64,000 bases of DNA from the NCBI GenBank assembly GCA_022842995.1, contig JALHOM010000001.1, positions 10,444 to 74,443 of the forward strand. Direction: 5' to 3'. The DNA is from Candidatus Saccharimonadota bacterium (GTDB lineage: Bacteria; Patescibacteriota; Saccharimonadia; Saccharimonadales; 2-12-FULL-41-12). The position numbers were made by a program, and so were the translations under genes. Positions 1 through 64,000 of this stretch are shown piece by piece (positions within the stretch are counted from its first letter, which is position 1; every line of letters starts with the position of its first letter). The notes below the pieces were generated by a model. That model was not told where the DNA came from. It did no database searches and saw nothing but the letters and a program-made list of their open reading frames with translations.

Positions 1-1364
<1,364 letters not shown>

Positions 1365-1644
1365 TCAGCTCTGCCGTTTAACTGCTAGGCGTTACACAGG
1401 GTTTTTATTTTACCACTTGTCGACGCCACGTTGTTTGACAGTGTTATTCGTTGCTAGATACAGCATAGCAGATTACCCCTTAGGACATCAATTACCGTCG
1501 GGTAGTTAGCCCTGTATTCGCTCACTCTTTCGACAAATCAACCAACTACTGAGGTCCACCTCTTGTAAAGAGGTTGATATTTATGATTTAATTAAGCTTA
1601 AGCAAAACTATATTAATTTACAAATAAAAAAGTGAGACACGCCC

Positions 1645-3606
1645 ATGTTTCGAAGAATCATCAATAACCTGGCCGTCAACCCCAGCAGCCTTAATCAATT
1701 TGTTTTTTATTCAAAACGTCTCAAAAAAGAGCGATCAATTCGAACTATCGGTGTTTCGCTCATGATATTAAGTCTTTTTGTCCAGCTTTTTGCAGCGGCA
1801 ATTCCTGCCGAGAAGTCTTTTGCTAACGGGGACAACGACATTGTAAAGACAAAGATACGTAATCTAGATCATCTCGTTAGTATCTGCAAGACTGACGCTA
1901 AAGTACGATCAATTTATGCTCGATTCGGGGCAAACTGTGACCAAATTGCCACCGCCAAACAAAAAACCATTAACGCTAACGGCGCGAATTACTGGAGCAT
2001 CGGCTACAGCCCCCTCTCCCAGTACAACATCAGCAGTGATGAATGGGGTGAAGTAGCGGTTAAAGTCGGTTCAGAAAACATCTTTCAACGACCTTTGCGA
2101 GCCTGGGGACCACATAATTACGTCGCATACGAGTTCAAAGCCAACGGCAAGACATACTGGATCCTCCAAGACTGCGGAAACCTCGTAACTATCGGCGCCT
2201 ACTCCAAGCCACCTAGTCTCGAGGTTCATAAGCAGTTAATTACTCCGAAACAAGTCCAGGTTGGCGACACCGTCAAGTATCGGATTACGTACCGAAACCC
2301 CGTTTTAGAATCTGTAGCGGTCGACTTTAGGCTCCGTGACTTACTCAATCCAAATCTTGAGCTTGTTGGCATGGACGGACGAAACGGCTTTGTCGACGGA
2401 GATCCCGTTATTGACCTCAAGGGCCTCGGAGGCTCCACAACGTTTAGAGAAATAACCTTGGCCGCCAAAGTAAAAACCCGGCCAGCCGATGGCAAAATAT
2501 GTAACGTTGTACGGGTTAGTGCCGATGTCGTCGGTCGTGTCGAGTCCAAAGAAGATGTCTGCGTCACCGTTGTGAAACCACCAACGCCACCACCGGTCAC
2601 ACCAACCACTCCGGCTCCAACACCTCCAACAACACCAGCCACTCCAACCACTCCAGTAACACCTAAGTGTGCCGTTCCGGGCAAAACAGACCTGCCAGTG
2701 GACAGCCCACTCTGCAAGCACGACGCTCCAGCGGGCATCTGTATTGCGTCTACGGGCTTCCTCGCAGGCTCTAACAAAGACTTCAAAGTCTCAACGGTAA
2801 GTAGTGTAGAAGGTACAACAAAAGTGCGCAAATACACCTACATTATGGACGGAGATACCGCAAATAAGCGTGAAGTCACGTCTTCAAGTTTAACCAACGA
2901 ACAAACCTACAATGGGCTCAAGCCTGGTACTCATAAAGTTGCCGTGACTGTTGATTTCACGAATGAAGTTGGCCAATCCGCCAGCGATAGCTGTACCGCC
3001 GAGATAACTGTCGCAGAAAATGCTCGCGTTACTCAAAGCAAATCAGTCAGCAAGGATGGCGCCGACATGAACGGCAAAAAAGTTTCTTCAGGTGACGTTC
3101 TGAAGTTCAACTTAACCACCCGTAATGTTACCGCCACTGAATACAAAAATTTTGCTGGCGAAGACTTCTTCGGTGACGTCCTCAACTACGCCGATATTGT
3201 CGACGTCTCGGAGCTCACCAAGCAAGGTATGAGCCTTGGTCAAGACAAAGTCATCCGCTGGACTACCCCATCAATTGCTGGAAATAGCGAAGAGGTAAAA
3301 ACTATCACGGTTAAAGTTAAGCCTAAAATACCAACCACCAATCAATCTTCCAACATCTCAAGCGACTTTGACTGCATCATAGACAATAAGTACGGTAATC
3401 AGGTTACCATGAGTGTTGACTGTCCGGTCATTAAAACCATCGAGACCACTACCGGCAAACTGCCCGATACCGGGCCGGGAACAGCCGCTCTCATCGTCTT
3501 TGGCGTGACCGTTATGGCCGGCTACTTTGCTGCTCGGGCACGATTAATGGCGAAAGAAGCTGACATTATCCGTAAGATGAATCAACACTCGCACGTCGGG
3601 GCCTAA
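1645..3606 (+). CDS. LPXTG cell-wall-anchored surface protein with an N-terminal signal/TM segment and a Pro/Thr-rich linker
   Basis: N-terminal hydrophobic segment. Linker PPTPPPVTPTTPAPTPPTTPATPTTPVTP. C-terminal sorting signal KLPDTG followed by a hydrophobic stretch (AALIVFGVTVMAGYFAA) and a basic tail (RARLMAKE). Confidence 0.7.
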   Translation: MFRRIINNLAVNPSSLNQFVFYSKRLKKERSIRTIGVSLMILSLFVQLFAAAIPAEKSFANGDNDIVKTKIRNLDHLVSICKTDAKVRSIYARFGANCDQIATAKQKTINANGANYWSIGYSPLSQYNISSDEWGEVAVKVGSENIFQRPLRAWGPHNYVAYEFKANGKTYWILQDCGNLVTIGAYSKPPSLEVHKQLITPKQVQVGDTVKYRITYRNPVLESVAVDFRLRDLLNPNLELVGMDGRNGFVDGDPVIDLKGLGGSTTFREITLAAKVKTRPADGKICNVVRVSADVVGRVESKEDVCVTVVKPPTPPPVTPTTPAPTPPTTPATPTTPVTPKCAVPGKTDLPVDSPLCKHDAPAGICIASTGFLAGSNKDFKVSTVSSVEGTTKVRKYTYIMDGDTANKREVTSSSLTNEQTYNGLKPGTHKVAVTVDFTNEVGQSASDSCTAEITVAENARVTQSKSVSKDGADMNGKKVSSGDVLKFNLTTRNVTATEYKNFAGEDFFGDVLNYADIVDVSELTKQGMSLGQDKVIRWTTPSIAGNSEEVKTITVKVKPKIPTTNQSSNISSDFDCIIDNKYGNQVTMSVDCPVIKTIETTTGKLPDTGPGTAALIVFGVTVMAGYFAARARLMAKEADIIRKMNQHSHVGA

Positions 3607-3630
3607 AGTTAAGAATAAGGAAGTAAAACA

Positions 3631-4200
3631 ATGAGCGAAAATGCACCCAAAGCACCTCAGCACGAACAAAAGAATACCGATACTTACGGCACGGCCGAAG
3701 AAAGAGAAAAGAATTTAGCCAAAGCCGCAGAACAACACTCCAAAACACCGGCTGAGCAAGCTAAAAAAAATCTCGAACAACTCCATCACAAAGCCGAACA
3801 TCAAGCATCGAAAGCCGAAGAATTACTTCAAAAAATGGATGCCGACAATGATCATGCGCACGCACCGCATCACTATAAAGCACCATCTATCAGTCAGACC
3901 TTGGCTCAAGCCAGACGCCACCTCAAGCCTTCTGAGCGTGCGCTTAGTAAAATAGTGCATAACCCTAAAGTGGAAGTTATTAGCGACGCCGCCGGCGCCA
4001 CCATTGCGAGGCCTTCAGGGTTGCTCTACGGCGCTTTATTCTCATTTATCGGGTCTTTGGGCTATTTAATCATTGCCAAGCGTTACGGGTATGAATACAA
4101 CGCTTTCGTGGCTATACTCACGTTTGGTGGAGGCTTTGTATTTGGACTATTCGTAGAAGCCATAAGTCGCCTCCTCAGTTTAGGCCGCAAAACCAGCTAA
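3631..4200 (+). CDS. hypothetical membrane protein: charged His/Lys/Glu-rich N-terminus and two C-terminal TM helices
   Basis: ORF with AAGGAAG SD-like sequence upstream. C-terminal hydrophobic helices (LLYGALFSFIGSLGYLIIA, FVAILTFGGGFVFGLFVEAI). Confidence 0.5.
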   Translation: MSENAPKAPQHEQKNTDTYGTAEEREKNLAKAAEQHSKTPAEQAKKNLEQLHHKAEHQASKAEELLQKMDADNDHAHAPHHYKAPSISQTLAQARRHLKPSERALSKIVHNPKVEVISDAAGATIARPSGLLYGALFSFIGSLGYLIIAKRYGYEYNAFVAILTFGGGFVFGLFVEAISRLLSLGRKTS

Positions 4201-4232
4201 CCAGCCACACCTCCTAATATTCAATAACTATT

Positions 4233-4266
4233 AAGCAGCCGCTCTAACCGGTTGCTTATTTTTTTT
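4233..4266 (+). terminator. rho-independent terminator after the 3631-4200 gene
   Basis: Stem AAGCAGCCG / CGGTTGCTT (9 bp, one G-U) with loop CTCTAAC, followed by ATTTTTTTT. Confidence 0.45.
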
Positions 4267-4315
4267 GCAAGACCAATGCCAAGATACTGTCGCTACCTTT
4301 CAGTAGCGAAGAAAC

Positions 4316-7300
4316 CTAACCCCGAAGCGAAATTTCACCTTCAGCACCGGCATCATTACTGATCTCGGTGTGACCTGTTGGCGAAGGTCCATCTATAGAA
4401 GCCTGGGCATGGGGGGTCTGGGGACCATAACTCATCGAATTTATATCTGTCATAGGTCGATTATTATTTGATACGACAGATGAATCGTTATCTAAATCTG
4501 TGGCATTAGATGACGGACTGTAGGGTCGCCGTGGAATGTCATTCGTAAATCGACTAGGCCCAGATGCATCAGAGTTACTTGGTGTCATCATGTCCGAAGC
4601 GCCAAGATTATCTCTCAAGCTTTGGCCTTGATCATTAAGACCGTCCGAAGACTGTCCAGTTGCATCTTGAACCCCTGCTTGATACTGTTGCCCCGAAAAC
4701 TGGCCCGAATCATCCATAGGACTAGAGGCGGTAGACCGATATTCAGAAAGCTGACCCGAGGCTGGATTTAATGTGGGATCTACCGACTGCGTTGCGTCTG
4801 CCATTGGCGCAGGATAAGGATTAGCCTGTGGCTGAGCCACAGGAGCTTGAGCGGCAGGATATGGCGGGGGCACTGGACCTTGAGTATCTTTCTTGGCCAA
4901 CCACTGGTCTAAGAATGAGCCGCCGGCGCCACCTGGATCTTGTGAAGCAAATGGATCGCCCGCTCCAGCCGGTGGCACACCTGGCTGTTGTTGACCCGTC
5001 GCATCGGTGTCGGTGTCCATACGACTAAAGATTTCCTTCTCTACCACCTGTCGAGGACGGCCGTATTTGGCTGCCGACAACTGCTTCAGGGCATCACCCA
5101 ACTCTTTATTCGGCGTACCTAATGGTGCGATTGTTGCCATACTAAATGGCTGCGTTGGCACTCCACCAATGAGAGTGCGAACGATCGTGTTATAGTTCGG
5201 AATTCTGAGCAGATCATCACCGTCAAACAGTGGCTGGAAGTAGCGCGACAGTACGTCGACATCATTCTGGCCAATACGAAACGCCACTGTCGTACCAATA
5301 TTTCCAAATACCGCGTCACGAATTTCTTCGGTTAACTGCGTCGTAAACTGGTTAGCCACTACCAAGTTAAGCCGGTATTTTCGAGCCTCAGACATAATTG
5401 TCGCAAACGAATCGGTCGAGAAGTTCTGGAACTCATCGACGTACAAACAGAAGTCCACGCGCTGATCTTCGGGGATATTTGCTCGGCTCATAGCAGCCGC
5501 TTGGAACTTCATGACAAAGATCATGCCCAGCAGCTTAGAGTTAAGTTCACCGGTCCGCCCTTTGCTGAGATTAACGATCAAAATCTTCTTATTATCCATG
5601 ATGTCACGCAGATCAAACGAACTATCAATCTGACCGATGATATTACGCATCATACCGTTGCTTAAGAACGCACCGAACTTACTCACGAACCAACTAACCA
5701 CCTCGCCGAAGTCGTTCGATCTCTTTGATTGAGGCATTTCTTTATACCAAAAATCCAAGACATTACGGTCAGTGACGTACTGAAGCTTAGACTTAACATA
5801 ATCGTCGTCTCTAAAGAGTTTCGGAATATCGATAAAGCTACCACCATCAGGGCCAGCCATAACCGTCAGAGCCGCCATCCTGAATAAGTGTTCATAGCGC
5901 GGGCCAATAATTCCCTGCCTTTGCGGGTCATACAGCTTATAAAGGACGTTGATAACTTCCTGAATAACGAAGTCTTTCTCGTCGTCGTTCTCGGCTTCAA
6001 AGATATTGAGACCAAGTGGATAGTCGGTGTCCGCGGGACAGAAATATATAACGTCTTCAGTTCGTTCCTTCGGAACCATAGAAATAAGTGTTTCTGCCGT
6101 ATCGCCGTGCGGATCAATAAATGCAAAACCATTCCCCATTAACATGTCCTGGAGCGCGAGGTTTTCGAGGAACGTAGACTTACCTGTACCTGTCTGACCA
6201 ACAACATAGATATGTCGTTGACGATCCTGGAGCGCCAGTCGAATCGGCTTTTTTATGCCACGGAATAAGTTGTAACCCAGCAATAATCCGTGTTCAGGCA
6301 CATTTCGAGGTCCATCTACTTGCTTGGAATCTTGGCGTGTCAGCTGCGATGTCGGAATATCTTCTTGTTGTGGAAAATGAAACAGCGTCGCTAATTCTAC
6401 GGAGTTTAAGATGTTCTTATTATGATGTTGAGGGAACAAACGTAGTATATAAGCTGTTGTAAATTCCTCTATATTTCCCGATGCAGACCACTTAAAGCCG
6501 TTTTTGCCCGGTGCATCAAATAGTGAGAAGCTCGCTACAACGTTGCTCAATATATCTTGAGCTCGTTGGTGAATATTAGAGGACACGACAATTCGAAGTG
6601 TCGTCTCGAAACCGGGGTGCCTTGTCTTGTCATCAATAGAATCAAGGATCTGCTGCTCATTTGCCGAAAGCTCTTTACCCGGACTACTGCCACCAGAACC
6701 TTTATCTTCAGGCGGCTTCGTGAGAGCATAAGCTACCTGCCCCATCCACCAGAAAATCTGAGAGACACCTTTTTTCTGCTTCTCACCTTTTCGCTTCTTG
6801 CTGGCGTGACCACTTGCCGATTTAGTCCATGAACTCTTTGCTGGTCGCACCAAGATCTGAATACCAACTCCGTCCTGTTTATCAAGTGCAGAAAGGGCGT
6901 TTAGAACAGACTGCATCGGATCACGCTTAATGTCTCTATACGTGGCAATCGGGTAAGCGTACTTCTCTTTCAGTGTTAGCTCACCACCGACAACCCCCGT
7001 TATGCCACCAACTTTATTGAACAAGTTATAATCAGCAACTTCTTCAAGTCGTGCCGAAGGATATGCACTTACCACCGCCTGCTTAACAACTTCAATTAAG
7101 GTTAGCGGCACCGACGCATAAAGATTTACCACACCATGTAAACATACTATTTCAAAGCCAATATGTCTTTGCCCATAGAAACTACTCTTGAAACCTGGCT
7201 GCGTCGTGCTCGAAATAATGTTGTAAATAAATTCTGCTTTTGAGATATTCTCATCTGTTACATCACGAATATCTCGTGAACCTATGTCAGTATCATCGCT

Positions 7301-7456
7301 AGGTGGCGGCAGATGGATTAGCAGCGTAACCATTTTTAGGCCACGCTCATAATTCTTCTGTTCTCTTAAGACTTTTCGAGACTGAAAGAAAATAATTGGG
7401 GCAACAATCAGCACCAACACCAGGACAAAAACAGCAAAGAATATTAATATGCCCAT
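4316..7456 (-). CDS. VirD4/TraG/TraD-like (FtsK-HerA superfamily) P-loop ATPase with an N-terminal TM helix, a ~400-aa non-ATPase N-terminal region and a ~260-aa low-complexity Q/P/S/D/G-rich C-terminal tail
   Basis: Walker A is VVGQTGTGKST, followed by FIDPHGD. Walker B is LYVDEFQNF, followed by RKYRLNLVVANQ, which fits the coupling-protein arrangement. N-terminal TM is ILIFFAVFVLVLVLIVAPIIFF. Confidence 0.6.
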   Translation of the reverse strand: MGILIFFAVFVLVLVLIVAPIIFFQSRKVLREQKNYERGLKMVTLLIHLPPPSDDTDIGSRDIRDVTDENISKAEFIYNIISSTTQPGFKSSFYGQRHIGFEIVCLHGVVNLYASVPLTLIEVVKQAVVSAYPSARLEEVADYNLFNKVGGITGVVGGELTLKEKYAYPIATYRDIKRDPMQSVLNALSALDKQDGVGIQILVRPAKSSWTKSASGHASKKRKGEKQKKGVSQIFWWMGQVAYALTKPPEDKGSGGSSPGKELSANEQQILDSIDDKTRHPGFETTLRIVVSSNIHQRAQDILSNVVASFSLFDAPGKNGFKWSASGNIEEFTTAYILRLFPQHHNKNILNSVELATLFHFPQQEDIPTSQLTRQDSKQVDGPRNVPEHGLLLGYNLFRGIKKPIRLALQDRQRHIYVVGQTGTGKSTFLENLALQDMLMGNGFAFIDPHGDTAETLISMVPKERTEDVIYFCPADTDYPLGLNIFEAENDDEKDFVIQEVINVLYKLYDPQRQGIIGPRYEHLFRMAALTVMAGPDGGSFIDIPKLFRDDDYVKSKLQYVTDRNVLDFWYKEMPQSKRSNDFGEVVSWFVSKFGAFLSNGMMRNIIGQIDSSFDLRDIMDNKKILIVNLSKGRTGELNSKLLGMIFVMKFQAAAMSRANIPEDQRVDFCLYVDEFQNFSTDSFATIMSEARKYRLNLVVANQFTTQLTEEIRDAVFGNIGTTVAFRIGQNDVDVLSRYFQPLFDGDDLLRIPNYNTIVRTLIGGVPTQPFSMATIAPLGTPNKELGDALKQLSAAKYGRPRQVVEKEIFSRMDTDTDATGQQQPGVPPAGAGDPFASQDPGGAGGSFLDQWLAKKDTQGPVPPPYPAAQAPVAQPQANPYPAPMADATQSVDPTLNPASGQLSEYRSTASSPMDDSGQFSGQQYQAGVQDATGQSSDGLNDQGQSLRDNLGASDMMTPSNSDASGPSRFTNDIPRRPYSPSSNATDLDNDSSVVSNNNRPMTDINSMSYGPQTPHAQASIDGPSPTGHTEISNDAGAEGEISLRG

Positions 7457-7459
7457 AGC

Positions 7460-7855
7460 CTAATTGCCCTCTGAAACCTTAATATCTTTGTTGTATCGTT
7501 TCTTCAAGTAATCGGCCTTCGCCCTACTAATCTCTTGTTGCTGGATGAAGGGGTTGGTAGCGGTTCTGGCCGCGATTTCCTTCAGGTGATTAACCCACTC
7601 CTTCTCGATAACATCTACATCGTTGGCTTCTGGCGGTATAGAACTGATCTGCTGCGCAAGCTTTGGCGTTACCGCAAAAGGGTCAGCGGGCGCCACGGCC
7701 GGCGGAACCTGGGCAGGAGCAGCAGGATCAAGCGGTGGAGCCATAGAAGGTATTGCTGGTGCTGCAGCAGGAGCGCTTGAGTCTAGCGCACCATCATTAT
7801 CTTGGGGCGTGTTCGAACCTGGGACTGGTAAAAAACTATTTTGATCCATTATCAA
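7460..7855 (-). CDS. small Pro/Ala-rich protein, translationally coupled upstream partner of the ATPase (3-bp gap)
   Basis: The ORF ends 3 bp before the ATPase start codon. The central region is P/A-rich low complexity; the C-terminal ~45 residues are charged and helical. Confidence 0.45.
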   Translation of the reverse strand: MIMDQNSFLPVPGSNTPQDNDGALDSSAPAAAPAIPSMAPPLDPAAPAQVPPAVAPADPFAVTPKLAQQISSIPPEANDVDVIEKEWVNHLKEIAARTATNPFIQQQEISRAKADYLKKRYNKDIKVSEGN

Positions 7856-7999
7856 ATACTAAACTGCTCATGCTTCTACTTCGTTAGGCGCGTTCAAACA
7901 AGTGCGCATTCTTCCCTGGATTATAGCACATATCACAATAAAAATCAGCATCCTGACAAGTGCGTAAATTCAGATCACAAAGAAGGATAAAACTGACCT

Positions 8000-8329
8000 T
8001 CAGAATTTATTGATATAGATGTAGGAAATAAGCATTAAAAGGCCGAGCAGCAGTATATCGCCTAATACGATTCCGCCACTTGATTGGAACAATAAAATCA
8101 AAGTTAAGCCAACCGCAAAGACGATGGATATAGTACGATGTTTCGTACTTGGGGTGCTCAGAAAAAATAATTTCATAAAAAGCGATGCAAATAAAAATCC
8201 AGCTATGAATACAAGCAAGACAGGGACCATCAATAGGCCGACGGGCAAATCTCTTGGATCGGTTAGCCCAAAAAATACGACTCCAATAGCCACTGTTGCT
8301 ACTAGTAGCATGGACATCTTAACTATCAC
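8000..8329 (-). CDS. small integral membrane protein (3 predicted TM helices)
   Basis: 109-aa ORF with three hydrophobic segments. Confidence 0.45.
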   Translation of the reverse strand: MIVKMSMLLVATVAIGVVFFGLTDPRDLPVGLLMVPVLLVFIAGFLFASLFMKLFFLSTPSTKHRTISIVFAVGLTLILLFQSSGGIVLGDILLLGLLMLISYIYINKF

Positions 8330-8880
8330 GATCTTTCTTGTCCTTTACGACTACTTTAATCTATATTCAAGACATAATCGTTTGAGAAATATCATACATA
8401 TTAAAAAAACAAAAACGCCTCGTGTATTAGTGTACCCTTTTTCAAGACGTTTTTGCTTACAAATTGTGGATTGATATTTAGAGGCCGGGACGATAAAACC
8501 GCTCCATTAAATAAACTATTTAGCGCTTATCGTCGACCGAGCCTTGACTGACCGCTCATCATTGCTTTAAAGGCAACTTTGAGCGTTATTTTTAAATGTT
8601 TTTATGTTCAACATTCATGCTCGTATACTAGCGCATTATGCCGCTTATGTCAATCCTTATTATAGACTTATCAACAACGTTCATCTGTAAATTAAAGGCG
8701 ATTCTATGTTGTGATCAATACAATATTAATTTTTTGCTATTGATATAATCCTCATTTAGACATAGGTTAAACTATAAAAAAGTATATCCATCGTGAATAA
8801 CTTTTCAATAAAATCCTAGCCTCATAAGGCCCAAATTTTCCAGACCCGAACAACTGATCCTGATGCTCATTTTGTTAAAT

Positions 8881-8910
8881 CTGTGTCGCGATCGCGACAC
8901 AGATTTAATA
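8881..8910. repeat. 30-bp perfect palindrome AAATCTGTGTCGCGATCGCGACACAGATTT in a long non-coding region
   Basis: Read directly from the sequence. It equals its own reverse complement and is centred on CGATCG. Confidence 0.9.
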
Positions 8911-9783
8911 TTTTTTGCTGATTCGATCATAGACTTTAGCAACCGAATCAAATTCTCAGGACTACATGATAATTAATTTTAATCCTGTATTTGTTTATTA
9001 AGCATATACATTAATCAATATTTTATCTATGGCGTTCGGCTTTAAGCGCGATATAACCAAGTATTTTCATGTTATCAATATCATGATGGTCTTTGTATCG
9101 ACATTTATAAATAGAAGTCGACCAATAACATTTTCTAGCAGGAAAAATTATCCGACCAACATTTCGCATAAAAATTCCTAAGAATGATTCATGGCCATTC
9201 AAATCCCCTCACCCGCCAAGTCTTCCAGCTAGGGCATCTTCCAAGCCTATCCTTATTTTTTGAAACCACCTTTTTACTAAAACGAGTGATTTTGCCATGC
9301 AGCATCGAGCCTGAATTTCATGAACAGGAAACCATAAAGATACAGTCGATAAGCTTTATTGGGTTAATTAAACTACGCGATTACATATTAATTTCATGGA
9401 TTATGAATGAGGTTTAACATAAACATTTTGAGCACTCATAAGCATAAAGTTTATGATTCAAAATATTGCATTTTTTGGCATACATTTATTGAATAAATAA
9501 TCTGTGGAAAACTTATGCACATATTGTACTCATTTCTTTATTGACAGGTTAAATCTCTCACAGTAATATGGGGTTAGCACTTGAATAAAAAAAGTGCTCA
9601 AAAACAAAAACGTCTCTGTTAACAACGGCTTCTCGCAAGCCGTTGTTCCATAACACTGGGACGTTCGATAACAGAAAATTATAAATAAAAACCGCAGAAA
9701 ATAACCCCGCAGCATAAGCTACGGGGTTGTTTTTATATTAAGGTAATTGTTCTTTTGCAAACCTGGGGTATACTTTCAGACAC

Positions 9784-11304
9784 ATGAAAACCAGATCCAA
9801 AATTCAGACAATCATCGAAGCATCTAATGGCGGTGTGATAGTCGATATTGAATGTCATATTTCAAATTCCTTACCAAACATCGTAATTGTTGGTTTTGCC
9901 AATCGATCGGTCGACGAAGCCAAAGAACGCATCCGCGGAGCTTTAGCCTCCAGCAATATCCAATTACCGAAAAAACGAATTACCGTCAATTTAGCTCCTG
10001 CCGACCTACCTAAAGAAGGTTCCTATTTTGATCTTCCGATCACTCTTGGCATTTTAACTGAGAGCGGGATTATTTCTCCAGGACCAATCAAAGACACCGC
10101 TTGTTTTGGAGAAATTGGACTCGACGGGTCGATACGCCCTGTTCGCGGAATCATCGGAAAAATCCTAAATGCGCAGAAACTCGGCTTTAATAAATTCCTT
10201 ATTCCCGAAGACAACTGCGATCAGGCGCGGCTGATACCTGGCGTTACTATTATTACGGCCAATACAATAAAAGGACTGGTCTCGTGCCTTAATGATCAAT
10301 CTAGTATATATGCGATCGATACTGGCGAAGGCAAACTACCTATGACTCCCCCCGCCAACCAAAATAGCGCAAACTCGATTGACGACGTTATAGGCCAACA
10401 GCACGCCAAACGTGCTCTCGTGATTGCAGCGGCCGGACACCACAACATCATGCTCAGTGGCCCACCGGGTGCGGGAAAATCAATGCTAGCAAACACTATT
10501 ACAAGTATCATGCCTCCCCTGACCTTAACCGAGATTCTCGAAACAACCCATATTCACAGCCTGGCTAGCCGAAACTACGACCAGATCATCCATGAGCGAC
10601 CGGTTCGCTCGCCTCATCATAGTGCCAGCGCAATCGCCGTAATCGGCGGCGGACAAAACCCGAGACCGGGTGAAATTAGCCTAAGTCACAACGGTGTTTT
10701 AGTTTTTGACGAATTTCCGGAGTTCAATCGGCAAGTCATCGAAGCCCTTCGGCAACCGCTGGAAGATAAGGTTATCAGTGTTGCCAGGGCCAAAGATACC
10801 GCCAACTTCCCTGCCGATTTTCTTCTCATAGCTACCGCTAACCCCTGCCCCTGCGGCTTTTTTGGAACAAGCAAAGAGTGTTCTTGCCTCCCATATCAGA
10901 TCACAAATTACCAACGGAAAATCTCTGGACCAATAATCGACCGTATCGACCTTTACGTCGATGTCGACGAGGTAGAGCACGCCTCTATATTGAAGACGCA
11001 GGCCTCTGAGCAAGCTCCCCGACTGTCCACACAGATAAAGGACGCTCGCGACAGGCAATTATCTAAGCGAGGAAAATTAAACTCGAGATTAAGCGGAAAA
11101 GACTTCCGAGACAGCAATCTACTTGCAGCCGAGGCCAAGAAGTACCTTGACGACGCCAGCAACCCCCTCGGACTGTCCGCCAGAAGTTATATAAGAGTTC
11201 TACGCATTGCTCGGACGATAGCCGATCTTGAGTTGTCAGAGAAGATTGAAGAACATCACGTCGCTGAAGCCCTGCAGTATCGGAAACGACATCAGGCACT
11301 ATAG
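9784..11304 (+). CDS. comM: YifB/ComM family Mg-chelatase-like AAA+ ATPase (competence protein ComM)
   Basis: N-terminal Lon-protease-like domain, Walker A GPPGAGKS, and a C-terminal Mg-chelatase subunit ChlI-like region. The whole-length pattern is typical of ComM. Confidence 0.85.
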   Translation: MKTRSKIQTIIEASNGGVIVDIECHISNSLPNIVIVGFANRSVDEAKERIRGALASSNIQLPKKRITVNLAPADLPKEGSYFDLPITLGILTESGIISPGPIKDTACFGEIGLDGSIRPVRGIIGKILNAQKLGFNKFLIPEDNCDQARLIPGVTIITANTIKGLVSCLNDQSSIYAIDTGEGKLPMTPPANQNSANSIDDVIGQQHAKRALVIAAAGHHNIMLSGPPGAGKSMLANTITSIMPPLTLTEILETTHIHSLASRNYDQIIHERPVRSPHHSASAIAVIGGGQNPRPGEISLSHNGVLVFDEFPEFNRQVIEALRQPLEDKVISVARAKDTANFPADFLLIATANPCPCGFFGTSKECSCLPYQITNYQRKISGPIIDRIDLYVDVDEVEHASILKTQASEQAPRLSTQIKDARDRQLSKRGKLNSRLSGKDFRDSNLLAAEAKKYLDDASNPLGLSARSYIRVLRIARTIADLELSEKIEEHHVAEALQYRKRHQAL

Positions 11305-11349
11305 GACTAAAAAAGCTCGGTCCTTACGTAAAGAAGTAAGTAAAAGCAT

Positions 11350-11378
11350 TTGACCTCTGTTGCTTCATCTGTTAGAAT
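11350..11378 (+). promoter_or_regulatory. sigma70-like promoter TTGACC-N17-TAGAAT for the infC-rpmI-rplT operon
   Basis: TTGACC at 11350-11355, 17-nt spacer, TAGAAT at 11373-11378, about 58 nt upstream of the infC start. Confidence 0.5.
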
Positions 11379-11436
11379 ATCCCCTAAGCCATTTGTATAA
11401 ATCTCAAGGAGAAGCAAGATTAGCACTACAACCCGC

Positions 11437-11946
11437 TTGAATCATGCAATTCGAGCAAGTAGTTTGCGAATTATCGATGAAGACGGTTCGCAAATAGGAA
11501 TATTAAGTAAGGAAGAGGCCCTTCGCTTGGCCGAAAGCCGCGAGCTCGACCTTGTCGAAATCTCTCCGAATGCTAATCCGCCCGTGGCAAAAATCGTAGA
11601 CTGGGGTAAATTCAATTACCAGCGAACGAAGCAGTTGCAGAAAAACAAACGCAACTCCAAGACCCTTGAGGTAAAACAAATGCGTTTTGGTTTAAAAATT
11701 AGCGATCACGATCTTGGCATTAAACTCAAGAAAACTTCGGAATTCCTTGAGCAAGGCCATAAAGTAAAGCTGGTTATCTTCTATCGAGGACGTGAACTTG
11801 CCCATAAGGACATCGGTTTCACGCTCGCCAACAAGGTAATCGATCAGCTTGGTGATGCTATTGCCGTCGACCAACAGCCACAGCTAAACGGCAAACAACT
11901 AATATTTGTAGTAAGGAGCAGTAATGCCAAAGCTAAAAACGCATAG
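11437..11946 (+). CDS. infC: translation initiation factor IF-3; TTG start in the track (an alternative non-canonical start is possible, as in many infC genes)
   Basis: Reads IRASSLRIIDEDGSQIGILSKEEALRLAESRELDLVEISPNANPPVAKIVDWGKFNYQ. Conserved rpmI and rplT lie downstream. Confidence 0.9.
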   Translation: MNHAIRASSLRIIDEDGSQIGILSKEEALRLAESRELDLVEISPNANPPVAKIVDWGKFNYQRTKQLQKNKRNSKTLEVKQMRFGLKISDHDLGIKLKKTSEFLEQGHKVKLVIFYRGRELAHKDIGFTLANKVIDQLGDAIAVDQQPQLNGKQLIFVVRSSNAKAKNA

Positions 11947-12118
11947 CGGAACAAAAGACCGCTTCCAAATCACCAAGTCAGGTAAGCTCAAGCGACGTCA
12001 CACTGCCATCAATCACTTCTTGAAAAAGAAGAGTGCGAGCACAAAGCGAACTTTCGCTGGTGTCGAAGACGTAACTGGCAAGAACATGAAAAACATCAAG
12101 CGAAAGCTAGGAGTTTAA
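11924..12118 (+). CDS. rpmI: 50S ribosomal protein L35
   Basis: MPKLKTHSGTKDRFQITKSGKLKRRH. It overlaps the infC 3' end, as is typical. Confidence 0.9.
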   Translation: MPKLKTHSGTKDRFQITKSGKLKRRHTAINHFLKKKSASTKRTFAGVEDVTGKNMKNIKRKLGV

Positions 12119-12125
12119 GTAGAAT

Positions 12126-12470
12126 ATGAGAGTTAAAAGAGGCGTTACTAGCCACAGCAAGCACAACAAGATCCGCAAAAGCACTAAAGGCATGACGCGG
12201 TCCAACCGCTCAAGCATTAAAAGAGGCAAACAGGCTGTCACGCGTGCGCTTGTTAATGCAACGCGAGATCGAAAAATTCGTAAACGAACATTTCGAAGTA
12301 TCTGGAATACACGCATTAATGCCGCCGCCCGAATCAACGGCACCACTTACAGCAAACTTATTGCCGGTCTGAAAGCCAGCAACATTCAGCTTGACCGCAA
12401 GGTCTTGGCTGAGCTTGCCGTCAACGAACCAAAAGCATTTGAAGCCGTCGTTAAGGCTACTGCAAAATAA
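12126..12470 (+). CDS. rplT: 50S ribosomal protein L20
   Basis: MRVKRGVTSHSKHNKIRK...RDRKIRKRTFRSIWNTRINAAAR. Confidence 0.9.
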   Translation: MRVKRGVTSHSKHNKIRKSTKGMTRSNRSSIKRGKQAVTRALVNATRDRKIRKRTFRSIWNTRINAAARINGTTYSKLIAGLKASNIQLDRKVLAELAVNEPKAFEAVVKATAK

Positions 12471-12495
12471 GTTTCTAGCAAAAACTATAAATGCA

Positions 12496-12530
12496 TAAAA
12501 AACCCTGGCATAATCCAGGGTTTTTTATTT
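12496..12530 (+). terminator. rho-independent terminator of the infC-rpmI-rplT operon
   Basis: Stem AAAAACCCTGG / CCAGGGTTTTT with loop CATAAT, followed by TTTTATTTT. Confidence 0.6.
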
Positions 12531-12627
12531 TGTCAGACTATCTATAAGCCGGGTTTTGTTCCCGCACCTTTTGATGACTTATTTTTAAACTTTGTAAAAA
12601 AGGATTAAATCAGCAAAAGGTGCGGGA

Positions 12628-13090
12628 GCCAATCATCTATCTAGTCCATCAATTACTCAATGGATCAAGCGGCTTTTACGGTCTGACTTCGGCGGGAAAC
12701 CTTTGAAGACAGACCTCCTTGCAACAGACAGGGTTTACCTACTGATCATGTCACCATGATCTGTTGTGGGCTCTTACCCCACTCTTTTCACCCTTACCCT
12801 CACACCCCTGCACCCAATCTCAGCCAGCAAGCAAAGCTTGCTGCGCCAGATTGTAGGGCTATTGCTACGTCAAAGCCTTGCGAGATTCAGTCGACGTATT
12901 CAAATACGTCTCCTTCGAATTTCTCAGACTTTTCCTAGCACTAGCCTCTTGCAGAGGCGTGAGGGCGGTATTGTTTCTGTGGCACTTTCCCTAGAGTTAC
13001 CTCTGGTTGCCGTTAGCAACTGTCATTCCCTACGTTGCCCGGACTTTCCTCCCGTGCCTTGTAAGGCACGGGCGATTGGCCGATAGTCTA
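12628..13090 (-). ncRNA. rnpB: RNase P RNA, bacterial type (rnpB)
   Basis: The minus strand contains the universally conserved P4 motif GAGGAAAGTCCGGGC, preceded by a P3 hairpin (CCCGTGCCTTACAAGGCACGGG). It also contains GGGTAAGGGTGAAAAGAGTGGGGTAAGAGCCCAC, matching E. coli AGGUAAGGGUGAAAGGGUGCGGUAAGAGCGCACC. The 5' GCCAATC and 3' GATTGGC can form P1. The overlapping + ORFs (12756-12938, 12766-13086) are spurious. Confidence 0.7.
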
Positions 13091-13128
13091 ACTCTCCTAG
13101 TATACCACCCGAAATTTACGATAGTTGT

Positions 13129-13803
13129 TTACTCAATCTGAGAATCAAGACATTCATTAACCATGCTATCGGCCAACTTATTTAGCTCGCGAGGTACGTG
13201 CGTAAAAGTTACTTTGCGAAACTCCAAAGCCAAAGTTTTCACCGACTCATAGACCGGCCATAGGTCACGGTTTTTCACTTTATAAACGCCCTTCATCTGG
13301 TTCACTACCAGCAAACTATCCATGTGAACCTGAACTTCTTGAATATTAAGCGATCGACATTTCTCTAACCCCACCTTCAAACCTTGATACTCCGCCTGAT
13401 TGTTCGTAGTAATTCCTAGGTATTTTGAGTCCTTGTGGAGCAAATTATCTTCTAGGTCATAGATCCCGTAGCCGATAGCCGATGGACCCGGGTTGCCACG
13501 CGAACCACCGTCGGTAAATAATTTTACGACGTTAGTTTTATTATTGGTAGCTACGCTAACCTCTAGTCCAAGGTTGAGTTGCGAGTCGTTATCCACATCA
13601 TTAAATTTATGAATATTCTTAAGCGCAAACTCACGCTCCTCGTTTTTGGTTACGTCAGTAGCGGTTAAAAACCACTGCTGCCCCGTATGCCACTGAGTTT
13701 CCCCGAACCAGACCTTAACAGGTATGATCACCCTGTCATTCGTCGCGCCCTTCCAATTAGTGTAATTAATTACGATTTTTTTATTTTTGCCTGTCATACT
13801 CAT
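13129..13803 (-). CDS. RNase H (type 1)-like protein with an uncharacterised ~95-aa N-terminal domain; start moved to the internal Met (MSMTGKNKK)
   Basis: C-terminal half has TDGGSRGNPGPSAIGYG ... NNQAEYQGL ... ELNKLADSM, the RNase HI D-E-D-D scaffold. The 5' 120 nt of the track ORF overlaps a tRNA-derived fragment and is probably not coding. Confidence 0.55.
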   Translation of the reverse strand: MSMTGKNKKIVINYTNWKGATNDRVIIPVKVWFGETQWHTGQQWFLTATDVTKNEEREFALKNIHKFNDVDNDSQLNLGLEVSVATNNKTNVVKLFTDGGSRGNPGPSAIGYGIYDLEDNLLHKDSKYLGITTNNQAEYQGLKVGLEKCRSLNIQEVQVHMDSLLVVNQMKGVYKVKNRDLWPVYESVKTLALEFRKVTFTHVPRELNKLADSMVNECLDSQIE

Positions 13804-13862
13804 TCCATAATACCACGCTCGTTTTAGCAAGACGACCAGAGTTATGCAATAATAAATACATC

Positions 13863-13898
13863 GATGTGGCGCAGATCGCAACCGCGTACGGCTGGGGT
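13863..13898 (+). pseudogene. degenerate copy of the 5' half of tRNA-Pro (D-arm plus anticodon arm)
   Basis: GATGTGGCGCAG...GCGTACGGCTGGGG matches the tRNA-Pro at 14124-14199 in two blocks of 13 and 14 identical nt, with a divergent D-loop. Confidence 0.4.
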
Positions 13899-14123
13899 GA
13901 GAAATGCCAGTGGCATTTCGCAAGGCCGGAAACTGATTTTAAGCTATGCTTAAAGTAAGTTGAGGCGGGTGAAGAGATTTAGTAAATCTCTGCAAGAAGA
14001 CTTTCTTCATCAAACTTGTTTAATTGAATGAAATCTTGGGGTGGCTGAAAGTGACCGCGGAACGTGACCGTGAGGTACCGAAATGGCTAAACCCCTCAAG
14101 ATAATGTGAGATAATAGACGCAT

Positions 14124-14199
14124 CGGGATGTGGCGCAGTTGGTAGCGCGTACGGCTGGGGGCCGTGAGGTCGCAAGTTCAAGTCTTGTCATCCCGACCA
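14124..14199 (+). tRNA. tRNA-Pro (anticodon GGG)
   Basis: Cloverleaf: acceptor CGGGATG / CATCCCG, D-arm GCGC-AGTTGGTA-GCGC, anticodon arm TACGG-CTGGGGG-CCGTG, T-arm GCAAG-TTCAAGT-CTTGT, then A-CCA encoded. Confidence 0.8.
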
Positions 14200-14203
14200 A
14201 ATT

Positions 14204-14236
14204 AAATAACCACTTTTTAAGTGGTTATTTAATTTG
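14204..14236 (+). terminator. hairpin terminator after tRNA-Pro (possibly bidirectional)
   Basis: Stem AAATAACCACT / AGTGGTTATTT with loop TTTTA, flanked by A- and T-rich runs. Confidence 0.45.
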
Positions 14237-14434
14237 AAGACAATCAAAAAACCGTCCCAGAGGGAACGGCGGACTGACTTGATTAATCCGCTGGTTAGCG
14301 GATGGGTTGCCTCACGTCAAAGCCACGGCTCTAACAAATATTAGCATCCCTTGTCGTAATGGTATTCAGATAATCTTTTGCCAGCTACCCGCCATCCCCT
14401 CAAGAACGGCTACTTACTAGTATACCGCGTAATA

Positions 14435-15049
14435 CTACAGTAGTAGACTAAGAACTTTGTTGTTTAATTCTACTATGAATCTTGGTGCCGCCAAGACCAA
14501 TGCGATAACAATAAATAGTCCAAATTGTTCAAGAGAAGCCAATAGTTTTTGCAAGGGTTCAGGAGAAAACGCATACAAGACTCGTGATCCATCAAGAGGT
14601 GGAATAGGAATCATATTAAACACAAACAATCCAACATTAATCATGACGAATATAACGACCACCTGAAGAACATCGGCCGTCATAGCTCCCTTGCCTACCA
14701 TTAAGACTATCGAGCCAAAGATTGCCAAGACTAGATTCGTCAACGGCCCCGCAGCGGCAATCATAGCAACACCGAATTCTTCGTACTTTACCCTATCCGG
14801 ATTAAATGGCACCGGCTTAGCTGCAAGAATTGGGACTTTAAATATCAGCAAAGTAATGATCGGCAAAGCAATGGTCGTAAGCGGATCAATATGCTTAGCC
14901 GGATTGAGAGAAATCCTTCCCTCCTCTTTCGCTGTATCATCACCTAAAAAATAGCCTGCATAGGCATGCACCGCCTCATGAAGCGTTATCGAAATTACCA
15001 AAACCACCAACACCGTCAGCAGATTGCTTAAACTCAGAGAATCTATCAT
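14435..15049 (-). CDS. site-2 protease (peptidase M50) family membrane metalloprotease
   Basis: HEAVHAY (HExxH inside a TM helix), a downstream LDGSRV motif, and several TM segments. Confidence 0.7.
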   Translation of the reverse strand: MIDSLSLSNLLTVLVVLVISITLHEAVHAYAGYFLGDDTAKEEGRISLNPAKHIDPLTTIALPIITLLIFKVPILAAKPVPFNPDRVKYEEFGVAMIAAAGPLTNLVLAIFGSIVLMVGKGAMTADVLQVVVIFVMINVGLFVFNMIPIPPLDGSRVLYAFSPEPLQKLLASLEQFGLFIVIALVLAAPRFIVELNNKVLSLLL

Positions 15050-15135
15050 TACAGATTAAAGTATACCATTAAACTCTCGCTCAGATACGTAAGCTTCCAC
15101 AGCAATAAACTAACTCTTTTATTGCCCCGATAAAG

Positions 15136-15164
15136 TTGACTTTTAAGGTGTTACAGGTTAGAAT
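15136..15164 (+). promoter_or_regulatory. sigma70-like promoter TTGACT-N17-TAGAAT for rpmB
   Basis: TTGACT at 15136-15141, 17-nt spacer, TAGAAT at 15159-15164. Same architecture as the infC promoter. Confidence 0.5.
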
Positions 15165-15213
15165 TAACATTAACATTCAATATAGTATAGAAGTGATTAA
15201 AGGTTAGTTTATT

Positions 15214-15408
15214 ATGCAAAAATGCGATATTACCGGTAAGGGCAAACAGTACGGACACAACGTCAGCTTCTCTTTGCGCCGAACTAAAAAAGTCTGGAAG
15301 CCAAACCTTCAAACCAAAACTGTCGTTGTTGACGGCAAAAAAGTTCGCCTTAAAGTGAGCGCCAGCGCCATTCGAACTCTCAAGAAAAAAGGTCTTTTAA
15401 CCTCTTAA
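15214..15408 (+). CDS. rpmB: 50S ribosomal protein L28
   Basis: MQKCDITGKGKQYGHNVSFSLRRTKKVWKPNLQ. Confidence 0.85.
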   Translation: MQKCDITGKGKQYGHNVSFSLRRTKKVWKPNLQTKTVVVDGKKVRLKVSASAIRTLKKKGLLTS

Positions 15409-15428
15409 AACTGTTTCCAAAAAACACA

Positions 15429-15477
15429 AATAACCCCGTGTTCCAAAGGACTTGCCAGCGGATACGGGGTTATTTTT
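15429..15477 (+). terminator. terminator after rpmB
   Basis: Stem ATAACCCCGT / ACGGGGTTAT (10 bp) followed by TTTTTT. The loop is long (~24 nt). Confidence 0.45.
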
Positions 15478-15513
15478 TGTCTAACTATTCTCTTGGCGCG
15501 TACGAAGGAGGTT

Positions 15514-16143
15514 CTACTTGCGATCTATAACGATAAGTCGGGTAACGTCCGACATTTCACCACCCTTTAGTTTCAGAACGTCCACCGTTTCTGCCGGCTC
15601 CATAGCCAACGTCTTCAAAGCAGTTTCTAGATCAGTTTGAGGTACTTCAAAGTTTAATGAAGCATCCGAGTAGTGGGTAGGAATAACAATTTTCGGCTCA
15701 ATTTTGCGCACAATCTTTTGTGCACCAATACCGTCTAACGTATAACCATTTCCCCCGACGGGAATCGTTAAAACATCGATGGTTCCCAACTCTTCAAGCT
15801 GTTCTTCACTTAAATCTGGGTGGATGTGACCAATGACGGCAATCCGAACATCATCGATAATCACGCGGTAAATTGTTGCCATCTTTCCGGCCTTTTCGTC
15901 GTCTACATGGGCCCTGGCTGCAATGCCCATGACCGAAACATCAGAAACCTCGTACTCGCCTGGGCCAGACACCACAAACTTGGCAACAGAAGAAATATTA
16001 CCCATACGCTCATCTGTTACGAGCTGAATGTCTTTGTCGGTAACCTGGCTTTTTGCTCCAAGGTGAACGATATCATCAACCACCACAGACGTCTTTTTTG
16101 TACTGAATCTCAGGCAATTACCACCGTAAAATTTTATTTCCAT
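15514..16143 (-). CDS. MBL-fold metallo-hydrolase (UPF0173 / UlaG-like Zn-dependent hydrolase)
   Basis: MEIKFYGGNCLRF start and an IGHIHPD motif typical of small MBL-fold hydrolases. Confidence 0.65.
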   Translation of the reverse strand: MEIKFYGGNCLRFSTKKTSVVVDDIVHLGAKSQVTDKDIQLVTDERMGNISSVAKFVVSGPGEYEVSDVSVMGIAARAHVDDEKAGKMATIYRVIIDDVRIAVIGHIHPDLSEEQLEELGTIDVLTIPVGGNGYTLDGIGAQKIVRKIEPKIVIPTHYSDASLNFEVPQTDLETALKTLAMEPAETVDVLKLKGGEMSDVTRLIVIDRK

Positions 16144-16160
16144 ATACCTCTCACTTACTC

Positions 16161-16841
16161 TTATGCTTTTTTGATAGTTTTTGAGCCAGACTTGGTCGCT
16201 ACCGATCGTTTCTCGGAATTCTCTTGCCCAGTCTCTGAGCCACTTTTATTCCCAAAAATCTTATCAACCAATATCTGCATCTTTGATTCCATCACTTTGG
16301 CCAAAAATTTATCATTGATCTGCCGACGGTATTCGAACTCACTAAGCGACATAGACGTATAGCGGATCTCTTTGCCTTCTTTTTGTTCCATCTCGGCAAC
16401 AAATTTACCAAGCTGGGTATGGTTAACATCCCCTACAACCATAAAATCTATTCCGCTTCTTTCGTCACGAGTAAACTGACCAGTCAACAGCGCAAGCTCT
16501 ACATGACCCAGAACTTTTAACTCACTCGGCATACTGCGAGGTTCACCTTCCGTAGCCGGATCAATTTTCACTGTACCGACGACTGGCGCTCCGCCAAAAA
16601 TTTGCGATAGCGGAATAAAATACTCGTATTTTTGATTAACTTCGTAATAAAGCTTATTGTTAGTGGTTTCTGAACTGATGATTCCGACACTGAGTAAATT
16701 CGATAGCTCACGCCGGACTGAATTAATTTGCTCATCAATTTTGCGAGTAATTTCACGGACATAAAAGGAGCGATTCGGGTTACTGTAGAACAGTTGCAAC
16801 AACTTAACTCGCGTCTTGGACCCAAATAACTGCTCAATCAT
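16161..16841 (-). CDS. hypothetical protein with an N-terminal winged-helix-like domain
   Basis: N-terminus KTRVKLLQLFYSNPNRSFYVREITRKIDEQINSVRRELSNL resembles a wHTH. The C-terminal domain is unassigned. Confidence 0.4.
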   Translation of the reverse strand: MIEQLFGSKTRVKLLQLFYSNPNRSFYVREITRKIDEQINSVRRELSNLLSVGIISSETTNNKLYYEVNQKYEYFIPLSQIFGGAPVVGTVKIDPATEGEPRSMPSELKVLGHVELALLTGQFTRDERSGIDFMVVGDVNHTQLGKFVAEMEQKEGKEIRYTSMSLSEFEYRRQINDKFLAKVMESKMQILVDKIFGNKSGSETGQENSEKRSVATKSGSKTIKKA

Positions 16842-16853
16842 AAATACATTGTA

Positions 16854-17702
16854 TCAAACTAGGCTTAGTTTTGCCCTGATTAATTGTTCACCTTCGGCAG
16901 CCGATCCAACCCATTGTATGTCTTTGTTTCGTTTAAACCAGGTCAATTGTCGCTTTGCGAGTGCTTTGTCATTCGCAATAAACAGATTAATTGCTTCTTG
17001 TTCACTTATTTTTGAACTCAAAAAATCAATAAACGGACGATATCCCGGAGCCGTAAATCCCGGCGCATCTGGACCATATTTTTCTACTAACCGCGAAACT
17101 TCCTGAACAAACCCGGCGTTTAGCATGGTATAGACACGTTGTTCGATCCTTTCATAAAGCACGTCTTGCTCAACACGCATTCCAAGGATTAATGCATCGG
17201 TGGACCCCCTTTTTCCTGGCTCCCCTCCTCTACGAATAAAACCCTTGAGATGGCGCGGGTTTTGATAAATCTGATCAGGCACAATGTAACCAGCATCACG
17301 AGCAATTGCCTGGAGTTCTGGCAAATCATCAGGTAAGGTATCTTCTACTTTTTGAATGCCAAAATCATAGTCATATAAAACCGCATCCGCGTACAGTCCA
17401 GTTCCGCCTACCAAAAAAGGCACTTTTCCTCGTGATTTTATGTCGGTAATTGCCATTTCGGCGGCTATTTTAAAACTATGGACGCTATAACTTTCACCAG
17501 GAGAAATGAGATTAATGCAGTGGTGACGAACTACCGCCATCTCCTCTGCAGTCGGCTTGGCCGTACCAATATTCATCTCTTTATATATAGTTCGTGAATC
17601 AGCCGCGATAATTTCACCGTTGAATCTCTCGGCTAATCTTATGCCGAGTGCACTTTTGCCACTGGCCGTCGGACCGACAATCGCAATCACTCCGGTTGCC
17701 AT
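16854..17702 (-). CDS. miaA: tRNA dimethylallyltransferase
   Basis: IAIVGPTASGKSALGIRLAERFNGEIIAADSRTIYKEMNIGTAKPT (P-loop and MiaA signature). Confidence 0.85.
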   Translation of the reverse strand: MATGVIAIVGPTASGKSALGIRLAERFNGEIIAADSRTIYKEMNIGTAKPTAEEMAVVRHHCINLISPGESYSVHSFKIAAEMAITDIKSRGKVPFLVGGTGLYADAVLYDYDFGIQKVEDTLPDDLPELQAIARDAGYIVPDQIYQNPRHLKGFIRRGGEPGKRGSTDALILGMRVEQDVLYERIEQRVYTMLNAGFVQEVSRLVEKYGPDAPGFTAPGYRPFIDFLSSKISEQEAINLFIANDKALAKRQLTWFKRNKDIQWVGSAAEGEQLIRAKLSLV

Positions 17703-18004
17703 AGATACCTCTGTATATCTATTTTGAAATCTACGTCTACCAATATACCCTCTGACTCAAGATGCTGTTTATGCGCAACCCTACCACCAGGGTAGCCAGA
17801 TGCCAAACCACCTCTCTTATTCACCACCCTGTGCCACGGCAAGGCAGGATCACCATAATGCGCAATCCCACCAACAATCCGTGCCGCCCGCGCATTGCCA
17901 CACAGGCCCGCAATCTGACCATAAGTCATGACTCTTCCGGGAGGGATCGAGGATACAATAACGTTCACGCGTTCCCGGAAATTCTGCGCACTAACTTCTG
18001 TCAC
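17687..18004 (-). CDS. alkyltransferase-like (ATL) protein: MGMT/Ogt DNA-binding domain with Trp replacing the active-site Cys
   Basis: The motif reads PWHRVVN rather than the canonical PCHRV; a helix-turn-helix (YGQIAG) lies upstream. The gene overlaps the miaA start by 16 nt. Confidence 0.7.
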   Translation of the reverse strand: MTEVSAQNFRERVNVIVSSIPPGRVMTYGQIAGLCGNARAARIVGGIAHYGDPALPWHRVVNKRGGLASGYPGGRVAHKQHLESEGILVDVDFKIDIQRYLWQPE

Positions 18005-18018
18005 AATACCCGTCTCCC

Positions 18019-19878
18019 CTACAGGGAGGTTTTACTGACGCGCATTTTCGTCTCGTTGCGCACCGTTTTAAAGAAGTCCTCTATCTGAAGCTCTGGGTGC
18101 GTCGAGATAACGACCAAATCTTGTCGAACACGTGGCGTAACTCGCCCACTGGCAATCTCTTTTTCGCCAAGTACCAGCGTATACGGCACCTTCCAGACCT
18201 CGGCATCGCGAATTTTTTTGCCAACCGATTCGTTAGAGTTATCTACCTGAACTCGGATACCGAACTGCTTAGCAGTTTCTATGACTTTGCCGGCGAATTC
18301 CAAAGTCTCAGCTTCTTGGTTAACAGTAATCAGCCTAACTTGCTCAGGTGCAAGCCAAATTGGAAACTTCCCGGCGCTATGCTCAATATAAATAGACAAA
18401 AAGCGTTCAATTGACCCCATAATTGCAGCATGGACCATCAAAATTCTTTCTTCCTCACCAGCTTCATTGGTACAGTTCAGATCAAAGCCTTCTGGCTGGT
18501 TGAAATCAAGCTGGATTGTTGCCACCTGCCACACACGACCGATAGCGTCTTTGGCCATAAAATCAATTTTCGGACCATAAAATGCCGCTTCACCGACGCC
18601 CTTTAGGAAGTTATCTCCGACCTTGCTCGTAATAAGGCTCAGTAGTTTATCTTCGGCATTCAGCCAGTCAGCTTCTGTGCCAGAATACGCATTCATATTT
18701 TCAGGATCGTGAGTCGAGAATCGTACTTGTAGCTCAAACCCGCAAACCCCGTAAAACCGATCAATTATGTCCCAAATCTTCATAGCCTCGTCTTCAACTT
18801 GACTGTTTCGGCAAAAAACATGAGCATCATCTTGGGCAAATGATCGAACACGGCTCAAACCAGAAAGCTCACCGGTCTGCTCATCGCGGTAACAAGTAGT
18901 CGTTTCGCGGTACCTAATGGGTAGCTCCCGGTAAGATCGTTGTCGGGAGGCGTAAAGTTGCGTGTGATGGGGGCAATTCATCGGCTTCATCGCAAATTCA
19001 TGTCCTTCACGCGTTGTAATCTTGAAAAGCTCTTCTTGAAACTTCGCCCAGTGGCCACTCTTCTCATACAAGTCTTTCTTGGTTATATGAGGGATTGAAA
19101 CCTCCTGATAGCCATATTCGTCACGCATTTCTTGCACAAATTCGTTCAGTTTGTTGCGCAATACCGTTCCTCTCGGTGTCCAAAGCGGTAAGCCAGGACC
19201 CACAAGATCTGAAAACGTAAACAAATCTAATTCCTGGCCCAACTTACGATGATCACGCTTCTTGGCTTCTTCCAACATCTCGAGGTGCGCCCGCAGTTCT
19301 TTAGGTGTTTTAAAAGCCACACCGTACAATCGTTGCATCTGCGGATTAGTCTCTTTACCGCGCCAATACGCACCGGCGACTCTCATAAGCTTGAATGCTC
19401 CAACCAACCCCGTATGTTCAACGTGCGGGCCCCGGCATAAATCGCAGAAATCGCCATTAGTATAGAAAGAAACGTTCTCAACCTTACTATCCCCACCAGC
19501 TTCAAGACCCAATTCAGCCGTATCTAAATCCTTCGCAACAGTGGTGCCTGCTCGCTTGAGGTCATTAAGCAACTCTTCTTTATACGGTTGCCCTGCCCCT
19601 TTAGCCCAGGCAATGGCCTCGTCAATTGGCTTTTCGGATCTTTCAAAAGGCTGCTTAGCGTCAATTACCCGCTTCATCTCACCTTCAATTTTGTCAAAGT
19701 CGTCTTCGCTGATCTTGGTCTCACCAAGGTCAATATCATAATAAAACCCGTTCTCCACCACTGGACCAACGCCTAATTTGGCACCCGGCCACAGAGTCGT
19801 GACGGCGGTCGCCATAATATGCGCCAAGCTGTGTCTCATCGCATATAGATACTGTTCGTCTGTTTGCTTCTCTGCCAT
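18019..19878 (-). CDS. thrS: threonine--tRNA ligase
   Basis: Second-additional domain HxxxH (RHSLAHIMATAV), class II aaRS core motifs and a C-terminal anticodon-binding domain. Length 619 aa. Confidence 0.9.
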   Translation of the reverse strand: MAEKQTDEQYLYAMRHSLAHIMATAVTTLWPGAKLGVGPVVENGFYYDIDLGETKISEDDFDKIEGEMKRVIDAKQPFERSEKPIDEAIAWAKGAGQPYKEELLNDLKRAGTTVAKDLDTAELGLEAGGDSKVENVSFYTNGDFCDLCRGPHVEHTGLVGAFKLMRVAGAYWRGKETNPQMQRLYGVAFKTPKELRAHLEMLEEAKKRDHRKLGQELDLFTFSDLVGPGLPLWTPRGTVLRNKLNEFVQEMRDEYGYQEVSIPHITKKDLYEKSGHWAKFQEELFKITTREGHEFAMKPMNCPHHTQLYASRQRSYRELPIRYRETTTCYRDEQTGELSGLSRVRSFAQDDAHVFCRNSQVEDEAMKIWDIIDRFYGVCGFELQVRFSTHDPENMNAYSGTEADWLNAEDKLLSLITSKVGDNFLKGVGEAAFYGPKIDFMAKDAIGRVWQVATIQLDFNQPEGFDLNCTNEAGEEERILMVHAAIMGSIERFLSIYIEHSAGKFPIWLAPEQVRLITVNQEAETLEFAGKVIETAKQFGIRVQVDNSNESVGKKIRDAEVWKVPYTLVLGEKEIASGRVTPRVRQDLVVISTHPELQIEDFFKTVRNETKMRVSKTSL

Positions 19879-20399
19879 ATTTGCTCCTTATAAACATAAA
19901 AAACGCCCCGAAAAAAGCTAAAAAAAGCTACCTTTCGACGCGCCTCGGCCCCGCCTTCACTGAAGATTCGACGGATGATCCCATCGGAATTTCAGAGAGT
20001 TCAGAGAGGTTCCACCTTGGCTGATACTCTTGTCGCCTCTGTTATCGTACATCGGCTGACCGCTCAAACGAAGCTCCACGGTTGGTGAGTCCGTATCTCC
20101 ACTTACTGTTAAGTATACCGCTATTCAAACTGAATCTCACTACAAAAACCTAAAAAATGAAAAGATCGCGTCTTCTCGCAATTAGACACGATCGTTTCTG
20201 CAAAACACCCGGCAAAACTTGCCTCGCTACCTATGATAGCAAGGTTAGTACTATAAGGCTAGTATTGATTTGTTGTTTTATGCACATTTACCCCACTACT
20301 TATCCACGTGTGTTTAATGAAACCATTGATACGATTTATACCACATATGGTTATTTAACTAAAAGCTACATTTGTGGTATCTTAATATAGTTCATTTGT

Positions 20400-20476
20400 G
20401 GGCGATTAGCTCATTTGGCTAGAGCGCAGCATTGACGTTGCTGAGGTGATAGGTTCGAATCCTATATCGCCCACCA
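20400..20476 (+). tRNA. tRNA-Val (anticodon GAC)
   Basis: GGGCGAT-TA-GCTC-ATTTGGCTA-GAGC-G-CAGCA-TTGACGT-TGCTG-AGGTG-ATAGG-TTCGAAT-CCTAT-ATCGCCC-A-CCA. Confidence 0.8.
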
Positions 20477-20865
20477 TGATAAGACCTCCTTAAAACTTTT
20501 TAAGAGGTCTTTTTTAATGCCTCACCCCTGTTATATACTGACCTCAAATTGACTTTTTTGCTGTTTTGTGTTAACATAAGCGTGTTAAACAAGGTTTTTG
20601 TGTGAGTAACACCTCAAGCAATGTCTTGGAGGAATTTGCGCTCTTTTACGAAGAGCTCGAGAAATCCGCCAAGCCAGCTTCACGGATCAAGCGTTAAACT
20701 AGAGACTGACGCTTCTCCACCAGGGTAAAACCACTATAATCAACCGTTGCTAACGCGCATTGGAGTCTAGTTCATGGACTCTTTTTTTATGCCAAATTAT
20801 CGGTATCCATAGCGCTTATACACAGAAACCCACAGGCTTATCCACTAGCTTTTTGAACAGCTGTA

Positions 20866-20881
20866 TGTCAATATATTGACA
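20866..20881. promoter_or_regulatory. 16-bp perfect palindrome TGTCAATATATTGACA overlapping the nrdR start codon (NrdR-box-like operator)
   Basis: The core CAATATATTG matches the published NrdR-box core CwAtATaTwG. The palindrome ends on the A of the ATG. Confidence 0.45.
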
Positions 20882-21285
20882 TGGTTTGCATACATTGCGG
20901 TTCAAAAACAAAGACCACTAATTCTCGCCGGGTTGCCCGGCACAACCAAACATGGCGTCGTCGCCAGTGCCTCGTTTGCCAGGCTATATTCACCACCCGG
21001 GAGGCGCTTGACTACGATTCGGCGATCCGCGTAAAATCTGCCGATAAAGCTCTTGAGAGCCTGTCTCGCGACCGTTTGTTCATAGATATATTCCGAAGCC
21101 TCTCGCACAGAAAAACGGCTCTCAGCGACGCCAGTGCCCTCACAGACACAATCTTGAGCGCCCTCATTGCCGATTCAACAAACGGAGTCATCACCACCCA
21201 AGAAATCGTCCACAAATCGACCGAAACGCTACAACGCTTCGATACGGTCTCTGCCACTGTTTATACAGCCCACCACGCGGATTAG
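20881..21285 (+). CDS. nrdR: transcriptional repressor NrdR (zinc ribbon plus divergent ATP-cone)
   Basis: MVCIHCGSK...RRRQCLVCQAIFTTRE compares with E. coli NrdR RRRRQCLVCNERFTTFE. Confidence 0.75.
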   Translation: MVCIHCGSKTKTTNSRRVARHNQTWRRRQCLVCQAIFTTREALDYDSAIRVKSADKALESLSRDRLFIDIFRSLSHRKTALSDASALTDTILSALIADSTNGVITTQEIVHKSTETLQRFDTVSATVYTAHHAD

Positions 21286-21419
21286 AAATTCGAATTCGCT
21301 ATACAGCGAAAAAAATTAGAAATTAGACGATAGATTAAAGATGAAAGTTTATAGATAAATAATAGGTACGCTAGTAGTCTTGAGTCTTGAGCTATGAGGC
21401 AAGAGGCGTGAGTTAAGAG

Positions 21420-22001
21420 TTATGAGGCAAGAGGCGTGAGCTGGGAGCGACGTATTTTTAGCATAATGACGAATGCACCATTCACCAAAACCGAAAAAGC
21501 GGGATATAGCACGGTGACCGCAGTGAAGTTCTCTAATGCCATAATTGCAACAATAAACTTTACCGAAGAAAGCGCGTAGGTGATTGCGGTCTCCTCGAAA
21601 GGTTTATTAAATGCCTTCCTGAACGTAGGGGCAAAACCTGCTACATAGATGACCGTTACCAATATAACAGCGGTCAATGCATCATCTGTTGCAAGCCAAA
21701 ATATCATGGCCAGGAAAGCCATGACCAAGAAAATCCAATCAGATCTCCTAATATCTTTATCGCCCCTGTAAAGCGCTAAGACAAAAATTGCTAAACACAC
21801 AACAGCAGTAAAACCGGTGGCCCATGCGCCCGCCCCACCACCATCTTGCAGCTGAGCTACGAATCCGATCGCAGGAAGGATTCCCCAGACTAGCCAGCTG
21901 AACGCAAGGGGCTTAGTTTTTCCCTTAAAAATGTCGCGAAAATACGGGATATAGCTATACAAAGCAATAGCTACTGCAACAATACCTAAGACCTCTTTCA
22001 T
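21420..22001 (-). CDS. hypothetical polytopic membrane protein
   Basis: 193 aa with 5-6 hydrophobic helices. Confidence 0.45.
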   Translation of the reverse strand: MKEVLGIVAVAIALYSYIPYFRDIFKGKTKPLAFSWLVWGILPAIGFVAQLQDGGGAGAWATGFTAVVCLAIFVLALYRGDKDIRRSDWIFLVMAFLAMIFWLATDDALTAVILVTVIYVAGFAPTFRKAFNKPFEETAITYALSSVKFIVAIMALENFTAVTVLYPAFSVLVNGAFVIMLKIRRSQLTPLAS

Positions 22002-22111
22002 TTATGTCTGATTGTACATCACAAACAGTTGTTAAACTCGAACTAACTGCCTTTGAGCCCCGAGCACCTGGCTTCATTAGAACTTAGAAACAACTATTCT
22101 TAGGTATGATT

Positions 22112-23104
22112 TTATCTGTTGAGGGTTTGGAGAGCTCGGGCTTTAACGTGTTCATACTTTTTTGGTTGATCCGTCTCAACATAAAAATTCATTGCCCCGA
22201 TAGCAGTTACAAGCTGGTAGCAAGCTATTCTTTCGTCAAAATTTCGCCTCAACCCACAGTCTGGCTGATCAGAATAATACTCCTTGAACCATGCTTGGTA
22301 GCCAATCTCAGGATCCCAAAAATCCAACCGAGCAACGTCATATAGCGGGTCGCCATAAGCAGACTGCTCCCAATCAATAACCCCTGAAACTTCTCCGTCG
22401 TGAACCAGTACATTGTCCATACCAAAATCACCATGTAACAATTGGCGTTCTTCTGGGCATTTTGGCATAAGTCCCTCTACTGCTCGTTGCATTCTTAACT
22501 GCAGCGAACCGTCGTAATAAGGAGGCAATACGTCAAGTCTCAAAGATCCTAACGATGAAAGAATGTACTGACGCCAAGATTTATACTGACCCTTTCCATC
22601 TAGGCCCCACTCACCAAATCCCTCATTAAGAGGCTTACAAGCGTGAATTGCGTTGAGAACATTTGCTATTTTTGGGAGGATCGCGATTCTCTGCCCTACA
22701 TCCAGCTTGTCTAAAGTTACACCAGGGACGGCTTTACTGACTGCATAGTAATAACCCGACGCTAATGTGCCTGTGTGTAAAACGCGCGGTATTGGCAAAG
22801 TCGGACCAACAAACTCTGTCGCAGCAAGCCCGTCTTTCAAAAACCCTTTTTCCGCATGAGCGTTAACCCTCAAAACATGCGGTCCATCAGAGGTTTTAAA
22901 TCTAAACGCCTGTGAACTCTCGCCGCCTTTTATGGCCTGAACTTCTGGATAAGGCAGCTCGTAGTAATCGAGCAAAAATTGTCTGGCTTGTGCCTCGCTA
23001 AACGATGTTTTATGTAGCGATACTGACTTTTCATGCCCTTCTTTTGTCGTCATACACTCAATTCTAGCGCCATCCTGACATAAACCCCAAAGCAAATAAT
23101 CCAC
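22112..23104 (-). CDS. aminoglycoside phosphotransferase (APH)-family protein kinase-like enzyme
   Basis: Catalytic loop HGDFGMDNVLV and metal-binding GVIDWEQSAYGDPLYDVA. Confidence 0.7.
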   Translation of the reverse strand: MDYLLWGLCQDGARIECMTTKEGHEKSVSLHKTSFSEAQARQFLLDYYELPYPEVQAIKGGESSQAFRFKTSDGPHVLRVNAHAEKGFLKDGLAATEFVGPTLPIPRVLHTGTLASGYYYAVSKAVPGVTLDKLDVGQRIAILPKIANVLNAIHACKPLNEGFGEWGLDGKGQYKSWRQYILSSLGSLRLDVLPPYYDGSLQLRMQRAVEGLMPKCPEERQLLHGDFGMDNVLVHDGEVSGVIDWEQSAYGDPLYDVARLDFWDPEIGYQAWFKEYYSDQPDCGLRRNFDERIACYQLVTAIGAMNFYVETDQPKKYEHVKARALQTLNR

Positions 23105-23407
23105 ACGTATCCAGCTTTGAAAAAACTGATTTAAAAATTATTAGAGACTAGTTCCCGATTCGAGGACTGTCTGAAGCCGCCAGCTGCCGGAGATTTCCCC
23201 GTAATCATTTTATCTCTAGAAAAAATAAGTTCTATTTAAATTTCGTAAACAACCCCAAATACGCCAACTAACCACAGACGCGGAAGCTGCAGTTTGAGTG
23301 CAGTTTCGGATGAAAAACGAGCACATAAATTGAGCCGTACCTACCGTACGGTGAGATTTATTGTCGCAGTTTTTAACCGAAAATGTGCCAAATTCCAGGC
23401 TTTCGTA

Positions 23408-24988
23408 CTACTTTTTGACGGCTTTTTCCGTAACATCAAACTTATCCAAATACTTCCCAAAAAGTAATCGAGTCTGTGAGTTCAAAGCTGCCATAGAGTT
23501 ATACAAAATTGTAGTTACTGGCAATAGGACCCACTGAAGCGCCATAAAAACGCCGTGACGCTTCTTGTACCTCTCAGGCTTGGGTGGCAAGGACTTGAAG
23601 CTGAGATACATCGTCACCACCAAACCCACCATGGCAATCCGTTGTATGGTGCTAATAACCGACGGTAGTTGATTGGATGCAATATCGTCTGGGTTGAATA
23701 ATATCGGAACAAAGCCAGCAAACGCCAAAATCAGCGGAGCAGTTGCCCAGCTAAGATGACTCTCCATTAACCGCAACAGCTTAGCCAGTTTATCGAAGGT
23801 CGGAATATTGTTCGGCGTATTAAAGGCCTTGGTCCACACGTAGGCGATGTCCGAAGCACCCCAAGCCCAGCGACGTATCTGGATAAATTGCGCCTTCAAG
23901 GTCCGCCGATAGCCCTCAGCTAATACGGCATCCTGATAAATCGGCACATAGATCGGGTAAACCTCGTGTCGACCATCGTAACGAAAATACGTCCGCCAGA
24001 ATTGGTGACCATCCTCCACGATAGTGCGCGCGCTCCAGTAATTGGTATCGATCAACGCGGCCATACTTTGAGCGTGAGAAGAGAAATTACGCATCATGTG
24101 CTGGCGCAAGCTGAGCGTGATATTCCAAAACGAGTTACCAGTCGCGATGACGCGCATCAGTGCCGGCGCATCCCAGATGTTATTGGTATAGATCGGAATT
24201 GGCTGGAAAGAAACATATTTTGGCTCTGGCACAAGACAAAAAACATAGGTCAGTGCCGCGATATAAAATTTATGCGGTCGGTTATCTGAATCCAAAGTTG
24301 TGACCTGCACGTTGATCGGGTCAATCTTCCACTTCTTGAGCTTCTTTTCTAAGATACGGGCAGCATAGCTGATATTGCCGCCTTTGCCACGCACTTCATT
24401 CGGTGTAACCGGGTGCTTGATCGCCTCGGCATGCATAAATTTCTTGCCATATTTTTTTACCAGTTCTAAGCAAGCTGCTTCAGATCGGGCGCCGTCGCGC
24501 TCTTCGTAGGCAAAAGCCAAAATAACCTTTTTCATGTCGTATTCAGACGCCAAAACAGATTGGACCGTCGGCTCCAAGATATCCAGACCCTCGTTATAGG
24601 CCGCGATCAGCATGATATGCACTGCTTCAGACGGCTTGACCTTTGCGGGATATTTTTTGAGTCTCTCTATATTACGAATATGCCAATCTGGTGCATTTTT
24701 GGTCTTTACTTCCCCGCTCTCGATATCTTTTAACAGATCAGTCCACGGCGCTTTTTCGTGGCGTTTCATGCTGGCGTAACCCTGCAAAACCCGCACGTTA
24801 AGTGCGATAGTGCGAATGAACCATAGCAAAATAAAAGCTACGATAAAAAATACCGCCACCAATGGACTAAGCAGAGCTAAAACGAATGGCAAGGCCAACA
24901 TTGACCAACTCAAAATTGCCGGTAATTTCTCGAAAAACTTATAAGAAGCGGTTTTCTCGTGCTGAAGAGGAATTTCGATGTTTTTCAT
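23408..24988 (-). CDS. processive family-2 glycosyltransferase (cellulose/chitin/hyaluronan synthase-like), membrane-embedded
   Basis: LDSDN motif, a QxxRW-type motif (QIRRWAWG), and N- and C-terminal TM helices. Confidence 0.7.
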   Translation of the reverse strand: MKNIEIPLQHEKTASYKFFEKLPAILSWSMLALPFVLALLSPLVAVFFIVAFILLWFIRTIALNVRVLQGYASMKRHEKAPWTDLLKDIESGEVKTKNAPDWHIRNIERLKKYPAKVKPSEAVHIMLIAAYNEGLDILEPTVQSVLASEYDMKKVILAFAYEERDGARSEAACLELVKKYGKKFMHAEAIKHPVTPNEVRGKGGNISYAARILEKKLKKWKIDPINVQVTTLDSDNRPHKFYIAALTYVFCLVPEPKYVSFQPIPIYTNNIWDAPALMRVIATGNSFWNITLSLRQHMMRNFSSHAQSMAALIDTNYWSARTIVEDGHQFWRTYFRYDGRHEVYPIYVPIYQDAVLAEGYRRTLKAQFIQIRRWAWGASDIAYVWTKAFNTPNNIPTFDKLAKLLRLMESHLSWATAPLILAFAGFVPILFNPDDIASNQLPSVISTIQRIAMVGLVVTMYLSFKSLPPKPERYKKRHGVFMALQWVLLPVTTILYNSMAALNSQTRLLFGKYLDKFDVTEKAVKK

Positions 24989-24994
24989 GCCAAT

Positions 24995-25345
24995 TTAGCG
25001 CAAACTGAGCAGCGCATTAGCGACAATTAAATTGATGGTCAACAGCAGAAAAGTCATAGCTAGGACCACATGAGACGAAACTTTACGGATTTTATGGAAT
25101 TGCAACGCCATAAAAATATGGACCACAAATAGCCCCGCGGCAAAAAGTACAAAGGCCACCAGCTCACTAGCCCCGCCAACAGATACAGACCCGAGGCCCA
25201 AATTCGACCGAAACGATTGAATATACCGTCCATCGCCACCGAGTCGAAACAGCACACTGACCACTGTCACCAAAGTTAAAAACCCGTTAACAGTCAACAG
25301 AAATAAAACTAATCGATCATGAAAAAACGCTTTTGTGTTCGTCAT
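24995..25345 (-). CDS. small 4-TM membrane protein immediately upstream of the GT2 gene
   Basis: 116-aa ORF with four hydrophobic segments and a 6-bp gap to the GT2 gene. Confidence 0.45.
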   Translation of the reverse strand: MTNTKAFFHDRLVLFLLTVNGFLTLVTVVSVLFRLGGDGRYIQSFRSNLGLGSVSVGGASELVAFVLFAAGLFVVHIFMALQFHKIRKVSSHVVLAMTFLLLTINLIVANALLSLR

Positions 25346-25569
25346 TCTGTTATTAGTTTAAAGTGAAAAGCCAAAAGAATAAAGCATGAGCCCTGAAAAT
25401 GAATGCTTTGGGGTTGAGTAGTTTGTATGAGCGAGTCGAAAGACGATAAATAAACTACGGTTCTTCGACAAGCTCAGAATCATTCGACTCTAATATTGAT
25501 TTAACCTCATCGGCCGACACCCTGTTCGAGGTCGAATGGTTTACCATGAGCGAGTCCAAAGACGAGTCG

Positions 25570-25644
25570 AATGGTGCGGGTAGAGAGAGTCGAACTCTCG
25601 TCTCATCCTTGGGAAGGATACATAATAGCCGTTATACGATACCC
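25570..25644 (-). tRNA. tRNA-Gly(CCC)-like gene with a non-canonical D-arm (possibly a pseudo- or atypical tRNA)
   Basis: Minus strand: acceptor GCGGGTA / TACCCGC, anticodon arm TATCC-TTCCCAA-GGATG, T-arm GAGAG-TTCGACT-CTCTC, then A-CCA. The D-arm region cannot be folded canonically. Confidence 0.45.
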
Positions 25645-25656
25645 GCGGGATAAAAA

Positions 25657-25732
25657 TGGAGCCGAAGATGGGACTCGAACCCACGACCTGCTCGTTACGA
25701 ATGAGCTGCTCTACCAACTGAGCCACTTCGGC
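25657..25732 (-). tRNA. tRNA-Thr (anticodon CGU) candidate
   Basis: Minus strand: GCCGAAG-TG-GCTC-AGTTGGTA-GAGC-A-GCTCA-TTCGTAA-CGAGC-AGGTC-GTGGG-TTCGAGT-CCCAT-CTTCGGC-T-CCA. There is an A-C mismatch at the base of the anticodon stem. Confidence 0.6.
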
Positions 25733-25883
25733 GTGCTTTTATCTGCGATAAAATTTATTATAACAAACAAACATCCCTTGAGTTTTACTTCTTAATTTGT
25801 TATGATCACATCTGTCGATCAAGATACGTTAGTATGTGTTACTAAGTCCAAACAGCCACATACCAGCAGCTCTTGGTCACCAT

Positions 25884-25959
25884 GGGCTCGTGGTGTAGAG
25901 GCCTAACATGCCTCCCTGTCACGGAGGAGATCGCCGGTTCGAATCCGGTCGGGCCCGCC
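25884..25959 (+). tRNA. tRNA-Asp (anticodon GUC)
   Basis: Acceptor GGGCTCG / CGGGCCC (one G-U), anticodon arm CCTCC-CTGTCAC-GGAGG, T-arm GCCGG-TTCGAAT-CCGGT, then G-CCA. Confidence 0.8.
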
Positions 25960-25962
25960 AAG

Positions 25963-25996
25963 AAAAGACCGTCACTTTCAAGTGGCGGTTTTTTCT
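25963..25996 (+). terminator. terminator downstream of tRNA-Asp
   Basis: Hairpin AAGACCGTCAC / GTGGCGGTTTT followed by TTTTTTCTT. Confidence 0.5.
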
Positions 25997-26389
25997 TGGG
26001 CAGACTTGTCTGCGATTCTAACCGCTCGAAGAGTTGGTTCGGTCATCCAGGCTACGCACAGAAGCTTGCTTCGAGCATGGCTGCAGATGTGCACTAGTCG
26101 GTCGGGCTAACTTTTCGAAATTCAAACATTTTCTATCCGAGTACCGCAGGAAAGATGAAAATCACCTACAAAGGTGGTTCTTCATTTTGATGGGTGCACC
26201 AATAAACGGTCTTGCTCCTAGCCTATCCAGCCTCAACATGAACTAAACTAACCAAACATTATATGTTTGCGTTACATATTCCGCTCACGGCCTTTGCAGC
26301 ATAGACACCGAAATCTGTAGTTCTATTCCAAGGTGTATACGTACACTAAAGATAGCATTACAAGGCTAAATATTATATAATTAGGAATA

Positions 26390-26986
26390 ATGAGCTACCT
26401 TGAAGGTATTGTTCCACCACAAATCCCCGCTAAAATACCGGGACTCGAAGCGGTTATCAGCCATATAGGACCGCAGGTAGTGGCCGAAGTGATTGGGTCA
26501 AATCCTGACACCGATGTCGCGGGCCTAGCCCACGATATTTCGCAAATTGAGGGGTGGACTATGGTTGGGGGCGAATCACCAGCAAGGTGCGGAACTTCAT
26601 ATGAATTGATAGAGCAGCTAGGAGGCGACGTACTGCGAATAGCAATGGGTGTCCCCAAGCATACGACAACCGATCAATTACGCCTTGGGATTCAAGAATT
26701 ACATAGACGCGACACAGTTAGACGATTAGGCCTACCCCCTAACGCCACCAAAGAAGAAATTACTGCAGAGATCGACAGGCTTCATCGTCTTGAAAAAATC
26801 GAACGTCTAGGACTGCCTGCTAATGCTTCGACAGAGGAGTTAAGAGCTGCATTGGACAAAGAACGGCAAGAAGATATAGAGCGTGAAGCTGCCCGCCAAG
26901 ATGCCTACACTCCAATCCCCACACCTTCAGGCAAACGCCGCGATGGAGAGACCTGGGAACAGTGGGCGCAACGCCATATTTTTTAA
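26390..26986 (+). CDS. hypothetical protein with an internal tandem repeat (RLGLPPNATKEEI / RLGLPANASTEEL)
   Basis: 198-aa ORF with no recognisable catalytic motif. Confidence 0.4.
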   Translation: MSYLEGIVPPQIPAKIPGLEAVISHIGPQVVAEVIGSNPDTDVAGLAHDISQIEGWTMVGGESPARCGTSYELIEQLGGDVLRIAMGVPKHTTTDQLRLGIQELHRRDTVRRLGLPPNATKEEITAEIDRLHRLEKIERLGLPANASTEELRAALDKERQEDIEREAARQDAYTPIPTPSGKRRDGETWEQWAQRHIF

Positions 26987-27107
26987 GGAATAAATCAATC
27001 TCATGAAAAGTATCGGATAGTAACCCGACATTAATGAAACCGCAAAACATGTTGCTGCCGAGCTTAAGCCGACTTTCGACCTTTTACTGGCGCCAATCTT
27101 TGAAGAA

Positions 27108-27929
27108 TTGGACCAACTGCCAAGGCAGGATTTATATAGCCCTACCGACATTATCCGACTGCTGAGTAGCGCTAAGCCACGTCTCGTGAAACTATATCCC
27201 GAATTAGCCGATTGGAAGTTCATTGTCGAAACGGCTAGCGACAAACGGACCCAGGCCTTTGAAAGTGACGGCAAGACAAAAACCGTTAGAGTTGGTGCCG
27301 ACAACCGTGGCCGGCCATACGATAAAACCAAAGGCAAAATCGCTCACGAATTAACACATACCCTCCGTTCAGTATTTGGTGCGGTATTAAACGACGATTT
27401 GAGCTACGACGGCTACCCTGGATTTCTGCAAGCCGAGGAAGGACTGGCCTGTTTAGCGCAACTAGCCTACGACGGAGAGATCCCGGCCATCAGGACAGAA
27501 CGTTACCTTGATTATGCACTAGCACTTCAGGTCGTCGGAGATCACGCCTTAAGCCGAGCAGAAATAACAGAATTGTTCAGAAATAGAAAATATATCGAAG
27601 GCTTTATATCCGGAAAACCGCCCAAAGAGGCAGACCTCGACCGGCAAGCAACAAAATATGCTCACCGGATGTTCAAGGGCACCCGTGGCGAAAGTTACGC
27701 CGACGGTCAACACCCCGCGGTAAATACTCAGGACCTGGCCTACTCGCTCGGTTTTGTGCGCGCCACTCAGGAAATTAATAAACGTTTGCAGAACGGCAAA
27801 AAAACGCCGCACGAAATTATTTTATCTCTGTTATATGGCGGTAAATACGACTTCACCGACGAAGATCATACCAAGAGGTTCCACGGCGTTATTAAAAATG
27901 CTTTTGACCCGAACAAAGAAGAAGATTGA
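27108..27929 (+). CDS. hypothetical protein with an HExxH motif (putative zinc metallopeptidase-like fold)
   Basis: KIAHELTHTLRSVFG is the only HExxH in the protein. No signal peptide. Confidence 0.4.
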   Translation: MDQLPRQDLYSPTDIIRLLSSAKPRLVKLYPELADWKFIVETASDKRTQAFESDGKTKTVRVGADNRGRPYDKTKGKIAHELTHTLRSVFGAVLNDDLSYDGYPGFLQAEEGLACLAQLAYDGEIPAIRTERYLDYALALQVVGDHALSRAEITELFRNRKYIEGFISGKPPKEADLDRQATKYAHRMFKGTRGESYADGQHPAVNTQDLAYSLGFVRATQEINKRLQNGKKTPHEIILSLLYGGKYDFTDEDHTKRFHGVIKNAFDPNKEED

Positions 27930-27986
27930 TTTTTACGCCTACTAGGTAGACAATTAAGCCATAAGGTTAAATCAAGGAGTAACACT

Positions 27987-28682
27987 ATGGCTAAATCAGC
28001 CGATAGCGCACAAGCACCACGAGAAGTGACCGGTGCATTTGGATTATTTTCTAAGAGCTGGAATATTGTTAAGTCAAATTTGAGCGTCTTTATTATTCTG
28101 GCGCTGGCGAGTTTTGCATCTACATTTTACGATGGATTTATTGCCGATCAACCTGAAAATATTGATTCTACTAGTTTCGCTGCCATTTTTGAAGGAATGG
28201 TTCAAAGCCAAGATGGACTCAGCATAATCTTGGCACTTATCGCTACCTTGTTAATTGTTCCTCAGACGATTCTGTTTCTTAAAAGTGCCCAGGGTAAAAA
28301 ACCAACTCTGAGCGAATTAGCTACCTTAACTTCTACAAAGCTCTTCCCACTGATTGGTCTGTACCTTCTGCTGATGCTCATTATTGTTGCAGGCTTAATT
28401 GTGTTTATTGTTCCTGGTATCATCTTTATCGCATGGTTCATCCTCGCGCCATACATCATGGTCGACAAGAATACCGGCATTATTGATTCATTAAAACAAA
28501 GCAAAGAACTTAGCAAAGGATATTTCGGAGCTATATGGTCAGTATTGCTCGTTACCTTGCTCTTTGCACTACCAGCGGCGATCGGTTCAATCGGCGTTTT
28601 GACATCTATAGTGCTTACTTTTATGTACTCAGTTGCTCTGGCTATCAGATATACCGAGATAAAGAAGATCAAGAAAGCCTAG
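27987..28682 (+). CDS. polytopic membrane protein (about 6 TM, DUF975-like topology)
   Basis: Strong SD AAGGAG 8 nt upstream. Multiple hydrophobic helices and a basic C-terminus (IKKIKKA). Confidence 0.5.
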   Translation: MAKSADSAQAPREVTGAFGLFSKSWNIVKSNLSVFIILALASFASTFYDGFIADQPENIDSTSFAAIFEGMVQSQDGLSIILALIATLLIVPQTILFLKSAQGKKPTLSELATLTSTKLFPLIGLYLLLMLIIVAGLIVFIVPGIIFIAWFILAPYIMVDKNTGIIDSLKQSKELSKGYFGAIWSVLLVTLLFALPAAIGSIGVLTSIVLTFMYSVALAIRYTEIKKIKKA

Positions 28683-28705
28683 GTTCAAATTAGTACAGCC
28701 GGCGC

Positions 28706-30814
28706 TTATTGATCTAGGATTTTATTGATCTCACGTGCTAAGTCGGCGAAGTTCGAGGCCGTAGAACCTTCACTCATAATCGACAGTATATACATACCGC
28801 CCGGATGATAAATAATTGCCGCCTCGTGCCTGGTTCTTCCAGCGGAGCCGGCTTTATTAGCTACAAACATACCTGGTGAACCTGCCGGTATGCCTGATCT
28901 ATTTACTTCTCGGTTGAGATTTTGCAATAAGGCCGACGAATGAGACTTGGTGACAATATTGCCACTATAAACCCTCGCAAACCATTTGCTAAGGTCTGAC
29001 GCAGAGGTCAAGCCTGCACCGGCCGTCAACGTTGTACTCTCGAAGCCTTGGCTTTTTAGTAAGCTATCGCTCGCTCCCCAGTCGACCATGTCACCAAGCA
29101 CATTGGTGCAGCCTGCTTCCGATTCGGCCAACATTCGGTCCAAACACGTTCCGACAGACTGGCCGTTTGCCAAAACAGTTGCCGTACTGATCGATCCAGA
29201 AGCAATTTTGTTATATATAAGCGACCCGATAAACATGCGATATACTCCGGTACTCGGCCTAATCTGATGCGGGTTTATATTGCCAACCATCCGACCATTG
29301 ACTGTCTGGAAATCGATACTATGTTCGCCATTATGATTTGCCACCCAGTGGCTTAGCATGGTCTGAATGCCGGTACTGTCTTTCGTATATTTTCTGTCGA
29401 TCTTCTCTGGAGGAGGCAAGGTTGTAACGACGGCTTCAAGATTCGTGATCGAAGGTGAAGTCGTTGCCAAAACCCGGTCTACAAGTTCCTCGAATTTCAG
29501 CGATTTACCAACAGCTCCCTCCTCTCTACCGGCCGGAACGCCATTAAGATACGTGACAATAGTGTCTACGGCTGGATAATCTACCTTCGACCTTAATTCT
29601 GCCAAACTTGCTGCGACACGATCACGATTAAAGTTGATGTCGACTGATTTTTCTTCTGGCTTGGGAGTAATATCAACCCACGAAGCCATCAATGCCGAGT
29701 CTACCTTAAAACTCGTGACCTCTGCCGTTATAAACAATGGCGCATCAATGCGTTGCTGCATGCGCTTAACAACCGCTTCGGCAGTCTCGCTGGTTATGTT
29801 CGGTGGCAAAACTGTTGGCGCGAAAACTATTTGGCCATTATCCGCCAAATCAGACCTCAGAAGATGCGATCGTAAAACCTCGCCTTGATAGGCATAGCCT
29901 TCTTCTGATGGCGTTATGACCAGCTGAGTTCCTTGTTTTGTTACCACAGCGTCAGCCGGCTGTTTGTTCGTCTGGTTTATGACATCTTTAACATAGAGGT
30001 TCAGCTGCGATTCGTTCAAATCACGACTGATATTATAGGTTTTATTACCTTTCAATAAGATGGAAAATGGAATTAGTCGCTCCCTCAGGGAATAACTGGT
30101 CATTGCCTCGATGGTCTTGTCTGGAGCGATCGTGACTCCAAGATCTTTATAGGACGTTGTGAGAGTTTTTGTATGCGTGTGCACAGTGACGATTCGTGAA
30201 TCGAAATCTTCAAAAGTCTTGAGGATTTGACGTTCATCGGCAAACCCCAGATAACCATTGGCCTGCATCCTGCTGAGCGGTAAGGCGCGATTACTGGGGT
30301 AAAAAAGCTGAATTCCGATAACAAAAAACAGCAGCATACCAACTACCAATACAGACCTTTGCACACCCCTTCGAACCACTAAACGCCTCTTGATGCGAGT
30401 AAACAGATTATCGCTAGGCTGTTCTTTTGCTTCTGATGCTTCCATGACAGGCGGCTGGTGCTGCTCGATACCCAAAACATCTTCATAAAGCCGACGATCA
30501 GACGCATGCTTATAGCCGCCTTCGGCAAGGGCTTTTCTGAGAAGTTCTGAAGGGCTTTCGGCCACCTGCGCCGGCTGATCAAGCAGTGTTTCATCTGACG
30601 CCGGAACGACCTTTAAGGGCTCGTCCTTAGCTGGTTTTGCGCTCTTTTTAGCCGATACGCTGTTCTTCGACTCTTTGCTGGATACGACTTCGGGACTTTC
30701 GGGACTTTTTGCTTCTGCCTCTATAATCGCAACCAACAGCAAATAAAGCGCAATGCGCCGTTCAAGATACCGCTTCTGGGAGGGGTGCAACTCTGGCTGC
30801 TTTTGATTTTTCAT
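28706..30814 (-). CDS. membrane-anchored protein with a large extracytoplasmic region and a C-terminal class-A beta-lactamase-like serine hydrolase domain
   Basis: TM helix VLVVGMLLFFVIGIQLF. The C-terminal FVANKAGSAGRTRHEAAIIY resembles the KTG ... D-x-A-I-I box of class A beta-lactamases / Beta-lactamase2. Confidence 0.5.
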   Translation of the reverse strand: MKNQKQPELHPSQKRYLERRIALYLLLVAIIEAEAKSPESPEVVSSKESKNSVSAKKSAKPAKDEPLKVVPASDETLLDQPAQVAESPSELLRKALAEGGYKHASDRRLYEDVLGIEQHQPPVMEASEAKEQPSDNLFTRIKRRLVVRRGVQRSVLVVGMLLFFVIGIQLFYPSNRALPLSRMQANGYLGFADERQILKTFEDFDSRIVTVHTHTKTLTTSYKDLGVTIAPDKTIEAMTSYSLRERLIPFSILLKGNKTYNISRDLNESQLNLYVKDVINQTNKQPADAVVTKQGTQLVITPSEEGYAYQGEVLRSHLLRSDLADNGQIVFAPTVLPPNITSETAEAVVKRMQQRIDAPLFITAEVTSFKVDSALMASWVDITPKPEEKSVDINFNRDRVAASLAELRSKVDYPAVDTIVTYLNGVPAGREEGAVGKSLKFEELVDRVLATTSPSITNLEAVVTTLPPPEKIDRKYTKDSTGIQTMLSHWVANHNGEHSIDFQTVNGRMVGNINPHQIRPSTGVYRMFIGSLIYNKIASGSISTATVLANGQSVGTCLDRMLAESEAGCTNVLGDMVDWGASDSLLKSQGFESTTLTAGAGLTSASDLSKWFARVYSGNIVTKSHSSALLQNLNREVNRSGIPAGSPGMFVANKAGSAGRTRHEAAIIYHPGGMYILSIMSEGSTASNFADLAREINKILDQ

Positions 30815-30920
30815 TTTGATTTTTGTAGGTATCTAGGATGAATTATACAACAGATTAACACAAAGCAAATGCTTTATTTTTAATCACCTCCCTGGCACCG
30901 GTCTTCCTGAGCATCGAGGT

Positions 30921-31961
30921 CTAAAAAGAAATGTAGGCTCGTGATTTCTTAGATGCTTTAATATCGTTTAAATATTCATCGATGTCCTTAAAATCGAACA
31001 AGATATGTGCCGCCCGGAGCTGAGAGCCCTTAGTTTCGATGTTCTTCACAATTTCTAGGCCATAACCCATATCCACGACTTCAGAAAACTGACCTGGCTG
31101 CAGAGCAAAAAGAGCTTCAATAGTTTTTGGCGGAATATCGCGGTTAGATTTATCTACCAAGAATGGATACTCACCACCATTGTCTTTGGTTGCGGCATCT
31201 TCTGAAACTTCTTTTGCAAGGGTCGCAAAATCTTTGCCGTTTTTTAGTTGCGCCAATGCAGCGTTTGCGCGGTCATGCGCTCCGGTATCGAGACTGGAGG
31301 CTACCTTTTGAGATAAAATCTGATCTTTTAGCGACCTTCTAAAATCATTTATAGACCAGCCCCAATAATCGCTCAGGATTGCCTCCAGCTCGGTATCGTT
31401 ATCACTGAGCCGGTTCTGGTTACGAACTATCTTGATCGCATCATCAACCTCAGCCTCAGATACAGATATCCCCTTTTCATCGGCAATATTCTTTACGTAA
31501 ACGTCGTTAATAACCTTGTCGAGTGCCCGTTTCTTGAACTCAGCGAGCTGAAGCTGACCGGCTTCGGACTTGAAGTCCAGCTCTTGCTGATTCTCGTAAT
31601 AATGAACGTAGTGATTAATCTCGAACAAATAACTCTCGTACGAAACAAAGTCAGACCCAATACGCGCAACCGGAAACGGAACAACTTTAGTGACTTTATA
31701 AAGAAACAGCGAGGTTGATTTCTGCCTGTAGAGAGCGTAACTGGTATAGCCCAAAAAGCCGATCAAGGCGACCAAAAAAATAGAGATCGAAATCATGACG
31801 AGGCGATGCTTAGTGTGCTGAAGTGGATAAATATAGCGACGGGCGCCTCTTAAAATCTCTTCGCGGTGCACCGCTACGGTGTCGTTAGTAACGCGCGCTT
31901 CTTTATCTATGACAGGCTCACGCTTGGCGCGCCTTTTTAGGTGCTTGATCTTCTCTTTCAT
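30921..31961 (-). CDS. membrane-anchored parvulin-type peptidyl-prolyl isomerase (PrsA/SurA-like foldase)
   Basis: N-terminal TM. Rotamase domain reads LAQLKNGKDFATLAKEVSEDAATKDNGGEYPFL...MGYGLEIVK...AAHILF. Confidence 0.65.
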   Translation of the reverse strand: MKEKIKHLKRRAKREPVIDKEARVTNDTVAVHREEILRGARRYIYPLQHTKHRLVMISISIFLVALIGFLGYTSYALYRQKSTSLFLYKVTKVVPFPVARIGSDFVSYESYLFEINHYVHYYENQQELDFKSEAGQLQLAEFKKRALDKVINDVYVKNIADEKGISVSEAEVDDAIKIVRNQNRLSDNDTELEAILSDYWGWSINDFRRSLKDQILSQKVASSLDTGAHDRANAALAQLKNGKDFATLAKEVSEDAATKDNGGEYPFLVDKSNRDIPPKTIEALFALQPGQFSEVVDMGYGLEIVKNIETKGSQLRAAHILFDFKDIDEYLNDIKASKKSRAYISF

Positions 31962-31973
31962 AGTATGCGTAGA

Positions 31974-32504
31974 TTAGTTCGCGTCCTGCGCCATCGGCGG
32001 CAAGGCGTTTATAAATCCTTTTTCTCTCAAGATTGATAACAGTTTTTTCTGAGTCTTGGCTGGGTGATGAACGTCGTGTATAACCAAATCTCCTACAAAA
32101 GTCTGTACAGTTATTGTACCAAATCCTAGCAAAGTCTCCTCAAGCCCGCTTACTGAATAGTTAACCATCTGTATCTGGTTAAGCCCAATATCAACGACGC
32201 TCTTACTCCAGAAGCCCTTTTGAGTAATCTGTATTAAGCGCTGATCAGTTACGATATAAAAACTATAATTCCAGCTAATCCAATATGGCAGGAAGATGAT
32301 ACCGGCCAAAACAAAGCCACCCAAAAGACCACCGATGAAATAGATGTATTCTGGTTTGATGAGCGACGGAATTGTCCCGAGTAAAATCGCCAAACTAGAG
32401 TAAATTAAACCTTTGCGCATGACGACGGGGTGTTTCTTGAAGACATAAATCAATTCTTCATTATCGAGCTGGTCGTCGAAGTACTTTTTCTCTTTCTTTG
32501 CCAT
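31974..32504 (-). CDS. bacterial PH-domain (bPH_2/YdbT-like) membrane protein
   Basis: Two TM helices followed by ...YIVTDQRLIQITQKGFWSKSVVDIGLNQIQMV... Confidence 0.55.
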   Translation of the reverse strand: MAKKEKKYFDDQLDNEELIYVFKKHPVVMRKGLIYSSLAILLGTIPSLIKPEYIYFIGGLLGGFVLAGIIFLPYWISWNYSFYIVTDQRLIQITQKGFWSKSVVDIGLNQIQMVNYSVSGLEETLLGFGTITVQTFVGDLVIHDVHHPAKTQKKLLSILREKGFINALPPMAQDAN

Positions 32505-32559
32505 TATGCTTATAAGTATATCCTACATCGGGATCAGGCCAGAAAGAGACGTGCTCCAG

Positions 32560-32973
32560 CTAGTCTATCGTCTTGAAGTCGTAGTCCGGATAAAGGCTTT
32601 TACACTTTGCAAGTCCATCCTTCAATATAGGCTGACCTGATTGAACCTGCCCCTTACAGTAAAGCCGCTGATCGATTTCATTAAATACACTATTGAGCAG
32701 AATCGGTACAATGATCAGCGCTAAGAACGCTATCAGCCCAAATCTACGATCGTTGCCCCTACCCCGAAATAGCAAGATGACTGATACAACAGTTGCGGTC
32801 GTAACACTCAAGTACATTACAAACCCTAGGCCAATATTGGCATCTCCAGGCCCAAAAATAGTAACTAGCGAGAGCAATAAGACGATAACGGGTGCTGATA
32901 AAATTATAATTTTGTATATTTTTATCTCTGTATATCGATTAGGACTACGCGGTGTATCGTCTTTTTTAGACAT
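32560..32973 (-). CDS. small integral membrane protein
   Basis: 137 aa, 3-4 TM segments. Confidence 0.4.
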   Translation of the reverse strand: MSKKDDTPRSPNRYTEIKIYKIIILSAPVIVLLLSLVTIFGPGDANIGLGFVMYLSVTTATVVSVILLFRGRGNDRRFGLIAFLALIIVPILLNSVFNEIDQRLYCKGQVQSGQPILKDGLAKCKSLYPDYDFKTID

Positions 32974-33053
32974 TAAATTTATCGACCTTTTTAAGTTAAT
33001 TTAAAGTTTTTACATTTTACTCGTTAGGATGATAAATATTCGAATAAATCGGC

Positions 33054-33128
33054 TGGTGCCCCCGCCACGAGTCGAACGTGAAGCTTCTCCTTAGGACGGA
33101 GCTATTTTATCCATTGAACTACGGGGGC
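33054..33128 (-). tRNA. tRNA-Arg (anticodon CCU) candidate
   Basis: Minus strand: acceptor GCCCCCG / CGGGGGC, anticodon arm GCTCC-GTCCTAA-GGAGA, T-arm TCACG-TTCGACT-CGTGG, then A-CCA. The D-arm is irregular. Confidence 0.5.
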
Positions 33129-33199
33129 CCAACAGGCCTCATTATACAAGATGATGGAGGCCTGCGAAGTTTAATACCTGCGAATTTCTTGCGTAATAA

Positions 33200-33706
33200 C
33201 TATTTTTTGGTTGGCTGTGTATAGGACTGGTGTACGGTCGGATAATCAAACAACTCTGACTCGCTAAACCAATGGGTGATTTCTTCGGCAGCTTCGGCTG
33301 CATCACCTGAGGCATGGATGATATTTGGGATACCCATCTGTTGCTGATCGGCATGCGCAAAACTAACATGAGCGTAATCACCTCTGATAGTTCCGGGAGG
33401 GGCGCTCTTTGGCTCGGTGGTACCAACCATCTTACGAACAAGCTCGATAGCCTCAACTCCTTCTAATACATAGGCGATTACCGGACCAGCCAGCATCATA
33501 TCCATGGTCACATCGAAAGCCTTTTGGCCTCTGCGCGAGATCATCTTGCTAATATTTTCGTAATGATGATGGTAGTGATCAAGATCTGGCTGAACCATTT
33601 TACTGCCAACAATCTTGAGCCCAGCACGCTCAAACCTTGTGAGAATTTCTCCAACAATTCCACGCTGCACTGCATCGGGCTTGAGAATAATAAGCGTTCG
33701 TTCCAT
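33200..33706 (-). CDS. ndk: nucleoside diphosphate kinase (start probably at MERTLIIL; the track ORF starts 9 codons earlier)
   Basis: ERTLIILKPDAVQRGIVGEILTRFERAGLKIV ... NIIHASGDAAEAAEEITHWF contains the catalytic His. Confidence 0.85.
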   Translation of the reverse strand: MERTLIILKPDAVQRGIVGEILTRFERAGLKIVGSKMVQPDLDHYHHHYENISKMISRRGQKAFDVTMDMMLAGPVIAYVLEGVEAIELVRKMVGTTEPKSAPPGTIRGDYAHVSFAHADQQQMGIPNIIHASGDAAEAAEEITHWFSESELFDYPTVHQSYTQPTKK

Positions 33707-33802
33707 TGATCTTCCTTTTTCTTTAATGCTCACATTTTTGGGTAAGCAAATTTATTACTGAATACAAATAGTATACCAAACCTCCTGCCGTAACCACGAA
33801 TC

Positions 33803-33840
33803 TACCACACTTTTTGAACGATCGTTCAAAAAGTGTGGTA
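33803..33840. repeat. 38-bp perfect palindrome TACCACACTTTTTGAACGATCGTTCAAAAAGTGTGGTA (copy A of a palindrome family; arms 11 + CGATCG + 11)
   Basis: Read directly; self-complementary. It lies 12 bp upstream of the ATG of the 157-aa gene and in the ndk upstream region. It contains divergent TTGAAC hexamers. Confidence 0.9.
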
Positions 33841-33851
33841 CTATTTTTCAT

Positions 33852-34325
33852 ATGGACAGGAAGTTGACAGGAACACAATATATTTTGCTTGCGCTTATTC
33901 CCTATACCAAAGCAAACTTGCAGTTTAGCTTTGCCAGAAAGTCATTCTTTAGAGAAGTAGCGATCAGGGATCATGTTCACGAAAAAGCAGCTCGCAGTGG
34001 GTTTTACCGAGCAATGAAACAAGGGCTCATAGAAGAAGACGAAAAGGGCCAAATAAGACTCACCAACAAAGGTAAGCGTCGAATAGCGACATACACTTCT
34101 CGCTACCTACCGAACAGCAACCTTATGGTAATATTCGATATCGCCGAAGCAGAGCGAGCAAAGCGTTCTCACGTCAGAGCACTCCTCAAAGAATTATCTT
34201 TCAAGCAAGTTCAAAAGAGCGTATGGGTCAGCGAGTACGATCATCGATCTTTAGTGCAAATGGAAGTCGAACACCTGAAGCTGCAGGACTCCATCCAAGT
34301 ATTCGAATGCTATCGCCTATCATAA
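33852..34325 (+). CDS. putative DNA-binding regulator (wHTH-like N-terminus) with a C-terminal Cas2-like motif
   Basis: The C-terminal ~65 aa (LMVIFDIAEAERAKRSHVRALLKELSFKQVQKSVWVSEY...VFECYRLS) follows the Cas2-like pattern hhhhYDI...R..h...L...G.R.Q.SVF..., which is also seen in PaaX-type regulators. The N-terminus is basic and helical. The gene is exactly bracketed by palindromes A and B. Confidence 0.5.
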   Translation: MDRKLTGTQYILLALIPYTKANLQFSFARKSFFREVAIRDHVHEKAARSGFYRAMKQGLIEEDEKGQIRLTNKGKRRIATYTSRYLPNSNLMVIFDIAEAERAKRSHVRALLKELSFKQVQKSVWVSEYDHRSLVQMEVEHLKLQDSIQVFECYRLS

Positions 34326-34329
34326 ATTT

Positions 34330-34367
34330 TTACTACACTTTTTGAACGATCGTTCAAAAAGTGTAGT
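34330..34367. repeat. 38-bp perfect palindrome TACTACACTTTTTGAACGATCGTTCAAAAAGTGTAGTA (copy B), 5 bp after the stop of the 157-aa gene and 118 bp upstream of the recombinase gene
   Basis: Read directly. Differs from copy A at one symmetric position. A TAGTAT -10-like hexamer sits at its right edge. Confidence 0.9.
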
Positions 34368-34484
34368 ATTGTTGGTTATTCGATTGTTTGTTGCTCGGGG
34401 GGTTGGAGTATAAAAGATTTTGGATAGAAGCTGTGGAGGTCTTGTAAATGAGGTGGTTTGGTTGGGGTGAGATAGAATAAGTAC

Positions 34485-35399
34485 ATGGATTACCAAAAGC
34501 TACTTGTCGACTTCTTGGAATACCTCGAGATCGAACAAAACCGATCACAAAAAACGATCGCCAATTATCATCATTACCTTATACGGCTTTCTGACTTTGC
34601 GGGCGAAATTAAAGTAGAAGACATCACTCCAGAACTGATCAGAAAATGGAGACTTTGGCTTAACCGACTTGGCACCAACACCAGCGACGAACTTGGGAAA
34701 AGTACCCAAAACTATCATTTGATAGCGCTGCGAAGTTTCTTAAAATACTGTGCCAAACGCGACATAAAGACCATGAGCCCCGAGAAAGTAGAACTCGCCC
34801 GTACCAAACGCAAGCAAGTAACTTTTCTAACGCCCGGAGAGCTTGAGCGACTTTTTGATCAGCCAGACACCTCGACTTCTGCAGGCCTGCGTGATCGGGC
34901 TATCTTGGAGCTTCTCTACTCAAGCGGGCTCCGTGTCTCGGAGTTATCCGGTCTGAACCGCGATCATATCAACCTTGAGCGACGAGAGTTCATGGTGCGC
35001 GGTAAAGGCCAGAAAGATCGCCCTGTTTTCATTAGCGATCAAGCCGCAGACTGGATTTTGAAATACACCGAATCTCGCGACGATAAAGCCCCTGCTCTTT
35101 TCATCCGATTTGGCGGCGTCAAAAACCCAGACCTCAGCGGTAACTACCTTCGACTCACACCACGCAGTATACAAAGGATGGTCTTGAAGTATGCGCTGCT
35201 CGCAGGAATCACAAAGAAAGTCTCTCCACACACCCTCAGACACTCCTACGCGACAGACCTCCTTATGAACGGAGCCGATTTACGCTCGGTTCAAGCCATG
35301 CTCGGGCACAGCAACATCCAAACTACACAAATCTACACACACGTAACTGACCCACACCTAAAAAAAGTCCACGAGCAATTCCATCGGCGAAAAGAATAA
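34485..35399 (+). CDS. xerD: tyrosine site-specific recombinase, XerC/XerD family
   Basis: Catalytic residues R ... K ... HTLRHSYATDLLMNGADLRSVQAMLGHSNIQTTQIYTH (H-x-x-R ... Y). The N-terminal SAM-like core-binding domain reads LSDFAG...NYHHYLIRL. Confidence 0.8.
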   Translation: MDYQKLLVDFLEYLEIEQNRSQKTIANYHHYLIRLSDFAGEIKVEDITPELIRKWRLWLNRLGTNTSDELGKSTQNYHLIALRSFLKYCAKRDIKTMSPEKVELARTKRKQVTFLTPGELERLFDQPDTSTSAGLRDRAILELLYSSGLRVSELSGLNRDHINLERREFMVRGKGQKDRPVFISDQAADWILKYTESRDDKAPALFIRFGGVKNPDLSGNYLRLTPRSIQRMVLKYALLAGITKKVSPHTLRHSYATDLLMNGADLRSVQAMLGHSNIQTTQIYTHVTDPHLKKVHEQFHRRKE

Positions 35400-35497
35400 A
35401 TTAATCTCCCGACCTTCCGCTTGAGGTATCTCTGGCTCCAGTCTAATCGAAAATTAGCCTGCCCCGCATCTATACCTATGAAAACGATATTCTAAAA

Positions 35498-36550
35498 TTA
35501 ATCAGCGCATGAAGCGTCGGTGAAGCTGGCTGACGACTGAGCCTGATTGACATCAATCAGCTTACAGATCGATTCTTTAGTAGCCAATACATCTGAACCC
35601 CCCGTACCAGGAGTCGTGTATTGCAAACTTGCTGGCAAGCGAACTTTTATTCTACGTAAAACATCATTAGCCTTACCAGTAGAATCAATTTCGATTTGCG
35701 CATCGACGAAGCCGACAGTTCCATTATTTGCAACGACCGTTACACGATTATCTGTATACAGGCTCTTAACGTTTAATGTCCAGTTATCGGTTGGAAGTAT
35801 GTTGAGTCCAGTCAACGTAACCACGCAACCACCTAGTGCATCGCTACAACCACCCGGGGTTATCATTCCCTGATTATCAGGATAAGCAAGACTCCCGACA
35901 TTCAGGCTACCACCTACGCCGCCGTTACGAGGCAAAAAATAACCAATGTAAGTACTTTTGATCGTCTGTTCACGATTGGCTCCCAACCTAAATAACTCAA
36001 ACCTTACGCCGCCAACATTACAGTTCGCCCCCAGGCTCGAAGGCAACCCAGAACCCGTACCCGCGCAACCACCGACTTGATTACCGCCAGGGTTGGCGTT
36101 CCAGGTAAATCTTAGTGAGGTAATGGGTACTGTAGATTTTATCGGATAAGACTTATTTTCATCAGTAGATAGCGGTTTGATTTCTAACGAACTTGGTTCA
36201 CGATTAAAAAGTACGCAGGAGTAGCTATTGACCCCACCGTCAATCGGGCCCTTAGGTGCATCATCAGGGAATGCAGATGTGTCGCAAACGGTCTTAGACT
36301 TCTCTGTTGTCCTGCCAGACGTCAGATACTCAGCCCAATCACTAATTCCAGATTCTGCGTTATAAAAAGCCTGGTCGCTCAACTGACGATCCAAAGATTG
36401 TCGCTGTTCACGATTAGAATTCTCTGCCATGGCTAGCACAATCATACTGATCAGTAAGATAAACACCACGGTAACCAATATCGAAACAACGCCACCCTGG
36501 TCTTTGGTTATTTTTTTCATTTCCTGCCCCTTATAAGAAACCTTTAGCAC
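35498..36550 (-). CDS. PilX-like minor pilin / pilus assembly protein (N-terminal hydrophobic pilin-like helix without Glu5)
   Basis: QGGVVSILVTVVFILLISMIVLAMA N-terminus. Last gene of the pilin operon. Confidence 0.45.
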   Translation of the reverse strand: MLKVSYKGQEMKKITKDQGGVVSILVTVVFILLISMIVLAMAENSNREQRQSLDRQLSDQAFYNAESGISDWAEYLTSGRTTEKSKTVCDTSAFPDDAPKGPIDGGVNSYSCVLFNREPSSLEIKPLSTDENKSYPIKSTVPITSLRFTWNANPGGNQVGGCAGTGSGLPSSLGANCNVGGVRFELFRLGANREQTIKSTYIGYFLPRNGGVGGSLNVGSLAYPDNQGMITPGGCSDALGGCVVTLTGLNILPTDNWTLNVKSLYTDNRVTVVANNGTVGFVDAQIEIDSTGKANDVLRRIKVRLPASLQYTTPGTGGSDVLATKESICKLIDVNQAQSSASFTDASCAD

Positions 36551-37236
36551 TATTGTACCCGCCTCTTGACTATCGTGTCCAGTCTCGATGCAGCACAGAA
36601 GCTACTTCCTGATACACCGGTTAAGCATCGAGCGTTGGTAATATCTGTGAATCTACCAGCACTATAGTTGCTCATCAGATCAGCGTCACCGTAGGCTACG
36701 GCCACCGAAATACTCCAAGCGTCTGAATTAGCTATTTTTACTACTGAAAATTGCTGCAAGCGCATATTCTCGGCCAGAAGCTGCTGCGTACTTCCGGCGC
36801 ACGAGGGATTGCTATTTAGGCAAGTCTGGCAAGAAAAGCCGCTATTCAAGCGTTGGGCAACCAAACCCTCTCGGCCGAGATCACTCTGAGCCGTACTATA
36901 TGGAGCCTTAAATTGTGTCCCTAGGCTATAAAAATATCGCGTATCACCTATGCAAAAAACCCTGGTGGGATAATCAGGGTCGCCTGGGTTTACGGGCGTT
37001 TCAACACTGATATCTGCCGAAGAAAATTGAACTACCCGCGTCATCTCTTCCATAATATTACGGTTAACTTCCTGGGTTTTAGCGACTGTTACACCCTTGT
37101 AATACTGCTGGCCAATACGGATAATCACCGAGGTAGCGATAAGAACTATCACGCTAAATATCGCCGTAGCGATAAGAAGTTCAATTATCGTAAATCCACC
37201 CTGACTTTTCCTAACTACACGAAAACCGTATTTCAT
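36550..37236 (-). CDS. type IV pilin-like protein (minor pilin)
   Basis: Prepilin leader plus GFTIIELLIATAIFSVIVLIA (N-methylation motif with Glu5). Confidence 0.6.
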   Translation of the reverse strand: MKYGFRVVRKSQGGFTIIELLIATAIFSVIVLIATSVIIRIGQQYYKGVTVAKTQEVNRNIMEEMTRVVQFSSADISVETPVNPGDPDYPTRVFCIGDTRYFYSLGTQFKAPYSTAQSDLGREGLVAQRLNSGFSCQTCLNSNPSCAGSTQQLLAENMRLQQFSVVKIANSDAWSISVAVAYGDADLMSNYSAGRFTDITNARCLTGVSGSSFCAASRLDTIVKRRVQ

Positions 37237-37799
37237 AAGCCGCCCAAGTCCCCACTACCAGGATAGATGTTCTGGACAATAGTCACTTGATTAATCTGCT
37301 GTCCATTTGGCGCTTCCCACCGAACATAAGCCGTGTAGGTATTTGGCGTACCCGGAAGGCTCCCCCCGCCGCGCTGAATATAGAAGTTAAATAAACCATC
37401 ATAATCAAGACACTCGACTGGATATACGACATCATCAAACTCAGGATCTTCATTAGGGTCCGTATCAGGTGTTACGCCAGTAAATTGATGATCGCTGATC
37501 ACACCCACATTGGCTCCAGATTCAGCAATCGTCAGACAAAATGCCCCGCCAGAACCCACCAAAGTTGCACTAGAAGTATTGGCATAAATTTTTAAAAGTT
37601 CAATTTGCTGATTAGCTAGTTTCGTCGCCTGTCCACGCTCACCAGCTGATCTGTTTGCGGCAGTGCTCCGATTAACCAAAACGTAGGAGCTGGCAAGGAT
37701 AAGGCCAAGCACTGACATAGAGATCAAAACCTCCATTATCGTATCTCCGGCCTGACCAATCGACCGCCTACGTTTAGTTAATTGCAACTGGCTGGCCAT
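37233..37799 (-). CDS. type IV pilin-like protein (minor pilin)
   Basis: QAGDTIMEVLISMSVLGLILASSYVL prepilin-type N-terminus. Confidence 0.55.
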   Translation of the reverse strand: MASQLQLTKRRRSIGQAGDTIMEVLISMSVLGLILASSYVLVNRSTAANRSAGERGQATKLANQQIELLKIYANTSSATLVGSGGAFCLTIAESGANVGVISDHQFTGVTPDTDPNEDPEFDDVVYPVECLDYDGLFNFYIQRGGGSLPGTPNTYTAYVRWEAPNGQQINQVTIVQNIYPGSGDLGGL

Positions 37800-38722
37800 T
37801 CGTCGACTGTTCTTTCAATTTTCAACTCAGGAGTAATCTTCAAAGCGGCTTTTCGACCATCCCCGTCTTGAGCCAGGCAAATGAATGCACCTTCAGTTAA
37901 TTCATAGAGTTGTTTTCCGTTAAAATCTGCCACGTCATTTACCTTGTATTCGCTCAAGGTTAACTGACCATTGCCGAGAGGCGCAGTATGCCATCCCAGC
38001 ATTCCATATAATTTCGTTCTAGAGGCCACTCCTCCGCTGCCTGCGCCTGGATCACTACCATCAAAGGCAGTAATAATAGCTATACTATGATGCCTAATTC
38101 CAGTTCTTGGGTCTACTATGCCGAAAACCCCGTTACCTAGATTTTTTGGGACAGCCTCTATTGAACCGCCTATATCAAATATCTCCACCGAACCAGGAAC
38201 TATTGGCGTCGCTCCTGACTTACGAAATCCAAGCGCTACAATATCACCAGTCAATCCGTCTAGACCGGTGGTATCAGACGGGGCAACCAAGCTCAATACT
38301 TCCACTTTATTATGATCAAAAGTACTGGAACTCGTTTGAGTGTGAAAATGAATCAATTTTCCAATAAATATACACTGATTGTTTTCTCCCTGTTCTGTCG
38401 TTCCTCCAGGGTTTATTCTGACAGTAAATGGACTCTCGTCTGCGCCATTAGAAAGTGACCAGGATCCAGGAGTAGGAACTTTAGTGCACGTGAAGTTACT
38501 CCCTGCCGGATAATAGCCAGTGGCCACATCATTAAATACGTCCTGTAAACGCTGGTCGAGGCCCACAATTCCTTGGTCAAAGCGAGCACGATCTTGCCTT
38601 CCAGTAATCAAGAAGCTGGCCGATAAGAGCAAAGCTCCCGAAATAGCCAAGAAAATAATGACCTCTACAATCGTATAGCCATCAACGCATCGCCCGACAC
38701 CCCGAAACTTAGGCTTTTTCAT
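37778..38722 (-). CDS. large pilin-like protein (minor pilin); start moved to MKKPKFRG, which removes the overlap with pilD
   Basis: GYTIVEVIIFLAISGALLLSASFLI prepilin-type N-terminus. The track ORF has a 34-codon N-terminal extension. Confidence 0.5.
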   Translation of the reverse strand: MKKPKFRGVGRCVDGYTIVEVIIFLAISGALLLSASFLITGRQDRARFDQGIVGLDQRLQDVFNDVATGYYPAGSNFTCTKVPTPGSWSLSNGADESPFTVRINPGGTTEQGENNQCIFIGKLIHFHTQTSSSTFDHNKVEVLSLVAPSDTTGLDGLTGDIVALGFRKSGATPIVPGSVEIFDIGGSIEAVPKNLGNGVFGIVDPRTGIRHHSIAIITAFDGSDPGAGSGGVASRTKLYGMLGWHTAPLGNGQLTLSEYKVNDVADFNGKQLYELTEGAFICLAQDGDGRKAALKITPELKIERTVDEWPASCN

Positions 38723-38751
38723 CTTAGTAATAAGTATAGCACAAGCGAAAT

Positions 38752-39579
38752 CTAGCCAATACCCATGGTGACTTTTGTATAATATTCGATAATTTGCTTG
38801 CCAAATACGACGCCAACGATGCACCCCAAGATCAGGAAGGGGCCAAATGGTATCTTATGGGCCGGCTTGCGCCCACCGCGCGACAGTAAGAACGGCAACG
38901 AATATATAGTCCCGAACAGCGAGGCCAAAAATAGCATAAGTACCGCAATTAACGGTTCGAGGGTTAGTAGGCCAAGTAAAAAACCCAGCTTTACATCACC
39001 CCCACCTATCCACTTGCCCCTAGATACCTGGAACAAGATCCAAAATAGTCCTCCGCCTACTATAGCTGCACCTGCTGCCATAGTTATAGAGCCGAATATA
39101 TCCTCGCCCTGGATTAACCGGCCGATTGCGAACACAGCCCCAAATCCGTACAGCGGGAACACTATCCGGTTAGGCAATAACATCCACCGAAAATCATACA
39201 CGGCCAAAGCCATGAATCCAGTTAACAGACCCAGCCAAGCACCGAAGGCCAATATCTCAAAACCTTCGACAGAAAGAGGCCAAAATATGTATGAAGCAAC
39301 AAAGGCCGCTGCCGTAGACAGCTCAACCAAAGGGTAAGTTACCGGGATCGGTTTTTGACAGTAACGACACTTGCCTCTCAGAAACAACCAGCTAAATAAA
39401 GGAACCAGATCTTTTGCGACAAGCATATGACCACAATGAATACACATTGAACGGCCTTTAACCACCGAGTACTTATTGGACGGTTTTTTGGCGGCAAGCT
39501 GTTTATGGACACGCCAAACCAGGGCGTTCACAAAACTCCCCAGACACAGACCTAGCAGACCCAGAGCAAGATATATCAT
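38752..39579 (-). CDS. pilD: prepilin peptidase (A24 family; PilD) with an N-terminal zinc-ribbon
   Basis: CIHCGHML...CRYCQKPI tetracysteine, catalytic Asp residues within polytopic TM domains, and a GGGDVKL motif. Confidence 0.8.
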   Translation of the reverse strand: MIYLALGLLGLCLGSFVNALVWRVHKQLAAKKPSNKYSVVKGRSMCIHCGHMLVAKDLVPLFSWLFLRGKCRYCQKPIPVTYPLVELSTAAAFVASYIFWPLSVEGFEILAFGAWLGLLTGFMALAVYDFRWMLLPNRIVFPLYGFGAVFAIGRLIQGEDIFGSITMAAGAAIVGGGLFWILFQVSRGKWIGGGDVKLGFLLGLLTLEPLIAVLMLFLASLFGTIYSLPFLLSRGGRKPAHKIPFGPFLILGCIVGVVFGKQIIEYYTKVTMGIG

Positions 39580-39657
39580 TTAAAGTAAAACCTTTTCCTC
39601 AATAATAGAGGCGAGCCAACTGCCCGCCTCTATTCCTAAGCCTGTTAACTTACTAAC

Positions 39658-40167
39658 CTAGATGCTTGTGCATTGTGCCGTAAAGCCTGGTGAAACCCCA
39701 TTAGCAGCGGCAGTTCCTGGGCTCTCAACCAAATATGTAGCGGTCATTTGTCGACTAGTGCCACCAGTTAAACCGATTTGACCGTTTCCACCCGCTCCAC
39801 AGACAGAGAAGTTCCTAATGTAGATAGTTTCTCTGTTAAGTGCTGTTGGTAACGACTGGAAAGCAGTTGCATGCACGCTATAGTCCGAGGTTGTTAGCTG
39901 TGAAGCTGTAGAACTTAGTTGCGTTGTTATAACTGTTGGCGCAGTAGTCCCTGTGGGCGCTTTTCCATTATTATTATTAACCGCCTCTTGCAGGACACCC
40001 ATGATTTTACTGGCGTCGTTTCGAGTCTGTGTATTCCTGCTATTTCGCTGCAGTGCCGGGACCGCCAAAAAGACGATCAAAATAATTAGACCCGCGATTG
40101 CCAAGACAATCAAGACTTCGATGATCGTGAAGCCTTCTTGTCTTTTAGTTTGTAATTTACTTTTCAT
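39658..40167 (-). CDS. pilA: type IV pilin (probable major pilin)
   Basis: MKSKLQTKRQEGFTIIEVLIVLAIAGLIILIVFLAVP: class III signal peptide, G-1/F+1/E+5. Confidence 0.8.
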   Translation of the reverse strand: MKSKLQTKRQEGFTIIEVLIVLAIAGLIILIVFLAVPALQRNSRNTQTRNDASKIMGVLQEAVNNNNGKAPTGTTAPTVITTQLSSTASQLTTSDYSVHATAFQSLPTALNRETIYIRNFSVCGAGGNGQIGLTGGTSRQMTATYLVESPGTAAANGVSPGFTAQCTSI

Positions 40168-40256
40168 GATTCTATGCCCCCTAGAAGCATTAATAGATTA
40201 AGTTGTATAGCATTAATATATGTCAAAGCGCTCATGCTTGCAAGGTAAATGAACTT

Positions 40257-41474
40257 TTAATTAATTAAATCTTTGCCGGCCAGCGAATATATCGGCAGCA
40301 GCACTGCCGCGACGATAATAAAAGCAACGACACCTAAAATCACCATAAGAAGAGGTTCGATGATTGTGCTGATCGTTTTGATCTGATTATCCACTTCCTT
40401 TTCGTAATATTCGGCTGTTTTTTCGAGCATATCCTCCAAAGCACCGGACTGTTCGCCGATCCGAAGCATATTTGGAACCAGCGGCAAGAAATTAGGATCA
40501 CCGTCTAAGCCATCCGCCAAAGATTTACCGCCCTTCACCTTTTCGGTAGCGTTAAGGATGGAACGCTTAACATGTACATTGTTTACCGCTTCAGAAATAA
40601 CTTCAAGCACCTTAATTAAAGGCACCCCACTGGCTACCAAAGTAGTCCCGGTGCGCGCAAACCGCGCCATATAGACTTTCATAAACAGGCTCCCGATTGG
40701 CCAAGCTCGCATTTTGATACGATCTATCACTTCCTTACCAGGCCCAGTACGAGCATAGCGAGTGGTGGCAAAGGCCAAGACCACCAAAGCAATCAGAACT
40801 ATATACCAATATTTAATCGTAAAGTCTGAGATCGCCAACAATACCCTTGTAACAATCGGCAGACTCGCTCCCGGCAAGTCCTCATACATCACCTTAACTT
40901 GGGGCAATACCTTGACGATCATAAAGCCCACCACACCGAACATAACCAAGATCACAATCGCCGGGTAGGCCATTGCTCCACGGATTTTACTCACAATTTC
41001 GGCATCTTTTTCTTGCTGGAAAGCTATTCGCTCCAGAGCTTTATCTAAATTTCCAGATACCTCACCAGCTGCAATCAGATTAATGTAGACGTTATTAAAT
41101 ACTTTTGGGTGCTTGGCGAGCGCATCACTTAGTGCACTACCGCCCTCAACGTCGGCTATGACCTTATTTATCACCAACTTAAAGGATTTGTTTTCCGTCT
41201 GATCAGCTACATTTCTCAGGCTCTGAACTAGTGGCAAACCAGCATTTATCAAAGTTGACATCTGGCGAGAAAAAACAATCTTCTGCTTGGTTTTGATCCG
41301 CCCTTTTACGCTTGCGCCCGTAACGGACTTTACAGCCGCCGGACGGATATCCAAGGGAGCCAATCCCTCTTCTTGAATAAGCTTCGAAGCTGCCGACTCA
41401 TTAGAAGCCTCGACAGTAGACTTAACCTTCTGGCCAGTCCGTGGATCCCGAGCTTCATATTCAAAAGTCAGCAT
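40257..41474 (-). CDS. pilC: type IV pilus assembly platform protein PilC (GspF family)
   Basis: Two GspF-type repeats, three TM helices, 405 aa. Confidence 0.85.
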   Translation of the reverse strand: MLTFEYEARDPRTGQKVKSTVEASNESAASKLIQEEGLAPLDIRPAAVKSVTGASVKGRIKTKQKIVFSRQMSTLINAGLPLVQSLRNVADQTENKSFKLVINKVIADVEGGSALSDALAKHPKVFNNVYINLIAAGEVSGNLDKALERIAFQQEKDAEIVSKIRGAMAYPAIVILVMFGVVGFMIVKVLPQVKVMYEDLPGASLPIVTRVLLAISDFTIKYWYIVLIALVVLAFATTRYARTGPGKEVIDRIKMRAWPIGSLFMKVYMARFARTGTTLVASGVPLIKVLEVISEAVNNVHVKRSILNATEKVKGGKSLADGLDGDPNFLPLVPNMLRIGEQSGALEDMLEKTAEYYEKEVDNQIKTISTIIEPLLMVILGVVAFIIVAAVLLPIYSLAGKDLIN

Positions 41475-41569
41475 AGCAAACTAATCTTTCACCCTCGAAA
41501 ATAAATGACCGTCGCCTCGGCGATTTGGTGCCACTTTAATTTCTAATTTCAAATTTCTAATTTCCATTA

Positions 41570-42637
41570 TCAGCCTCTCATCAACCGATCTAGCTCTTCT
41601 AGATCTACGGCGTAATTACGAGCTTCGTCATACGAAATAGTCCCCGCATGAATCAAAGACACGAGCGTCTTATCCATAGACTGCATTCCGTAGTCCCCAC
41701 CCGTCTGGATGACTGCATCTAACTGATGGCTCTTACCCTCGCGGATAATATTCCTGACCGCCGGTGTAGCGACGAGAATTTCTGCTGAAGCGATTCGTCC
41801 CCCACCGATCGTCGGGATCAAACGCTGCGAGCAAATAGCCATCAAGATATTTGAAAGCTGAGCACGAACCTGCGGCTGCTGATGAGGCGGAAAAACATCG
41901 ATCATACGATCGATACTTTGGGCTGCCGAGTTAGTGTGGAGAGTCGCAAAAACGAGATGCCCGGTTTCGGCAATAGTAATTGCCGCCGCAATAGTCTCGA
42001 GATCGCGCATTTCCCCCAGCAAAACAACATCAGGGTCTTGTCGCAAGCTCGATCGCAAAGCAGCCGAAAATGAATAGGTGTCATAATGGACTTCACGCTG
42101 CACGATTACCGATTTTTTACTTTTGTGAGTAAATTCAATTGGATCTTCTATAGTTACGATGTGCGATGCGCGTTCGGTATTGATCTTGTCTACCAATGCA
42201 GCTAGCGTCGTGGACTTTCCCGATCCTGTTGGTCCAGTAACCAGCACCAAGCCTCTTGGATAATCGGCAAATTTCTCGACTACTTTTGGCAAGCCAAGTT
42301 GCTCAATACTCTGCAAATCATTTGGGATAAGACGCAGTGCAGCAGCTAAATTACCCCTCTCGTGAAAAGCATTTACACGAAACCGACCGAGGTCACCGAA
42401 CGCAAAACTGAAGTCGAATTCTTTGTCTTTGAGCAAAATTTGCTTTTGCTCGTCATCTAAAATTGCGAAAATAAGGCCCTCAATAGAGTCTTCAGTAAGT
42501 ACGGGCATGCCAGCAATCGGAGCAAGTGCACCATCTACACGCAAAATTGGCGCGAGACCCACCTGCAAATGAAGGTCTGAGGCCTTTTGCTTTATCACCT
42601 CTTCGAGAAGTAATTCAATTCGGAGCGCTGTTGCCAT
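41570..42637 (-). CDS. pilT: twitching-motility retraction ATPase PilT
   Basis: Walker A GPTGSGKST and an AIRNLIRE-like motif (AVRNIIREGK). Length 355 aa. Confidence 0.85.
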   Translation of the reverse strand: MATALRIELLLEEVIKQKASDLHLQVGLAPILRVDGALAPIAGMPVLTEDSIEGLIFAILDDEQKQILLKDKEFDFSFAFGDLGRFRVNAFHERGNLAAALRLIPNDLQSIEQLGLPKVVEKFADYPRGLVLVTGPTGSGKSTTLAALVDKINTERASHIVTIEDPIEFTHKSKKSVIVQREVHYDTYSFSAALRSSLRQDPDVVLLGEMRDLETIAAAITIAETGHLVFATLHTNSAAQSIDRMIDVFPPHQQPQVRAQLSNILMAICSQRLIPTIGGGRIASAEILVATPAVRNIIREGKSHQLDAVIQTGGDYGMQSMDKTLVSLIHAGTISYDEARNYAVDLEELDRLMRG

Positions 42638-42672
42638 ATGTTATTCCACCCTTTTTCTGTACATTTATCCCT

Positions 42673-44490
42673 CTAGGCGCTATCTGCAGCCGCAACGCGG
42701 TTAACCTCTGCAATGGTTGTCATGCCTGCCAGCGCTTTGAAGTATCCGTCTTCACGCATATTTACCATGCCGTTCGCCTTTGCAGCTTTCTGGATTTCGC
42801 TACTCGTCGCGCGCGATAATATGAGCTTTTGAATAGTTTCTTCAACCTCAAAGACTTCGTACAACCCCATTCGACCCTTGTAGCCTCCTGGTGTGTCGGG
42901 ACTGTCTTTACCCTTGTACAAAGTATAAGCGTTTTCGGTGCTTAGAGGCAAGTTTTCGTACCCAATGTCTGCAGCTTTTGCCGGCTTTTGATCTTCACTT
43001 TGTGGGAGTAAATAACCTATATTGTCGATGATCGCCTGTCTCTCGGCGGCGTCAGACTGGTACATTTCTTTGTTCTTGTCGGCAATACGCCTGACCAATC
43101 TTTGTCCAATCACCGTCCTCACTGTCGATGCGATCAGGAATGGTTCTATACCCATATCAAGTAGTCGAGGCAAAATTCCCGCAGCCGAGTTTGTGTGCAA
43201 GGTACTAAACACTAAGTGCCCAGTCAATGCTGCCTGAACGGCCAATGTTGCCGTTTCTTTATCACGGATTTCTCCGACCATCACCACGTCCGGGTCTTGT
43301 CGCAGGATAGACCGAAGACCAGAAGCAAACGTCAAACCTACCTCTGGATTAACCTGGATCTGGTTAACGCCATCCATTTTGTATTCAACCGGATCTTCCA
43401 GTGTAACGATGTTGATTGTGTCAGATTTGATCTCTTGCAGCAGCGCATACAGCGAGGTAGACTTACCGGAACCTGTCGGCCCAGAGGTCAAGATCATGCC
43501 ATTCGAGCTTTCTAGGCCTTTACGAATCGCCTTGAGAGCGCGCCCCCTATAGCCCATGTCTTCGAGCTTGAGAGTAGTGCCTGACTTATCGAGTAAACGA
43601 ATAACCACTTGTTCACCCCAGACCACCGGACTAATCGCAATACGAAGGTCGATAGCTTTCATTGCGACTCTCACCGTAAATTGACCGTCCTGAGGTATTC
43701 GGTGTTCATCGATTTTTAGATTGCTTAAAATCTTGATACGCGAAATTAGTGGCGGCTCAGTCTCTTTGGGCAGCTTCATAATTTCTCGTAAAACCCCGTC
43801 CACCCGACAACGAATTTTAAGTTCATTTTCCAAAGGCTCTATATGAATATCGCTGGCCCGATTCTTTGCTGCATATTCTAAAATAGCAGACAAAGCTTTT
43901 GAAATCGGCGAATCTTGAACAATCGTCTTGATGCTTTCGCCGTCCTTGCCCGTATTATGTTCAATACTCTTTGTGAGATCGGCAGTAACATCTGAGCCAT
44001 CCTCCATAACAACACCAATAGCCTTGGCGACGTCGGCTTCAACATCTTGGTCGTATTGAGCTAGAACATTACGTATACCTTCTTCCGACGCTGTATAAAC
44101 CTTTAATTGCCGCCCAATTCGATTTGCCAAGAAGTCAACCGCCTGGACATTATCGGCATCCAGCATGGCTACAACCAATTTGCCCTGTATCTGGCCGAGC
44201 GGGACCGCCATATATCTTTCTGCAACTTCTTTAGACAGTAATCGCAGAACGTCCTTCTCGATATGGGAATCGAGAAGATTAACATACGGCACTTTATTGA
44301 TCTGAGCCATCACTTTTGTGAGGTACTCATTGGAAATATGAGCCTCAGAGACTAAAACCTCAAAAAACGGACGGCCGTTTTTATGAGCATGATCCTTAAC
44401 CGTAATCAGGTCGTCGGATTTAATCTGGCCGTCTTTAACCAGGATTTCTTCAATCTGTTTTTGAGTCACCTCGGAGAGTATAGAAGCCAT
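42673..44490 (-). CDS. pilB: type IV pilus assembly ATPase PilB (GspE family)
   Basis: N-terminal GSPII domain, Walker A GPTGSGKST, Asp and His boxes. Length 605 aa. Confidence 0.85.
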   Translation of the reverse strand: MASILSEVTQKQIEEILVKDGQIKSDDLITVKDHAHKNGRPFFEVLVSEAHISNEYLTKVMAQINKVPYVNLLDSHIEKDVLRLLSKEVAERYMAVPLGQIQGKLVVAMLDADNVQAVDFLANRIGRQLKVYTASEEGIRNVLAQYDQDVEADVAKAIGVVMEDGSDVTADLTKSIEHNTGKDGESIKTIVQDSPISKALSAILEYAAKNRASDIHIEPLENELKIRCRVDGVLREIMKLPKETEPPLISRIKILSNLKIDEHRIPQDGQFTVRVAMKAIDLRIAISPVVWGEQVVIRLLDKSGTTLKLEDMGYRGRALKAIRKGLESSNGMILTSGPTGSGKSTSLYALLQEIKSDTINIVTLEDPVEYKMDGVNQIQVNPEVGLTFASGLRSILRQDPDVVMVGEIRDKETATLAVQAALTGHLVFSTLHTNSAAGILPRLLDMGIEPFLIASTVRTVIGQRLVRRIADKNKEMYQSDAAERQAIIDNIGYLLPQSEDQKPAKAADIGYENLPLSTENAYTLYKGKDSPDTPGGYKGRMGLYEVFEVEETIQKLILSRATSSEIQKAAKANGMVNMREDGYFKALAGMTTIAEVNRVAAADSA

Positions 44491-44506
44491 AGTTCTTCAA
44501 GCCCTC

Positions 44507-44743
44507 CTAAAATGGTGTCGTGCTCTTATTCTCGCCGATTTGAATTAATTGTGTAGGATTGATGCTCTCGCTATTGAAGTACCGTTTATCGGGCTGATCA
44601 AAGCCGGCACTAATGCTATCGACTTTTTGCGCCTTTAATTCTTTCGTTGACTTTGGCGTAAACAATAAATTAGATAAAACTAACGAAAATATAGCCGCAA
44701 AAACACCGACCGCCACAATTACTGCAATATCATTCTTCTTCAT
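44507..44743 (-). CDS. small single-TM protein within the pilMNO operon (PilP-like position)
   Basis: 78 aa, one N-terminal TM helix, coupled to its neighbours. Confidence 0.4.
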   Translation of the reverse strand: MKKNDIAVIVAVGVFAAIFSLVLSNLLFTPKSTKELKAQKVDSISAGFDQPDKRYFNSESINPTQLIQIGENKSTTPF

Positions 44744-45417
44744 TATCGCACCACCTCTTCGGTAATCCCCAACTTCTTCTCAGGCAAGAAATAAGTTTTC
44801 GCAGTTACATCAACCGCGATATTATTTTCTCGTACAGCAACGCCCAGCTTCTGAACTTTGATAGGTCGGATTGATCTCTCGTACAGCTCAAGGTACCGCT
44901 TTCCACTATCCGATCCGATTTCGGCACTCACCGAAAAAGGAATTTCAACCACTTCAGGATTAGAAGAATTACCGCTAGCTGCTTGATTTAGCTCGTCATC
45001 TGTCCCCGTGATAGTCTCTGGCGTAAAACCACCGGTCTTGAGCAACTTATCTATACTAGTCGTAAGGGCCGGAAAATCATATTTACTCGGCAAGGCGTCT
45101 AGCACGATGCGCGCATTCTCACCATCCCTATCGCCCTGACCCTTCGGGTTGCCGCCAATAGCATTTTCCGGCAAGCCAATAAATTCTTGATAAGACGTGT
45201 TAAGTTCTGCCACTTTTTGATTATTGTCTTTTAATTGTTTGAGTGTCTTTTCTTTGGCATTAATTACCCGCGACTGGTAAGACAGCTGATTATACAGCGA
45301 GCGAGTCGCGACAATGCAAAAAATTGCGATGAAAACAGTGATCGCTACCGTCAGAATAAGACGAGCATTGGTTTTATCAATCTGAATCCTCTTGGCTGAG
45401 AGATTTGGCTTTTTCAT
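44743..45417 (-). CDS. PilO-like pilus assembly protein
   Basis: N-terminal TM followed by a coiled-coil and a C-terminal periplasmic-type domain. Position after pilN. Confidence 0.5.
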   Translation of the reverse strand: MKKPNLSAKRIQIDKTNARLILTVAITVFIAIFCIVATRSLYNQLSYQSRVINAKEKTLKQLKDNNQKVAELNTSYQEFIGLPENAIGGNPKGQGDRDGENARIVLDALPSKYDFPALTTSIDKLLKTGGFTPETITGTDDELNQAASGNSSNPEVVEIPFSVSAEIGSDSGKRYLELYERSIRPIKVQKLGVAVRENNIAVDVTAKTYFLPEKKLGITEEVVR

Positions 45418-46160
45418 TGTTGCGTTCCCCCCCCTTGGTCTTGCGACTCGGACTGCTGAACAGAAGTAATTGATGGCTTCTGGGTCTCTGAAGGCGTGGA
45501 GATTATTGACGGGATTACAAGCTTGACCCCGTTTTCAAGAGGCTTATTTTCAACCGCCGTGTTCTTAAAAATCATTGGATCGAAATTAAAACTAACCTCG
45601 AAGCTTGCCGCACGCGCAGCGTTGTTGCCAGCTGTGGCTAGGCTAAAGTTATTTAGAACAACCGAGCTGAAAGCCTGTCCTTCAGACACACTGTCACCAC
45701 TTCCTTGAGTATACTTAGTAAACTTCAACGTATCGACAAATTTATTAATACTGGCGATACTATCTGTTTCACCCTTAACAGCCATGGTGTTACCCTCGGT
45801 ATCGACTGACAATGAAGTAACAAACATCTTGTCATGCTTTAACTGTGTCATGTAGTCAAACACTCGCGAGGTCATTGCTTTTTCCTCGTGAAGCTGAGGT
45901 AATTTTGAAAGCTGATTCTGGATAGTTAACACTTTGTCTAAATCTTTGTTCTCTTTCAGAGTATTCAGATTAGCAGTTATATCTTTATCTAGGTCTTTTA
46001 GCTGAGCCTGCTGGGTAACCCTGACAAACATGAACATCAGCACAAATATAGTTAAAAACGACCCTGCAACTATCAGGCTAACGAGTGTAATGATTCGCCG
46101 GCGATACGTCGCCTTTATGTACTCGAGCTTTACGTCTGGCAGGAGGTTAAATTGAATCAT
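45414..46160 (-). CDS. PilN-like pilus assembly protein
   Basis: MIQFNLLPDV...ITLVSLIVAGSFLTIFVLMFMF (PilN N-terminus plus TM). Overlaps pilM and pilO by 1-4 nt. Confidence 0.55.
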   Translation of the reverse strand: MIQFNLLPDVKLEYIKATYRRRIITLVSLIVAGSFLTIFVLMFMFVRVTQQAQLKDLDKDITANLNTLKENKDLDKVLTIQNQLSKLPQLHEEKAMTSRVFDYMTQLKHDKMFVTSLSVDTEGNTMAVKGETDSIASINKFVDTLKFTKYTQGSGDSVSEGQAFSSVVLNNFSLATAGNNAARAASFEVSFNFDPMIFKNTAVENKPLENGVKLVIPSIISTPSETQKPSITSVQQSESQDQGGGTQQ

Positions 46161-47201
46161 CTATTCCCTCCTCTCCGCTAAACCGACAGCCACAGCGAAA
46201 TGATTCGAAAGAGCCATTAGTTCGTTTTGCCTATCGGGAGTGTACTGCACATTCGCCCAGGCATTACCGATCTCTACATTTATGCCAAATTTGTTTGCAA
46301 TATATAGCGGAAATTCTGGCAACGAGGAGGCTCCACCGGTCATGATGATTTTCTCTATCTTGACGTCTTTGTAGCGAGCCTGGAAGAACTTTATTGATTT
46401 GTCGATATCGCTCATCAACAAATCGACAGTGCTAATAATCGCATTATAGACTTGGCCTTCTAACTTACTCTGACTGAGACCAAATTTAAACACAAATTCT
46501 TGAGCTTGGTTTTCGTCAATATTTAGATTCTGAACAGCTGCCTTCACGATGGCATCGGACCCAGTGGGTATTGCTCGCGTTAAGCGTGGAGCTCCGTTCA
46601 TGGTTATAACCATGTCCGTACTCTTGGTGCCAATATCTATGACCATCTGCGGGTTAAGCGCATCAGGAGAAACGACGGATCGGATCATAGCCAAATTATC
46701 TGGCTCGAAGGCCACGACATTAAGGCCGATTGATTCCAGCAAGTCTAACCGACCTTCCACGAAATCATTGGCAACGCTCGAAAGCAGAACTTCCACTTTA
46801 TTGGGATCTTTCGGTGAATCACCTATGACCGCAAAGTCTAACTTTGACTCAGCTATCGGCGTAGGTATCAATGAATCCGCCTGAAAATGGATAGTTTTTG
46901 CCATCTCTTGAGGATTGAGCCTCTCGATATCCACCACGACCGTAAAGACTCGGGACGACGGGATACCGACAGCAACATTCTTTGTAGTGATCTGGGCCTG
47001 CTCGAGGATCACCTTAAGCTTATCTGCAGCTTTTTGACGATCCGCTTTGGAATCACTAAAAGCGAGCTTACCATCTACAGGGGCCATGGCGTATTTTAGC
47101 AACTGACGAGCACCGTTATTATTGCTCAGCTGAACAATCCGTACCGAGCTCGTGCCGATATCCAGGCCAAAAAAATCTGAAACACCGCTTAAAAAGCCCA
47201 T
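46161..47201 (-). CDS. pilM: type IV pilus assembly ATPase-fold protein PilM
   Basis: GLDIGTSSVRIVQL actin-like fold start. 346 aa. Confidence 0.8.
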   Translation of the reverse strand: MGFLSGVSDFFGLDIGTSSVRIVQLSNNNGARQLLKYAMAPVDGKLAFSDSKADRQKAADKLKVILEQAQITTKNVAVGIPSSRVFTVVVDIERLNPQEMAKTIHFQADSLIPTPIAESKLDFAVIGDSPKDPNKVEVLLSSVANDFVEGRLDLLESIGLNVVAFEPDNLAMIRSVVSPDALNPQMVIDIGTKSTDMVITMNGAPRLTRAIPTGSDAIVKAAVQNLNIDENQAQEFVFKFGLSQSKLEGQVYNAIISTVDLLMSDIDKSIKFFQARYKDVKIEKIIMTGGASSLPEFPLYIANKFGINVEIGNAWANVQYTPDRQNELMALSNHFAVAVGLAERRE

Positions 47202-47338
47202 TACTAGTCAGCTCCAACTATTAATTTTGATATTGATTTTGCAAACATTGAAAGACTTTGCCCACATCCTTACTTGATAGCAGTATACCATAAGCATGAC
47301 CGTATCTAAACCATCCCAGCTTGACTTTATCTGCACCC

Positions 47339-50335
47339 TTATAAGATTGGGGGGAGCGTAGCTATATACTGATAATCACCACTGGTTGGTCTACTGGTTG
47401 GTCTGGTAGCCGAATTGGCATGATACACCTCTGGAGTGAACACGAATACTTCTGCCGCACGGGACTTGTTAGTGCCCACAAAATCCTCTTGAGTCAGCGA
47501 ATCTCGAATTGATGGGCCAATCCTTCCTAAAATCACCTCGTTAGCCACAAATGACCCAAAGACCGTAAGCTGAGTACCGCAATCTGTAAAGCGCTGATTA
47601 GAATTACTTATCGGAGCCCCCATGCCACTAGTACAGGTAAATATTTTACCCTTCGACCCATCTGCTATAGGCTGAGCGACAAACATACCGTCAAGTTGAG
47701 ATACCGCCCTGTCGATATAAATATTGCCTCGTACGAACATCCTAAAGCTACCTACATTAGCGGGGTTTCCGTTGAAAGTCGTATTGCTCGTAATATTACC
47801 CGTGATATAAACATCGCCATCGACAAACATTGAATGTCGCTTATTTCCAAGATCGACTGCCCCGGCGGTAGTTACATTTCCCCCAGAAAATAGAGTCTGT
47901 TTATTTGTTTCTAAGATATTAAGATCCAAACTATTATTATTCATACTGCCAGTAGACTGCAGATCATCGCTGTCCGAAGCGACCCGCTGAGTCGTAAAGT
48001 AATCTTTTAGACACTTATTGGCTTCGTAGTTACCACCCCAGTACGGTGAAAGTAGATCGCCTCCGCCAGTAGCACCGGAAATAGTGGTTAAGCCAGCTGG
48101 TGCGATTGGCGCTGCCCCTCGCAGCGATGCGCTGAAGAAGCCGTTAACAGACCCTGGGGCCATAGCAGCAAGCTGGGTGCCTGCACCCTTTTTACCCTCT
48201 GCGAAAGGACGCATGTTAGCTTTGATATCCGAGTTCAGACTGACGTCGCACGAGCCATCGGCCCCCGGAAAGACCGCTCCAGCAACTACGTCACCACCGA
48301 AAGTCTTCACGTATGGCTTATCCAATCGACTAACACAATCCTCCGTGCTATCCGACTCATCTGGATCGGTCGCAATGATATCACCTCCAGGGCCGTGCCA
48401 ACCAGCCGCCGGAGAAACAGTTATTCTTCCGCAATACTCTAAAGCAGGATCAATTGGTCCGGTGTAAGTATCCTGCCAAGGTGCCGGCCTCGTTGGGCCA
48501 AATGCCATACCGTCTGTATTCAAACTCTGGTTTACAGCAGGATTAAAGTTAGCTACAACCGAACCATTATCCTTACGAAGTATCGATCGGTTAATTGTAA
48601 TCCCAGGAACCGAGCCTGAACCGCCATCAGGAGTCTTGCTCGCGTTACTCGAGAACGCAATCCGAGTTGGACTCTCAGGGTCAGGACCTAATTGCACCGC
48701 ATCTGCATTCGGCACAATCTGGAACGGCAGGTATGTATCAATGGATCCACAAATGCCCCCGAGAGCGTATTTGTCAAAGAGGTACGGGTATACTCCCCAA
48801 GAACTAATACTATTCGGTGCGGTAACGCTAATCGTAGCCGTCGCCATATTAGCGGCGGTTGGCGCCGCCGGGTTGGCTGGCGCTGGAATTGGGCCAATTG
48901 GAGTAGTTGGGTGCGTAACCCTATTCCCTGCCGGATAATCGTACGCTGCCCTGAAAGAATTTGCCGGAATAGGCAGTCTGCCCGTGTTGGTCAACCTTAC
49001 CGTGGCGGTAAAAGCGGACCCAGCTTGAACACCAGTTGGGCGAGATGGGTGTACTGAGGGGCTTACACTGATTAGTGTGCATGTTGCTGAGTAGCAAGTG
49101 GTGTCTATAAGGTCAACGGGTCCAATGTATTGTGGGTTTATTTTGTCACCCCTTGGGTTCGTGTCATACACATTGAGTTCCAGTCTCCAGCCCTGATTCA
49201 CATTATCATCCGCAGCCCATGGCCAAGGAATTAATACATCGCCTCGCTGGTTATCTAAGTCGAAGTTTTGAATTGGCGCAGAGGCACTGACACCCCCCGA
49301 TGTATATCGATGCTTGATCTCGCCATAAATCCTAACACCTGCGTTCGGATTATCTCTATCGACTAAATTCCTCACCCAGACTCCTTGACATGTGGCTTCC
49401 AGATTAAACGTAGGCCGGATTGGTTGCGCAGGACCAGTGCACGGAAGACTCTGATTGACTGCCGTGTCTACTATTCTCCATGTTGGCGTAGCTACAGTAG
49501 TGTCAAGAACCTGGAGCTCAAGATAGTAAGGTCCAGCCCCGCCAAGCGATACCGGAAAGCTATCAACCGAATCTGCTCTAGAAGTGTTAGCGACAACAAC
49601 ACTCGGAGAACCTGCTAAATCCCTCTTCAGTAAAATATATCTAATCGCCAATGAGGTATTTCTCTGTAAACCTAATGAAGTAAAATTCCTACAATCTAAA
49701 AAATTGATCGTTCCAGTATTTGGCTGCGCCGGTGGTGGAGGCGGTTCACGATAAGTTATAAATGTATACTGAGTAGTGCCGTTTGTAGGATTGATCGGTG
49801 CGACCGTCCATCCATAGCTCGGGTTATTTATGTATGCCCCATAAAGGGCACGAGCACCTGACGGCGTTCCCTGACCAGTGGCAGTAAAGGGTTGATTTGA
49901 GGTACCGCGAACACTTCTATCGCAGTCTAGCGCCCATTCACCAATTGGACCACCCGTAGGTTGAGATGTTCGACCGTAACCAAAAACAGCACTATGCGAG
50001 CCTTGATTACCGGCGCAAGAATTATCAATTTGCGTAAAATTTCCTGCTATAAATCGTCTACCGCTATCAAGGTCGTAAATATTGCCAGCCGGCGTAGATG
50101 GATTCACTGCTCGAATATAAACCGGAGTTGATCTAGGAGCCTCCCTCACAACGCCAGTTGAGCTCCTTATTCTAACGTCAATAACCGCACCTGCATAGCC
50201 ATGAATGGTAGCCCCGTTAGCTCCGCAATCGGCATACACTTTGCCGTTCGATACGATACCGCTGACCATAAAAAAACCGGAAAATAATACAAAAAATCCA
50301 ACGATCTTATGACTCAATGATAATGAACCAATCAT
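47339..50335 (-). CDS. large (998 aa) secreted/surface protein encoded directly upstream of the pilus operon; candidate pilus-associated adhesin
   Basis: N-terminal signal/TM. Gly/Asn/Thr-rich repeat-poor sequence with beta-rich low-hydrophobicity stretches. No catalytic motifs recognised. Confidence 0.45.
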   Translation of the reverse strand: MIGSLSLSHKIVGFFVLFSGFFMVSGIVSNGKVYADCGANGATIHGYAGAVIDVRIRSSTGVVREAPRSTPVYIRAVNPSTPAGNIYDLDSGRRFIAGNFTQIDNSCAGNQGSHSAVFGYGRTSQPTGGPIGEWALDCDRSVRGTSNQPFTATGQGTPSGARALYGAYINNPSYGWTVAPINPTNGTTQYTFITYREPPPPPAQPNTGTINFLDCRNFTSLGLQRNTSLAIRYILLKRDLAGSPSVVVANTSRADSVDSFPVSLGGAGPYYLELQVLDTTVATPTWRIVDTAVNQSLPCTGPAQPIRPTFNLEATCQGVWVRNLVDRDNPNAGVRIYGEIKHRYTSGGVSASAPIQNFDLDNQRGDVLIPWPWAADDNVNQGWRLELNVYDTNPRGDKINPQYIGPVDLIDTTCYSATCTLISVSPSVHPSRPTGVQAGSAFTATVRLTNTGRLPIPANSFRAAYDYPAGNRVTHPTTPIGPIPAPANPAAPTAANMATATISVTAPNSISSWGVYPYLFDKYALGGICGSIDTYLPFQIVPNADAVQLGPDPESPTRIAFSSNASKTPDGGSGSVPGITINRSILRKDNGSVVANFNPAVNQSLNTDGMAFGPTRPAPWQDTYTGPIDPALEYCGRITVSPAAGWHGPGGDIIATDPDESDSTEDCVSRLDKPYVKTFGGDVVAGAVFPGADGSCDVSLNSDIKANMRPFAEGKKGAGTQLAAMAPGSVNGFFSASLRGAAPIAPAGLTTISGATGGGDLLSPYWGGNYEANKCLKDYFTTQRVASDSDDLQSTGSMNNNSLDLNILETNKQTLFSGGNVTTAGAVDLGNKRHSMFVDGDVYITGNITSNTTFNGNPANVGSFRMFVRGNIYIDRAVSQLDGMFVAQPIADGSKGKIFTCTSGMGAPISNSNQRFTDCGTQLTVFGSFVANEVILGRIGPSIRDSLTQEDFVGTNKSRAAEVFVFTPEVYHANSATRPTSRPTSGDYQYIATLPPIL

Positions 50336-50337
50336 AC

Positions 50338-51432
50338 CTACTGCGCTCCTTCTGTGTTTTGGACCCCAGACTGCTGAGGCTGTTCTGCTTCTGGTTTTGC
50401 CAAGGAATTAATGTCAACGTCTTCACCGGGCTGAACATTTACCTCGTAATCCCGTATATACTTAAATTCACTGTTTAATGAAACGAGGGAAGTGTCAAAA
50501 TCCGCTTGAGACACAACCTTAGTTGACGGAACTTTCTCTAATGCAGTGAAATAATAGAACATCTCTTTCTTCTGTGTCTCATCAGCAAAGTTACCGCCAA
50601 CATATCCACCGCCAATTTTAAGTTCAGATACGCCAGTAGTTTCTTGGGAAACTACTGCATCAACGACATCAGAGTAACCAATCTTTTGAGTCCAATCCCC
50701 TTCTTGACTTGACTTAAAAGGATTTTCAACCGTATAGAACTGATTTGCTAATTTGGGGTCAGCCTTAATAACGTCAGACACCTCTGCGGCAGACATCTTG
50801 CCGTCTTTAACCTGAGCATGGTAATACTCAGCCTTATCCTTGGCATAAGCTTTATCTTGAGCAATAAGCGCAGGGTCGTTCAAACCTTCCGGCTTGTAGT
50901 CATCACCGTAGTCAATACGTTGACCGAAATAAAATACTAACGCATATCCTTCATATCCCGGAGCATATTGCTGATTAACATATCTATCGACTGCATTTGC
51001 TCTGGCTACAAGATCAAACCAAGCCCGATACTCATCTTTGTAGCCTTCGCTTTTTTTAATATCGTCGGTAAGTACCTGAGACATCTCATCATTAATATCT
51101 GCTTCCGACGGATTTACCCCTAGTTTTTCTGCATTTACAATTTTCTTCTGTAGTTGGAATATCTCCTGGACCGTACTTTCCTCGGACTGAGATATGCGCT
51201 CCATTGGATACTGCGCAATTTTCAATATCTCATCTTTATAATATTCTTTTCCATCTATAACAAAAACCACAGCGCTTGATCGGCTGTTTGTTTCTGTCGA
51301 ATTATCCTTTGCAAACTGCATTACTAAAAAGATCAGGACTAATATCAATAAAAAAACCCCGCCGGCGATGAAAGGCATCTTCTTATTCTTCATCACCATT
51401 CGAAGATCTAGTTTTTTCTTCGTTTCTGCCAC
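50338..51432 (-). CDS. single-pass membrane protein with an acidic extracytoplasmic domain
   Basis: N-terminal TM FIAGGVFLLILVLIFLVM. C-terminal region D/E/Y-rich. Confidence 0.45.
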   Translation of the reverse strand: MAETKKKLDLRMVMKNKKMPFIAGGVFLLILVLIFLVMQFAKDNSTETNSRSSAVVFVIDGKEYYKDEILKIAQYPMERISQSEESTVQEIFQLQKKIVNAEKLGVNPSEADINDEMSQVLTDDIKKSEGYKDEYRAWFDLVARANAVDRYVNQQYAPGYEGYALVFYFGQRIDYGDDYKPEGLNDPALIAQDKAYAKDKAEYYHAQVKDGKMSAAEVSDVIKADPKLANQFYTVENPFKSSQEGDWTQKIGYSDVVDAVVSQETTGVSELKIGGGYVGGNFADETQKKEMFYYFTALEKVPSTKVVSQADFDTSLVSLNSEFKYIRDYEVNVQPGEDVDINSLAKPEAEQPQQSGVQNTEGAQ

Positions 51433-51556
51433 CTTTTACAACCTCGTCTTTATTGCATTAAACCAAAAAGTAATGATTATGCTTTCTCTCAAATAATAAT
51501 ATAATCTCTCCTGATAGGAATTACAAGAACTGCTGACGCTAACAAAACACGGACAT

Positions 51557-51594
51557 GAAAAAACCCAGGCCATATTTCGTACCTGGGTTTTTCT
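51557..51594 (-). terminator. bidirectional hairpin terminator (serves the minus-strand gene 51659-52705)
   Basis: GAAAAAACCCAGG [12-nt loop] CCTGGGTTTTTC, with U-tracts on both strands. Confidence 0.55.
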
Positions 51595-51658
51595 ATACTT
51601 CTTATGAAGATTCCCGAAAGTCCCCTAAGACAAGCACAAAGCGGCCAGAGGATACTTT

Positions 51659-52705
51659 TTAGCGACTAGTCGCGGTGGCGCCTGTTGCGGTGAGGCAATT
51701 AGAGCCGTTAACCGAAGGAGGCACCACACCGGTAGTAACCAGTCGAGGGGCTCTCCTTACGTTTGTTGCGGTAGTAAATGGAATTCTCATGACCGTACTT
51801 CTACCCGGAGCAATGTCTTTCGTAAGGTCAACGTTTACTGCACCACTACGACTGAGGACGGCTGGACTATTCTTAAAAGCGATACGACTAGCCGCGATTA
51901 CGCGATATCCAGCGGCTGCTCGTGCCTTCGCCGGGTTTCTATGGGCAGCATTTCCGTCTGACTCGATTGTGCCATTACCGGTGTTTTTTGTAATGAAAGT
52001 GAGTAACCATTTGCCCGGGCCAGTTCGAACTACCTTGGAAGTAGTGATGTTCATCCTGCCGCAGAGCCTAACCGGCGGAGCGGGAGGTGTTATTGGCTCT
52101 GTTATTGTTGGTGGAGCGGGAGCGTCTGGCGTGGTAGGTGTTGTAGGAATCGGTGGAGGTGTCACGCCGCCCACTGGGTTACAATCAAGCGTCTGCTCAA
52201 CTGCAGGGAATCCTGTAAGTTGAACCCTCCAGGTTGACGGCCCTTCTCCAGCATCAAATCTAATTGTCGAAACGCCAGAATATTGATCTTCAAGATTCCA
52301 TGCAGGCGTAGTTTCGCCATCTCCTAACCGAAATGGCGATAATACGCTGCGAATATCAACCTCTTGAACAAGCTCTTCCGGCCCGGAAGCTGGGATTCTC
52401 CTGACAGCCTGAACAAGACTACCATCGTTGAAGCCTTGCAGGTTATCAAAAGTATGCCTTACCTCAACCATCTTTAAGGCATCTGGCCCGAGATCTGGGT
52501 TTGTTACACAAGATAATACTGTAGTAGCACTACCCGTTACTGCAGCCTCCGCTCTATCGGGGTTATACACGCCGGCAACGTCTGCAAGACCAGCTCCGGC
52601 CAAACCAATACCACCCACCATGAAAGGCCTCGCAAGCGGGGTCCTAAGCGCGTTCCCAATCCGAGTCATTACGCCCGACTGAACTTCTGGTTTTATAGCG
52701 TTCAT
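51659..52705 (-). CDS. secreted Pro/Thr-rich hypothetical protein
   Basis: N-terminal hydrophobic region and a linker TPPPIPTTPTTPDAPAPPTITEPITPPAPP. Confidence 0.45.
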   Translation of the reverse strand: MNAIKPEVQSGVMTRIGNALRTPLARPFMVGGIGLAGAGLADVAGVYNPDRAEAAVTGSATTVLSCVTNPDLGPDALKMVEVRHTFDNLQGFNDGSLVQAVRRIPASGPEELVQEVDIRSVLSPFRLGDGETTPAWNLEDQYSGVSTIRFDAGEGPSTWRVQLTGFPAVEQTLDCNPVGGVTPPPIPTTPTTPDAPAPPTITEPITPPAPPVRLCGRMNITTSKVVRTGPGKWLLTFITKNTGNGTIESDGNAAHRNPAKARAAAGYRVIAASRIAFKNSPAVLSRSGAVNVDLTKDIAPGRSTVMRIPFTTATNVRRAPRLVTTGVVPPSVNGSNCLTATGATATSR

Positions 52706-52933
52706 ATATTCCCTTACCTCTTCTCTAACCTTAAATTGCTTAAATCACACAATATTTTGTTAGTTTCATGGCTATTTATAGGACTTTTTGAAAGAAATGT
52801 CAATTAATTATGCTTAGATTTCACTATTATTACATCTTTTCGTATAATCAATGTTTTATTTTATTATGCTTGTGCTTTTAGTGTTTTTATGCTATATTTA
52901 TAAGTGTTAATTTAATACAAAAACAACCAAAAA

Positions 52934-54901
52934 ATGCTAACAATTGCGGGCCAATTTCATGTCCACCATCTCCCTACTTTTCGTGTCAGGCTATCTGTTA
53001 ATTGGCCACTCGTTGTTACTGTAGCGGCTGCCCTGATCGGCTCGACGCTCCTGCTCCTCGGCGTTAATTTTGTAACGCCAAAAACCCTGGCCTTCAACTA
53101 CGCCCAAAACAACAGTTGCATAGTAAATCCCACACTCTTCCCCGGCGCGACCAAAGTAGCGAGTGATAATTATCACGTAAATCGCATTGGCAATATTTCG
53201 TTCGGTAATTTTCCACTGTATTCTCACTCAACTTGTTTTCAGGCCAAAAAGCTCACTAACCAACAGGCTAGCTCAGCCAAAATTAATCTCTCCGCCCTGC
53301 CATGGCCATCTCAAAACATAACCATAAAATCTGCGCCTGCGCCGATGTTGAACTTGACCCAAGCAGCCGATAAACCAATTTCTCTGACCGACCAGCTCAA
53401 GATCAACCTCAGTTCTACCGACAAAACACATAACTATCTCCTGCAAGCTAACAATAAATCCGTCTCCTGCAACCTCGAACAGATGAGCTTGAGTTGTCCT
53501 CTCGAGGAGCTTGGGCTCAATCAAGCGACTTCTTACCCGATCGAGATCGTTCGCGAACTTGGCGGTTCGGAAAGTCAGCCGATTCTTAAATCAACCATCA
53601 CCACGGTTACTGCAGTCACCATAACGTCCAGTTCGATCAGCCCCGGCGCGCTCGTCCTAGACAAGCCAGACAAGCTAACGATCACCACCGACAAACCTCT
53701 AACGCAAGCTTCCAAAATCTCTCTTAGCTCTACTAAAGCCGGCGCTCAATCTGATATAAAGTTCAACTACACGATTGAGGGAGCAATGATCACGATCACT
53801 CCACTCACGGCTCTTCCGCGCGAAAGCGTAATCACGCTGAACATCGGTGAAATTACTGCGAGCGACAGTGGCTACTTAGAAAAACCATATAGCCTCAGCT
53901 TTACGACCAGTGGCGGACCAAAGGTTACCTCAACGGGTCTCGGGACATACGGCCAAAGCACTGCGTCGTCGGCCACCCTAAAATTTGACTCCAAACTGCT
54001 GGCAAATCAAAACTTCGGCCAGGTTGTCAGCCTTACTAAAGCCGGCTCGCCAGTAGCCACATCTGTCACGCCTGCCAGTCCCACAAGTCTCACGCTCAAG
54101 CCAAATGCTCCGCTAGAACGTTGCACAACGTATACAATCACCGTCAACGGCTCAATTGCTAACGAGTTCGGCGTCCCTGCCGAAAGCCCCTACTCTTTTA
54201 ACTTCAGGACGCTCTGCCAAGAAGTCTTCAGCATCGGAACGAGCAACGCCGGCAGATCAATCACCGCTTATAAATTTGGTAACGGCCCAACCAAAATTTT
54301 ATATATCGGCGCCACGCACGGCGACGAATTAAGCTCCAAATACATATTAGATTCCTGGATTAACGACCTCGAAGCCAATTACGCCAAGATTCCGAGTTCT
54401 AAAACCATCATCGTTATACCAGTCATCAACCCCGATGGTGCTCTGGCCGGCACGCGAGTCAATGGACGCAACGTCGACCTTAACCGAAACTTCCCGATAG
54501 CCAACTGGAAATCCGATGTCATCATGCCAGACAAAAAGCTTCTTGTCGGCGGCGGAGGCTCGGCGCCCCTATCGGAACCTGAGTCGAAAGCCCTTGCCGA
54601 CTACACCGCTTCACTCGCCCCGCGCCTAGTCCTCACCTACCATTCCAAAGGCGGTATGGTCGTCGCCAACGAAGCAGGCGACTCAGTCGCGATAGCTCAA
54701 AACTACGGCAAATCAACGCGCTTCTGGGCCACTGCCGAAAGCAAGCTCGGCACGGCATTTGCCTACGACACGACCGGTGCCTACGAAAACTGGCTAGCCG
54801 AAAAACTGTCGATCCCCGGCCTGCTCATCGAGCTAAAATCCCACACCACCAATGAATTCTCTGCCCACAAATCCGCCATGTGGGCTACCGTCAATCTGTA
54901 A
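52934..54901 (+). CDS. secreted protein with N-terminal beta-rich repeats and a C-terminal M14 zinc carboxypeptidase domain
   Basis: N-terminal TM/signal. C-terminal GATHGDELSS (HxxE Zn ligands), NPDG and NRNF motifs of M14 peptidases. Confidence 0.7.
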   Translation: MLTIAGQFHVHHLPTFRVRLSVNWPLVVTVAAALIGSTLLLLGVNFVTPKTLAFNYAQNNSCIVNPTLFPGATKVASDNYHVNRIGNISFGNFPLYSHSTCFQAKKLTNQQASSAKINLSALPWPSQNITIKSAPAPMLNLTQAADKPISLTDQLKINLSSTDKTHNYLLQANNKSVSCNLEQMSLSCPLEELGLNQATSYPIEIVRELGGSESQPILKSTITTVTAVTITSSSISPGALVLDKPDKLTITTDKPLTQASKISLSSTKAGAQSDIKFNYTIEGAMITITPLTALPRESVITLNIGEITASDSGYLEKPYSLSFTTSGGPKVTSTGLGTYGQSTASSATLKFDSKLLANQNFGQVVSLTKAGSPVATSVTPASPTSLTLKPNAPLERCTTYTITVNGSIANEFGVPAESPYSFNFRTLCQEVFSIGTSNAGRSITAYKFGNGPTKILYIGATHGDELSSKYILDSWINDLEANYAKIPSSKTIIVIPVINPDGALAGTRVNGRNVDLNRNFPIANWKSDVIMPDKKLLVGGGGSAPLSEPESKALADYTASLAPRLVLTYHSKGGMVVANEAGDSVAIAQNYGKSTRFWATAESKLGTAFAYDTTGAYENWLAEKLSIPGLLIELKSHTTNEFSAHKSAMWATVNL

Positions 54902-54912
54902 ATACGCTATAA
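54887..54912 (+). repeat. 26-bp direct repeat ACCGTCAATCTGTAAATACGCTATAA (copy 1, overlapping the last codons of the M14 gene)
   Basis: Identical to 56872-56897. Confidence 0.9.
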
Positions 54913-54952
54913 AGTCGGCAATTATCCAAAGAAGATCATCTCTTGTCTAAGA

Positions 54953-56776
54953 TTAATTTGGGACGACACTCAATACTAGGATGCTTCTTAAATTCTTAGC
55001 CAGATAATAATCGGTGCGACCTTTTATCTTTTGCTGATAATCGGCGTCGTCCGTACTACACTCTCTAATCATTGCGTGTAGACTTTTAACTATCTCACTA
55101 GGGTCTTCAGCGTGGATACCGTGTCTTGAGACAAGGTAACTTAGTTCACGCGCATCAGCTGGATTATCATAAGGGTTAAACTCGGGCAAAATATCAGCTC
55201 TGACTTCTCGAACTCTAGCTCTAAATCGCCCGCTTTCATTCGCATGCACCTTGATTCGATCGTTGCCAACTGCGTCTAACGCTAAAGCCTGGAGCCTGTC
55301 ATCGCGAAAAATCATATTTTCAGCAAGCTTCCAGGCGGGCGTCGGACGTTGCTGATTTTTGTCATAACCTACGATCGTATCTTTCAATATTGCATTATTA
55401 AAGCCACCAGAAATGGCATCAAGAACATACAGTGTTTCAATTTCTTCATGCCCTAATTTTCCCCTCATTCGAAACGCGGCCGCCATAATTGCGCGAGGTA
55501 ATTCAAAATCATCTGGTAAATCCGATAGCCCTGCCGCAATCTTTAAATATTCGGTCGTTACGTACTCTATAAAATTCTCTCGACTACTCTTACTTGGCTG
55601 ACTATCGGCTTTTCGAAAATCAATAACTTCAGCCACGTATTGAGTTAAACTTACAAATGCCTTGCTTTTTACCTCACTCTTAGCAAACAAATCCAACATT
55701 AATCCCGCAGAGCGTACCTCTGTCCGATCCAAATGTCGCATAGCCGATAGGGCATCCCCCTCTAAAGCCCAGGTAGCATCGATAATCGTGACTTCCGCTG
55801 CACCTTCAGAACCGATAGTAATGAAAGTATTCCAGGCATGCCCATCGCGCGATGGTCCCCGCTGTATACTGCTCGGGTTAGGACGTGCATCTAAATATCC
55901 TTGGCCACCCAGTCCAGCATCAAAAACAGCGTATGTATTTGCAAGCATACTTAAATCAGTCTGCGTTGCCTTAAGAGCCTCAAATACTGCTTTCACATTC
56001 GCGGCGACGTTTCTGCAAATACCATTTCCTTTCCAGGTCTTATTTCCTCTGTTAGCCATTCCTTCTCTCAATAATTCAATCGCTGTTGACCTGTCGGCTG
56101 TCGTTAATTCTTTTACCCCCACATCTTCGCTACTATACTTTGAGACACTCTGGACAAATGCCGCACTGAGCTTAACTGCCTGCTCAGGTGTCAGATGGCT
56201 CAACGAACGGATCTTTAAAGTCTCTAATAGCCGTTGGCCATCGGGATTGTATTCAGTAAATTCATTAACTACGCTTCTTAGTTCTCTCTGCCAACCGTCT
56301 CGTCGAATAGTATTTTGATATGTGTGCCCGCCATTGAAAGGATCTTCGAATAGAACATCTAGATAGGCGGGTACTGGGTGAGCCTCAGAACCTGGTGCCA
56401 CTTTTGGGGCATAGTGTTCGAGTGTCGTAAACCCAATTTTAGCTTTTGGAGTCATCTCGACGAAGACTCTGGTTCGTGAATTAATTTTCTCTAGCGACCT
56501 CATGTTCTCTAGACAAACCCCGACAGCACCGTCTTTATCATAGCCCTCACCAATCTTTGATCTCTCGTGAGTCCCATCGCTCATTTTGCGAGTAGTTACA
56601 GTGATACCTCTAGGCCCGGCAAAAAAGTAGACATCGTCCACCCCATAAAAATGACCAGCCGAAATCATTAAATCATGTAATGCAATCTGTCCAAGCCCTT
56701 TGCCGGTCAGGGGTGGTATTGGAGCTTGAGGAGCGCCTTCGCTACGGATATCTTCAGGGGGTAGTGTGTCTGCCAT
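54953..56776 (-). CDS. transglutaminase-like superfamily (papain-like Cys-His-Asp) domain protein
   Basis: KGNGICRNVAANV (G-x-C motif) and DGHAWNTF (HAW-type His). Confidence 0.5.
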   Translation of the reverse strand: MADTLPPEDIRSEGAPQAPIPPLTGKGLGQIALHDLMISAGHFYGVDDVYFFAGPRGITVTTRKMSDGTHERSKIGEGYDKDGAVGVCLENMRSLEKINSRTRVFVEMTPKAKIGFTTLEHYAPKVAPGSEAHPVPAYLDVLFEDPFNGGHTYQNTIRRDGWQRELRSVVNEFTEYNPDGQRLLETLKIRSLSHLTPEQAVKLSAAFVQSVSKYSSEDVGVKELTTADRSTAIELLREGMANRGNKTWKGNGICRNVAANVKAVFEALKATQTDLSMLANTYAVFDAGLGGQGYLDARPNPSSIQRGPSRDGHAWNTFITIGSEGAAEVTIIDATWALEGDALSAMRHLDRTEVRSAGLMLDLFAKSEVKSKAFVSLTQYVAEVIDFRKADSQPSKSSRENFIEYVTTEYLKIAAGLSDLPDDFELPRAIMAAAFRMRGKLGHEEIETLYVLDAISGGFNNAILKDTIVGYDKNQQRPTPAWKLAENMIFRDDRLQALALDAVGNDRIKVHANESGRFRARVREVRADILPEFNPYDNPADARELSYLVSRHGIHAEDPSEIVKSLHAMIRECSTDDADYQQKIKGRTDYYLAKNLRSILVLSVVPN

Positions 56777-56871
56777 TATTTTTGATTTTTGTTTTTACTA
56801 TTCTATATAAACATTAGCACTTTATCGACCGAATGTCAATGTGATGGATTACTGAATTAATACTAAAACAT

Positions 56872-56897
56872 ACCGTCAATCTGTAAATACGCTATAA
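56872..56897 (+). repeat. 26-bp direct repeat copy 2; it contains the ychF -10 element (TATAAT at 56893-56898)
   Basis: Identical to 54887-54912. It lies 11 nt upstream of the ychF ATG. Confidence 0.9.
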
Positions 56898-56908
56898 TAC
56901 TGATCAAT

Positions 56909-57988
56909 ATGAGTTTATCTATCGCAATTGTTGGCTTGCCGAATGTCGGTAAGTCTACCCTATTTAATGCACTGACCAACAGTAACATTTTGGCGGCTAA
57001 TTATCCGTTCGCGACGATCGAGCCAAATACCGGGATCGTGCCAGTACCTGACGATCGATTAAACAAGCTCGCCCAGATGTATTCTGCACAAAAAATCGTC
57101 CCCGCCACAGTAACCTTTGTCGATGTTGCCGGCCTGGTTGCTGGCGCTAGCCAAGGTGAAGGTTTAGGCAACCAATTCTTAAGTCATATCCGGAGCTGCA
57201 ATGCTATTTGCCAAGTAGTACGCGCGTTTAATGACGACAATGTGGTGCACGTCGACAACCATCTCGACCCACAAAAAGACATGGACGTCATCAATACCGA
57301 GCTAGTACTTGCCGACCTCCAGACCCTCGAAAAACGCCTACCCCGCACCGAAAAAGAAGCCCGCGCCAACCCTAAACTCAAACCGCTTGTCGACACGCTA
57401 AACAAAGTAAAATCAATTCTAGACAGTGGTACGCCACTTGCCCATGCCGGCGAGGAAATTGACCCAGAGCACATCGCTGATTTGCAGCTTATCACTGCTA
57501 AACCGATGATCTATCTATTTAATGTCGACGAGGATACGCTCACTAATGAATCCCGTAAAAACGAGCTAAAAGCCCTCGTTGGATCCGCTGAGGCTATTTT
57601 TGTATGCGCCAAGTTAGAGAGCGAACTAGCCGGTCTAGACGAATCAGAAGCCGGCGAACTGCTCGAAACGTACGGCGTTGAAGAGTCAGGCCTTAAGCAA
57701 CTAATTCACGCCGCCTACGACACACTCGGCCTGCAGAGCTACTTAACAGCTGGCGAAAAAGAAGTGCGCGCCTGGACAATCAAGAAAGGCTCGACAGCCC
57801 CACAGGCCGCCGGCGTTATTCACGGAGATTTTGAGCGTGGTTTTATTGCGGCGCAAATCGTCAGCTACCTGGATCTTATGGAAGCTGGTTCCGAAAGTGC
57901 CGCCCGCTCGGCTGGCAAAATCCGCACCGAAGGCAAAACCTATATCATGCAGCCAGATGATGTTGTCGAGTTCCGCTTCAACGTCTAG
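56909..57988 (+). CDS. ychF: ribosome-binding ATPase YchF (Obg-family)
   Basis: IVGLPNVGKSTLFNALT Walker A, NxxE instead of NKxD, C-terminal TGS domain. Confidence 0.9.
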   Translation: MSLSIAIVGLPNVGKSTLFNALTNSNILAANYPFATIEPNTGIVPVPDDRLNKLAQMYSAQKIVPATVTFVDVAGLVAGASQGEGLGNQFLSHIRSCNAICQVVRAFNDDNVVHVDNHLDPQKDMDVINTELVLADLQTLEKRLPRTEKEARANPKLKPLVDTLNKVKSILDSGTPLAHAGEEIDPEHIADLQLITAKPMIYLFNVDEDTLTNESRKNELKALVGSAEAIFVCAKLESELAGLDESEAGELLETYGVEESGLKQLIHAAYDTLGLQSYLTAGEKEVRAWTIKKGSTAPQAAGVIHGDFERGFIAAQIVSYLDLMEAGSESAARSAGKIRTEGKTYIMQPDDVVEFRFNV

Positions 57989-58043
57989 TGATCCCCAAAA
58001 CTAAACTGCCAACAATTTGATATCATCAAGCCGCTTGATTAGT

Positions 58044-58820
58044 TTATGCATGAACTAGAGTCGGTCGAGACTGATTCGGGCTTGTCTCCGACAAACGAAT
58101 CAAACGCCTGGTGGTCCTGAAAATTCCACGAATAAGACCATCCTGGCAAGGATCATACTCCGCTACGTTAAATATATAGAACGGATCTTGATCAGTAAAA
58201 TAATAGTCTGTTGTGTCTAACCTGGTGCGTACCTCCTGCATAAGAGCATACTCGCCACTGTTATAAAATTTATTTACCCGATCAACATCAATTGTGTAGT
58301 CGCTACAGCTATGCAACTTAACCCATGCTATACCTAGATTGGCTAACCAACCCTGCAAATTTCTGAAGTTTTTACCCGCCTGAGGTAATTCAACGAACCT
58401 ATCGTGCAGAATAGCCATCTCGGGTGTTTGGTACTTTGTCACTAGTCCAGAATCAACCACTTCCTCGATGTCTTTACCTTGTTCTAGAGCTCGACTAACC
58501 AGTGACCGCCAACCCTTGGATAATACAGAAAATTGCAGATCCACTCCGTGAATTGCTGGTTCTCTGGTCGAACCCATAACGTTCCTAACATTGCCCTCTA
58601 TGTTACGCGCCACCATTTCAAATACACCAACCCCAAGCAACGGCTCAATATGCCATGAGTCAGATAGTATACCTTGAAGTTCTTCTACTCTGGCGCGACC
58701 ACGACTATCTCTGTTGAGCCCTGTCTTTGGGCTAAGTCTTTCGGCGTATGCCTCAATTAGACCTGGCAACATTTGATGAAAAACGGGCGCATCTTCTGCT
58801 ATTCGATTACCTTTTGACAT
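58044..58820 (-). CDS. hypothetical protein (258 aa), downstream partner of the ParA/NifH-like ATPase
   Basis: No recognisable motif. A 36-bp gap to the upstream ATPase gene suggests co-transcription. Confidence 0.4.
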   Translation of the reverse strand: MSKGNRIAEDAPVFHQMLPGLIEAYAERLSPKTGLNRDSRGRARVEELQGILSDSWHIEPLLGVGVFEMVARNIEGNVRNVMGSTREPAIHGVDLQFSVLSKGWRSLVSRALEQGKDIEEVVDSGLVTKYQTPEMAILHDRFVELPQAGKNFRNLQGWLANLGIAWVKLHSCSDYTIDVDRVNKFYNSGEYALMQEVRTRLDTTDYYFTDQDPFYIFNVAEYDPCQDGLIRGIFRTTRRLIRLSETSPNQSRPTLVHA

Positions 58821-58856
58821 TTATATTTCTCCTCTTTTTTTATTGAAACTAATTTT

Positions 58857-59693
58857 TTATTCGGTCTTTACTAACCTGCTTCTTGCTCTTTGCAACCTTA
58901 TCGCTCTCGAGCTGTTAAAACCTTGTGACATACCAACAAGCTTTGTAAATTCCTGATAGTCATGATCGCTCGGACCGACAACGCCATATTCGACCTCGGC
59001 GAGCTGCTCCAATTCATGAAAAATCAGATCTGGAGGTCGACCAAACCTCTCGGATACCCGGTCAGTTTGTGATTTTGAACGTACTTTATTCAAAGCCAAA
59101 ATATGAGACACCCTCAAGTAATCCAGCTCTTGTATTATTTGCTGCGCGGTAGCGACCGAAGCGGCAGTACCTTCGCTCACAACCACAGCCAAGTCAACAC
59201 CAGCTGCCACGCCGGTGCCTACGCCATCTGTACCGGCCTTTTCATCTATCACCACCCACTGACCATTAGCTAGCTCTAAGTTTGGCAAAAGTAGTTTCAG
59301 TGGCGTAAATAGCGAATGACTACACGACCTGTCCGCTCGGATATCATCAGTATGACCACCACATTTCATCAACGATATCTTCCCTAAGCTCACCGAATAC
59401 TTACGAAAGAACTCTGACTCAACATCAAATGCGATATGTCTTTCAGCTGTCAGCAATGCCTCGCGGTAGTCCTGACAAGATGTTTCGCCAATCAAATTTA
59501 TAAGCTCTTCCAACGCACCAGAATACGGAACTACATCGCGATCACCCAACAGAGCGCTCGCCAGGTGCATATTGTGATCAGCGTCGATCGCCAAGACTCT
59601 TTCTACGGCTGGATCATTCTCAAGATACTTAACAAAGCTCGTTGCCAACGTAGATTTTCCGGCCCCTCCTTTCCCCACAAATTCAACAATCAT
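58857..59693 (-). CDS. ParA/MinD/CooC-NifH-like deviant-Walker-A ATPase (start moved to MIVEFVGKGG)
   Basis: Deviant Walker A VGKGGAGKST, then LAIDADHNMHL, the ParA/CooC-type second motif. The track ORF has a 98-codon N-terminal extension overlapping the divergent promoter. Confidence 0.6.
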   Translation of the reverse strand: MIVEFVGKGGAGKSTLATSFVKYLENDPAVERVLAIDADHNMHLASALLGDRDVVPYSGALEELINLIGETSCQDYREALLTAERHIAFDVESEFFRKYSVSLGKISLMKCGGHTDDIRADRSCSHSLFTPLKLLLPNLELANGQWVVIDEKAGTDGVGTGVAAGVDLAVVVSEGTAASVATAQQIIQELDYLRVSHILALNKVRSKSQTDRVSERFGRPPDLIFHELEQLAEVEYGVVGPSDHDYQEFTKLVGMSQGFNSSRAIRLQRARSRLVKTE

Positions 59694-59802
59694 AAATGCT
59701 AATGTACGTCGCTTCAAAATTTTCTGCAACTTTGTCGCATTAATATACATAAATGCGATATTAGCTTGTAAGTAGTCACTATACAAAGTATAGTGTAGCA
59801 AT

Positions 59803-60558
59803 ATGAACGATTCAGCACTGAGTATCTCGAAACTCAAAAAAACATATTCTAACGGCACGATCGCCCTAAAAGGTATCGACCTTGAGATTCCGGAAGGTTC
59901 GTTCTTTGGACTACTTGGACCAAACGGTGCCGGTAAATCTACCATCATCAACATCGTTATGGGCCTCGCCCGTCCCAGCTCTGGCAATGCAACGGTTTTT
60001 GGCCATGATGTCGTGAGCGACTACCAAAAAGCTCGGAGCCATGTGGGCCTTGCTCCACAAGAGGTAAATCTGGACTGGTTCTTGACCGTCCGCGACACCC
60101 TGGACTATCACGGTGGATACTACGGCATGCCCAAAAAACTACGCAAAGAACGTATCGACGAATTGCTCGAAGTATTCTCTTTAACCGAAAAAGCTGACGT
60201 TAATACGAGGATGCTGTCTGGTGGCATGAAACGCCGAGTCATTTTAGCCCGCGCAATGATGCATCGTCCAAAAATTCTTATTCTAGACGAACCGACGGCC
60301 GGAGTTGACGTCGAACTACGACTAGAACTCTGGAAATATATGGAGAAGGTCAACAAAGAAGGAACTACTATTCTACTAACGACCCACTACATAGAAGAAG
60401 CTGAACAAATGTGCGATCAACTAGCCCTGATCAATAACGGCAAAATCGTCAAAACTGGAACCTCTTCCCAGCTTAAAAAAGCTTACAAACAAAAAACTTT
60501 GGAGGATGTTTACCTGGAAATGGTTGGGCGCGGTGAACTTACGAGGACTACGCGATGA
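59803..60558 (+). CDS. ABC transporter ATP-binding protein (ABC-2 exporter type)
   Basis: Walker A GPNGAGKST, signature LSGGMKRRV, Walker B ILILDEPTAGVD. Confidence 0.85.
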   Translation: MNDSALSISKLKKTYSNGTIALKGIDLEIPEGSFFGLLGPNGAGKSTIINIVMGLARPSSGNATVFGHDVVSDYQKARSHVGLAPQEVNLDWFLTVRDTLDYHGGYYGMPKKLRKERIDELLEVFSLTEKADVNTRMLSGGMKRRVILARAMMHRPKILILDEPTAGVDVELRLELWKYMEKVNKEGTTILLTTHYIEEAEQMCDQLALINNGKIVKTGTSSQLKKAYKQKTLEDVYLEMVGRGELTRTTR

Positions 60559-60631
60559 GTAGGATATATTTTTCTTCAAAGCATTTGAACCAACAGCTGA
60601 TATTTTTATTCTCAAAAGATAAGCAGGCGCA

Positions 60632-61402
60632 ATGATGTATAGATTTTTACCGTTCTGGACAGTACTTCGACGTGAACTCTACCGTTTCTGGGGAATTAAG
60701 CGTCAGACCATTCTTGGCCCACTACTAGAAACTTTCCTCTATATCAGCATTTTCGGTGCCGCACTAGGTAGCCGAATCAACGAACTCGACGGCGTACCCT
60801 ACATTATCTATATCATTCCAGGACTCTTAATGATGGCCTTTGCAATGAACACGTTCTCAAACAACGCATCATCGCTGATGCAGCAAAAAATTCAAAAATC
60901 TATCGACGACCAGCTTGCGTCACCCGTTTCGAATACTCAACTCTTTATGGCCTATGGAATGGGCGGGCTTATCAGGGCTAGTATTATCGTTTTTATAACG
61001 TGGCTGACGGCATTTATCCTCATCGACGACCTGCCCATGGCGCACCCATTCTTCTTCTTGTTAAGCCTCGGTTTGATCGGTTTTTTCTTCGCCATGCTGG
61101 GCGTATTCGTGGGGCTAAGGGCCGAAAAATTCGACGACTTGAGCCTATATGGAACATTCATTTTGCAACCACTCATATTCTTGGGAGGTGTTTTTTATTC
61201 GGCCGAATTACTGCCGCCACTGTTCGAGACACTGACCAAATTTAACCCGCTCTACTACATGATCAACACAGTACGCTACAGCATGCTCGGCCAAGCCGAC
61301 GTCAACGCTGCCGTCTGCTTAGCAGTAATAGCCGTCGCCGGGCTCGCCCTCTTCGGACTCAATTACAAATTGTTTTCGTCGGGCCACCGCCTCCGGCCAT
61401 AA
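60632..61402 (+). CDS. ABC-2 family transporter permease
   Basis: Six TM helices, 256 aa, 73-bp gap after the ATPase gene. Confidence 0.75.
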   Translation: MMYRFLPFWTVLRRELYRFWGIKRQTILGPLLETFLYISIFGAALGSRINELDGVPYIIYIIPGLLMMAFAMNTFSNNASSLMQQKIQKSIDDQLASPVSNTQLFMAYGMGGLIRASIIVFITWLTAFILIDDLPMAHPFFFLLSLGLIGFFFAMLGVFVGLRAEKFDDLSLYGTFILQPLIFLGGVFYSAELLPPLFETLTKFNPLYYMINTVRYSMLGQADVNAAVCLAVIAVAGLALFGLNYKLFSSGHRLRP

Positions 61403-61501
61403 CCCCAGTCGACTTTGCTCGTTAGTTATAGCCAGCACAGATGCAACCCTAATTCTAAGCGCACCACACAAATAATCGACTTCCTCCACCCCAAAACTAC
61501 G

Positions 61502-61547
61502 CTCAAAATTTGTACTACACTTTTTGAACGATCGTCACAATTTTGAG
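61502..61547. repeat. palindrome family copy C: half-site TACTACACTTTTTGAACGATCG nested in an imperfect 46-bp palindrome (CTCAAAATT...AATTTTGAG)
   Basis: Read directly. The left arm is identical to copy B; the right arm is replaced. Confidence 0.8.
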
Positions 61548-61578
61548 GTATAAATTTACGTGTTAACAGATACAGGCG

Positions 61579-61614
61579 TGTTCCACTTTTTTAACGATCG
61601 TTCAAAAAGTGGAA
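61579..61614. repeat. palindrome family copy D: GTTCCACTTTTTTAACGATCGTTCAAAAAGTGGAAC (36 bp, one mismatch)
   Basis: Read directly. Same core and CGATCG centre as copies A and B. Confidence 0.85.
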
Positions 61615-61718
61615 CTGGTTGTGGTTAGGGTTTTTCTGGCTTATTTTGGCGATAAGCGTGTAGCGAATCTTTGATCGAATATGGACCGGGATAAGATAAC
61701 GCGGTTACCCTGCCGAGA

Positions 61719-62678
61719 TTACGGGAGCATGATATTGTCGATTTGTTCGGCCAGGTCGGCAATGTTTTGCCAGGATCCATTTTCGGTCATTATCACTACT
61801 ACATAACGAGCGCTATCGTGTGTAACAATTGCAGCGTCGTGTTTAACGTTATCGATATCGCCGGTTTTATTGGCTACCAGACATTCCTGGCCGCAGCCTT
61901 TAGGAATCCCGTTGCGAAACTTCTGGGCATACAAGGCGTCAAACACCGCTCTTCGCGCCTTGTCGCTGAGTATCTGGCTGTTTTGAAGCCGGTACATCAT
62001 TTCAGCAACGTCGCGAGCAGTGGTAGTATTGCCTGATTTATCGCTAATATTCGTATGCGTGAACCCCAATGATGCATTCAGCGGGTTAACGTTTTTCCAC
62101 CCGGCATACTCACCTACCGATCGGGGGCATTCGTTATCAGAGACTTTTATCATGGCGATGACGCAGTCATTAATCGTTCCCTTACCCAAACGGCTCTTCC
62201 AGTTATCGGCATTAATTTTTTTCTCGAGGGCTGGTAGCAAAAACAATTTATACAGACTGGCCGACTCCATTTTACGATCGGAATTTATGTTTGCCATCCG
62301 ACCAGTATTTAAGTCACGAACCGATACGGCCCACGTAACCGACTTCGGCATGCCGTCGATTTTTTTCTTTATTTCATTAGAAAGTTTTTCGTCTTCACGT
62401 AATCGGAAAGCTTGCGGTGAAAGATTTTCTGAATCTTGTTCGTCAAGGCTAGCAGGCTTTTCTGAAGGGGTCTCATTGGACTGCAAGACCGGTCGTGGAG
62501 ACGTAAGGAAATGGAACTGCTTGTACCCAAAATAGCCCCCGCCACCAAGGGCAGAAAAAACCAAAACCATCGGCAAAAGTACGGTCAATAAACGAGAGCG
62601 ACCTCGCGCTACCGTTCCACTTTGATAATTGTAGTACCGAATATCTCGGCCACGAATAAGCTTTGTGTTGCGTTTCAA
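61719..62678 (-). CDS. class A beta-lactamase-like serine hydrolase, membrane-anchored
   Basis: SLYK (SxxK), SDN and KTGD (KTG) motifs in the canonical order and spacing. N-terminal TM. Confidence 0.7.
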   Translation of the reverse strand: MKRNTKLIRGRDIRYYNYQSGTVARGRSRLLTVLLPMVLVFSALGGGGYFGYKQFHFLTSPRPVLQSNETPSEKPASLDEQDSENLSPQAFRLREDEKLSNEIKKKIDGMPKSVTWAVSVRDLNTGRMANINSDRKMESASLYKLFLLPALEKKINADNWKSRLGKGTINDCVIAMIKVSDNECPRSVGEYAGWKNVNPLNASLGFTHTNISDKSGNTTTARDVAEMMYRLQNSQILSDKARRAVFDALYAQKFRNGIPKGCGQECLVANKTGDIDNVKHDAAIVTHDSARYVVVIMTENGSWQNIADLAEQIDNIMLP

Positions 62679-62814
62679 TTTTTTTCTCTTTGTTTAACTT
62701 TTATTTTGCGGATTAAAAGTTTGTCTTTGTTCCACTCTTTGACTTTTTTGTCTGTTTCGAGTTTCTACACGAAGATTACCACACACCCTGAAATAAGCGC
62801 AAGCAATTCACGAA

Positions 62815-63501
62815 TTAGTTATTCGCAGCAGATTCTGTATCTGTTCTATCCCAACTGAGTACAATTTTTTGCATAATTTCTACCACTGTCTTATCGTCCG
62901 GAATAGCGTTCAAATCATAGTAGTGATTCACGCCGATAAAACTCTCGACACTACGCAAACAAAAAATTTGATCAACCAAGACATGCATCTTATCTATCGC
63001 CTTCCCCGAAGCTATAGGCGTAGCAATTATAAGTTTTTTAATATCAATGCCCTTTAAAAAGTGGGCAGCTAGTTCAAGCGATAGAGCGTTATTGAGCCCG
63101 TCAGAAACAAGAATAATCGTATGGCGTTTTAGTAACTGGCGTGGGATGGTTCCGTCCTTCCCGGCTACATGATTAAGCTTCAAAAATTCATTTAAGCTAC
63201 GCTGGTCGGTGTACATTCGAAAGGCATCGGCATCTTCTTCGAGGGCACCGAAAGCAATGGCCGTATTATAAGAAAAAACTCCGCCCGAGCCTAAAGCAGT
63301 GGCTTCGCCGTCGCTGTCACCAGCAACTTTTTGAGATGCAAATATATACAAACTACAATGAATTCTTCTGGCGATCTCGGCCCCCACTACTACCGCTCCT
63401 TCACTCAAGGCGATAACCAGTGTGTTGTCGCCACTAAATTGAACAGCGACTTGGTCGGCAAGCAGGTTTCCGGCAGCCGTTCTGTCTGGGAAATAATTCA
63501 T
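62815..63501 (-). CDS. phosphoribosyltransferase-fold (PRTase type I) family protein
   Basis: HTIILVSDGLNNALSL PRPP-binding-like loop. An N-terminal half-domain repeat reads TLVIALSEGAVVVGAEIA. Confidence 0.5.
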   Translation of the reverse strand: MNYFPDRTAAGNLLADQVAVQFSGDNTLVIALSEGAVVVGAEIARRIHCSLYIFASQKVAGDSDGEATALGSGGVFSYNTAIAFGALEEDADAFRMYTDQRSLNEFLKLNHVAGKDGTIPRQLLKRHTIILVSDGLNNALSLELAAHFLKGIDIKKLIIATPIASGKAIDKMHVLVDQIFCLRSVESFIGVNHYYDLNAIPDDKTVVEIMQKIVLSWDRTDTESAANN

Positions 63502-63513
63502 ACCACCACACTA

Positions 63514-64000
63514 CTACTTTGTGACTGCTGGCGTCAAAACATAAAAACGCTCTTTGTTACCTTTTTCTCCAGAAACAGCGCTGTCTTGCTTTTTGCGTAT
63601 TATAAAATCTTTCTTAACCCAAGCTTCAAAATCCTGCAAAATCTGGCGACGCATTGCTTCATTTTTGATCACGCCTTTATGCTTCAAGTTGCTATTAATC
63701 GCTTCAAACTGAGGCTTAACCATCGCGAGCACAACAGCACCACTCCTGGTAAGTTTCGCGACACTCGGAAGCACACTCCGAAGAGAAATAAACGACACAT
63801 CAATAACTACGATTTCAGGAGATGGCACAAGTTTTTTCAAATCGCGAATATCTGTTTGTTCATGAAGCTCAATCCGATCATCCGTTCGCAGTGTGGGGTG
63901 AAGCTGATTAGTGCCTACATCGACGGCATACACTTTGACGGCTCCATGACGAAGAGCATAATCGGTGAAGCCACCAGTACTGCTGCCGACGTCGAGAACA
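63514..64000 (-). CDS. tlyA: TlyA-family rRNA 2'-O-methyltransferase (5' part beyond the window end; the N-terminus is not in the window)
   Basis: The reading frame continues upstream of the track ORF: VLDVGSSTGGFTDYALRHGAVKVYAVDVGT (SAM-binding motif), then VVIDVSFISL and KPQFEA. Confidence 0.7.
   Translation of the reverse strand, partial: VLDVGSSTGGFTDYALRHGAVKVYAVDVGTNQLHPTLRTDDRIELHEQTDIRDLKKLVPSPEIVVIDVSFISLRSVLPSVAKLTRSGAVVLAMVKPQFEAINSNLKHKGVIKNEAMRRQILQDFEAWVKKDFIIRKKQDSAVSGEKGNKERFYVLTPAVTK

What the first reader, a model, noticed from the sequence alone, without database searches (positions are those of the whole stretch)
4316..8329. Orphan VirD4/TraG-like coupling ATPase with atypical domain extensions, co-transcribed with a Pro/Ala-rich small protein
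The 1046-aa protein carries coupling-protein hallmarks: Walker A GQTGTGKST, DPHGD, hhhDEF Walker B, and a downstream R-x-x-R...Q box.

The catalytic core is embedded in an unusual architecture:
- an N-terminal TM helix
- about 400 aa of unassigned sequence
- a C-terminal ~260-aa Q/P/S/D/G low-complexity tail

No VirB4, VirB6, VirB8-11 or relaxase genes occur in the window. The only partners are a 131-aa Pro/Ala-rich protein (3-bp spacing) and a 3-TM protein.

The ATPase lies near comM and a full type IV pilus locus. A stand-alone FtsK/VirD4-like translocase here could be part of a DNA-uptake or DNA-export route rather than classical conjugation. It could also be a remnant of an integrated element bounded by the adjacent 1.45-kb non-coding region.
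Basis: partly seen in the sequence, partly recalled or inferred. Interest (0 to 1): 0.6.

Follow-up and report, generated by a model that had tools for sequence, protein, structure and literature searches.

The report
Core conjugation-type coupling ATPase of Saccharibacteria
This gene encodes the conserved, chromosomal version of a conjugation "coupling" motor found across the ultrasmall Patescibacteria; its counterpart by gene order in a cultivated relative is called essential in published transposon data, so it is not a leftover of a mobile element, but what it transports is still unknown.

Summary
A 1046-aa ORF (4316-7456, minus strand) has one N-terminal TM helix, about 360 aa of previously unassigned sequence, a P-loop motor and a 233-aa low-complexity tail. 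A 131-aa Pro/Ala-rich ORF lies 3 bp upstream, preceded by a 109-aa four-TM ORF.

- **Motor:** by sequence it is a VirD4/TrwB-type coupling protein (T4CP).
- **"Unassigned" domain:** close relatives carry Pfam DUF8128 (PF26449). Its predicted fold matches only the N-terminal domain of VirB4 among solved structures.
- **Not atypical:** the same two-domain build occurs in the coupling-protein position, next to the relaxase and a separate second ATPase in the VirB4 position, on Bacillus and Embleya plasmids, and next to VirB6/VirB4-like genes in Bacillus phage G.
- **Not a remnant:** the gene has native composition, is more conserved than its neighbours, is syntenic across Saccharibacteria and is present in many Patescibacteria classes.
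- **Essentiality:** the gene at the same syntenic position in Southlakia epibionticum (SEML1_0142) is called essential at all Tn-seq time points. comEC, yifB/comM and a second T4CP paralogue are not.

Most likely it is a domesticated, relaxase-less coupling ATPase serving the essential T4SS encoded elsewhere. This is a new member of a known kind, with an open function.

The parts
4316..7456 (-). Whole gene: 1046-aa membrane-anchored T4CP-type ATPase of the DUF8128 family
   Evidence: ORF and translation. More than 6800 homologues, the best 120 at 73-97% identity, nearly all with precomputed PF26449, which names DUF8128.
7385..7453 (-). N-terminal transmembrane helix (aa 2-24), followed by a basic stretch
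   Evidence: Hydropathy. The AF2 model shows one long helix over aa 2-40.
6272..7336 (-). N-terminal alpha/beta domain (aa 41-395), DUF8128, with a VirB4-NTD-like fold
   Evidence: AF2 of the domain alone: pLDDT 90.3, pTM 0.87. In the Foldseek PDB search the top 14 hits are all TrwK/VirB4, E 1.4e-6 to 6e-4, TM about 0.44; the next hit is at E 1.3e-2. There is no sequence-level match to TrwK.
5018..6271 (-). Motor domain (aa 396-813): RecA-like P-loop core with an all-alpha insertion (about aa 490-607)
   Evidence: hhalign to TrwB gives 96% probability, E 3.7e-9. TrwB and DotL are the best PDB sequence hits. Foldseek TM-score 0.6-0.68 normalised to TrwB. Among 54 family members, TraG-D_C hits 52 and TrwB_AAD_bind hits 50.
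6173..6199 (-). Walker A GQTGTGKST (aa 420-428)
   Evidence: G420 and K426 are invariant in 84 sequences.
5429..5452 (-). Walker B FCLYVDEF (aa 669-676)
   Evidence: D674 and E675 are invariant.
4319..5017 (-). C-terminal low-complexity, net-acidic tail (aa 814-1046). It has an FLDQWLAKK helix near its start and ends in GEISLRG.
   Evidence: Composition. Tail length is variable among orthologues, but short motifs near the end recur. A similar acidic tail and motif occur in a Bacillus plasmid homologue.
7460..7855 (-). 131-aa partner protein: disordered Pro/Ala-rich N-half and a conserved about 55-aa helical C-terminus (7463-7627)
   Evidence: Translation. It is conserved by sequence at position -1 in 34 of 74 loci, usually within a few bp of the ATPase start codon (median about 3 bp). 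The Tn-seq call for the gene at this position, SEML1_0141, is GD/ES/ES with 0 insertions.
8000..8329 (-). 109-aa four-TM membrane protein, first gene of the conserved three-gene cassette
   Evidence: Translation and hydropathy. An HMM family is found in 34 Saccharibacteria loci, 29 of them at position -2. The gene at this position, SEML1_0140, is called NE/GD/GD.
7920..7928 (-). Extended -10-like box TGCTATAAT upstream of the 131-aa ORF: a possible promoter for the small ORF plus the ATPase
   Evidence: Read directly from the sequence. The consensus scan did not list it because no good -35 box is present. Inference only.
4232..4268 (.). GC-rich hairpin with a T-run between the convergent ATPase gene and the 189-aa gene: a terminator-like site
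   Evidence: listed on the + strand.

Best explanation
The gene encodes a vertically inherited, chromosomal descendant of the coupling protein (T4CP) of monoderm conjugation systems.

**Anatomy.** It should be a hexameric, ATP-driven translocase. One TM helix holds it at the cytoplasmic face of the membrane. Its VirD4/TrwB-like motor is preceded by a domain shaped like the N-terminal domain of VirB4.

**Inferred mechanism.**
- In VirB4 that N-terminal domain contacts VirB3, VirB8 and a second VirB4. Here it would dock the motor onto the inner-membrane platform of the Patescibacterial T4SS, which is encoded elsewhere in the genome next to dnaA.
- The small protein encoded 3 bp upstream would act as an accessory or regulatory partner, as TrwA does for TrwB.
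- The long disordered acidic tail with short conserved motifs near its end would be a flexible tether that recruits a partner or substrate, as the TraD tail binds TraM.
- Saccharibacteria lack relaxases, so the cargo is probably not a relaxase-piloted plasmid. It would be protein or nucleic acid exchanged with the host bacterium.

**Shown:** domain anatomy, family membership, conservation, synteny, the context of relatives, and the published essentiality of the gene at the same syntenic position.

**Inferred:** docking to the T4SS, the roles of the partner and the tail, and the nature and direction of the cargo.
For: 1. **T4CP-type motor**
   - Pfam T4SS-DNA_transf is above its cut-off, 24-24.9 bits against 20.1. 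TraG-D_C sits at its cut-off of 22: 21.9 bits for the full protein, 22.3 for aa 1-813.
   - Family members hit TraG-D_C (52/54), TrwB_AAD_bind (50/54, best 1.7e-13) and T4SS-DNA_transf (26/54). None hits the VirB4 family CagE_TrbE_VirB.
   - TrwB and DotL are the best solved sequences.
   - hhalign to TrwB gives 96% probability, against 8.5% to TrwK.
2. **VirB4-like N-terminal domain**
   - The confident AF2 model of the domain alone matches only TrwK/VirB4 chains in the PDB.
   - The full-length model aligns collinearly with TrwK over about 880 columns.
3. **The same two-domain protein sits in the coupling-protein position of conjugative systems**
   - B. subtilis plasmid: the 885-aa homologue is directly upstream of a Replic_Relax relaxase, with a separate 847-aa ATPase in the VirB4 position.
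   - Embleya plasmid: PrgI, then a 643-aa ATPase in the VirB4 position, then the 812-aa homologue, then the relaxase, then NlpC/P60.
   - My N-domain HMM hits both homologues (5e-39 and 1e-22). It does not hit the adjacent ATPases.
   - Bacillus phage G: gp156 is a full-length homologue directly after a TrbL/VirB6-like, a small hydrophobic and a P-loop_TraG/VirB4-like gene.
4. **Core gene**
   - Fixed synteny across Saccharibacteria and presence in many Patescibacteria classes.
   - Core identity of 75% where yifB shows 53%; native GC and codon use.
5. **Published genetics (Wang et al. 2023, PMC10633639, Table S1)**
   - The genes at the same syntenic position are SEML1_0140, 0141 and 0142.
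   - They are called NE/GD/GD, GD/ES/ES and ES/ES/ES.
   - The T4SS cluster SEML1_0006-0019 is also essential, and the authors recognised no coupling protein in it.
6. **Tail.** The acidic tail and an 'IDxDGxL' motif are shared with the Bacillus plasmid homologue.
Against: - The gene is not linked to any T4SS gene here or in the 80 Patescibacteria loci examined. Neighbours elsewhere are housekeeping genes.
- T4CP-like genes were reported in 2,918 of 3,035 Patescibacteria genomes, against 2,417 for VirB4. Some genomes may therefore have the ATPase without a T4SS, although incomplete assemblies could explain this.
- The Se gene is called essential already at T0, whereas most T4SS genes are called growth-defective at T0 and essential later. 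This is a weak point, because genes with zero insertions also get the growth-defect call at T0.
- Orthology to SEML1_0142 rests on gene order, gene lengths and annotation, not on a sequence alignment.
- The VirB4-NTD resemblance is fold-level only, with TM about 0.44, and is not seen by profile comparison.
- No interaction was tested.
Confidence: 0.55

Rival explanations
1. A T4SS-independent, essential housekeeping translocase. The three-gene cassette (four-TM protein, small helical protein, ATPase) would form its own minimal membrane machine that moves DNA, RNA or protein, exapted from a conjugative T4CP.
For: - It has its own conserved membrane and soluble partners.
- It always lies in housekeeping neighbourhoods and never next to T4SS genes in 80 loci.
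- T4CP-like genes are more widespread than VirB4 in Patescibacteria.
- The Se gene is called essential from T0.
- Quinonero-Coronel et al. raise exaptation as a possibility.
Against: - Full-length relatives outside Patescibacteria sit in T4SS and relaxase contexts.
- The VirB4-like N-domain suggests docking to a T4SS platform.
- A canonical, essential FtsK exists in S. epibionticum, so chromosome segregation is already covered.
- The four-TM partner is restricted to Saccharibacteria.
Confidence: 0.25
2. A divergent VirB4-type assembly ATPase, powering pilus or channel biogenesis rather than acting as a substrate-coupling protein.
For: - The best full-length solved match is TrwK/VirB4, and the N-domain matches only VirB4.
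- In Bacillus phage 0105phi7-2 the homologue gp32 is the only such ATPase. It follows a weak VirB2-like gene and a two-TM gene, which is the virB2-virB3-virB4 order.
Against: - There are no sequence-level VirB4 family hits in 54 members, and hhalign to TrwK gives 8.5%.
- In plasmids and phage G a separate ATPase in the VirB4 position sits beside it. In phage G that ATPase is a Pfam P-loop_TraG hit.
- Saccharibacteria already have an essential VirB4, SEML1_0008.
Confidence: 0.1
3. A DNA-uptake (competence) motor working with ComM and the type IV pilus.
For: - It is adjacent to yifB/comM throughout Saccharibacteria and about 30 kb from a pilus locus.
- There is a weak NCBIfam hit to the archaeal DNA-translocating ATPase CedD, E 1.7e-8, over the Walker A region only.
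Against: - In S. epibionticum comEC and yifB are non-essential, while the ATPase at this position is essential.
- yifB is divergently transcribed and separated by 1.45 kb that holds its own small transcription unit.
- The yifB adjacency was not seen in the loci from other classes: the yifB-sized neighbour cluster covers only 19 of 74 loci, and the neighbours scanned elsewhere are other housekeeping genes.
Confidence: 0.05
4. A decaying remnant of an integrated conjugative element, or part of a HerA-type defence system.
For: - Motor-only relatives at 42-46% identity occur on mobile elements.
- PADLOC gives a motor-level hit to mad8, E 7e-15.
Against: - The 1046-codon ORF is intact and its catalytic residues are invariant.
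- It is conserved more strongly than its neighbours and has native codon use.
- Synteny is conserved and no integrase, relaxase or repeat boundary was seen.
- No other defence genes are adjacent.
- The gene at the same position in Se is essential.
Confidence: 0.02

Closest known systems
Coupling-protein-position genes of monoderm conjugative elements with Replic_Relax relaxases (annotated 'DUF87 domain-containing protein' on Bacillus plasmids and 'type IV secretory system conjugative DNA transfer family protein' on Embleya/Streptomyces plasmids)
   Same: - Full-length collinear homology covering both the N-domain and the motor.
- An acidic low-complexity C-terminal tail with a similar short motif in the Bacillus plasmid homologue.
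   Different: - Those genes sit beside a relaxase and a second ATPase in the VirB4 position on plasmids.
- This one is chromosomal, has no relaxase, and is unlinked to T4SS genes.
- It is flanked by two lineage-specific small genes, and the gene at its position in S. epibionticum is essential.
- Identity is only 22-28%.
TrwB (R388), the VirD4 family of coupling proteins
   Same: - P-loop motor with an all-alpha insertion.
- hhalign 96% probability; Foldseek TM-score 0.6-0.68 normalised to TrwB.
- An N-terminal membrane anchor.
- A small gene immediately upstream, as trwA is for trwB.
   Different: - TrwB has no roughly 360-aa N-terminal alpha/beta domain and no long disordered tail.
- TrwB works with the relaxase TrwC.
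TrwK/VirB4 (R388)
   Same: - The same two-domain layout.
- The N-domain fold matches only VirB4 among solved structures.
   Different: - No sequence-level similarity in the N-domain.
- The motor is closer to T4CPs than to VirB4.
SEML1_0142 of Ca. Southlakia epibionticum ML1 (Wang et al. 2023, Table S1)
   Same: - The same gene order: rplT-rpmI-infC-yifB, then the TM gene, the small gene and the ATPase, then the roughly 190-aa gene, the DUF11 gene and gyrB-gyrA.
- Matching gene lengths and annotation.
   Different: The paper's main text does not discuss this gene.
SEML1_0293-type paralogue (the second T4CP-like gene of Saccharibacteria)
   Same: The same architecture, inferred from candidate Saccharibacteria paralogues that align from about residue 2-90 onward at roughly 37-41% identity.
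   Different: - It is non-essential in Tn-seq and sits next to a GNAT gene and cas9.
- It lacks the two upstream partner genes.

Membership tests
T4CP (VirD4/TrwB/TraG/TraD coupling proteins) | FtsK/HerA-superfamily P-loop motor with intact Walker A and B motifs | tested here: met
   GQTGTGKST at aa 420 and VDEF at aa 673. The catalytic residues are invariant in 84 sequences.
T4CP (VirD4/TrwB/TraG/TraD coupling proteins) | Profile-level match to T4CP-specific families | tested here: met
   T4SS-DNA_transf is above its cut-off at 24-24.9 bits (cut-off 20.1). TraG-D_C sits at its cut-off of 22: 21.9 bits for the full protein and 22.3 for aa 1-813. This single protein is marginal, but 50-52 of 54 family members hit TrwB_AAD_bind or TraG-D_C. 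hhalign to TrwB gives 96%.
T4CP (VirD4/TrwB/TraG/TraD coupling proteins) | All-alpha domain inserted between Walker A and Walker B | tested here: met
   The AF2 model has seven helices at about aa 491-607 between the motifs. Relatives match TrwB_AAD_bind.
T4CP (VirD4/TrwB/TraG/TraD coupling proteins) | N-terminal membrane anchor | tested here: met
   One TM helix at aa 2-24.
T4CP (VirD4/TrwB/TraG/TraD coupling proteins) | Genetic association with a relaxase and/or T4SS channel genes | tested here: not met
   None was found in the window (only 27 ORFs were scanned against Pfam) or in 80 Patescibacteria loci. The feature is met only in distant full-length relatives on plasmids and in phage G.
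T4CP (VirD4/TrwB/TraG/TraD coupling proteins) | Required for substrate transfer through a T4SS | not testable with these tools
   This needs genetics or biochemistry.
VirB4 | N-terminal domain with the VirB4 fold preceding the ATPase domain | tested here: met
   Foldseek of the domain alone: the top 14 PDB hits are all TrwK/VirB4, E 1.4e-6 to 6e-4. This is fold-level evidence only.
VirB4 | Sequence-profile match to VirB4 families (CagE_TrbE_VirB, P-loop_TraG) | tested here: not met
   No CagE_TrbE_VirB hit in 54 members, and P-loop_TraG in 1 of 54. hhalign to TrwK gives 8.5%, over the Walker B region only.
VirB4 | Encoded beside VirB3 and channel genes | tested here: not met
   The upstream genes are a four-TM protein and a soluble protein with no family hits.
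DUF8128 (PF26449) | Match to the Pfam model | tested here: inconclusive
   The local Pfam copy lacks this model. The precomputed annotation lists PF26449 for nearly all of the best 120 homologues, including the 97%-identical P0001. Membership is therefore very likely but was not scored directly.
FtsK/SpoIIIE | FtsK alpha/beta/gamma domains and a multi-TM N-terminus | tested here: not met
   FtsK_SpoIIIE scores 15.9-16.4 bits against a cut-off of 24. A canonical FtsK exists separately in S. epibionticum.

The most novel reading that the evidence does not exclude
The Patescibacterial T4SS may run as an import or feeding device. In that case this relaxase-less but essential coupling ATPase would be its motor. 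It would dock through a VirB4-like N-domain and pull host macromolecules, for example nucleic acids, into an epibiont that cannot make nucleotides. The family would also be an evolutionary intermediate that keeps a VirB4-type N-domain on a VirD4-type motor.
Probability: 0.12. Interest if true: 0.9.

Novelty: new member of a known kind. Interest (0 to 1): 0.5.

Why it matters
[quoted passage not shown] Its cargo and its coupling ATPase are unknown. The original study recognised no coupling protein in the cluster. A later survey treated the T4CP homologue of S. epibionticum as non-essential.

The evidence here separates two T4CP-like paralogues. The one at this locus corresponds by position to a gene that the published Tn-seq table calls essential, but which was not discussed. 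That gives a concrete candidate for the missing motor, with two candidate partners and a candidate docking motif. The question of what the T4SS transports becomes more directly testable.

The work also identifies DUF8128 as a VirB4-NTD-like domain. The same domain is found in the coupling-protein-position genes of two monoderm plasmids examined and in two Bacillus phage homologues.

Tried and rejected
- **Exact-sequence look-up** of the window protein found nothing.
- **Profile comparison** of the family with TrwK found no N-domain similarity.
- **HMM of the 131-aa partner** does not reach the upstream ORFs of other Patescibacteria classes. Only a regex-level motif enrichment was found there.
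- **Cluster look-up** of ten distant representatives gave almost no names.
- **IMG/VR scan** found only motor-only relatives.
- **Supplements of Quinonero-Coronel et al.** as held contain no SEML1 identifiers. I could not see which Se gene they scored as T4CP.
- **Rfam** gave nothing credible in the 1.45-kb spacer.
- **Rejected readings:**
  - FtsK substitute: a canonical FtsK is present.
  - Defence system: only motor-level PADLOC hits.
  - Integrated-element remnant.
- **Not possible:** checking this genome itself for VirB4, VirB6 or a relaxase outside the window.

Full report
**1. What is there**

The window is a Saccharibacteria (TM7, Patescibacteria) chromosome segment. The closest homologues of the target protein come from Saccharibacteria assemblies.

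On the minus strand lie three ORFs.
- A 109-aa ORF at 8000-8329.
- A 131-aa ORF at 7460-7855.
- A 1046-aa ORF at 4316-7456.
- The last two are 3 bp apart.

The large protein has these features.
- Walker A GQTGTGKST at aa 420.
- DPHGD at aa 448.
- Walker B VDEF at aa 673.
- One N-terminal TM helix at aa 2-24, followed by basic residues.
- A 233-aa S/P/A/D/G/Q-rich, net-acidic tail.

The 109-aa protein has four hydrophobic segments. The 131-aa protein has none.

The window also holds yifB/comM at 9784-11304, infC, RNase P RNA, and a pilM/pilB/pilT/pilC locus. No other VirB4-sized P-loop protein is present. No VirB6 or relaxase family hit was found among the 27 ORFs scanned against Pfam. About 30 mostly smaller ORFs were checked only for a P-loop motif.

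**2. Family of the motor**

For this single sequence Pfam is marginal.
- T4SS-DNA_transf scores 24-24.9 bits, above its cut-off of 20.1.
- TraG-D_C sits at its cut-off of 22: 21.9 bits for the full protein and 22.3 for aa 1-813.

NCBIfam hits to TraD, TrbC, CD1115 and CedD are far below their cut-offs.

Across 54 diverse family members the signal is consistent.
- TraG-D_C hits 52 of 54.
- TrwB_AAD_bind hits 50 of 54, with a best E-value of 1.7e-13.
- T4SS-DNA_transf hits 26 of 54.
- The VirB4 family CagE_TrbE_VirB is never hit.

Against solved structures, TrwB and DotL are the best sequence matches. Profile comparison gives 96% probability (E 3.7e-9, 272 columns) to TrwB. It gives only 8.5% to TrwK/VirB4. 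The motor is a VirD4/TrwB-type coupling ATPase.

**3. The 'unassigned' 360 residues**

Nearly all of the best 120 homologues carry precomputed PF26449, which names DUF8128. The local Pfam copy lacks this model.

AlphaFold2 with an 84-sequence alignment gave a confident full model (pLDDT 86, pTM 0.70). It also gave a confident model of aa 36-400 alone (pLDDT 90.3, pTM 0.87).

Foldseek against the PDB gave two results.
- With the full model, R388 TrwK/VirB4 ranks first. The alignment is collinear over about 880 columns (E 2.4e-15). It ranks ahead of TrwB, which matches only the motor.
- With the N-domain alone, the top 14 hits are all TrwK/VirB4 chains (E 1.4e-6 to 6e-4, TM about 0.44). The next hit is at E 1.3e-2.

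**4. This architecture is not peculiar to Patescibacteria**

tblastn against plasmids found full-length relatives at 73-92% coverage and 22-28% identity.

- **B. subtilis 27.5-kb plasmid.** The 885-aa homologue lies directly upstream of a replication-relaxation (Replic_Relax) relaxase. Conjugal transfer genes and a separate 847-aa ATPase in the VirB4 position follow.
- **Embleya plasmid.** The order is PrgI, then a 643-aa ATPase in the VirB4 position, then the 812-aa homologue, then the relaxase, then NlpC/P60.
- **HMM test.**
  - The N-domain HMM hits the two homologues at 5e-39 and 1e-22.
  - The motor HMM hits them at 8e-57 and 1e-92.
  - The neighbouring ATPases are not hit by the N-domain HMM.
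- **Bacillus phage G.**
  - gp156 is a full-length homologue (N-domain 2.7e-40, motor 1.4e-60).
  - It lies directly after gp153 (TrbL_4/VirB6-like), gp154 (small and hydrophobic) and gp155 (P-loop_TraG/VirB4-like).
- **Bacillus phage 0105phi7-2.** gp32 is another homologue. Small membrane proteins precede it, one weakly VirB2-like.
- **PHROGs.** phrog_5156 matches aa 74-812 at E 6e-82.
- **Motor-only relatives.** Some relatives share the motor at 42-46% identity but lack the N-domain. One of them sits beside a Replic_Relax gene on a mobile element.

In the two plasmids examined, the N-domain plus this motor occupies the coupling-protein position of a monoderm conjugation gene set. This fits the published conclusion that the Patescibacterial T4SS derives from monoderm conjugation machinery.

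**5. A core gene, not a remnant**

- Representative-level search finds 5,385 clusters at E <= 1e-30.
  - It returned Saccharibacteria and Berkel-, Woese-, Curtiss-, Levy-, Roizman-, Uhr-, Magasanikii-, Peregrini- and Gracilibacteria, plus Paceibacterota.
  - Identity in these is 37-41% over the full length.
- In Saccharibacteria the context is fixed.
  - The order is rplT-rpmI-infC-yifB, a long spacer, the TM gene, the small gene and the ATPase.
  - These are followed by a convergent gene of about 190 aa, a DUF11/DUF7927 surface protein, and gyrB-gyrA.
- The ATPase core is more conserved than its neighbour yifB. Against three relatives the figures are 97 versus 84%, 75 versus 53% and 58 versus 43%.
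- Composition is native.
  - GC is 0.467 against a window mean of 0.461 +/- 0.028.
  - GC3 is 0.445 against 0.457 +/- 0.051.
  - Codon-usage distance is the second lowest among genes longer than 1.5 kb.
- A neighbour-joining tree separates a Saccharibacteria clade containing the window from a second group. That group holds the other classes and second Saccharibacteria copies.

**6. Partners and tail**

- **The 131-aa protein.**
  - It is conserved by sequence at position -1 in 34 of 74 loci, usually within a few bp of the ATPase start codon (median about 3 bp).
  - Its N-half is variable, disordered and Pro/Ala/Gln-rich.
  - Its C-terminus is a conserved segment of about 55 aa (D-V-D-x-I-E-K-E-W-V ... 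D-P-F ... A-D-Y-L-K-K-R-Y).
- **Other classes.** The same-strand upstream ORF is not detectably homologous. In 14 of 24 cases it ends in a W-containing basic helix (LPxT ... RWLxEWxxKxxK). The same pattern occurs in 23 of 286 control ORFs. This is suggestive only.
- **The four-TM protein.** It forms a family present in 34 Saccharibacteria loci.
- **The tail.**
  - It is long in the main Saccharibacteria clade (proteins of about 930-1100 aa, with some representatives up to 2006 aa). A few basal members and the other classes have proteins of about 780-870 aa.
  - Its sequence is variable, but short motifs near the end recur. These are GE(I/V)xLR, then in many orthologues (D/E)TIxIDxxGNL.
  - The window protein ends just after the first motif.
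  - The B. subtilis plasmid homologue has an acidic tail containing LMIDSDGELIQ.
- **A possible promoter.** An extended -10-like box (TGCTATAAT, 7928-7920, minus strand) precedes the small ORF.

**7. Published genetics**

Wang et al. 2023 (PMC10633639) report Tn-seq for Ca. Southlakia epibionticum ML1. Table S1 shows the same gene order and near-identical gene lengths.

| Gene | Description | Calls at T0/T1/T2 | Notes |
|---|---|---|---|
| SEML1_0138 | yifB | NE | |
| SEML1_0140 | 354 bp | NE/GD/GD | |
| SEML1_0141 | 420 bp | GD/ES/ES | no insertions |
| SEML1_0142 | 3060 bp, 'TraM recognition domain-containing protein' | ES/ES/ES | 114 input insertions reduced to 11, 11 and 9; flagged as core and Patescibacteria-enriched |
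| SEML1_0143, 0144 | downstream genes | NE | |
| SEML1_0145 | gyrB | ES | |

- Genes called essential at T0 form the paper's class I, which has 61 genes. SEML1_0142 is not mentioned in the main text.
- A second T4CP-like gene, SEML1_0293 (PF10412 at aa 402-719), is non-essential.
- The essential T4SS cluster is SEML1_0006-0019, next to dnaA. [quoted passage not shown]
- Quinonero-Coronel et al. 2025 (PMC12102498) counted 5,713 T4CP homologues in 2,918 of 3,035 genomes, only 148 of them near virB4.
- The same survey described 'the t4cp homologue' of Se as non-essential. That description fits SEML1_0293, not SEML1_0142.
- Se has a canonical essential FtsK. Its comEC is dispensable.
- My assignment of the window gene to SEML1_0142 is positional. 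I could not retrieve the Se sequence.

**8. Mechanism**

The best-supported reading is a domesticated coupling ATPase.
- It is anchored by one TM helix.
- It docks through its VirB4-like N-domain to the T4SS inner-membrane platform.
- The upstream small protein assists it. The analogy is trwA-trwB in R388. The stimulation of TrwB by TrwA is from my own knowledge.
- The disordered tail ends in a binding motif. The analogy is the TraD tail binding TraM, again from my own knowledge.

The rivals are listed with their evidence in the rival explanations. They are:
- a T4SS-independent essential translocase with its own membrane partner;
- a divergent VirB4-type assembly ATPase;
- a competence motor;
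- a mobile-element or defence remnant.

The last two are contradicted by the genetics and the conservation data.

**9. Novelty**

T4CP-like genes unlinked to virB4 in Patescibacteria are already described, and the N-domain is already a Pfam DUF. Four points are added here.
- The VirB4-NTD-like fold of DUF8128.
- Its presence in the coupling-protein-position genes of two monoderm plasmids and in two Bacillus phage homologues.
- The conserved partner genes and tail motifs.
- The observation that the positional counterpart is essential in published data while the paralogue is not.

I rate it a new member of a known kind, with moderate interest.

**10. Limits**

- I could not check this genome outside the window.
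- No interaction or multimer prediction was possible.
- Fold evidence comes from one program and one library.
- Part of the Patescibacteria taxon labelling of MAGs is unreliable. Several clearly related contigs are labelled 'Gammaproteobacteria'.

Noticed in passing
window 9541-9745 (+), inside the 1.45-kb spacer 8330-9783: A candidate small RNA or leader upstream of yifB/comM.
- Promoter: TTGACA, 17 nt, TAATAT.
- About 75 nt conserved at 79-96% nucleotide identity in 17 other Saccharibacteria loci, most of whose ATPase cores are only 60-76% identical to the window's.
- Two hairpins, the second with 4-5 compensatory pairs.
- A variable A/C-rich stretch, then a lineage-specific intrinsic terminator just before yifB.
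- No Rfam family matches.

   Followed up: partly
window 8873-8910: A perfect 17-bp-stem palindrome (TGTTAAATCTGTGTCGCGATCGCGACACAGATTTAATA) in the AT-rich spacer. It is terminator-like on the + strand.
   Followed up: no
window 12529-13091 (-): The RNase P RNA match spans 563 nt for a 367-position class A model, which implies large insertions.
   Followed up: no
L088 (Bacillus phage G) 2857-8421, gp153-gp156: A giant phage carries a compact T4SS-inner-membrane-like module.
- gp153: TrbL/VirB6-like, six TM segments.
- gp154: small hydrophobic protein.
- gp155: P-loop_TraG/VirB4-like ATPase.
- gp156: DUF8128-type coupling ATPase.

   Followed up: partly
L039 3355-6003 and L045 3219-6044 (Saccharibacteria loci): The phenylalanyl-tRNA synthetase beta chain carries an inserted NlpC/P60 peptidase domain between the B3_4 and B5 domains (E 3.8e-5 and 1.5e-12).
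   Followed up: no
L052, L071 and related Microgenomates-type loci: A neighbour family of about 816 aa lies 3-6 genes upstream of the small-ORF/ATPase pair in eight loci. The one member scanned (L052) is a ribonucleotide reductase. A cobalamin adenosyltransferase lies at position -2 in L052 and L071.
   Followed up: no
proteins P0123-P0132 and P0244, P0251, P0257, P0261, P0266: Some Saccharibacteria-type homologues have tails that bring the protein to 1,400-2,006 aa. A separate non-Patescibacteria group fuses the same motor to about 1,000 aa of N-terminal sequence that gives only faint TPR/ARM-like family hits.
   Followed up: partly
window 13129-13923 (-): A protein with RVT_3 and RNase H domains and a weak WYL hit. 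In some relatives the same gene also carries a Pterin_4a domain.
   Followed up: no
window 47339-50335 (-), 50338-51432 (-), 54953-56776 (-), 23408-24988 (-): Large ORFs of 364-998 aa with no Pfam hit. Two of them lie just upstream of the pilM-pilC gene run.
   Followed up: no

What the first reader, a model, noticed from the sequence alone, without database searches (positions are those of the whole stretch)
8330..9783. 1.45-kb AT-rich non-coding gap with a 30-bp perfect palindrome and stable stem-loops, in an otherwise tightly packed genome
Intergenic spacers elsewhere in the window are mostly under 300 bp. This stretch has no ORF over 77 codons and no convincing coding signal.

It contains:
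- the perfect palindrome AAATCTGTGTCGCGATCGCGACACAGATTT at 8881-8910. It shares the CGATCG centre with the 34-kb palindrome family.
- an 11-bp-stem hairpin AACAACGGCTT-CTCGC-AAGCCGTTGTT at 9619-9645.
- a terminator-like hairpin AACCCCG-N12-CGGGGTT followed by GTTTTTAT at 9701-9735, just upstream of comM.

Possibilities are an unannotated structured ncRNA, a decayed gene, an element junction next to the coupling-ATPase module, or a regulatory region for comM.
Basis: seen in the sequence. Interest (0 to 1): 0.55.

Follow-up and report, generated by a model that had tools for sequence, protein, structure and literature searches.

The report
Two unannotated RNA genes in Saccharibacteria
The "empty" 1.45-kb gap holds two conserved structured RNAs absent from the Rfam RNA-family database: a small RNA gene, and a leader RNA in front of a secretion-system ATPase operon. 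Junk-like AT-rich DNA, which carries the eye-catching palindrome, separates them.

Summary
The gap is real. It is the largest stretch in the window with no ORF and no known RNA gene, and it has the lowest GC. The window comes from a Saccharibacteria (TM7) genome. The gene order [VirD4-like coupling ATPase operon (-)] – gap – [comM (+)] recurs in about 20 genome bins and about 75 metagenome contigs.

Only the two ends of the gap are conserved.

- **Right end, + strand, ~9576-9736: a small RNA gene of about 160 nt.** It has a TTGACA-17-TAATAT promoter, two hairpins, invariant A-rich single strands and its own terminator. A DnaA-box-type motif (TTATGCACA, 9513-9521) lies at a fixed distance upstream.
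- **Left end, - strand, ~8618-8400: a structured leader RNA of about 220 nt.** It has its own promoter, strong base-pair covariation and an intrinsic terminator. It sits just upstream of the membrane-protein/VirD4-like operon, which suggests attenuator or riboswitch-like control.

Neither RNA matches any Rfam 15 family. The two are linked in 72 of 73 informative loci.

The roughly 850-bp middle, including the 34-bp palindrome (8875-8908), is unconserved and is missing in "compact" relatives.

The region is not an origin of replication, and I found no sign of a pseudogene, an element junction or a comM regulatory region. The functions of both RNAs are inferred, not shown.

The parts
8400..8618 (-). 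Leader RNA ('block B RNA'), about 220 nt. It runs from the inferred transcription start (~8618) to the end of the terminator U-run (~8400), upstream of the 109-aa ORF that starts at 8329.
   Evidence: Covariance model R1 matches 8622-8474 (-) at 109.9 bits, E 1e-23, but the window sequence is itself in the seed alignment. nhmmer finds one copy in each of 85 loci. The structure pairs in 97.1% of cells, with 151 double-change cells, against 35-47% paired in slid controls. A G.U pair conserved in 69 of 72 sequences fixes the strand.
8625..8653 (-). Sigma-70-type promoter of the leader RNA: TTGACA-17-TAGTAT.
   Evidence: Found by the promoter scan. TTGAC and TAGTAg/TAGTAt are conserved at the same place in most relatives.
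8593..8617 (-). P0, the 5' hairpin of the leader. In relatives it reads GUAAGUC-AAAAACAAAA-ACUUAC. In the window it reads AUGAAUGUU-GAACAUAAA-AACAUUU.
   Evidence: Fold of the window sequence. The stem changes sequence while keeping the pairing (GTAAGT/ACTTAC in relatives, AATGTT/AACATT in the window). The A-rich loop 10-mer is exact in 29 of 72 leaders, and the 9-mer AAAACAAAA is in 42 of 72.
8553..8585 (-). P1: CGCUC [variable inner hairpin, loop UAAAG] GAGCG.
   Evidence: The inner stem has a different sequence in different loci but still pairs (alignment).
8545..8552 (-). Nearly invariant junction GGUCAGUC(AAAG) between P1 and P2.
   Evidence: The run GAGCGGUCAGUC is invariant or at least 90% conserved in 72 sequences.
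8482..8544 (-). P2, a long interrupted stem: GGACGrUAAGCGCU - AU-rich loop - AGCGGAUUUAyCGUCC.
   Evidence: 14 pairs, 11 of them with compensatory changes (for example AU:35 against GC:34 at one pair).
8400..8458 (-). Intrinsic terminator of the leader: stem plus GUUUUUGUUUUUUU, lying about 70 nt before the ORF start codon.
   Evidence: By my count from the per-locus list, about 50 of 81 loci have a hairpin plus U-run terminator starting within about 60 nt of P2. An ORF of at least 70 aa (73-145 aa, mostly 105-135) follows the leader in nearly all loci.
8660..9500 (.). Hypervariable AT-rich spacer between the two divergent promoters.
   Evidence: No nucleotide or translated similarity to the spacers of about 47 other loci. 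Even relatives with 74% identity in the flanking genes align only at the two RNA blocks. The spacer is absent in 'compact' loci.
8875..8908 (.). 34-bp perfect palindrome with a T-run on its + strand side. It is specific to this lineage.
   Evidence: It is present in the 99.5%-identical contig L202, which ends inside it.
9503..9521 (.). DnaA-box-type motifs: TGTGGAAAA (9503-9511, inverted, 8/9) and TTATGCACA (9513-9521, 9/9).
   Evidence: A perfect TTATNCACA is present in 80 of 94 upstream regions, mostly 35-39 nt upstream of the -35 element.
9541..9569 (+). Sigma-70-type promoter of the sRNA: TTGACA-17-TAATAT.
   Evidence: TTGACA and TAAGAT are conserved in essentially all loci.
9576..9736 (+). 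sRNA gene ('block A'), about 160 nt, from the inferred transcription start to the end of the terminator T-run.
   Evidence: Covariance model R2 matches 9567-9654 (+) at 101.4 bits, E 8e-21, but the window sequence is itself in the seed alignment. The block is 88-99% identical over about 80 nt to loci whose ComM is only 52-62% identical. The fold has z = -8.1.
9575..9599 (+). sRNA hairpin 1: UAGCAC-UUGAAUAAAAAAA-GUGCUC.
   Evidence: 5 pairs, all intact in 90 sequences, with GCAC/GUGC changing to GUAC/GUAC compensatory changes and G-U wobbles.
9599..9611 (+). Invariant single-stranded linker CAAAAACAAAAAC.
   Evidence: Part of this run was fixed by the search pattern used, but it is equally invariant in the 18 loci found through ComM.
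9621..9647 (+). sRNA hairpin 2, AACAACGGCUU-CUCGC-AAGCCGUUGUU.
   Evidence: 10 pairs. One G-C pair is swapped to C-G in 7 sequences, and there are 19 U-G wobbles. In 'short-type' relatives this hairpin is followed directly by a U-run and acts as the terminator.
9703..9736 (+). Intrinsic terminator of the sRNA.
   Evidence: Relatives have terminators of different sequence at the equivalent place.

Best explanation
The gap is not one element. It is a divergent control region, conserved across Saccharibacteria, that carries two RNA genes pointing away from each other. A dispensable, fast-evolving AT-rich spacer lies between them.

**(1) Leader RNA, - strand.** A sigma-70-type promoter (8653-8625) drives a structured leader of about 220 nt. 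It consists of P0, P1, the invariant junction GGUCAGUC, the long P2 stem, and then an intrinsic terminator. It ends about 70 nt before the first gene of the operon [3-TM membrane protein – Pro/Ala-rich protein – VirD4/TraD-like coupling ATPase]. The most likely mechanism is transcription attenuation: a ligand or protein that binds the conserved P1–junction–P2 core decides whether RNA polymerase stops at the terminator or reads on into the operon.

**(2) Small RNA, + strand.** A promoter (9541-9569), with a DnaA-box-type site 20-28 nt upstream of the -35 element, drives an independent sRNA of about 160 nt. It has hairpin 1 with an A-rich loop, an invariant CAAAAACAAAAAC linker, an invariant hairpin 2, an A/C-rich tail and its own terminator. 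It most likely acts in trans, either by binding a protein through its A-rich single strands or by pairing with U-rich targets. Its transcription is probably modulated by DnaA.

**(3) Spacer.** The spacer and its palindrome are specific to this lineage and are not part of the conserved system.

**Shown in silico:**
- conservation of both RNAs;
- base-pair covariation;
- the transcribed strand of each;
- promoters and terminators;
- linkage of the two RNAs;
- absence from Rfam.

**Inferred:** that either RNA is transcribed, that the leader attenuates, that the sRNA acts in trans, and that DnaA binds the box.
For: **Synteny.** About 18 genome bins show the coupling-ATPase operon (-), an ORF-free gap of 0.6-1.6 kb at GC 0.21-0.42, and comM (+).

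**Conservation.** Only two islands are conserved, at 8490-8690 and 9510-9650.

**sRNA.**
- Promoter, DnaA-type box, two hairpins and a species-specific terminator align in all loci.
- 99.8% of pair cells form a standard pair, against 21-49% in slid controls.
- 14 double-change cells are seen against 0.8 in shuffles, and the many G-U wobbles fix the + strand.
- The variable 5' segment co-varies with the 3' flank of hairpin 2 (matched -2.58 against mismatched -1.86 kcal/mol; 0 of 5000 permutations).
- It stands independent of comM: ComM follows in 60 of 77 loci, and tmRNA follows in 5.

**Leader.**
- 19 pairs, 13 with compensatory changes; 97.1% paired; 151 double-change cells against 6-36 in slid controls.
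- A G.U pair conserved in 69 of 72 sequences fixes the - strand.
- The promoter is conserved.
- A terminator is found in roughly 50 of 81 loci, and an ORF of at least 70 aa (mostly 105-135) follows the leader in nearly all loci.
- The Pro/Ala-rich protein and the coupling ATPase lie downstream in about 70 loci.

**Linkage.** 72 of 73 sRNA loci with enough flank carry the leader upstream in divergent orientation. The one exception is explained by a 2.6-kb insertion in its sister locus.

**No Rfam match.** Nothing matched in the window at E up to 5, nor in ten other representative loci.

**Spacer.** It is unconserved and is absent in 28 compact loci.
Against: - There are no expression data, so both transcription starts and both RNA 3' ends are inferred from consensus promoters and terminators.
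- I found no alternative antiterminator pairing for the leader. P2 strands and terminator halves do not co-vary in the tested antiterminator pairings (permutation p = 0.38 and 0.64).
- About a third of loci lack a terminator detectable by my crude scan.
- The leader could therefore be a free-standing sRNA that merely sits upstream of the operon.
- sRNA covariation is thin, because the sequence is almost invariant. My metagenome search pattern also fixed part of the linker and of hairpin 2.
- The DnaA box is identified only by its consensus.
- The loci were collected through ComM or through the sRNA itself. I therefore cannot say how often the leader occurs without the sRNA.
Confidence: 0.75

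Rival explanations
1. The - strand 'leader' is a free-standing small RNA that ends at its terminator. It does not regulate the downstream operon in cis. The operon has its own promoter, possibly for a leaderless mRNA.
For: Most loci have a strong terminator. No co-varying antiterminator was found. Leaderless-type promoters seem to be used in these genomes, as -10 boxes abut the comM start codons.
Against: By my estimate from the positions listed, only about 20-70 nt separate the terminator from the start codon in most loci. No second conserved promoter is visible there. The leader always lies on the same strand as the same operon and directly upstream of it.
Confidence: 0.2
2. The gap is, or contains, a replication origin or a DnaA-titrating locus (like datA or DARS).
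For: The region is AT-rich and flanked by divergent genes. A perfect DnaA box with an inverted 8/9 neighbour lies at 9503-9521 and is conserved in 80 of 94 loci.
Against: Only 1-2 perfect boxes occur per gap, so there is no cluster. GC skew is negative across all 64 kb with no sign change. Compact relatives leave only about 200 nt between the two RNAs. The box sits at a fixed distance from a promoter, as an operator would. The same motif lies upstream of nrdR and tRNA-Val.
Confidence: 0.03
3. The spacer (about 8660-9500) is the decayed remnant of one or more genes.
For: In some lineages ordinary genes sit between the leader and the sRNA. By my reading of the translated sequences (no family search was run), these look like argS and smpB in L199, a histidine-phosphatase-like ORF in L009 and a DUF218-like ORF in L196. 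Spacer length is bimodal, about 200-290 nt against about 600-1200 nt.
Against: No tblastx or blastn similarity links the window's spacer to any other spacer or to any of the inserted ORFs. The 77-aa ORF has no homologue and no Pfam hit. Decay beyond recognition cannot be excluded.
Confidence: 0.3
4. The sRNA is a cis-acting leader or attenuator of comM.
For: In the window its terminator ends 48 nt before the comM start codon. comM follows the sRNA in 60 of 77 loci.
Against: 17 of 77 loci have another neighbour, and tmRNA on the opposite strand follows in 5. In short-type relatives hairpin 2 is itself the terminator. comM has its own -10-like box next to its start codon. The link to the leader RNA (72 of 73) is tighter than the link to comM.
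Confidence: 0.05
5. The 34-bp palindrome is itself functional in this species. It could be an operator for a dimeric regulator, or a + strand terminator for a lineage-specific transcript in the spacer.
For: It is perfect and far beyond chance. The consensus scan flags it as terminator-like, with a following T-run. It is retained in a second sample of the same species.
Against: No other lineage has anything comparable in its spacer. There is one copy in the window. No convincing promoter lies upstream: the scan found 7 promoter-like sites against 9.4 expected. The single hit in viral contigs is at the level I would roughly expect by chance and has unrelated flanks.
Confidence: 0.2

Closest known systems
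Transcription-attenuating riboswitches and protein-binding leaders of Gram-positive bacteria (for example purine or SAM-I riboswitches, or PyrR- and ribosomal-protein-type leaders)
   Same: A promoter, then a conserved multi-stem RNA whose stems co-vary and whose junctions are invariant, then an intrinsic terminator, then the regulated operon on the same strand.
   Different: It matches no Rfam family. No co-varying antiterminator was detected. The ligand or binding protein is unknown. The regulated genes, a membrane protein and a VirD4-like coupling ATPase, are not a metabolic pathway that would hint at a ligand.
Rho-independent-terminated trans-acting bacterial sRNAs (architecture of Hfq-type sRNAs, and of protein-sponge RNAs such as CsrB/RsmZ)
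   Same: A stand-alone gene with its own promoter and terminator, conserved single-stranded segments between hairpins, and a terminal hairpin with a U-tail.
   Different: The sequence is conserved far more than is usual for sRNAs: about 60 nearly invariant nucleotides across a class whose ComM proteins are only 50-60% identical. The conserved single strands are (A)nC repeats, not GGA or a typical seed. No partner protein or target is known, and whether these genomes encode Hfq or ProQ was not tested.
sRNA decoys of antiterminator proteins that share a binding motif with the regulated leaders (EutX in Enterococcus and Rli55 in Listeria, which sequester the ANTAR protein EutV; recalled from my own knowledge)
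   Same: An sRNA and an adjacent leader carry the same short motif. AAAAACAAAA is in the sRNA linker and in the P0 loop of 29 of 72 leaders. Across about 2.35 Mb of both strands there are 221 occurrences in total, roughly half of them the sRNA copies themselves.
   Different: This is an analogy only. No ANTAR-type two-hexaloop motif is present, no binding protein is identified, and the window's own P0 loop is a diverged version (GAACAUAAA).
DnaA-regulated promoters (dnaA autoregulation and nrd genes in E. coli and B. subtilis; established knowledge)
   Same: A perfect TTATNCACA lies at a fixed distance upstream of the -35 element. In many loci a weaker second match (TTAACCAYA-like, noted by eye) lies about 21 nt downstream, next to the -35. 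The same motif also lies upstream of nrdR in this window.
   Different: The regulated gene is an sRNA. Binding was not tested, and another regulator with a similar site cannot be excluded.

Membership tests
Any Rfam 15 RNA family | Match to a curated covariance model at or near its gathering score | tested here: not met
   There are no gathering-level hits in 8330-9783. At E up to 5, hits fall only on the terminator, the palindrome and (SNORA40, E 3.6) the sRNA hairpins. Each scores less than half its family's gathering score. Ten other loci that carry both RNAs gave one hit, isrJ at E 0.51 and below threshold.
Independent sRNA gene (window 9576-9736, + strand) | Own promoter and own intrinsic terminator, conserved in position | tested here: met
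   TTGACA-17-TAATAT at 9541-9569 and the terminator at 9703-9736. Both are present in relatives, with species-specific terminator sequences.
Independent sRNA gene (window 9576-9736, + strand) | Secondary structure supported by covariation, with the strand assignable | tested here: met
   99.8% of cells paired. 4 pairs show compensatory changes, in 14 cells against 0.8 in shuffles. 28 G-U wobble cells would be A.C mismatches on the other strand. The extended stem co-varies. Caveat: covariation is low because the sequence is nearly invariant.
Independent sRNA gene (window 9576-9736, + strand) | A discrete transcript is detected | not testable with these tools
   No transcriptome data were available. 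A TM7x transcriptome preprint states that no small RNAs had been validated at that time (doi 10.1101/2022.03.25.485537).
Riboswitch / cis-acting attenuator leader (window 8618-8400, - strand) | Lies in the 5' untranslated region, on the same strand as a conserved downstream operon | tested here: met
   The G.U evidence fixes the - strand. An ORF of at least 70 aa (mostly 105-135) follows the leader in nearly all loci. The Pro/Ala-rich protein and the coupling ATPase lie downstream in about 70 loci.
Riboswitch / cis-acting attenuator leader (window 8618-8400, - strand) | Conserved structured core with co-varying stems and invariant junction nucleotides | tested here: met
   13 of 19 pairs show compensatory changes, and GAGCGGUCAGUC is invariant.
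Riboswitch / cis-acting attenuator leader (window 8618-8400, - strand) | Expression platform: a terminator or a structure that sequesters the ribosome-binding site | tested here: inconclusive
   A terminator lies between P2 and the ORF in roughly 50 of 81 loci. The rest were not resolved by my simple scan.
Riboswitch / cis-acting attenuator leader (window 8618-8400, - strand) | Mutually exclusive antiterminator pairing | tested here: not met
   A matched-versus-mismatched duplex test of P2 strands against terminator halves gave p = 0.38 and 0.64 for the two antiterminator pairings. One control pairing gave p = 0.0065, which I set aside as a probable effect of relatedness. Other pairing partners were not tested.
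Riboswitch / cis-acting attenuator leader (window 8618-8400, - strand) | Specific ligand or protein binding | not testable with these tools
   This needs in-line probing or binding assays.
Chromosomal replication origin (oriC) | Cluster of DnaA boxes with an AT-rich unwinding element | tested here: not met
   The gap has one perfect box and four one-mismatch matches. Relatives have 1-2 perfect boxes each.
Chromosomal replication origin (oriC) | GC-skew sign change | tested here: not met
   Skew is negative in every 2-kb bin of the 64-kb window.
Pseudogene / decayed gene | Residual similarity to an intact protein gene in relatives or in databases | tested here: not met
   tblastx and blastn against about 47 spacers found nothing in the spacer itself. 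The 77-aa ORF has no homologue and no Pfam hit.
Mobile-element junction | The flanking module is variable or accessory, with integrase, transposase or terminal repeats | tested here: not met
   The coupling-ATPase operon and comM are syntenic in all relatives. No repeats flank the gap. The palindrome is a single copy.
DnaA-controlled promoter | TTATNCACA box at a conserved position relative to the promoter | tested here: met
   80 of 94 loci have a perfect box, mostly 35-39 nt upstream of the -35 element (28 nt in the window). Binding by DnaA was not tested.

The most novel reading that the evidence does not exclude
The leader and the sRNA form one regulatory circuit that is new for the candidate phyla radiation. 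The leader is a new class of riboswitch or protein-dependent attenuator that controls the VirD4-like coupling-ATPase operon. The divergently encoded sRNA, which is ultra-conserved and preceded by a DnaA-type box, carries the same A-rich motif as the leader's P0 loop. It would titrate the factor that acts on the leader, and so couple expression of the secretion or DNA-translocation ATPase to replication or cell-cycle state in these host-dependent epibionts.
Probability: 0.15. Interest if true: 0.8.

Novelty: new member of a known kind. Interest (0 to 1): 0.6.

Why it matters
Saccharibacteria and other Patescibacteria have tiny, tightly packed genomes, and almost nothing is known about how they regulate their genes. 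A 2022 TM7x transcriptome preprint states that no small RNAs had been validated at that time.

This region yields two candidates with strong comparative support:
- one of the most sequence-conserved non-coding elements I saw in the class, an sRNA preceded by a DnaA-type operator;
- a structured leader in front of the VirD4-like coupling-ATPase operon.

Genetic tools (natural transformation and transposon sequencing) now exist for cultivated Saccharibacteria. If those strains carry the two RNAs, which I could not check, both are directly testable.

The result also shows that the visually striking palindrome is not the conserved feature.

Tried and rejected
1. **Rfam.** Scans of the window and of ten other loci found no family for either RNA.
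2. **oriC or a DnaA-box cluster.** Rejected: there is no cluster and no GC-skew switch.
3. **One long ncRNA across the gap.** Rejected:
   - the two promoters are divergent;
   - each RNA has its own terminator;
   - the middle is unconserved;
   - compact loci lack the middle altogether.
4. **Pseudogene in the spacer.** There is no similarity to any other spacer, to the ORFs inserted in other lineages, or to 5.8 billion proteins.
5. **Antiterminator between P2 and the terminator.** The resemblance between terminator stems and P2 stems that I saw by eye (UACYGY motifs) did not survive a permutation test.
6. **Base pairing between the sRNA loops or linker and the leader's P2 loop or junction.** No matched-versus-mismatched signal (p = 0.24-0.28).
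7. **Second copies in the window.** Neither RNA has one. Only weak hits with E above 0.05 appeared.
8. **Palindrome as part of the 34-kb palindrome family or of a repeat.** Rejected. The one 18-mer match in viral contigs has unrelated flanks.
9. **Identities considered from memory for the sRNA** (SRP RNA, 6S RNA, tmRNA piece, tRNA-like minihelix with CCA). Rejected on sequence and structure. The CCA after hairpin 2 is replaced by a U-run in short-type relatives.
10. **Literature searches.** Four searches found no description of either RNA.
11. **Family assignment of the operon's small proteins.** The 109-aa and 131-aa proteins have no Pfam or NCBIfam family. Homologues of the 131-aa protein are all unnamed.
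Full report
**Organism and setting.** ComM (9784-11304) is 46-62% identical to ComM encoded in Saccharibacteria/Saccharimonadales genome bins (L001-L022). No exact copy is on record. A 1,668-nt Logan contig (L202, SRR28154525) is 99.46% identical to window 7235-8902. Left of the gap, on the - strand, lie three genes:
- a 109-aa protein that looks like a 3-TM membrane protein from its sequence (8329-8000);
- a 131-aa Pro/Ala-rich protein (7855-7460);
- a 1046-aa VirD4/TraD-like type IV coupling ATPase (7456-4316).

To the right, on the + strand, are comM, infC and rplT.

**Check of the observation.** The gap, its low GC and the three hairpins are all real. The palindrome is 34 bp (8875-8908) and statistically extreme. 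A perfect DnaA-type box at 9513-9521 was missed.

**The gap is syntenic, and only its ends are conserved.** In about 18 genome bins the same order recurs: coupling-ATPase operon, an ORF-free gap of 0.6-1.6 kb at GC 0.21-0.42, then comM. A blastn search and an alignment of the gaps show only two conserved islands:
- block B, about 8490-8690;
- block A, about 9510-9650.

Block A is 88-99% identical over about 80 nt in genomes whose ComM is only 52-62% identical. A metagenome scan with a block A pattern added 120 loci, about 75 of them genuine.

**Block A is an sRNA gene on the + strand.** All loci align as follows:
- a GTTATrCACAGG motif (a perfect TTATNCACA in 80 of 94 loci, mostly 35-39 nt upstream of the -35 element);
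- TTGACA-17-TAAGAT (TAATAT in the window, 9541-9569);
- 5-6 nt, then hairpin 1, (UA)GCAC-UUGAAUAAAAAAA-GUGC(UC);
- the linker CAAAAACAAAAAC;
- about 8-20 variable nt;
- hairpin 2, AACAACGGCUUCUCGCAAGCCGUUGUU.

After hairpin 2 there are two forms. In the 'long' form, which the window has, it is followed by CCAU, about 50-60 nt of A/C-rich sequence and a species-specific terminator. In the 'short' form a U-run follows directly, so hairpin 2 is itself the terminator.

All 15 consensus pairs hold in 90 distinct sequences. 4 pairs show compensatory changes, and there are 28 G-U wobble cells that would be mismatches on the other strand. The variable segment 5' of hairpin 2 co-varies with its 3' flank (0 of 5000 permutations). 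The window RNA folds with z = -8.1.

The sRNA is not tied to comM. ComM follows it in 60 of 77 loci, and the 3' end of tmRNA on the opposite strand follows it in 5. comM has its own -10-like box next to its start codon.

**Block B is a structured RNA on the - strand.** In - strand sense the order is as follows:
- promoter TTGACA-17-TAGTAg (window 8653-8625);
- P0 hairpin (GUAAGUC-AAAAACAAAA-ACUUAC in relatives; window 8617-8593);
- P1, CGCUC[variable hairpin]GAGCG (8585-8553);
- the invariant junction GGUCAGUC;
- a long P2 (8544-8482);
- an intrinsic terminator (8458-8400);
- 20-110 nt further on, the start of an ORF of at least 70 aa (mostly 105-135).

Of 19 consensus pairs, 13 show compensatory changes. 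97.1% of cells are paired, against 35-47% when the partners are slid. There are 151 double-change cells against 6-36, and 0 of 500 shuffles reach any observed measure. A G.U pair conserved in 69 of 72 sequences, plus many other wobbles, assigns the - strand. I found a terminator between P2 and the ORF in roughly 50 of 81 loci. This is the layout of an attenuator or riboswitch-type leader for the coupling-ATPase operon.

**The two RNAs are linked.** 72 of 73 sRNA loci with at least 1300 nt of upstream sequence carry the leader, always divergent. The exception matches a sister locus in which what look like argS and smpB are inserted between the two RNAs. The exact 10-mer AAAAACAAAA of the sRNA linker also occurs in the P0 loop of 29 of 72 leaders. 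Across about 2.35 Mb of both strands it occurs 221 times in all, roughly half of them the sRNA copies themselves. Direct pairing between the two RNAs is not supported.

**The middle is not conserved.** The distance from the leader to the sRNA is bimodal: about 190-290 nt in 28 loci against about 600-1200 nt in most others (1000 in the window). The window's spacer has no nucleotide or translated similarity to any other spacer. Relatives with about 74% identity in the flanking genes align only at the two RNA blocks. A few lineages hold unrelated ordinary genes there. No other spacer has a palindrome beyond chance. The same-species contig L202 retains the palindrome and ends inside it. It has only one mismatch in 573 intergenic bases, against 8 in 1095 coding bases, which is too few to interpret.

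**What it is not.**
- *Not an origin.* There is no cluster of DnaA boxes and no GC-skew change anywhere in the window. DnaA-type boxes also precede nrdR and tRNA-Val, which fits a role as a transcription-factor site.
- *No detectable pseudogene*.
- *Not a member of any Rfam 15 family*.
- *Not described in the searchable literature*. A TM7x transcriptome preprint notes that there were no validated small RNAs.

**Mechanism, and how sure I am.** I hold with high confidence that both RNAs exist, on which strand each lies, what structure each adopts, and that they are linked. These conclusions rest on comparative evidence alone. The rest is inference:
- the leader regulates the operon by attenuation: about 0.55-0.6;
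- the sRNA acts in trans, through its invariant A-rich single strands and hairpin 2: about 0.6;
- the sRNA is under DnaA control: about 0.5;
- the spacer and palindrome are non-essential, lineage-specific DNA: about 0.7.

**Verdict.** The value lies in two new, strongly supported RNA families in Saccharibacteria. They are new members of known kinds (sRNA and cis-regulatory leader). The palindrome is not the conserved feature.

Noticed in passing
window 12529-13091 (-): The RNase P RNA (class A, 244.7 bits) spans 563 nt for a 367-position model, so it carries about 200 nt of insertions.
   Followed up: no
window 33803-33840, 34331-34368, 61506-61557, 61580-61615: A family of about 38-bp palindromes, TACyACACTTTTTGAACGATCGTTCAAAAAGTGTrGTA. 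Two perfect copies bracket the ORF at 33852-34325. They look like operators of a dimeric regulator. The arms are unrelated to the 8875-8908 palindrome.
   Followed up: partly
window 20278-20311 and 20805-20838: Pairs of DnaA-box-type motifs lie upstream of tRNA-Val (TTATGCACA, TTATCCACG) and upstream of nrdR at 20881-21285 (TTATACACA, TTATCCACT). This suggests DnaA acts as a transcription factor at several promoters.
   Followed up: partly
window 1-64000: GC skew is negative in every 2-kb bin, so the whole window lies on one replichore and contains neither an origin nor a terminus.
   Followed up: yes
window 9769-9786; the equivalent positions in L002-L019: -10-like hexamers (TATACT, TATAAT, TACAAT) lie only 2-9 nt upstream of the predicted comM start codons. 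Either the mRNA is leaderless or the start codons are mis-set.
   Followed up: no
L199 5176-7680; L090, L094, L117, L149, L177 downstream of the sRNA: In one lineage two ORFs that look like argS and smpB (judged by eye from the sequences) sit between the leader and the sRNA. In five metagenome loci the 3' end of tmRNA (opposite strand) follows the sRNA directly. The association of sRNA, smpB and ssrA may be worth a look.
   Followed up: partly
L202 (Logan SRR28154525) = window 7235-8902: A second sample of the same species (99.46% identity) has a contig that breaks inside the 34-bp palindrome. De Bruijn-graph assemblers often break at perfect palindromes. It confirms that the palindrome is not peculiar to this one assembly.
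   Followed up: yes
window 19879-20150 (-): About 270 nt of GC-rich sequence lies between thrS (18019-19878, - strand) and the next feature. No Rfam family matches at gathering score. A divergent T-box or another leader is possible.
   Followed up: no
window 8404-8420 (-) and 9599-9611 (+): In this genome the U-tail of the leader's terminator (GUUUUUGUUUUU) is perfectly complementary to the sRNA linker (AAAAACAAAAAC). The tails differ in other loci, so this is probably coincidence.
   Followed up: partly

Follow-up and report, generated by a model that had tools for sequence, protein, structure and literature searches.

A common Patescibacteria gene for a small PaaX-like protein lies between two ~38-bp palindromes that are most likely operators bound by its product for autoregulation

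The phenylacetyl-CoA-responsive repressor PaaX, known from E. coli and Pseudomonas (PDB 8a39, 3L09), carries a winged helix at its N-terminus, with a Cas2-like dimerisation domain behind it, and Cas2 dimers themselves bind duplex DNA along their surface in the Cas1-Cas2 complex. Paired DNA sites are familiar from other systems: in the lac (O1/O2), gal (OE/OI) and deo systems the promoter is overlapped by a main operator, an identical copy of which follows a few hundred bp downstream, and the pdif modules of Acinetobacter plasmids are genes bounded by paired Xer sites. To our knowledge, almost nothing has been worked out about how Saccharibacteria and other Patescibacteria (CPR) regulate their genes, and their tiny genomes hold few recognisable regulators. 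Literature searches on PaaX together with Cas2-like, Patescibacteria, CPR or Saccharibacteria returned nothing relevant, and no publication on the arrangement described below was found. The operator of E. coli PaaX, TGATTC-N27-GAATCA, is a very long dyad, its 6-bp inverted repeats lying 27 bp apart and spanning 39 bp in total, and PaaX autorepresses Px via steric hindrance (PMC9493321).

Here we describe a 157-aa regulator of similar domain order that is encoded between two palindromes, dyads A and B, in a Candidatus Saccharimonadota bacterium. The window, that is the whole stretch of DNA analysed, comprises 64,000 nucleotides, and its features are listed in Table 1. An initial annotation of the window had placed two perfect palindromes around the ORF, differing from each other at one symmetric position, with the stop codon 5 nt ahead of the second copy and with TACTAT / TAGTAT hexamers at the edges. 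All of this was confirmed on the window sequence, with the hexamers placed at the right edge of either dyad; B is a perfect palindrome as claimed, but it had been placed at 34330-34367, one position too early. The single difference between the copies is C/T in the left arm and G/A in the right arm. The gap between A and the start codon is 11 nt, the distance from the centre of A to the ATG is 30 bp, and 116 nt separate B from the start of a xer-type ORF at 34485. The 28-mer common to the copies was found three times in the window, compared with 0 expected by chance (100 shuffles). When the window was compared with two relative loci (L001 and L002), the dyads appeared as islands of conservation in otherwise diverged intergenic regions: dyad A is intact in L001 and carries a single symmetric double change in L002, the adjoining intergenic bases are diverged, and the only conserved blocks in the downstream intergenic region are the 28-bp core of B and a xerD-proximal TAGAATAA.

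Table 1. Coordinates of the regulator gene, its flanking dyads and further palindromic copies in the window
Feature	Position	Strand	Description
Dyad A	33803..33840	.	Perfect 38-bp palindrome TACCACACTTTTTGAACGATCGTTCAAAAAGTGTGGTA, CGATCG centre
Extended -10-like element	33836..33844	+	TGGTACTAT, TGGTA from right arm of A, ends 7 nt before ATG
Regulator ORF	33852..34325	+	157 aa, winged helix and Cas2-like domain
Dyad B	34331..34368	.	Perfect 38-bp palindrome TACTACACTTTTTGAACGATCGTTCAAAAAGTGTAGTA, 5 nt past regulator stop
Half copy	61513..61534	.	Left arm and centre TACTACACTTTTTGAACGATCG, then non-complementary sequence
Third dyad	61580..61615	.	GTTCCACTTTTTTAACGATCGTTCAAAAAGTGGAAC, one asymmetric mismatch
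Possible distant member	8873..8910	.	38-bp near-perfect palindrome, centre CGCGATCGCG, unrelated arms

The regulator has an N-terminal winged helix (approximately residues 7-78) and a C-terminal Cas2-like ferredoxin domain (residues 90-153). It matches PaaX_M (PF20803) above the gathering score (9.1e-14) and CRISPR_Cas2 (PF09827) at 1.4e-6, and with 25.9 bits it passes the cutoff of 24.5 of the NCBIfam cas2 model (TIGR01573). A Foldseek search with its AlphaFold2 model (pLDDT 83.6) returned E. coli PaaX (8a39) and Rv0674 on top (3kfw among the top matches), followed by Cas2 proteins. The resemblance to PaaX and Cas2 that had been noticed in the initial annotation is borne out by these Pfam, NCBIfam cas2 and Foldseek results, and, as judged from profile matches and the predicted fold, the ORF is a two-domain PaaX-like protein in which a winged helix is fused to a Cas2-like, putative dimerisation domain. 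The likeness to PaaX has its limits. The protein is 157 aa long versus 316 aa in PaaX, it stops directly past the Cas2-like domain and thus contains no C-terminal helical effector (phenylacetyl-CoA) domain and no evident ligand sensor, and its hhalign match to E. coli PaaX (probability 26%, E = 7e-4) covers only the winged helix and the middle domain. It scores 16.4 bits against the PaaX equivalog TIGR02277, whose cutoff is 264.55, and no paa genes are found beside the regulator, the neighbours being ndk and xerD in the window and recA, cysS and others in the relatives.

The Cas2 sequence signature (xVIFDI...R..R...VQKSVW) is kept in the regulator and lost in E. coli PaaX. Residues F95, D96, R105, R109, F117, Q121 and V124 are invariant in the alignment of homologues, and D96, which closes strand beta-1, corresponds in the alignment to D10 of the Cas2-like SSO8090 (3exc). 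The protein therefore shares with Cas2 the ferredoxin fold, the signature at the NCBIfam cutoff and the beta-1 Asp; unlike in Cas2, the domain is fused to a winged helix, and neither cas1 nor a CRISPR array is present in the 64-kb window. For the regulator ORF, PADLOC gave Cas2 models only, and no Cas domain was detected among the called neighbour genes of 11 relative loci with Pfam calls. A phage or defence origin was rejected on the absence of any PHROG match, on the same PADLOC output and on IMG/VR, where neither the core 20-mer nor relatives turned up. The family comprises 3710 representative clusters at E<=1e-10, and the mean pairwise identity among homologues is 50% in the Cas2-like domain and 37% in the winged helix.

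The bracket arrangement was compared over 16 homologous loci, which cover protein identities of 20-100% and at least six different gene neighbourhoods. A dyad or half-dyad centred on CGATCG/CGRYCG is found on both sides of the gene in all of them (16/16), at a background density of the centre hexamer of ~0.7 per kb. Relatives having the gene without flanking palindromes would have spoken against an operator cassette; there are none among the 16 loci, and this idea of the initial annotation survives. The dyads span 36-44 bp and reach at least 26 bp at 24 of the 32 flanking sites; half copies stand at the upstream sites of L019 and L004. Even where the protein is just 20-26% identical to the window regulator, the dyads share the same 20-bp core. 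Across the relatives the CG..CG of the dyad centre is invariant and the arms are variable. In favour of binding by the regulator, the invariant centre parallels the better-conserved Cas2-like domain, and the variable arms parallel the more variable winged helix.

The geometry of the two sites differs. The upstream dyad is centred 29-33 bp before the ATG in eight loci and 14-17 bp before it in three more, and in two of these three (L005 and L006) the called ATG lies inside a TATTAT -10-like hexamer. The downstream dyad starts 2-12 bp past the stop codon in most loci, about as near to the gene as coding constraints permit, and is present in 16/16, regardless of the orientation of the next gene. 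Centre-to-centre distances range from 517 to 771 bp, with no obvious pattern of helical phasing.

We estimate at roughly 0.5 the probability that the protein is an autoregulated PaaX-like dimer with two flanking operators, a reading which rests on sequence comparison and which was also the best supported of the three offered in the initial annotation. According to this model, the regulator would dimerise and bind the CGATCG-centred dyads of ~38 bp that flank the gene encoding it. Dyad A, the proposed main operator, spans the putative -35/spacer region and supplies part of an extended -10-like element, which is conserved in L001 and L002; the position of TGGTACTAT would imply a leaderless or near-leaderless regulator mRNA, with the transcript starting at or beside the ATG. 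Other genes of the window carry (TGG)TATACT-type hexamers 5-9 nt ahead of their ATG, and leaderless-type -10s are common in this genome. Because A covers the -35/spacer and part of the extended -10, protein bound to A would be expected to occlude RNA polymerase, so that the regulator would repress itself in the way PaaX does at Px. The single difference between A and B removes the TG of the extended -10 in B. Dyad B would most likely serve as a second operator, forming a loop or clamp over the ~530-bp gene, and/or terminate transcription through a hairpin or roadblock, and further dyad copies in the genome would act as extra binding sites. The initial annotation had also considered the palindromes as operators for xerD; B lies ~100 bp upstream of the xerD -10 and is thus not a classical xerD operator.

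The proposed autorepression by promoter occlusion has its closest counterpart in PaaX, whose 39-bp operator span is comparable to the 36-44-bp dyads found here. Unlike in PaaX, dyads stand on both sides of the gene, are perfect palindromes and have an invariant CGATCG centre. A promoter-side operator with a second site downstream would also resemble the looping repressors of the lac, gal and deo systems, from which the present arrangement differs in the place of the second site, which invariably follows closely on the stop codon of the gene encoding the repressor.

One would argue that the palindromes are instead 11-6-11 sites of the adjacent XerA/XerD-like recombinase, either dif or the ends of a pdif/IMEX-like cassette that can be excised or inverted. 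An 11-6-11 parse is indeed possible, the gene lies between paired sites as in pdif modules, and an xer-type gene is adjacent in this clade, the ORF in the window passing the NCBIfam XerA cutoff (234.8 vs 220). Moreover, the downstream dyad of L005 stands directly ahead of the xerD start, a second dyad pair in L003 brackets the comEC operon, and L023 has a lone palindrome beside xerD and no regulator gene (ndk-uppP-[single palindrome]-xerD), a layout that an earlier deletion between the two copies could account for. However, the dyad pair is present in 16/16 loci and a xer gene adjoins the regulator in only 4, the other 12 having no recombinase beside the bracketed gene (other neighbours include recA/pilB and cysS), which speaks against the proposed tie between the palindromes and the adjacent xer. 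The expectation of a unique dif-type site fails as well: the motif has three matches in the window, where 3.5 copies are counted in 64 kb with the half copy, and at least four dyad sites are found in the organism of L002. The dif/Xer reading is not supported because the site is multi-copy and because GC skew is negative over all 64 kb, with no switch and no terminus in the window. Xer/dif sites have conserved arms and a variable central spacer, and the dyads, with their invariant centre and variable arms, show the opposite; their arms are presumably also unlike the dif consensus. Structural variants were not seen among the window, L001 and L002, and the suggestion of an invertible or excisable segment received no direct support. 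On synteny, copy number, GC skew and conservation pattern a dif/Xer site was rejected, and we hold the recombination reading as a whole to be very improbable. Judging from the loci compared, the recombinase neighbour is a feature of this lineage only and stands outside the regulator-dyad device.

The conservation pattern bears in the same manner on the proposal that the core is a LexA-type (Cheo) SOS box and that the regulator is merely SOS-controlled. The core of A and B is an exact GAAC-N4-GTTC match, the dyad 20-mer occurs also in Paenibacillus and, in L018, beside a second GAAC-N4-GTTC motif, which we take to be a Cheo-type LexA box, and the regulator of L003 is divergent from recA. Yet Cheo boxes keep their GAAC/GTTC arms and vary in the spacer, which is the reverse of what is seen in these dyads: the relatives have the arms replaced (by GAC, TAAC, CAGCA and others) around an invariant central CGATCG. 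The likeness to a Cheo/SOS-box core pointed out in the initial annotation is hence real as far as the motif is concerned, but it is confined to this clade and not conserved in relatives. In addition, the palindromy extends far beyond 12 bp, and no GAAC-N4-GTTC occurs in the window other than in A and B. On the conservation pattern and the lack of other boxes in the window a Cheo/LexA box was rejected, and an SOS-controlled regulator is barely credible.

Another explanation is that the functional form is an RNA hairpin, which would structure the 5' end of the regulator mRNA, terminate or stabilise its 3' end and elsewhere act as bidirectional terminators, with the Cas2-like/winged-helix protein recognising the conserved apical C(GAUC)G loop. 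A terminator scan flagged both A and B, each with a 17-pair stem followed by a T-rich tail; many dispersed copies lie shortly past stop codons, and some, e.g. in L012 and L022, are flanked by A-runs and T-runs. Of five imperfect downstream dyads, four fold better on the sense strand (G.U-type mismatches number 7 on the sense and 3 on the antisense strand, too few to call a bias), and Cas2 and VapD, whose folds are in the Foldseek list, are RNases. On the other hand, the upstream dyad of five loci is probably not transcribed, since divergent genes flank it and the -10 adjoins it without a gap. Overall there is no enrichment of G.U pairs (~10 vs 34 non-pairs), the non-palindromic centres CGACCG and CGGTCG are found in both orientations with respect to the gene, and ordinary terminators of the window have unrelated sequences. 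Nor does a known RNA family account for the dyads: no Rfam match was obtained at the gathering threshold, and there was only weak miRNA-like hairpin noise at E>0.1. We consider an RNA hairpin improbable as the functional form.

Dyads are also found away from the regulator gene, in the window, L003, L041, L043 and 11 Patescibacteria-labelled loci. In the window these include the third dyad and the half copy, both of which had been missed in the initial annotation. The third dyad lies between convergent ABC-2 permease and beta-lactamase-like genes and is without promoter geometry; its 36-mer recurs at the orthologous position in L041, at L043 and at B of L001 and L002. Membership of the 8873 palindrome in the dyad family is uncertain. 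Upstream of a comM-like gene, it stands in 1.4 kb of AT-rich DNA with few ORFs; its arms are similar to the dyads flanking a 204-aa homologue in L047, and a second regulator paralogue that could explain it was sought in the window (HMM, tblastn) and not found. Two more candidates were rejected, namely window 20850-20908 (TTTTTGAAC...GTTCAAAAA), a chance match with its right arm inside the nrdR coding sequence, and a seemingly longer palindrome (27-nt arm) at L041, which is an artefact of assembly fold-back where the contig ends. Extra sites amount to ~1 per 50 kb over the 258 kb of surveyed loci, and within ±10 kb no dyad beyond the flanking pair was seen in 9 of the 11 relative loci L001-L007 and L044-L047.

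These copies supply evidence against the operator model. Some dyads lie between convergent genes (at 61.5 kb in the window and in its L041 orthologue, in L009, L012 and L038, and at 6817 in L003), and in L028 one is placed in-frame in prmC, in a variable loop of PrmC, making it 7 aa longer than another PrmC; no promoter is expected at such places. Identical 36-40-bp copies occur at separate loci even where the palindrome is imperfect, as with the same imperfect palindrome present at 2894 and 6817 of L003 in opposite orientations, which suggests copying rather than selection for binding. Where sites of one genome differ, they nearly always do so by symmetric double changes, and the symmetry is strictly Watson-Crick (204 double-sided changes vs 57 in shuffles). 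Additionally, palindromy reaches 50-64 bp, and a dimer footprint alone would predict neither this nor the paired changes. The arms differ markedly within one genome (8873 vs 33819 in the window), and the 20-bp core shared by dyads beside proteins of just 20-26% identity to the window regulator likewise counts against the model.

Such features would be accommodated if the CGATCG palindromes were a small family of hairpin-forming repeats copied round the genome, similar to REP elements. The flanked gene would then encode the cognate protein that maintains or processes them, which might be a nuclease or nickase at the hairpin tip, with autoregulation as a by-product. A gene that is single-copy, inherited vertically and has a palindromic element on each side, together with elements scattered intergenically, mostly at 3' gene ends, and kept symmetric by paired changes, may mirror the REPIN-RAYT layout. 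The copies between convergent genes, the prmC insertion, the half copies broken directly past the centre, and the retention of the Cas2 signature including D96, unlike in E. coli PaaX, point in the same direction. However, the apparent copy number is far lower than the tens to hundreds of REP elements, and the dyads have no GTAG head. The regulator is no Y1/HUH transposase such as RAYT (TnpA-REP), having no match to PF01797, and we know of no cut-and-rejoin chemistry in Cas2 folds. The fixed register of the upstream copy with the start codon (29-33 bp) and the embedded -10 favour a genuine promoter/operator role. Furthermore, the third window site is kept at the orthologous position in the organism of L002, whose regulator is 81% identical, so it is static rather than mobile, and the viral contigs of IMG/VR contain neither the dyad core 20-mer nor relatives of the regulator. 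We regard a REP-like repeat family as unlikely. Somewhat more doubtful is the specific proposal, made from sequence comparison, that the winged-helix-Cas2 protein, with its catalytic-type Asp intact, and the palindromes form an unrecognised REPIN/RAYT-like partnership in Patescibacteria, in which hairpins or cruciforms would be recognised and nicked or processed at the invariant centre, their symmetry kept and occasional copies made to new sites; by new sites we mean 3' gene ends, positions bracketing operons and in-frame positions within genes.

With regard to annotation, members of this family should be labelled neither "PaaX, phenylacetate regulator" nor "Cas2", and the palindromes should not be labelled dif sites. 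Here the Cas2-signature domain has no CRISPR context; it is joined to a DNA-binding domain and linked with palindromic DNA, and this setting bears on the origins of Cas2 and PaaX. If the REPIN/RAYT-like partnership were true, a Cas2 homologue would have a CRISPR-independent role associated with a DNA element and might be related to the ancestor of Cas2. What we find most likely is that a common Patescibacteria gene, lying between two ~38-bp palindromes, encodes a protein that binds them to control its own expression. The analysis defines a large protein family (~3,700 clusters) with a fixed and readily recognised cis-architecture, a promoter dyad and a post-stop dyad, and since this architecture is fixed, a candidate binding site can be predicted for every member. 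The system is thus directly testable, now that Saccharibacteria have become tractable.

The palindromic sites (dyads) go with the regulator gene and not with xer. Both palindromes around the 157-aa ORF have the sequence described in the initial annotation: each is perfectly symmetric, and A and B differ at one symmetric position. The coordinates of A stood, while B lies one base to the right of the position claimed for it, and besides the two copies, which are both present, a third copy and a half copy had been overlooked (see the table). The 28-mer common to A and B gave three matches against none in 100 shuffles, a recurrence that is not expected by chance.

Coordinates of the features in the window and in related loci (L003, L028)
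Feature	Locus	Position	Strand	Sequence	Remarks
Dyad A	window	33803-33840		TACCACACTTTTTGAACGATCGTTCAAAAAGTGTGGTA	perfect palindrome
Dyad B	window	34331-34368		TACTACACTTTTTGAACGATCGTTCAAAAAGTGTAGTA	perfect palindrome
157-aa regulator ORF	window	33852-34325			starts 11 nt past A, ends 5 nt short of B
Extended -10	window	33836-33844		TGGTACTAT	TGGTA from right arm of A; ends 7 nt before ATG
Xer-type ORF	window	start 34485			
Third copy, 36 bp	window	61580-61615			one mismatch; between convergent ABC-2 permease and beta-lactamase-like genes
Half copy	window	61513-61534			between the same convergent genes
Distant CGATCG-centred palindrome, 38 bp	window	8873-8910		TTAAATCTGTGTCGCGATCGCGACACAGATTTAA	near-perfect; unrelated arms
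Perfect 27-bp direct repeat	window	54886-54912 and 56871-56897		TACCGTCAATCTGTAAATACGCTATAA	brackets 607-aa ORF
607-aa ORF	window	54953-56776	-		no Pfam domain
tRNA-Arg(CCT)	window	33054-33128	-		ARAGORN; encoded CCA end visible
RNase P RNA (bacterial type A)	window	12529-13091	-		
Imperfect dyads, 38-40 bp	L003	2876-2913 and 6799-6836			identical, opposite orientation; around comEC-LTD-hypothetical operon
Fifth dyad, 42 bp	L003	785-826			perfect; between tsaD and rny
Palindrome, 38 bp	L028	985-1024			perfect; in-frame within prmC (release-factor methyltransferase), encodes NSHFLNDRSKSENI

We gathered 15 further homologue loci, L001-L007 and L044-L047 by exact protein look-up and L019, L029, L035 and L039 from a DNA scan, where they were identified by an HMM made from the homologues; protein identity to the window regulator ranges from 81% down to 20%. 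A CGATCG hexamer is present on either side of the regulator gene in 16 of 16 loci (as CGACCG or CGGTCG in L006, L007 and L045, and as TGATCG at one site), and chance is excluded, because these loci have such hexamers at a background density of only about 0.7 per kb. Dyads of at least 26 bp occupy 24 of the 32 flanking sites, the others being half or degenerate dyads. The regulator gene lies between ndk and xerD in the window, L001, L002 and L005, between recA and pilB in L003, between genes for an ABC exporter and ribosomal protein L25 in L004 (convergent), between those for an AI-2E transporter and cysS in L006 and L007 (convergent), between trehalase and cysS genes in L044, and between other genes in the remaining loci. 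When the window, L001 and L002 are aligned, the dyads are conserved islands, and the sole other conserved blocks are the ndk leader/promoter block upstream and the xerD-proximal TAGAATAA downstream.

The tyrosine-recombinase/dif reading tied to the adjacent xer gene, the source of the exotic look of the find, is not supported. The recombinase adjoins the regulator gene in only 4 of the 16 loci, GC skew is negative over the whole window without a switch, and an alignment of 35 dyads is invariant at the central C-G...C-G alone, with the A/T nearly so and the arms variable, a pattern opposite to that of Xer sites. The Cheo-like core GAAC-N4-GTTC is limited to the window clade and some distant lineages, and occurs nowhere in the window beyond A and B. 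One Saccharimonadales contig (L023, 1738-1787) has the order ndk-uppP-palindrome-xerD, with one perfect palindrome of ~50 bp and no regulator gene between; this empty bracket is compatible with a deletion between two dyads or with a move of the gene elsewhere.

The resemblance of the regulator to PaaX and Cas2, noticed earlier from the sequence, was borne out by Pfam profiles (PaaX_M, "PaaX central Cas2-like domain", 9.1e-14; CRISPR_Cas2, 1.4e-6) and by Foldseek against the PDB, which placed E. coli PaaX (8a39) and M. tuberculosis Rv0674 at the top, followed by many Cas2 proteins. The NCBIfam cas2 model narrowly passed its 24.5-bit cutoff with 25.9 bits, the PaaX equivalog model reached 16 bits where 265 are required, and Cas2 models were the sole PADLOC matches. 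The AlphaFold2 model (34 homologues as input, pLDDT 83.6) has a winged helix at ~7-78 and a beta-alpha-beta-beta-alpha-beta domain at 90-153, and the protein ends where the effector-binding C-terminal domain of PaaX would start. Residues F95, D96, R105, R109, F117, Q121 and V124, invariant in the homologues, are the Cas2 signature, which E. coli PaaX lacks; D96 aligns to the D at position 10 of the Cas2-like SSO8090 (3exc). The family is large: its representative clusters number 5,596 at E<=1e-3 and 3,710 at E<=1e-10, with most proteins 150-200 aa long, and wherever a source names its proteins the name is "PaaX". No CRISPR array was found in the window, and in the 11 relative loci with Pfam calls on neighbour genes none of the neighbours was a Cas1.

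Of the three readings offered at first, the autoregulated repressor with putative operators flanking its own gene is the best, supported by the bracket in all 16 loci and by the PaaX-like dyad span. The E. coli PaaX site, TGATTC-N27-GAATCA, spans 39 bp, and autorepression by PaaX works through steric hindrance at its promoter (PMC9493321); we propose PaaX-like autorepression because this span fits the 36-44-bp dyads described here. A regulator dimer joined through the Cas2-like domains would be placed over the invariant dyad centre, its two winged helices would contact the arms, and on dyad A it would turn off the regulator's own, presumably leaderless promoter. Mean pairwise identity is 50% in the Cas2-like domain versus 37% in the winged helix, and the parallel of the better-conserved domain with the invariant centre, and of the variable one with the variable arms, is suggestive only. 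Dyad B would be the closest possible non-coding spot for a second operator, with a loop or clamp across the ~530-bp gene; alternatively or additionally it could act as a hairpin or roadblock terminator. A simple terminator scan found both A and B terminator-like. In 11 of the 16 loci the centre of the downstream dyad comes 17-31 bp after the stop codon, regardless of which way the next gene points.

Upstream, the distance from dyad centre to ATG is 29-33 bp in 8 loci (24-100% identity) and 14-17 bp in L005, L006 and L039. In L005 and L006 the called ATG falls within a TATTAT -10-like hexamer, and therefore translation probably begins a few codons further downstream. This organism seems to use leaderless promoters as a matter of course, because the layout of the extended -10 at dyad A, with a (TGG)TATACT-type hexamer lying 5-9 nt upstream of the ATG and no Shine-Dalgarno (SD) sequence, is seen at 8 of the window's 46 long ORFs, xerD among them (TAGAAT, 34473-34478); 13 others have an SD. 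Through the A/B difference (G to A), B loses the TG of the extended -10, and in L001 and L002 the B-type dyad is devoid of any -10, so that A looks promoter-competent and B does not. A TGGTATACT-type extended -10 recurs 5-9 nt before SD-less ATGs of many genes (window 33765-33778 and, for instance, the ORFs at 9742, 14438 and 31977), which suggests frequent leaderless mRNAs. Its ndk copy (33765-33778) overlaps an opposite-strand TAGTAT, giving a symmetric, possibly bidirectional -10.

The dyads make up a small family of scattered members. The 36-mer GTTCCACTTTTTGAACGATCGTTCAAAAAGTGGAAC occurs unchanged on three contigs from the organism of L002 and at the L001 B site, and with one mismatch it is the 61.5-kb site of the window; one of the three contigs holds the orthologue of that site, and another has the 36-mer downstream of prfB. 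Five dyads fall within 10.6 kb at locus L003, on a 1.05-Mb contig and beside recA, recX and type IV pilus genes. Scanning one genome per species with the 20-bp core yielded 33 loci. In the 13 that bear a Saccharibacteria or other Patescibacteria label, the core lies within palindromes of 26-64 bp, most perfect or nearly so, whose outer arms vary between genomes. The regulator gene is present in only two of these 13 (L029, L039); it is also present in L019 and L035, contigs labelled Gammaproteobacteria that may be mis-binned. Dyads stand between convergent genes in L009, L012 and L038 and between tandem genes in L022 and L026, in the latter just before prmC with promoter-like spacing. The variable PrmC loop that holds the peptide encoded by the family member in L028 is 7 aa longer than in L026, which is reminiscent of Rickettsia palindromic elements.

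The dyad symmetry is strictly Watson-Crick and is kept while the sequence changes, because in the 35-dyad alignment 94.3% of arm positions are paired versus 57% in shuffles, double-sided changes number 204 versus 57 in shuffles, the covariation score is 0.89 versus 0.13-0.19 for slid controls, and G.U combinations are rare (about 10 versus 34 non-pairs). One could argue that the functional form is an RNA hairpin. However, G.U pairs are not enriched, dyad A lies between divergent genes in five loci, and non-palindromic centres face either way with respect to the gene, which makes an RNA form quite improbable. Differences between sites within a genome are also symmetric (window A versus B; A-type versus GTTCCAC-type), which is not predicted from a protein footprint alone.

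Dispersed copies with strictly maintained symmetry resemble REP/REPIN elements with a flanked RAYT gene, and a REP-like system, with the regulator gene akin to RAYT, is the main rival reading. Nevertheless we consider it unlikely: the regulator is not a Y1 transposase, the apparent copy number is low (about one extra site per 50 kb), and the 61.5-kb site is kept at an orthologous position. The autorepressor model leaves the REP-like behaviour of the palindromes unexplained. Copy numbers from MAGs are probably underestimates, since the dyads may break short-read assemblies. The L041 dyad is no more than a few tens of bases from the end of its contig, which folds back on itself there, and in L011, L019 and L035 it lies 20-93 bp from the start of the fetched stretch. 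Next to several dyads the composition is strongly skewed, G/T-rich on one strand, or there are short tandem repeats (window 34369-34470 and 61616-61700; GGTGGTAG in L023, 1690-1735; AACCCAC in L046, ~9860-9910; CTCTATCACAT in L047, 2290-2400).

The distant CGATCG-centred palindrome lies upstream of a comM-like (Mg-chelatase family) gene, within an ORF-poor, AT-rich stretch of 1.4 kb (8330-9783, about 40% GC) that has no convincing ORF and no Rfam match; its arms are similar to the dyads around the 204-aa homologue in L047. The 27-bp direct repeat with its 607-aa ORF looks like an insertion that duplicated its target; one repeat copy shares bases with the stop codon of a gene for an M14 carboxypeptidase-like protein and the other carries the ychF TATAAT promoter. 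The tRNA-Arg(CCT) is missing from the Rfam gathering-threshold list of the window. The RNase P RNA carries about 200 nt of insertions, because its match is 563 nt against a 367-position model, and inside it lies a 27-nt, 85%-complementary inverted repeat (12555-12632).

Our literature search found no publication tying Patescibacteria, or palindromes of this sort, to PaaX-like or Cas2-like proteins. Systems of this general kind, in which a PaaX-type repressor acts at a long dyad operator and represses itself, are already known. The features that seem to be new are the truncated two-domain protein with its retained Cas2 signature, the universal "dyad-gene-dyad" bracket with its invariant CGATCG centre, and the dispersed copies of strict symmetry.
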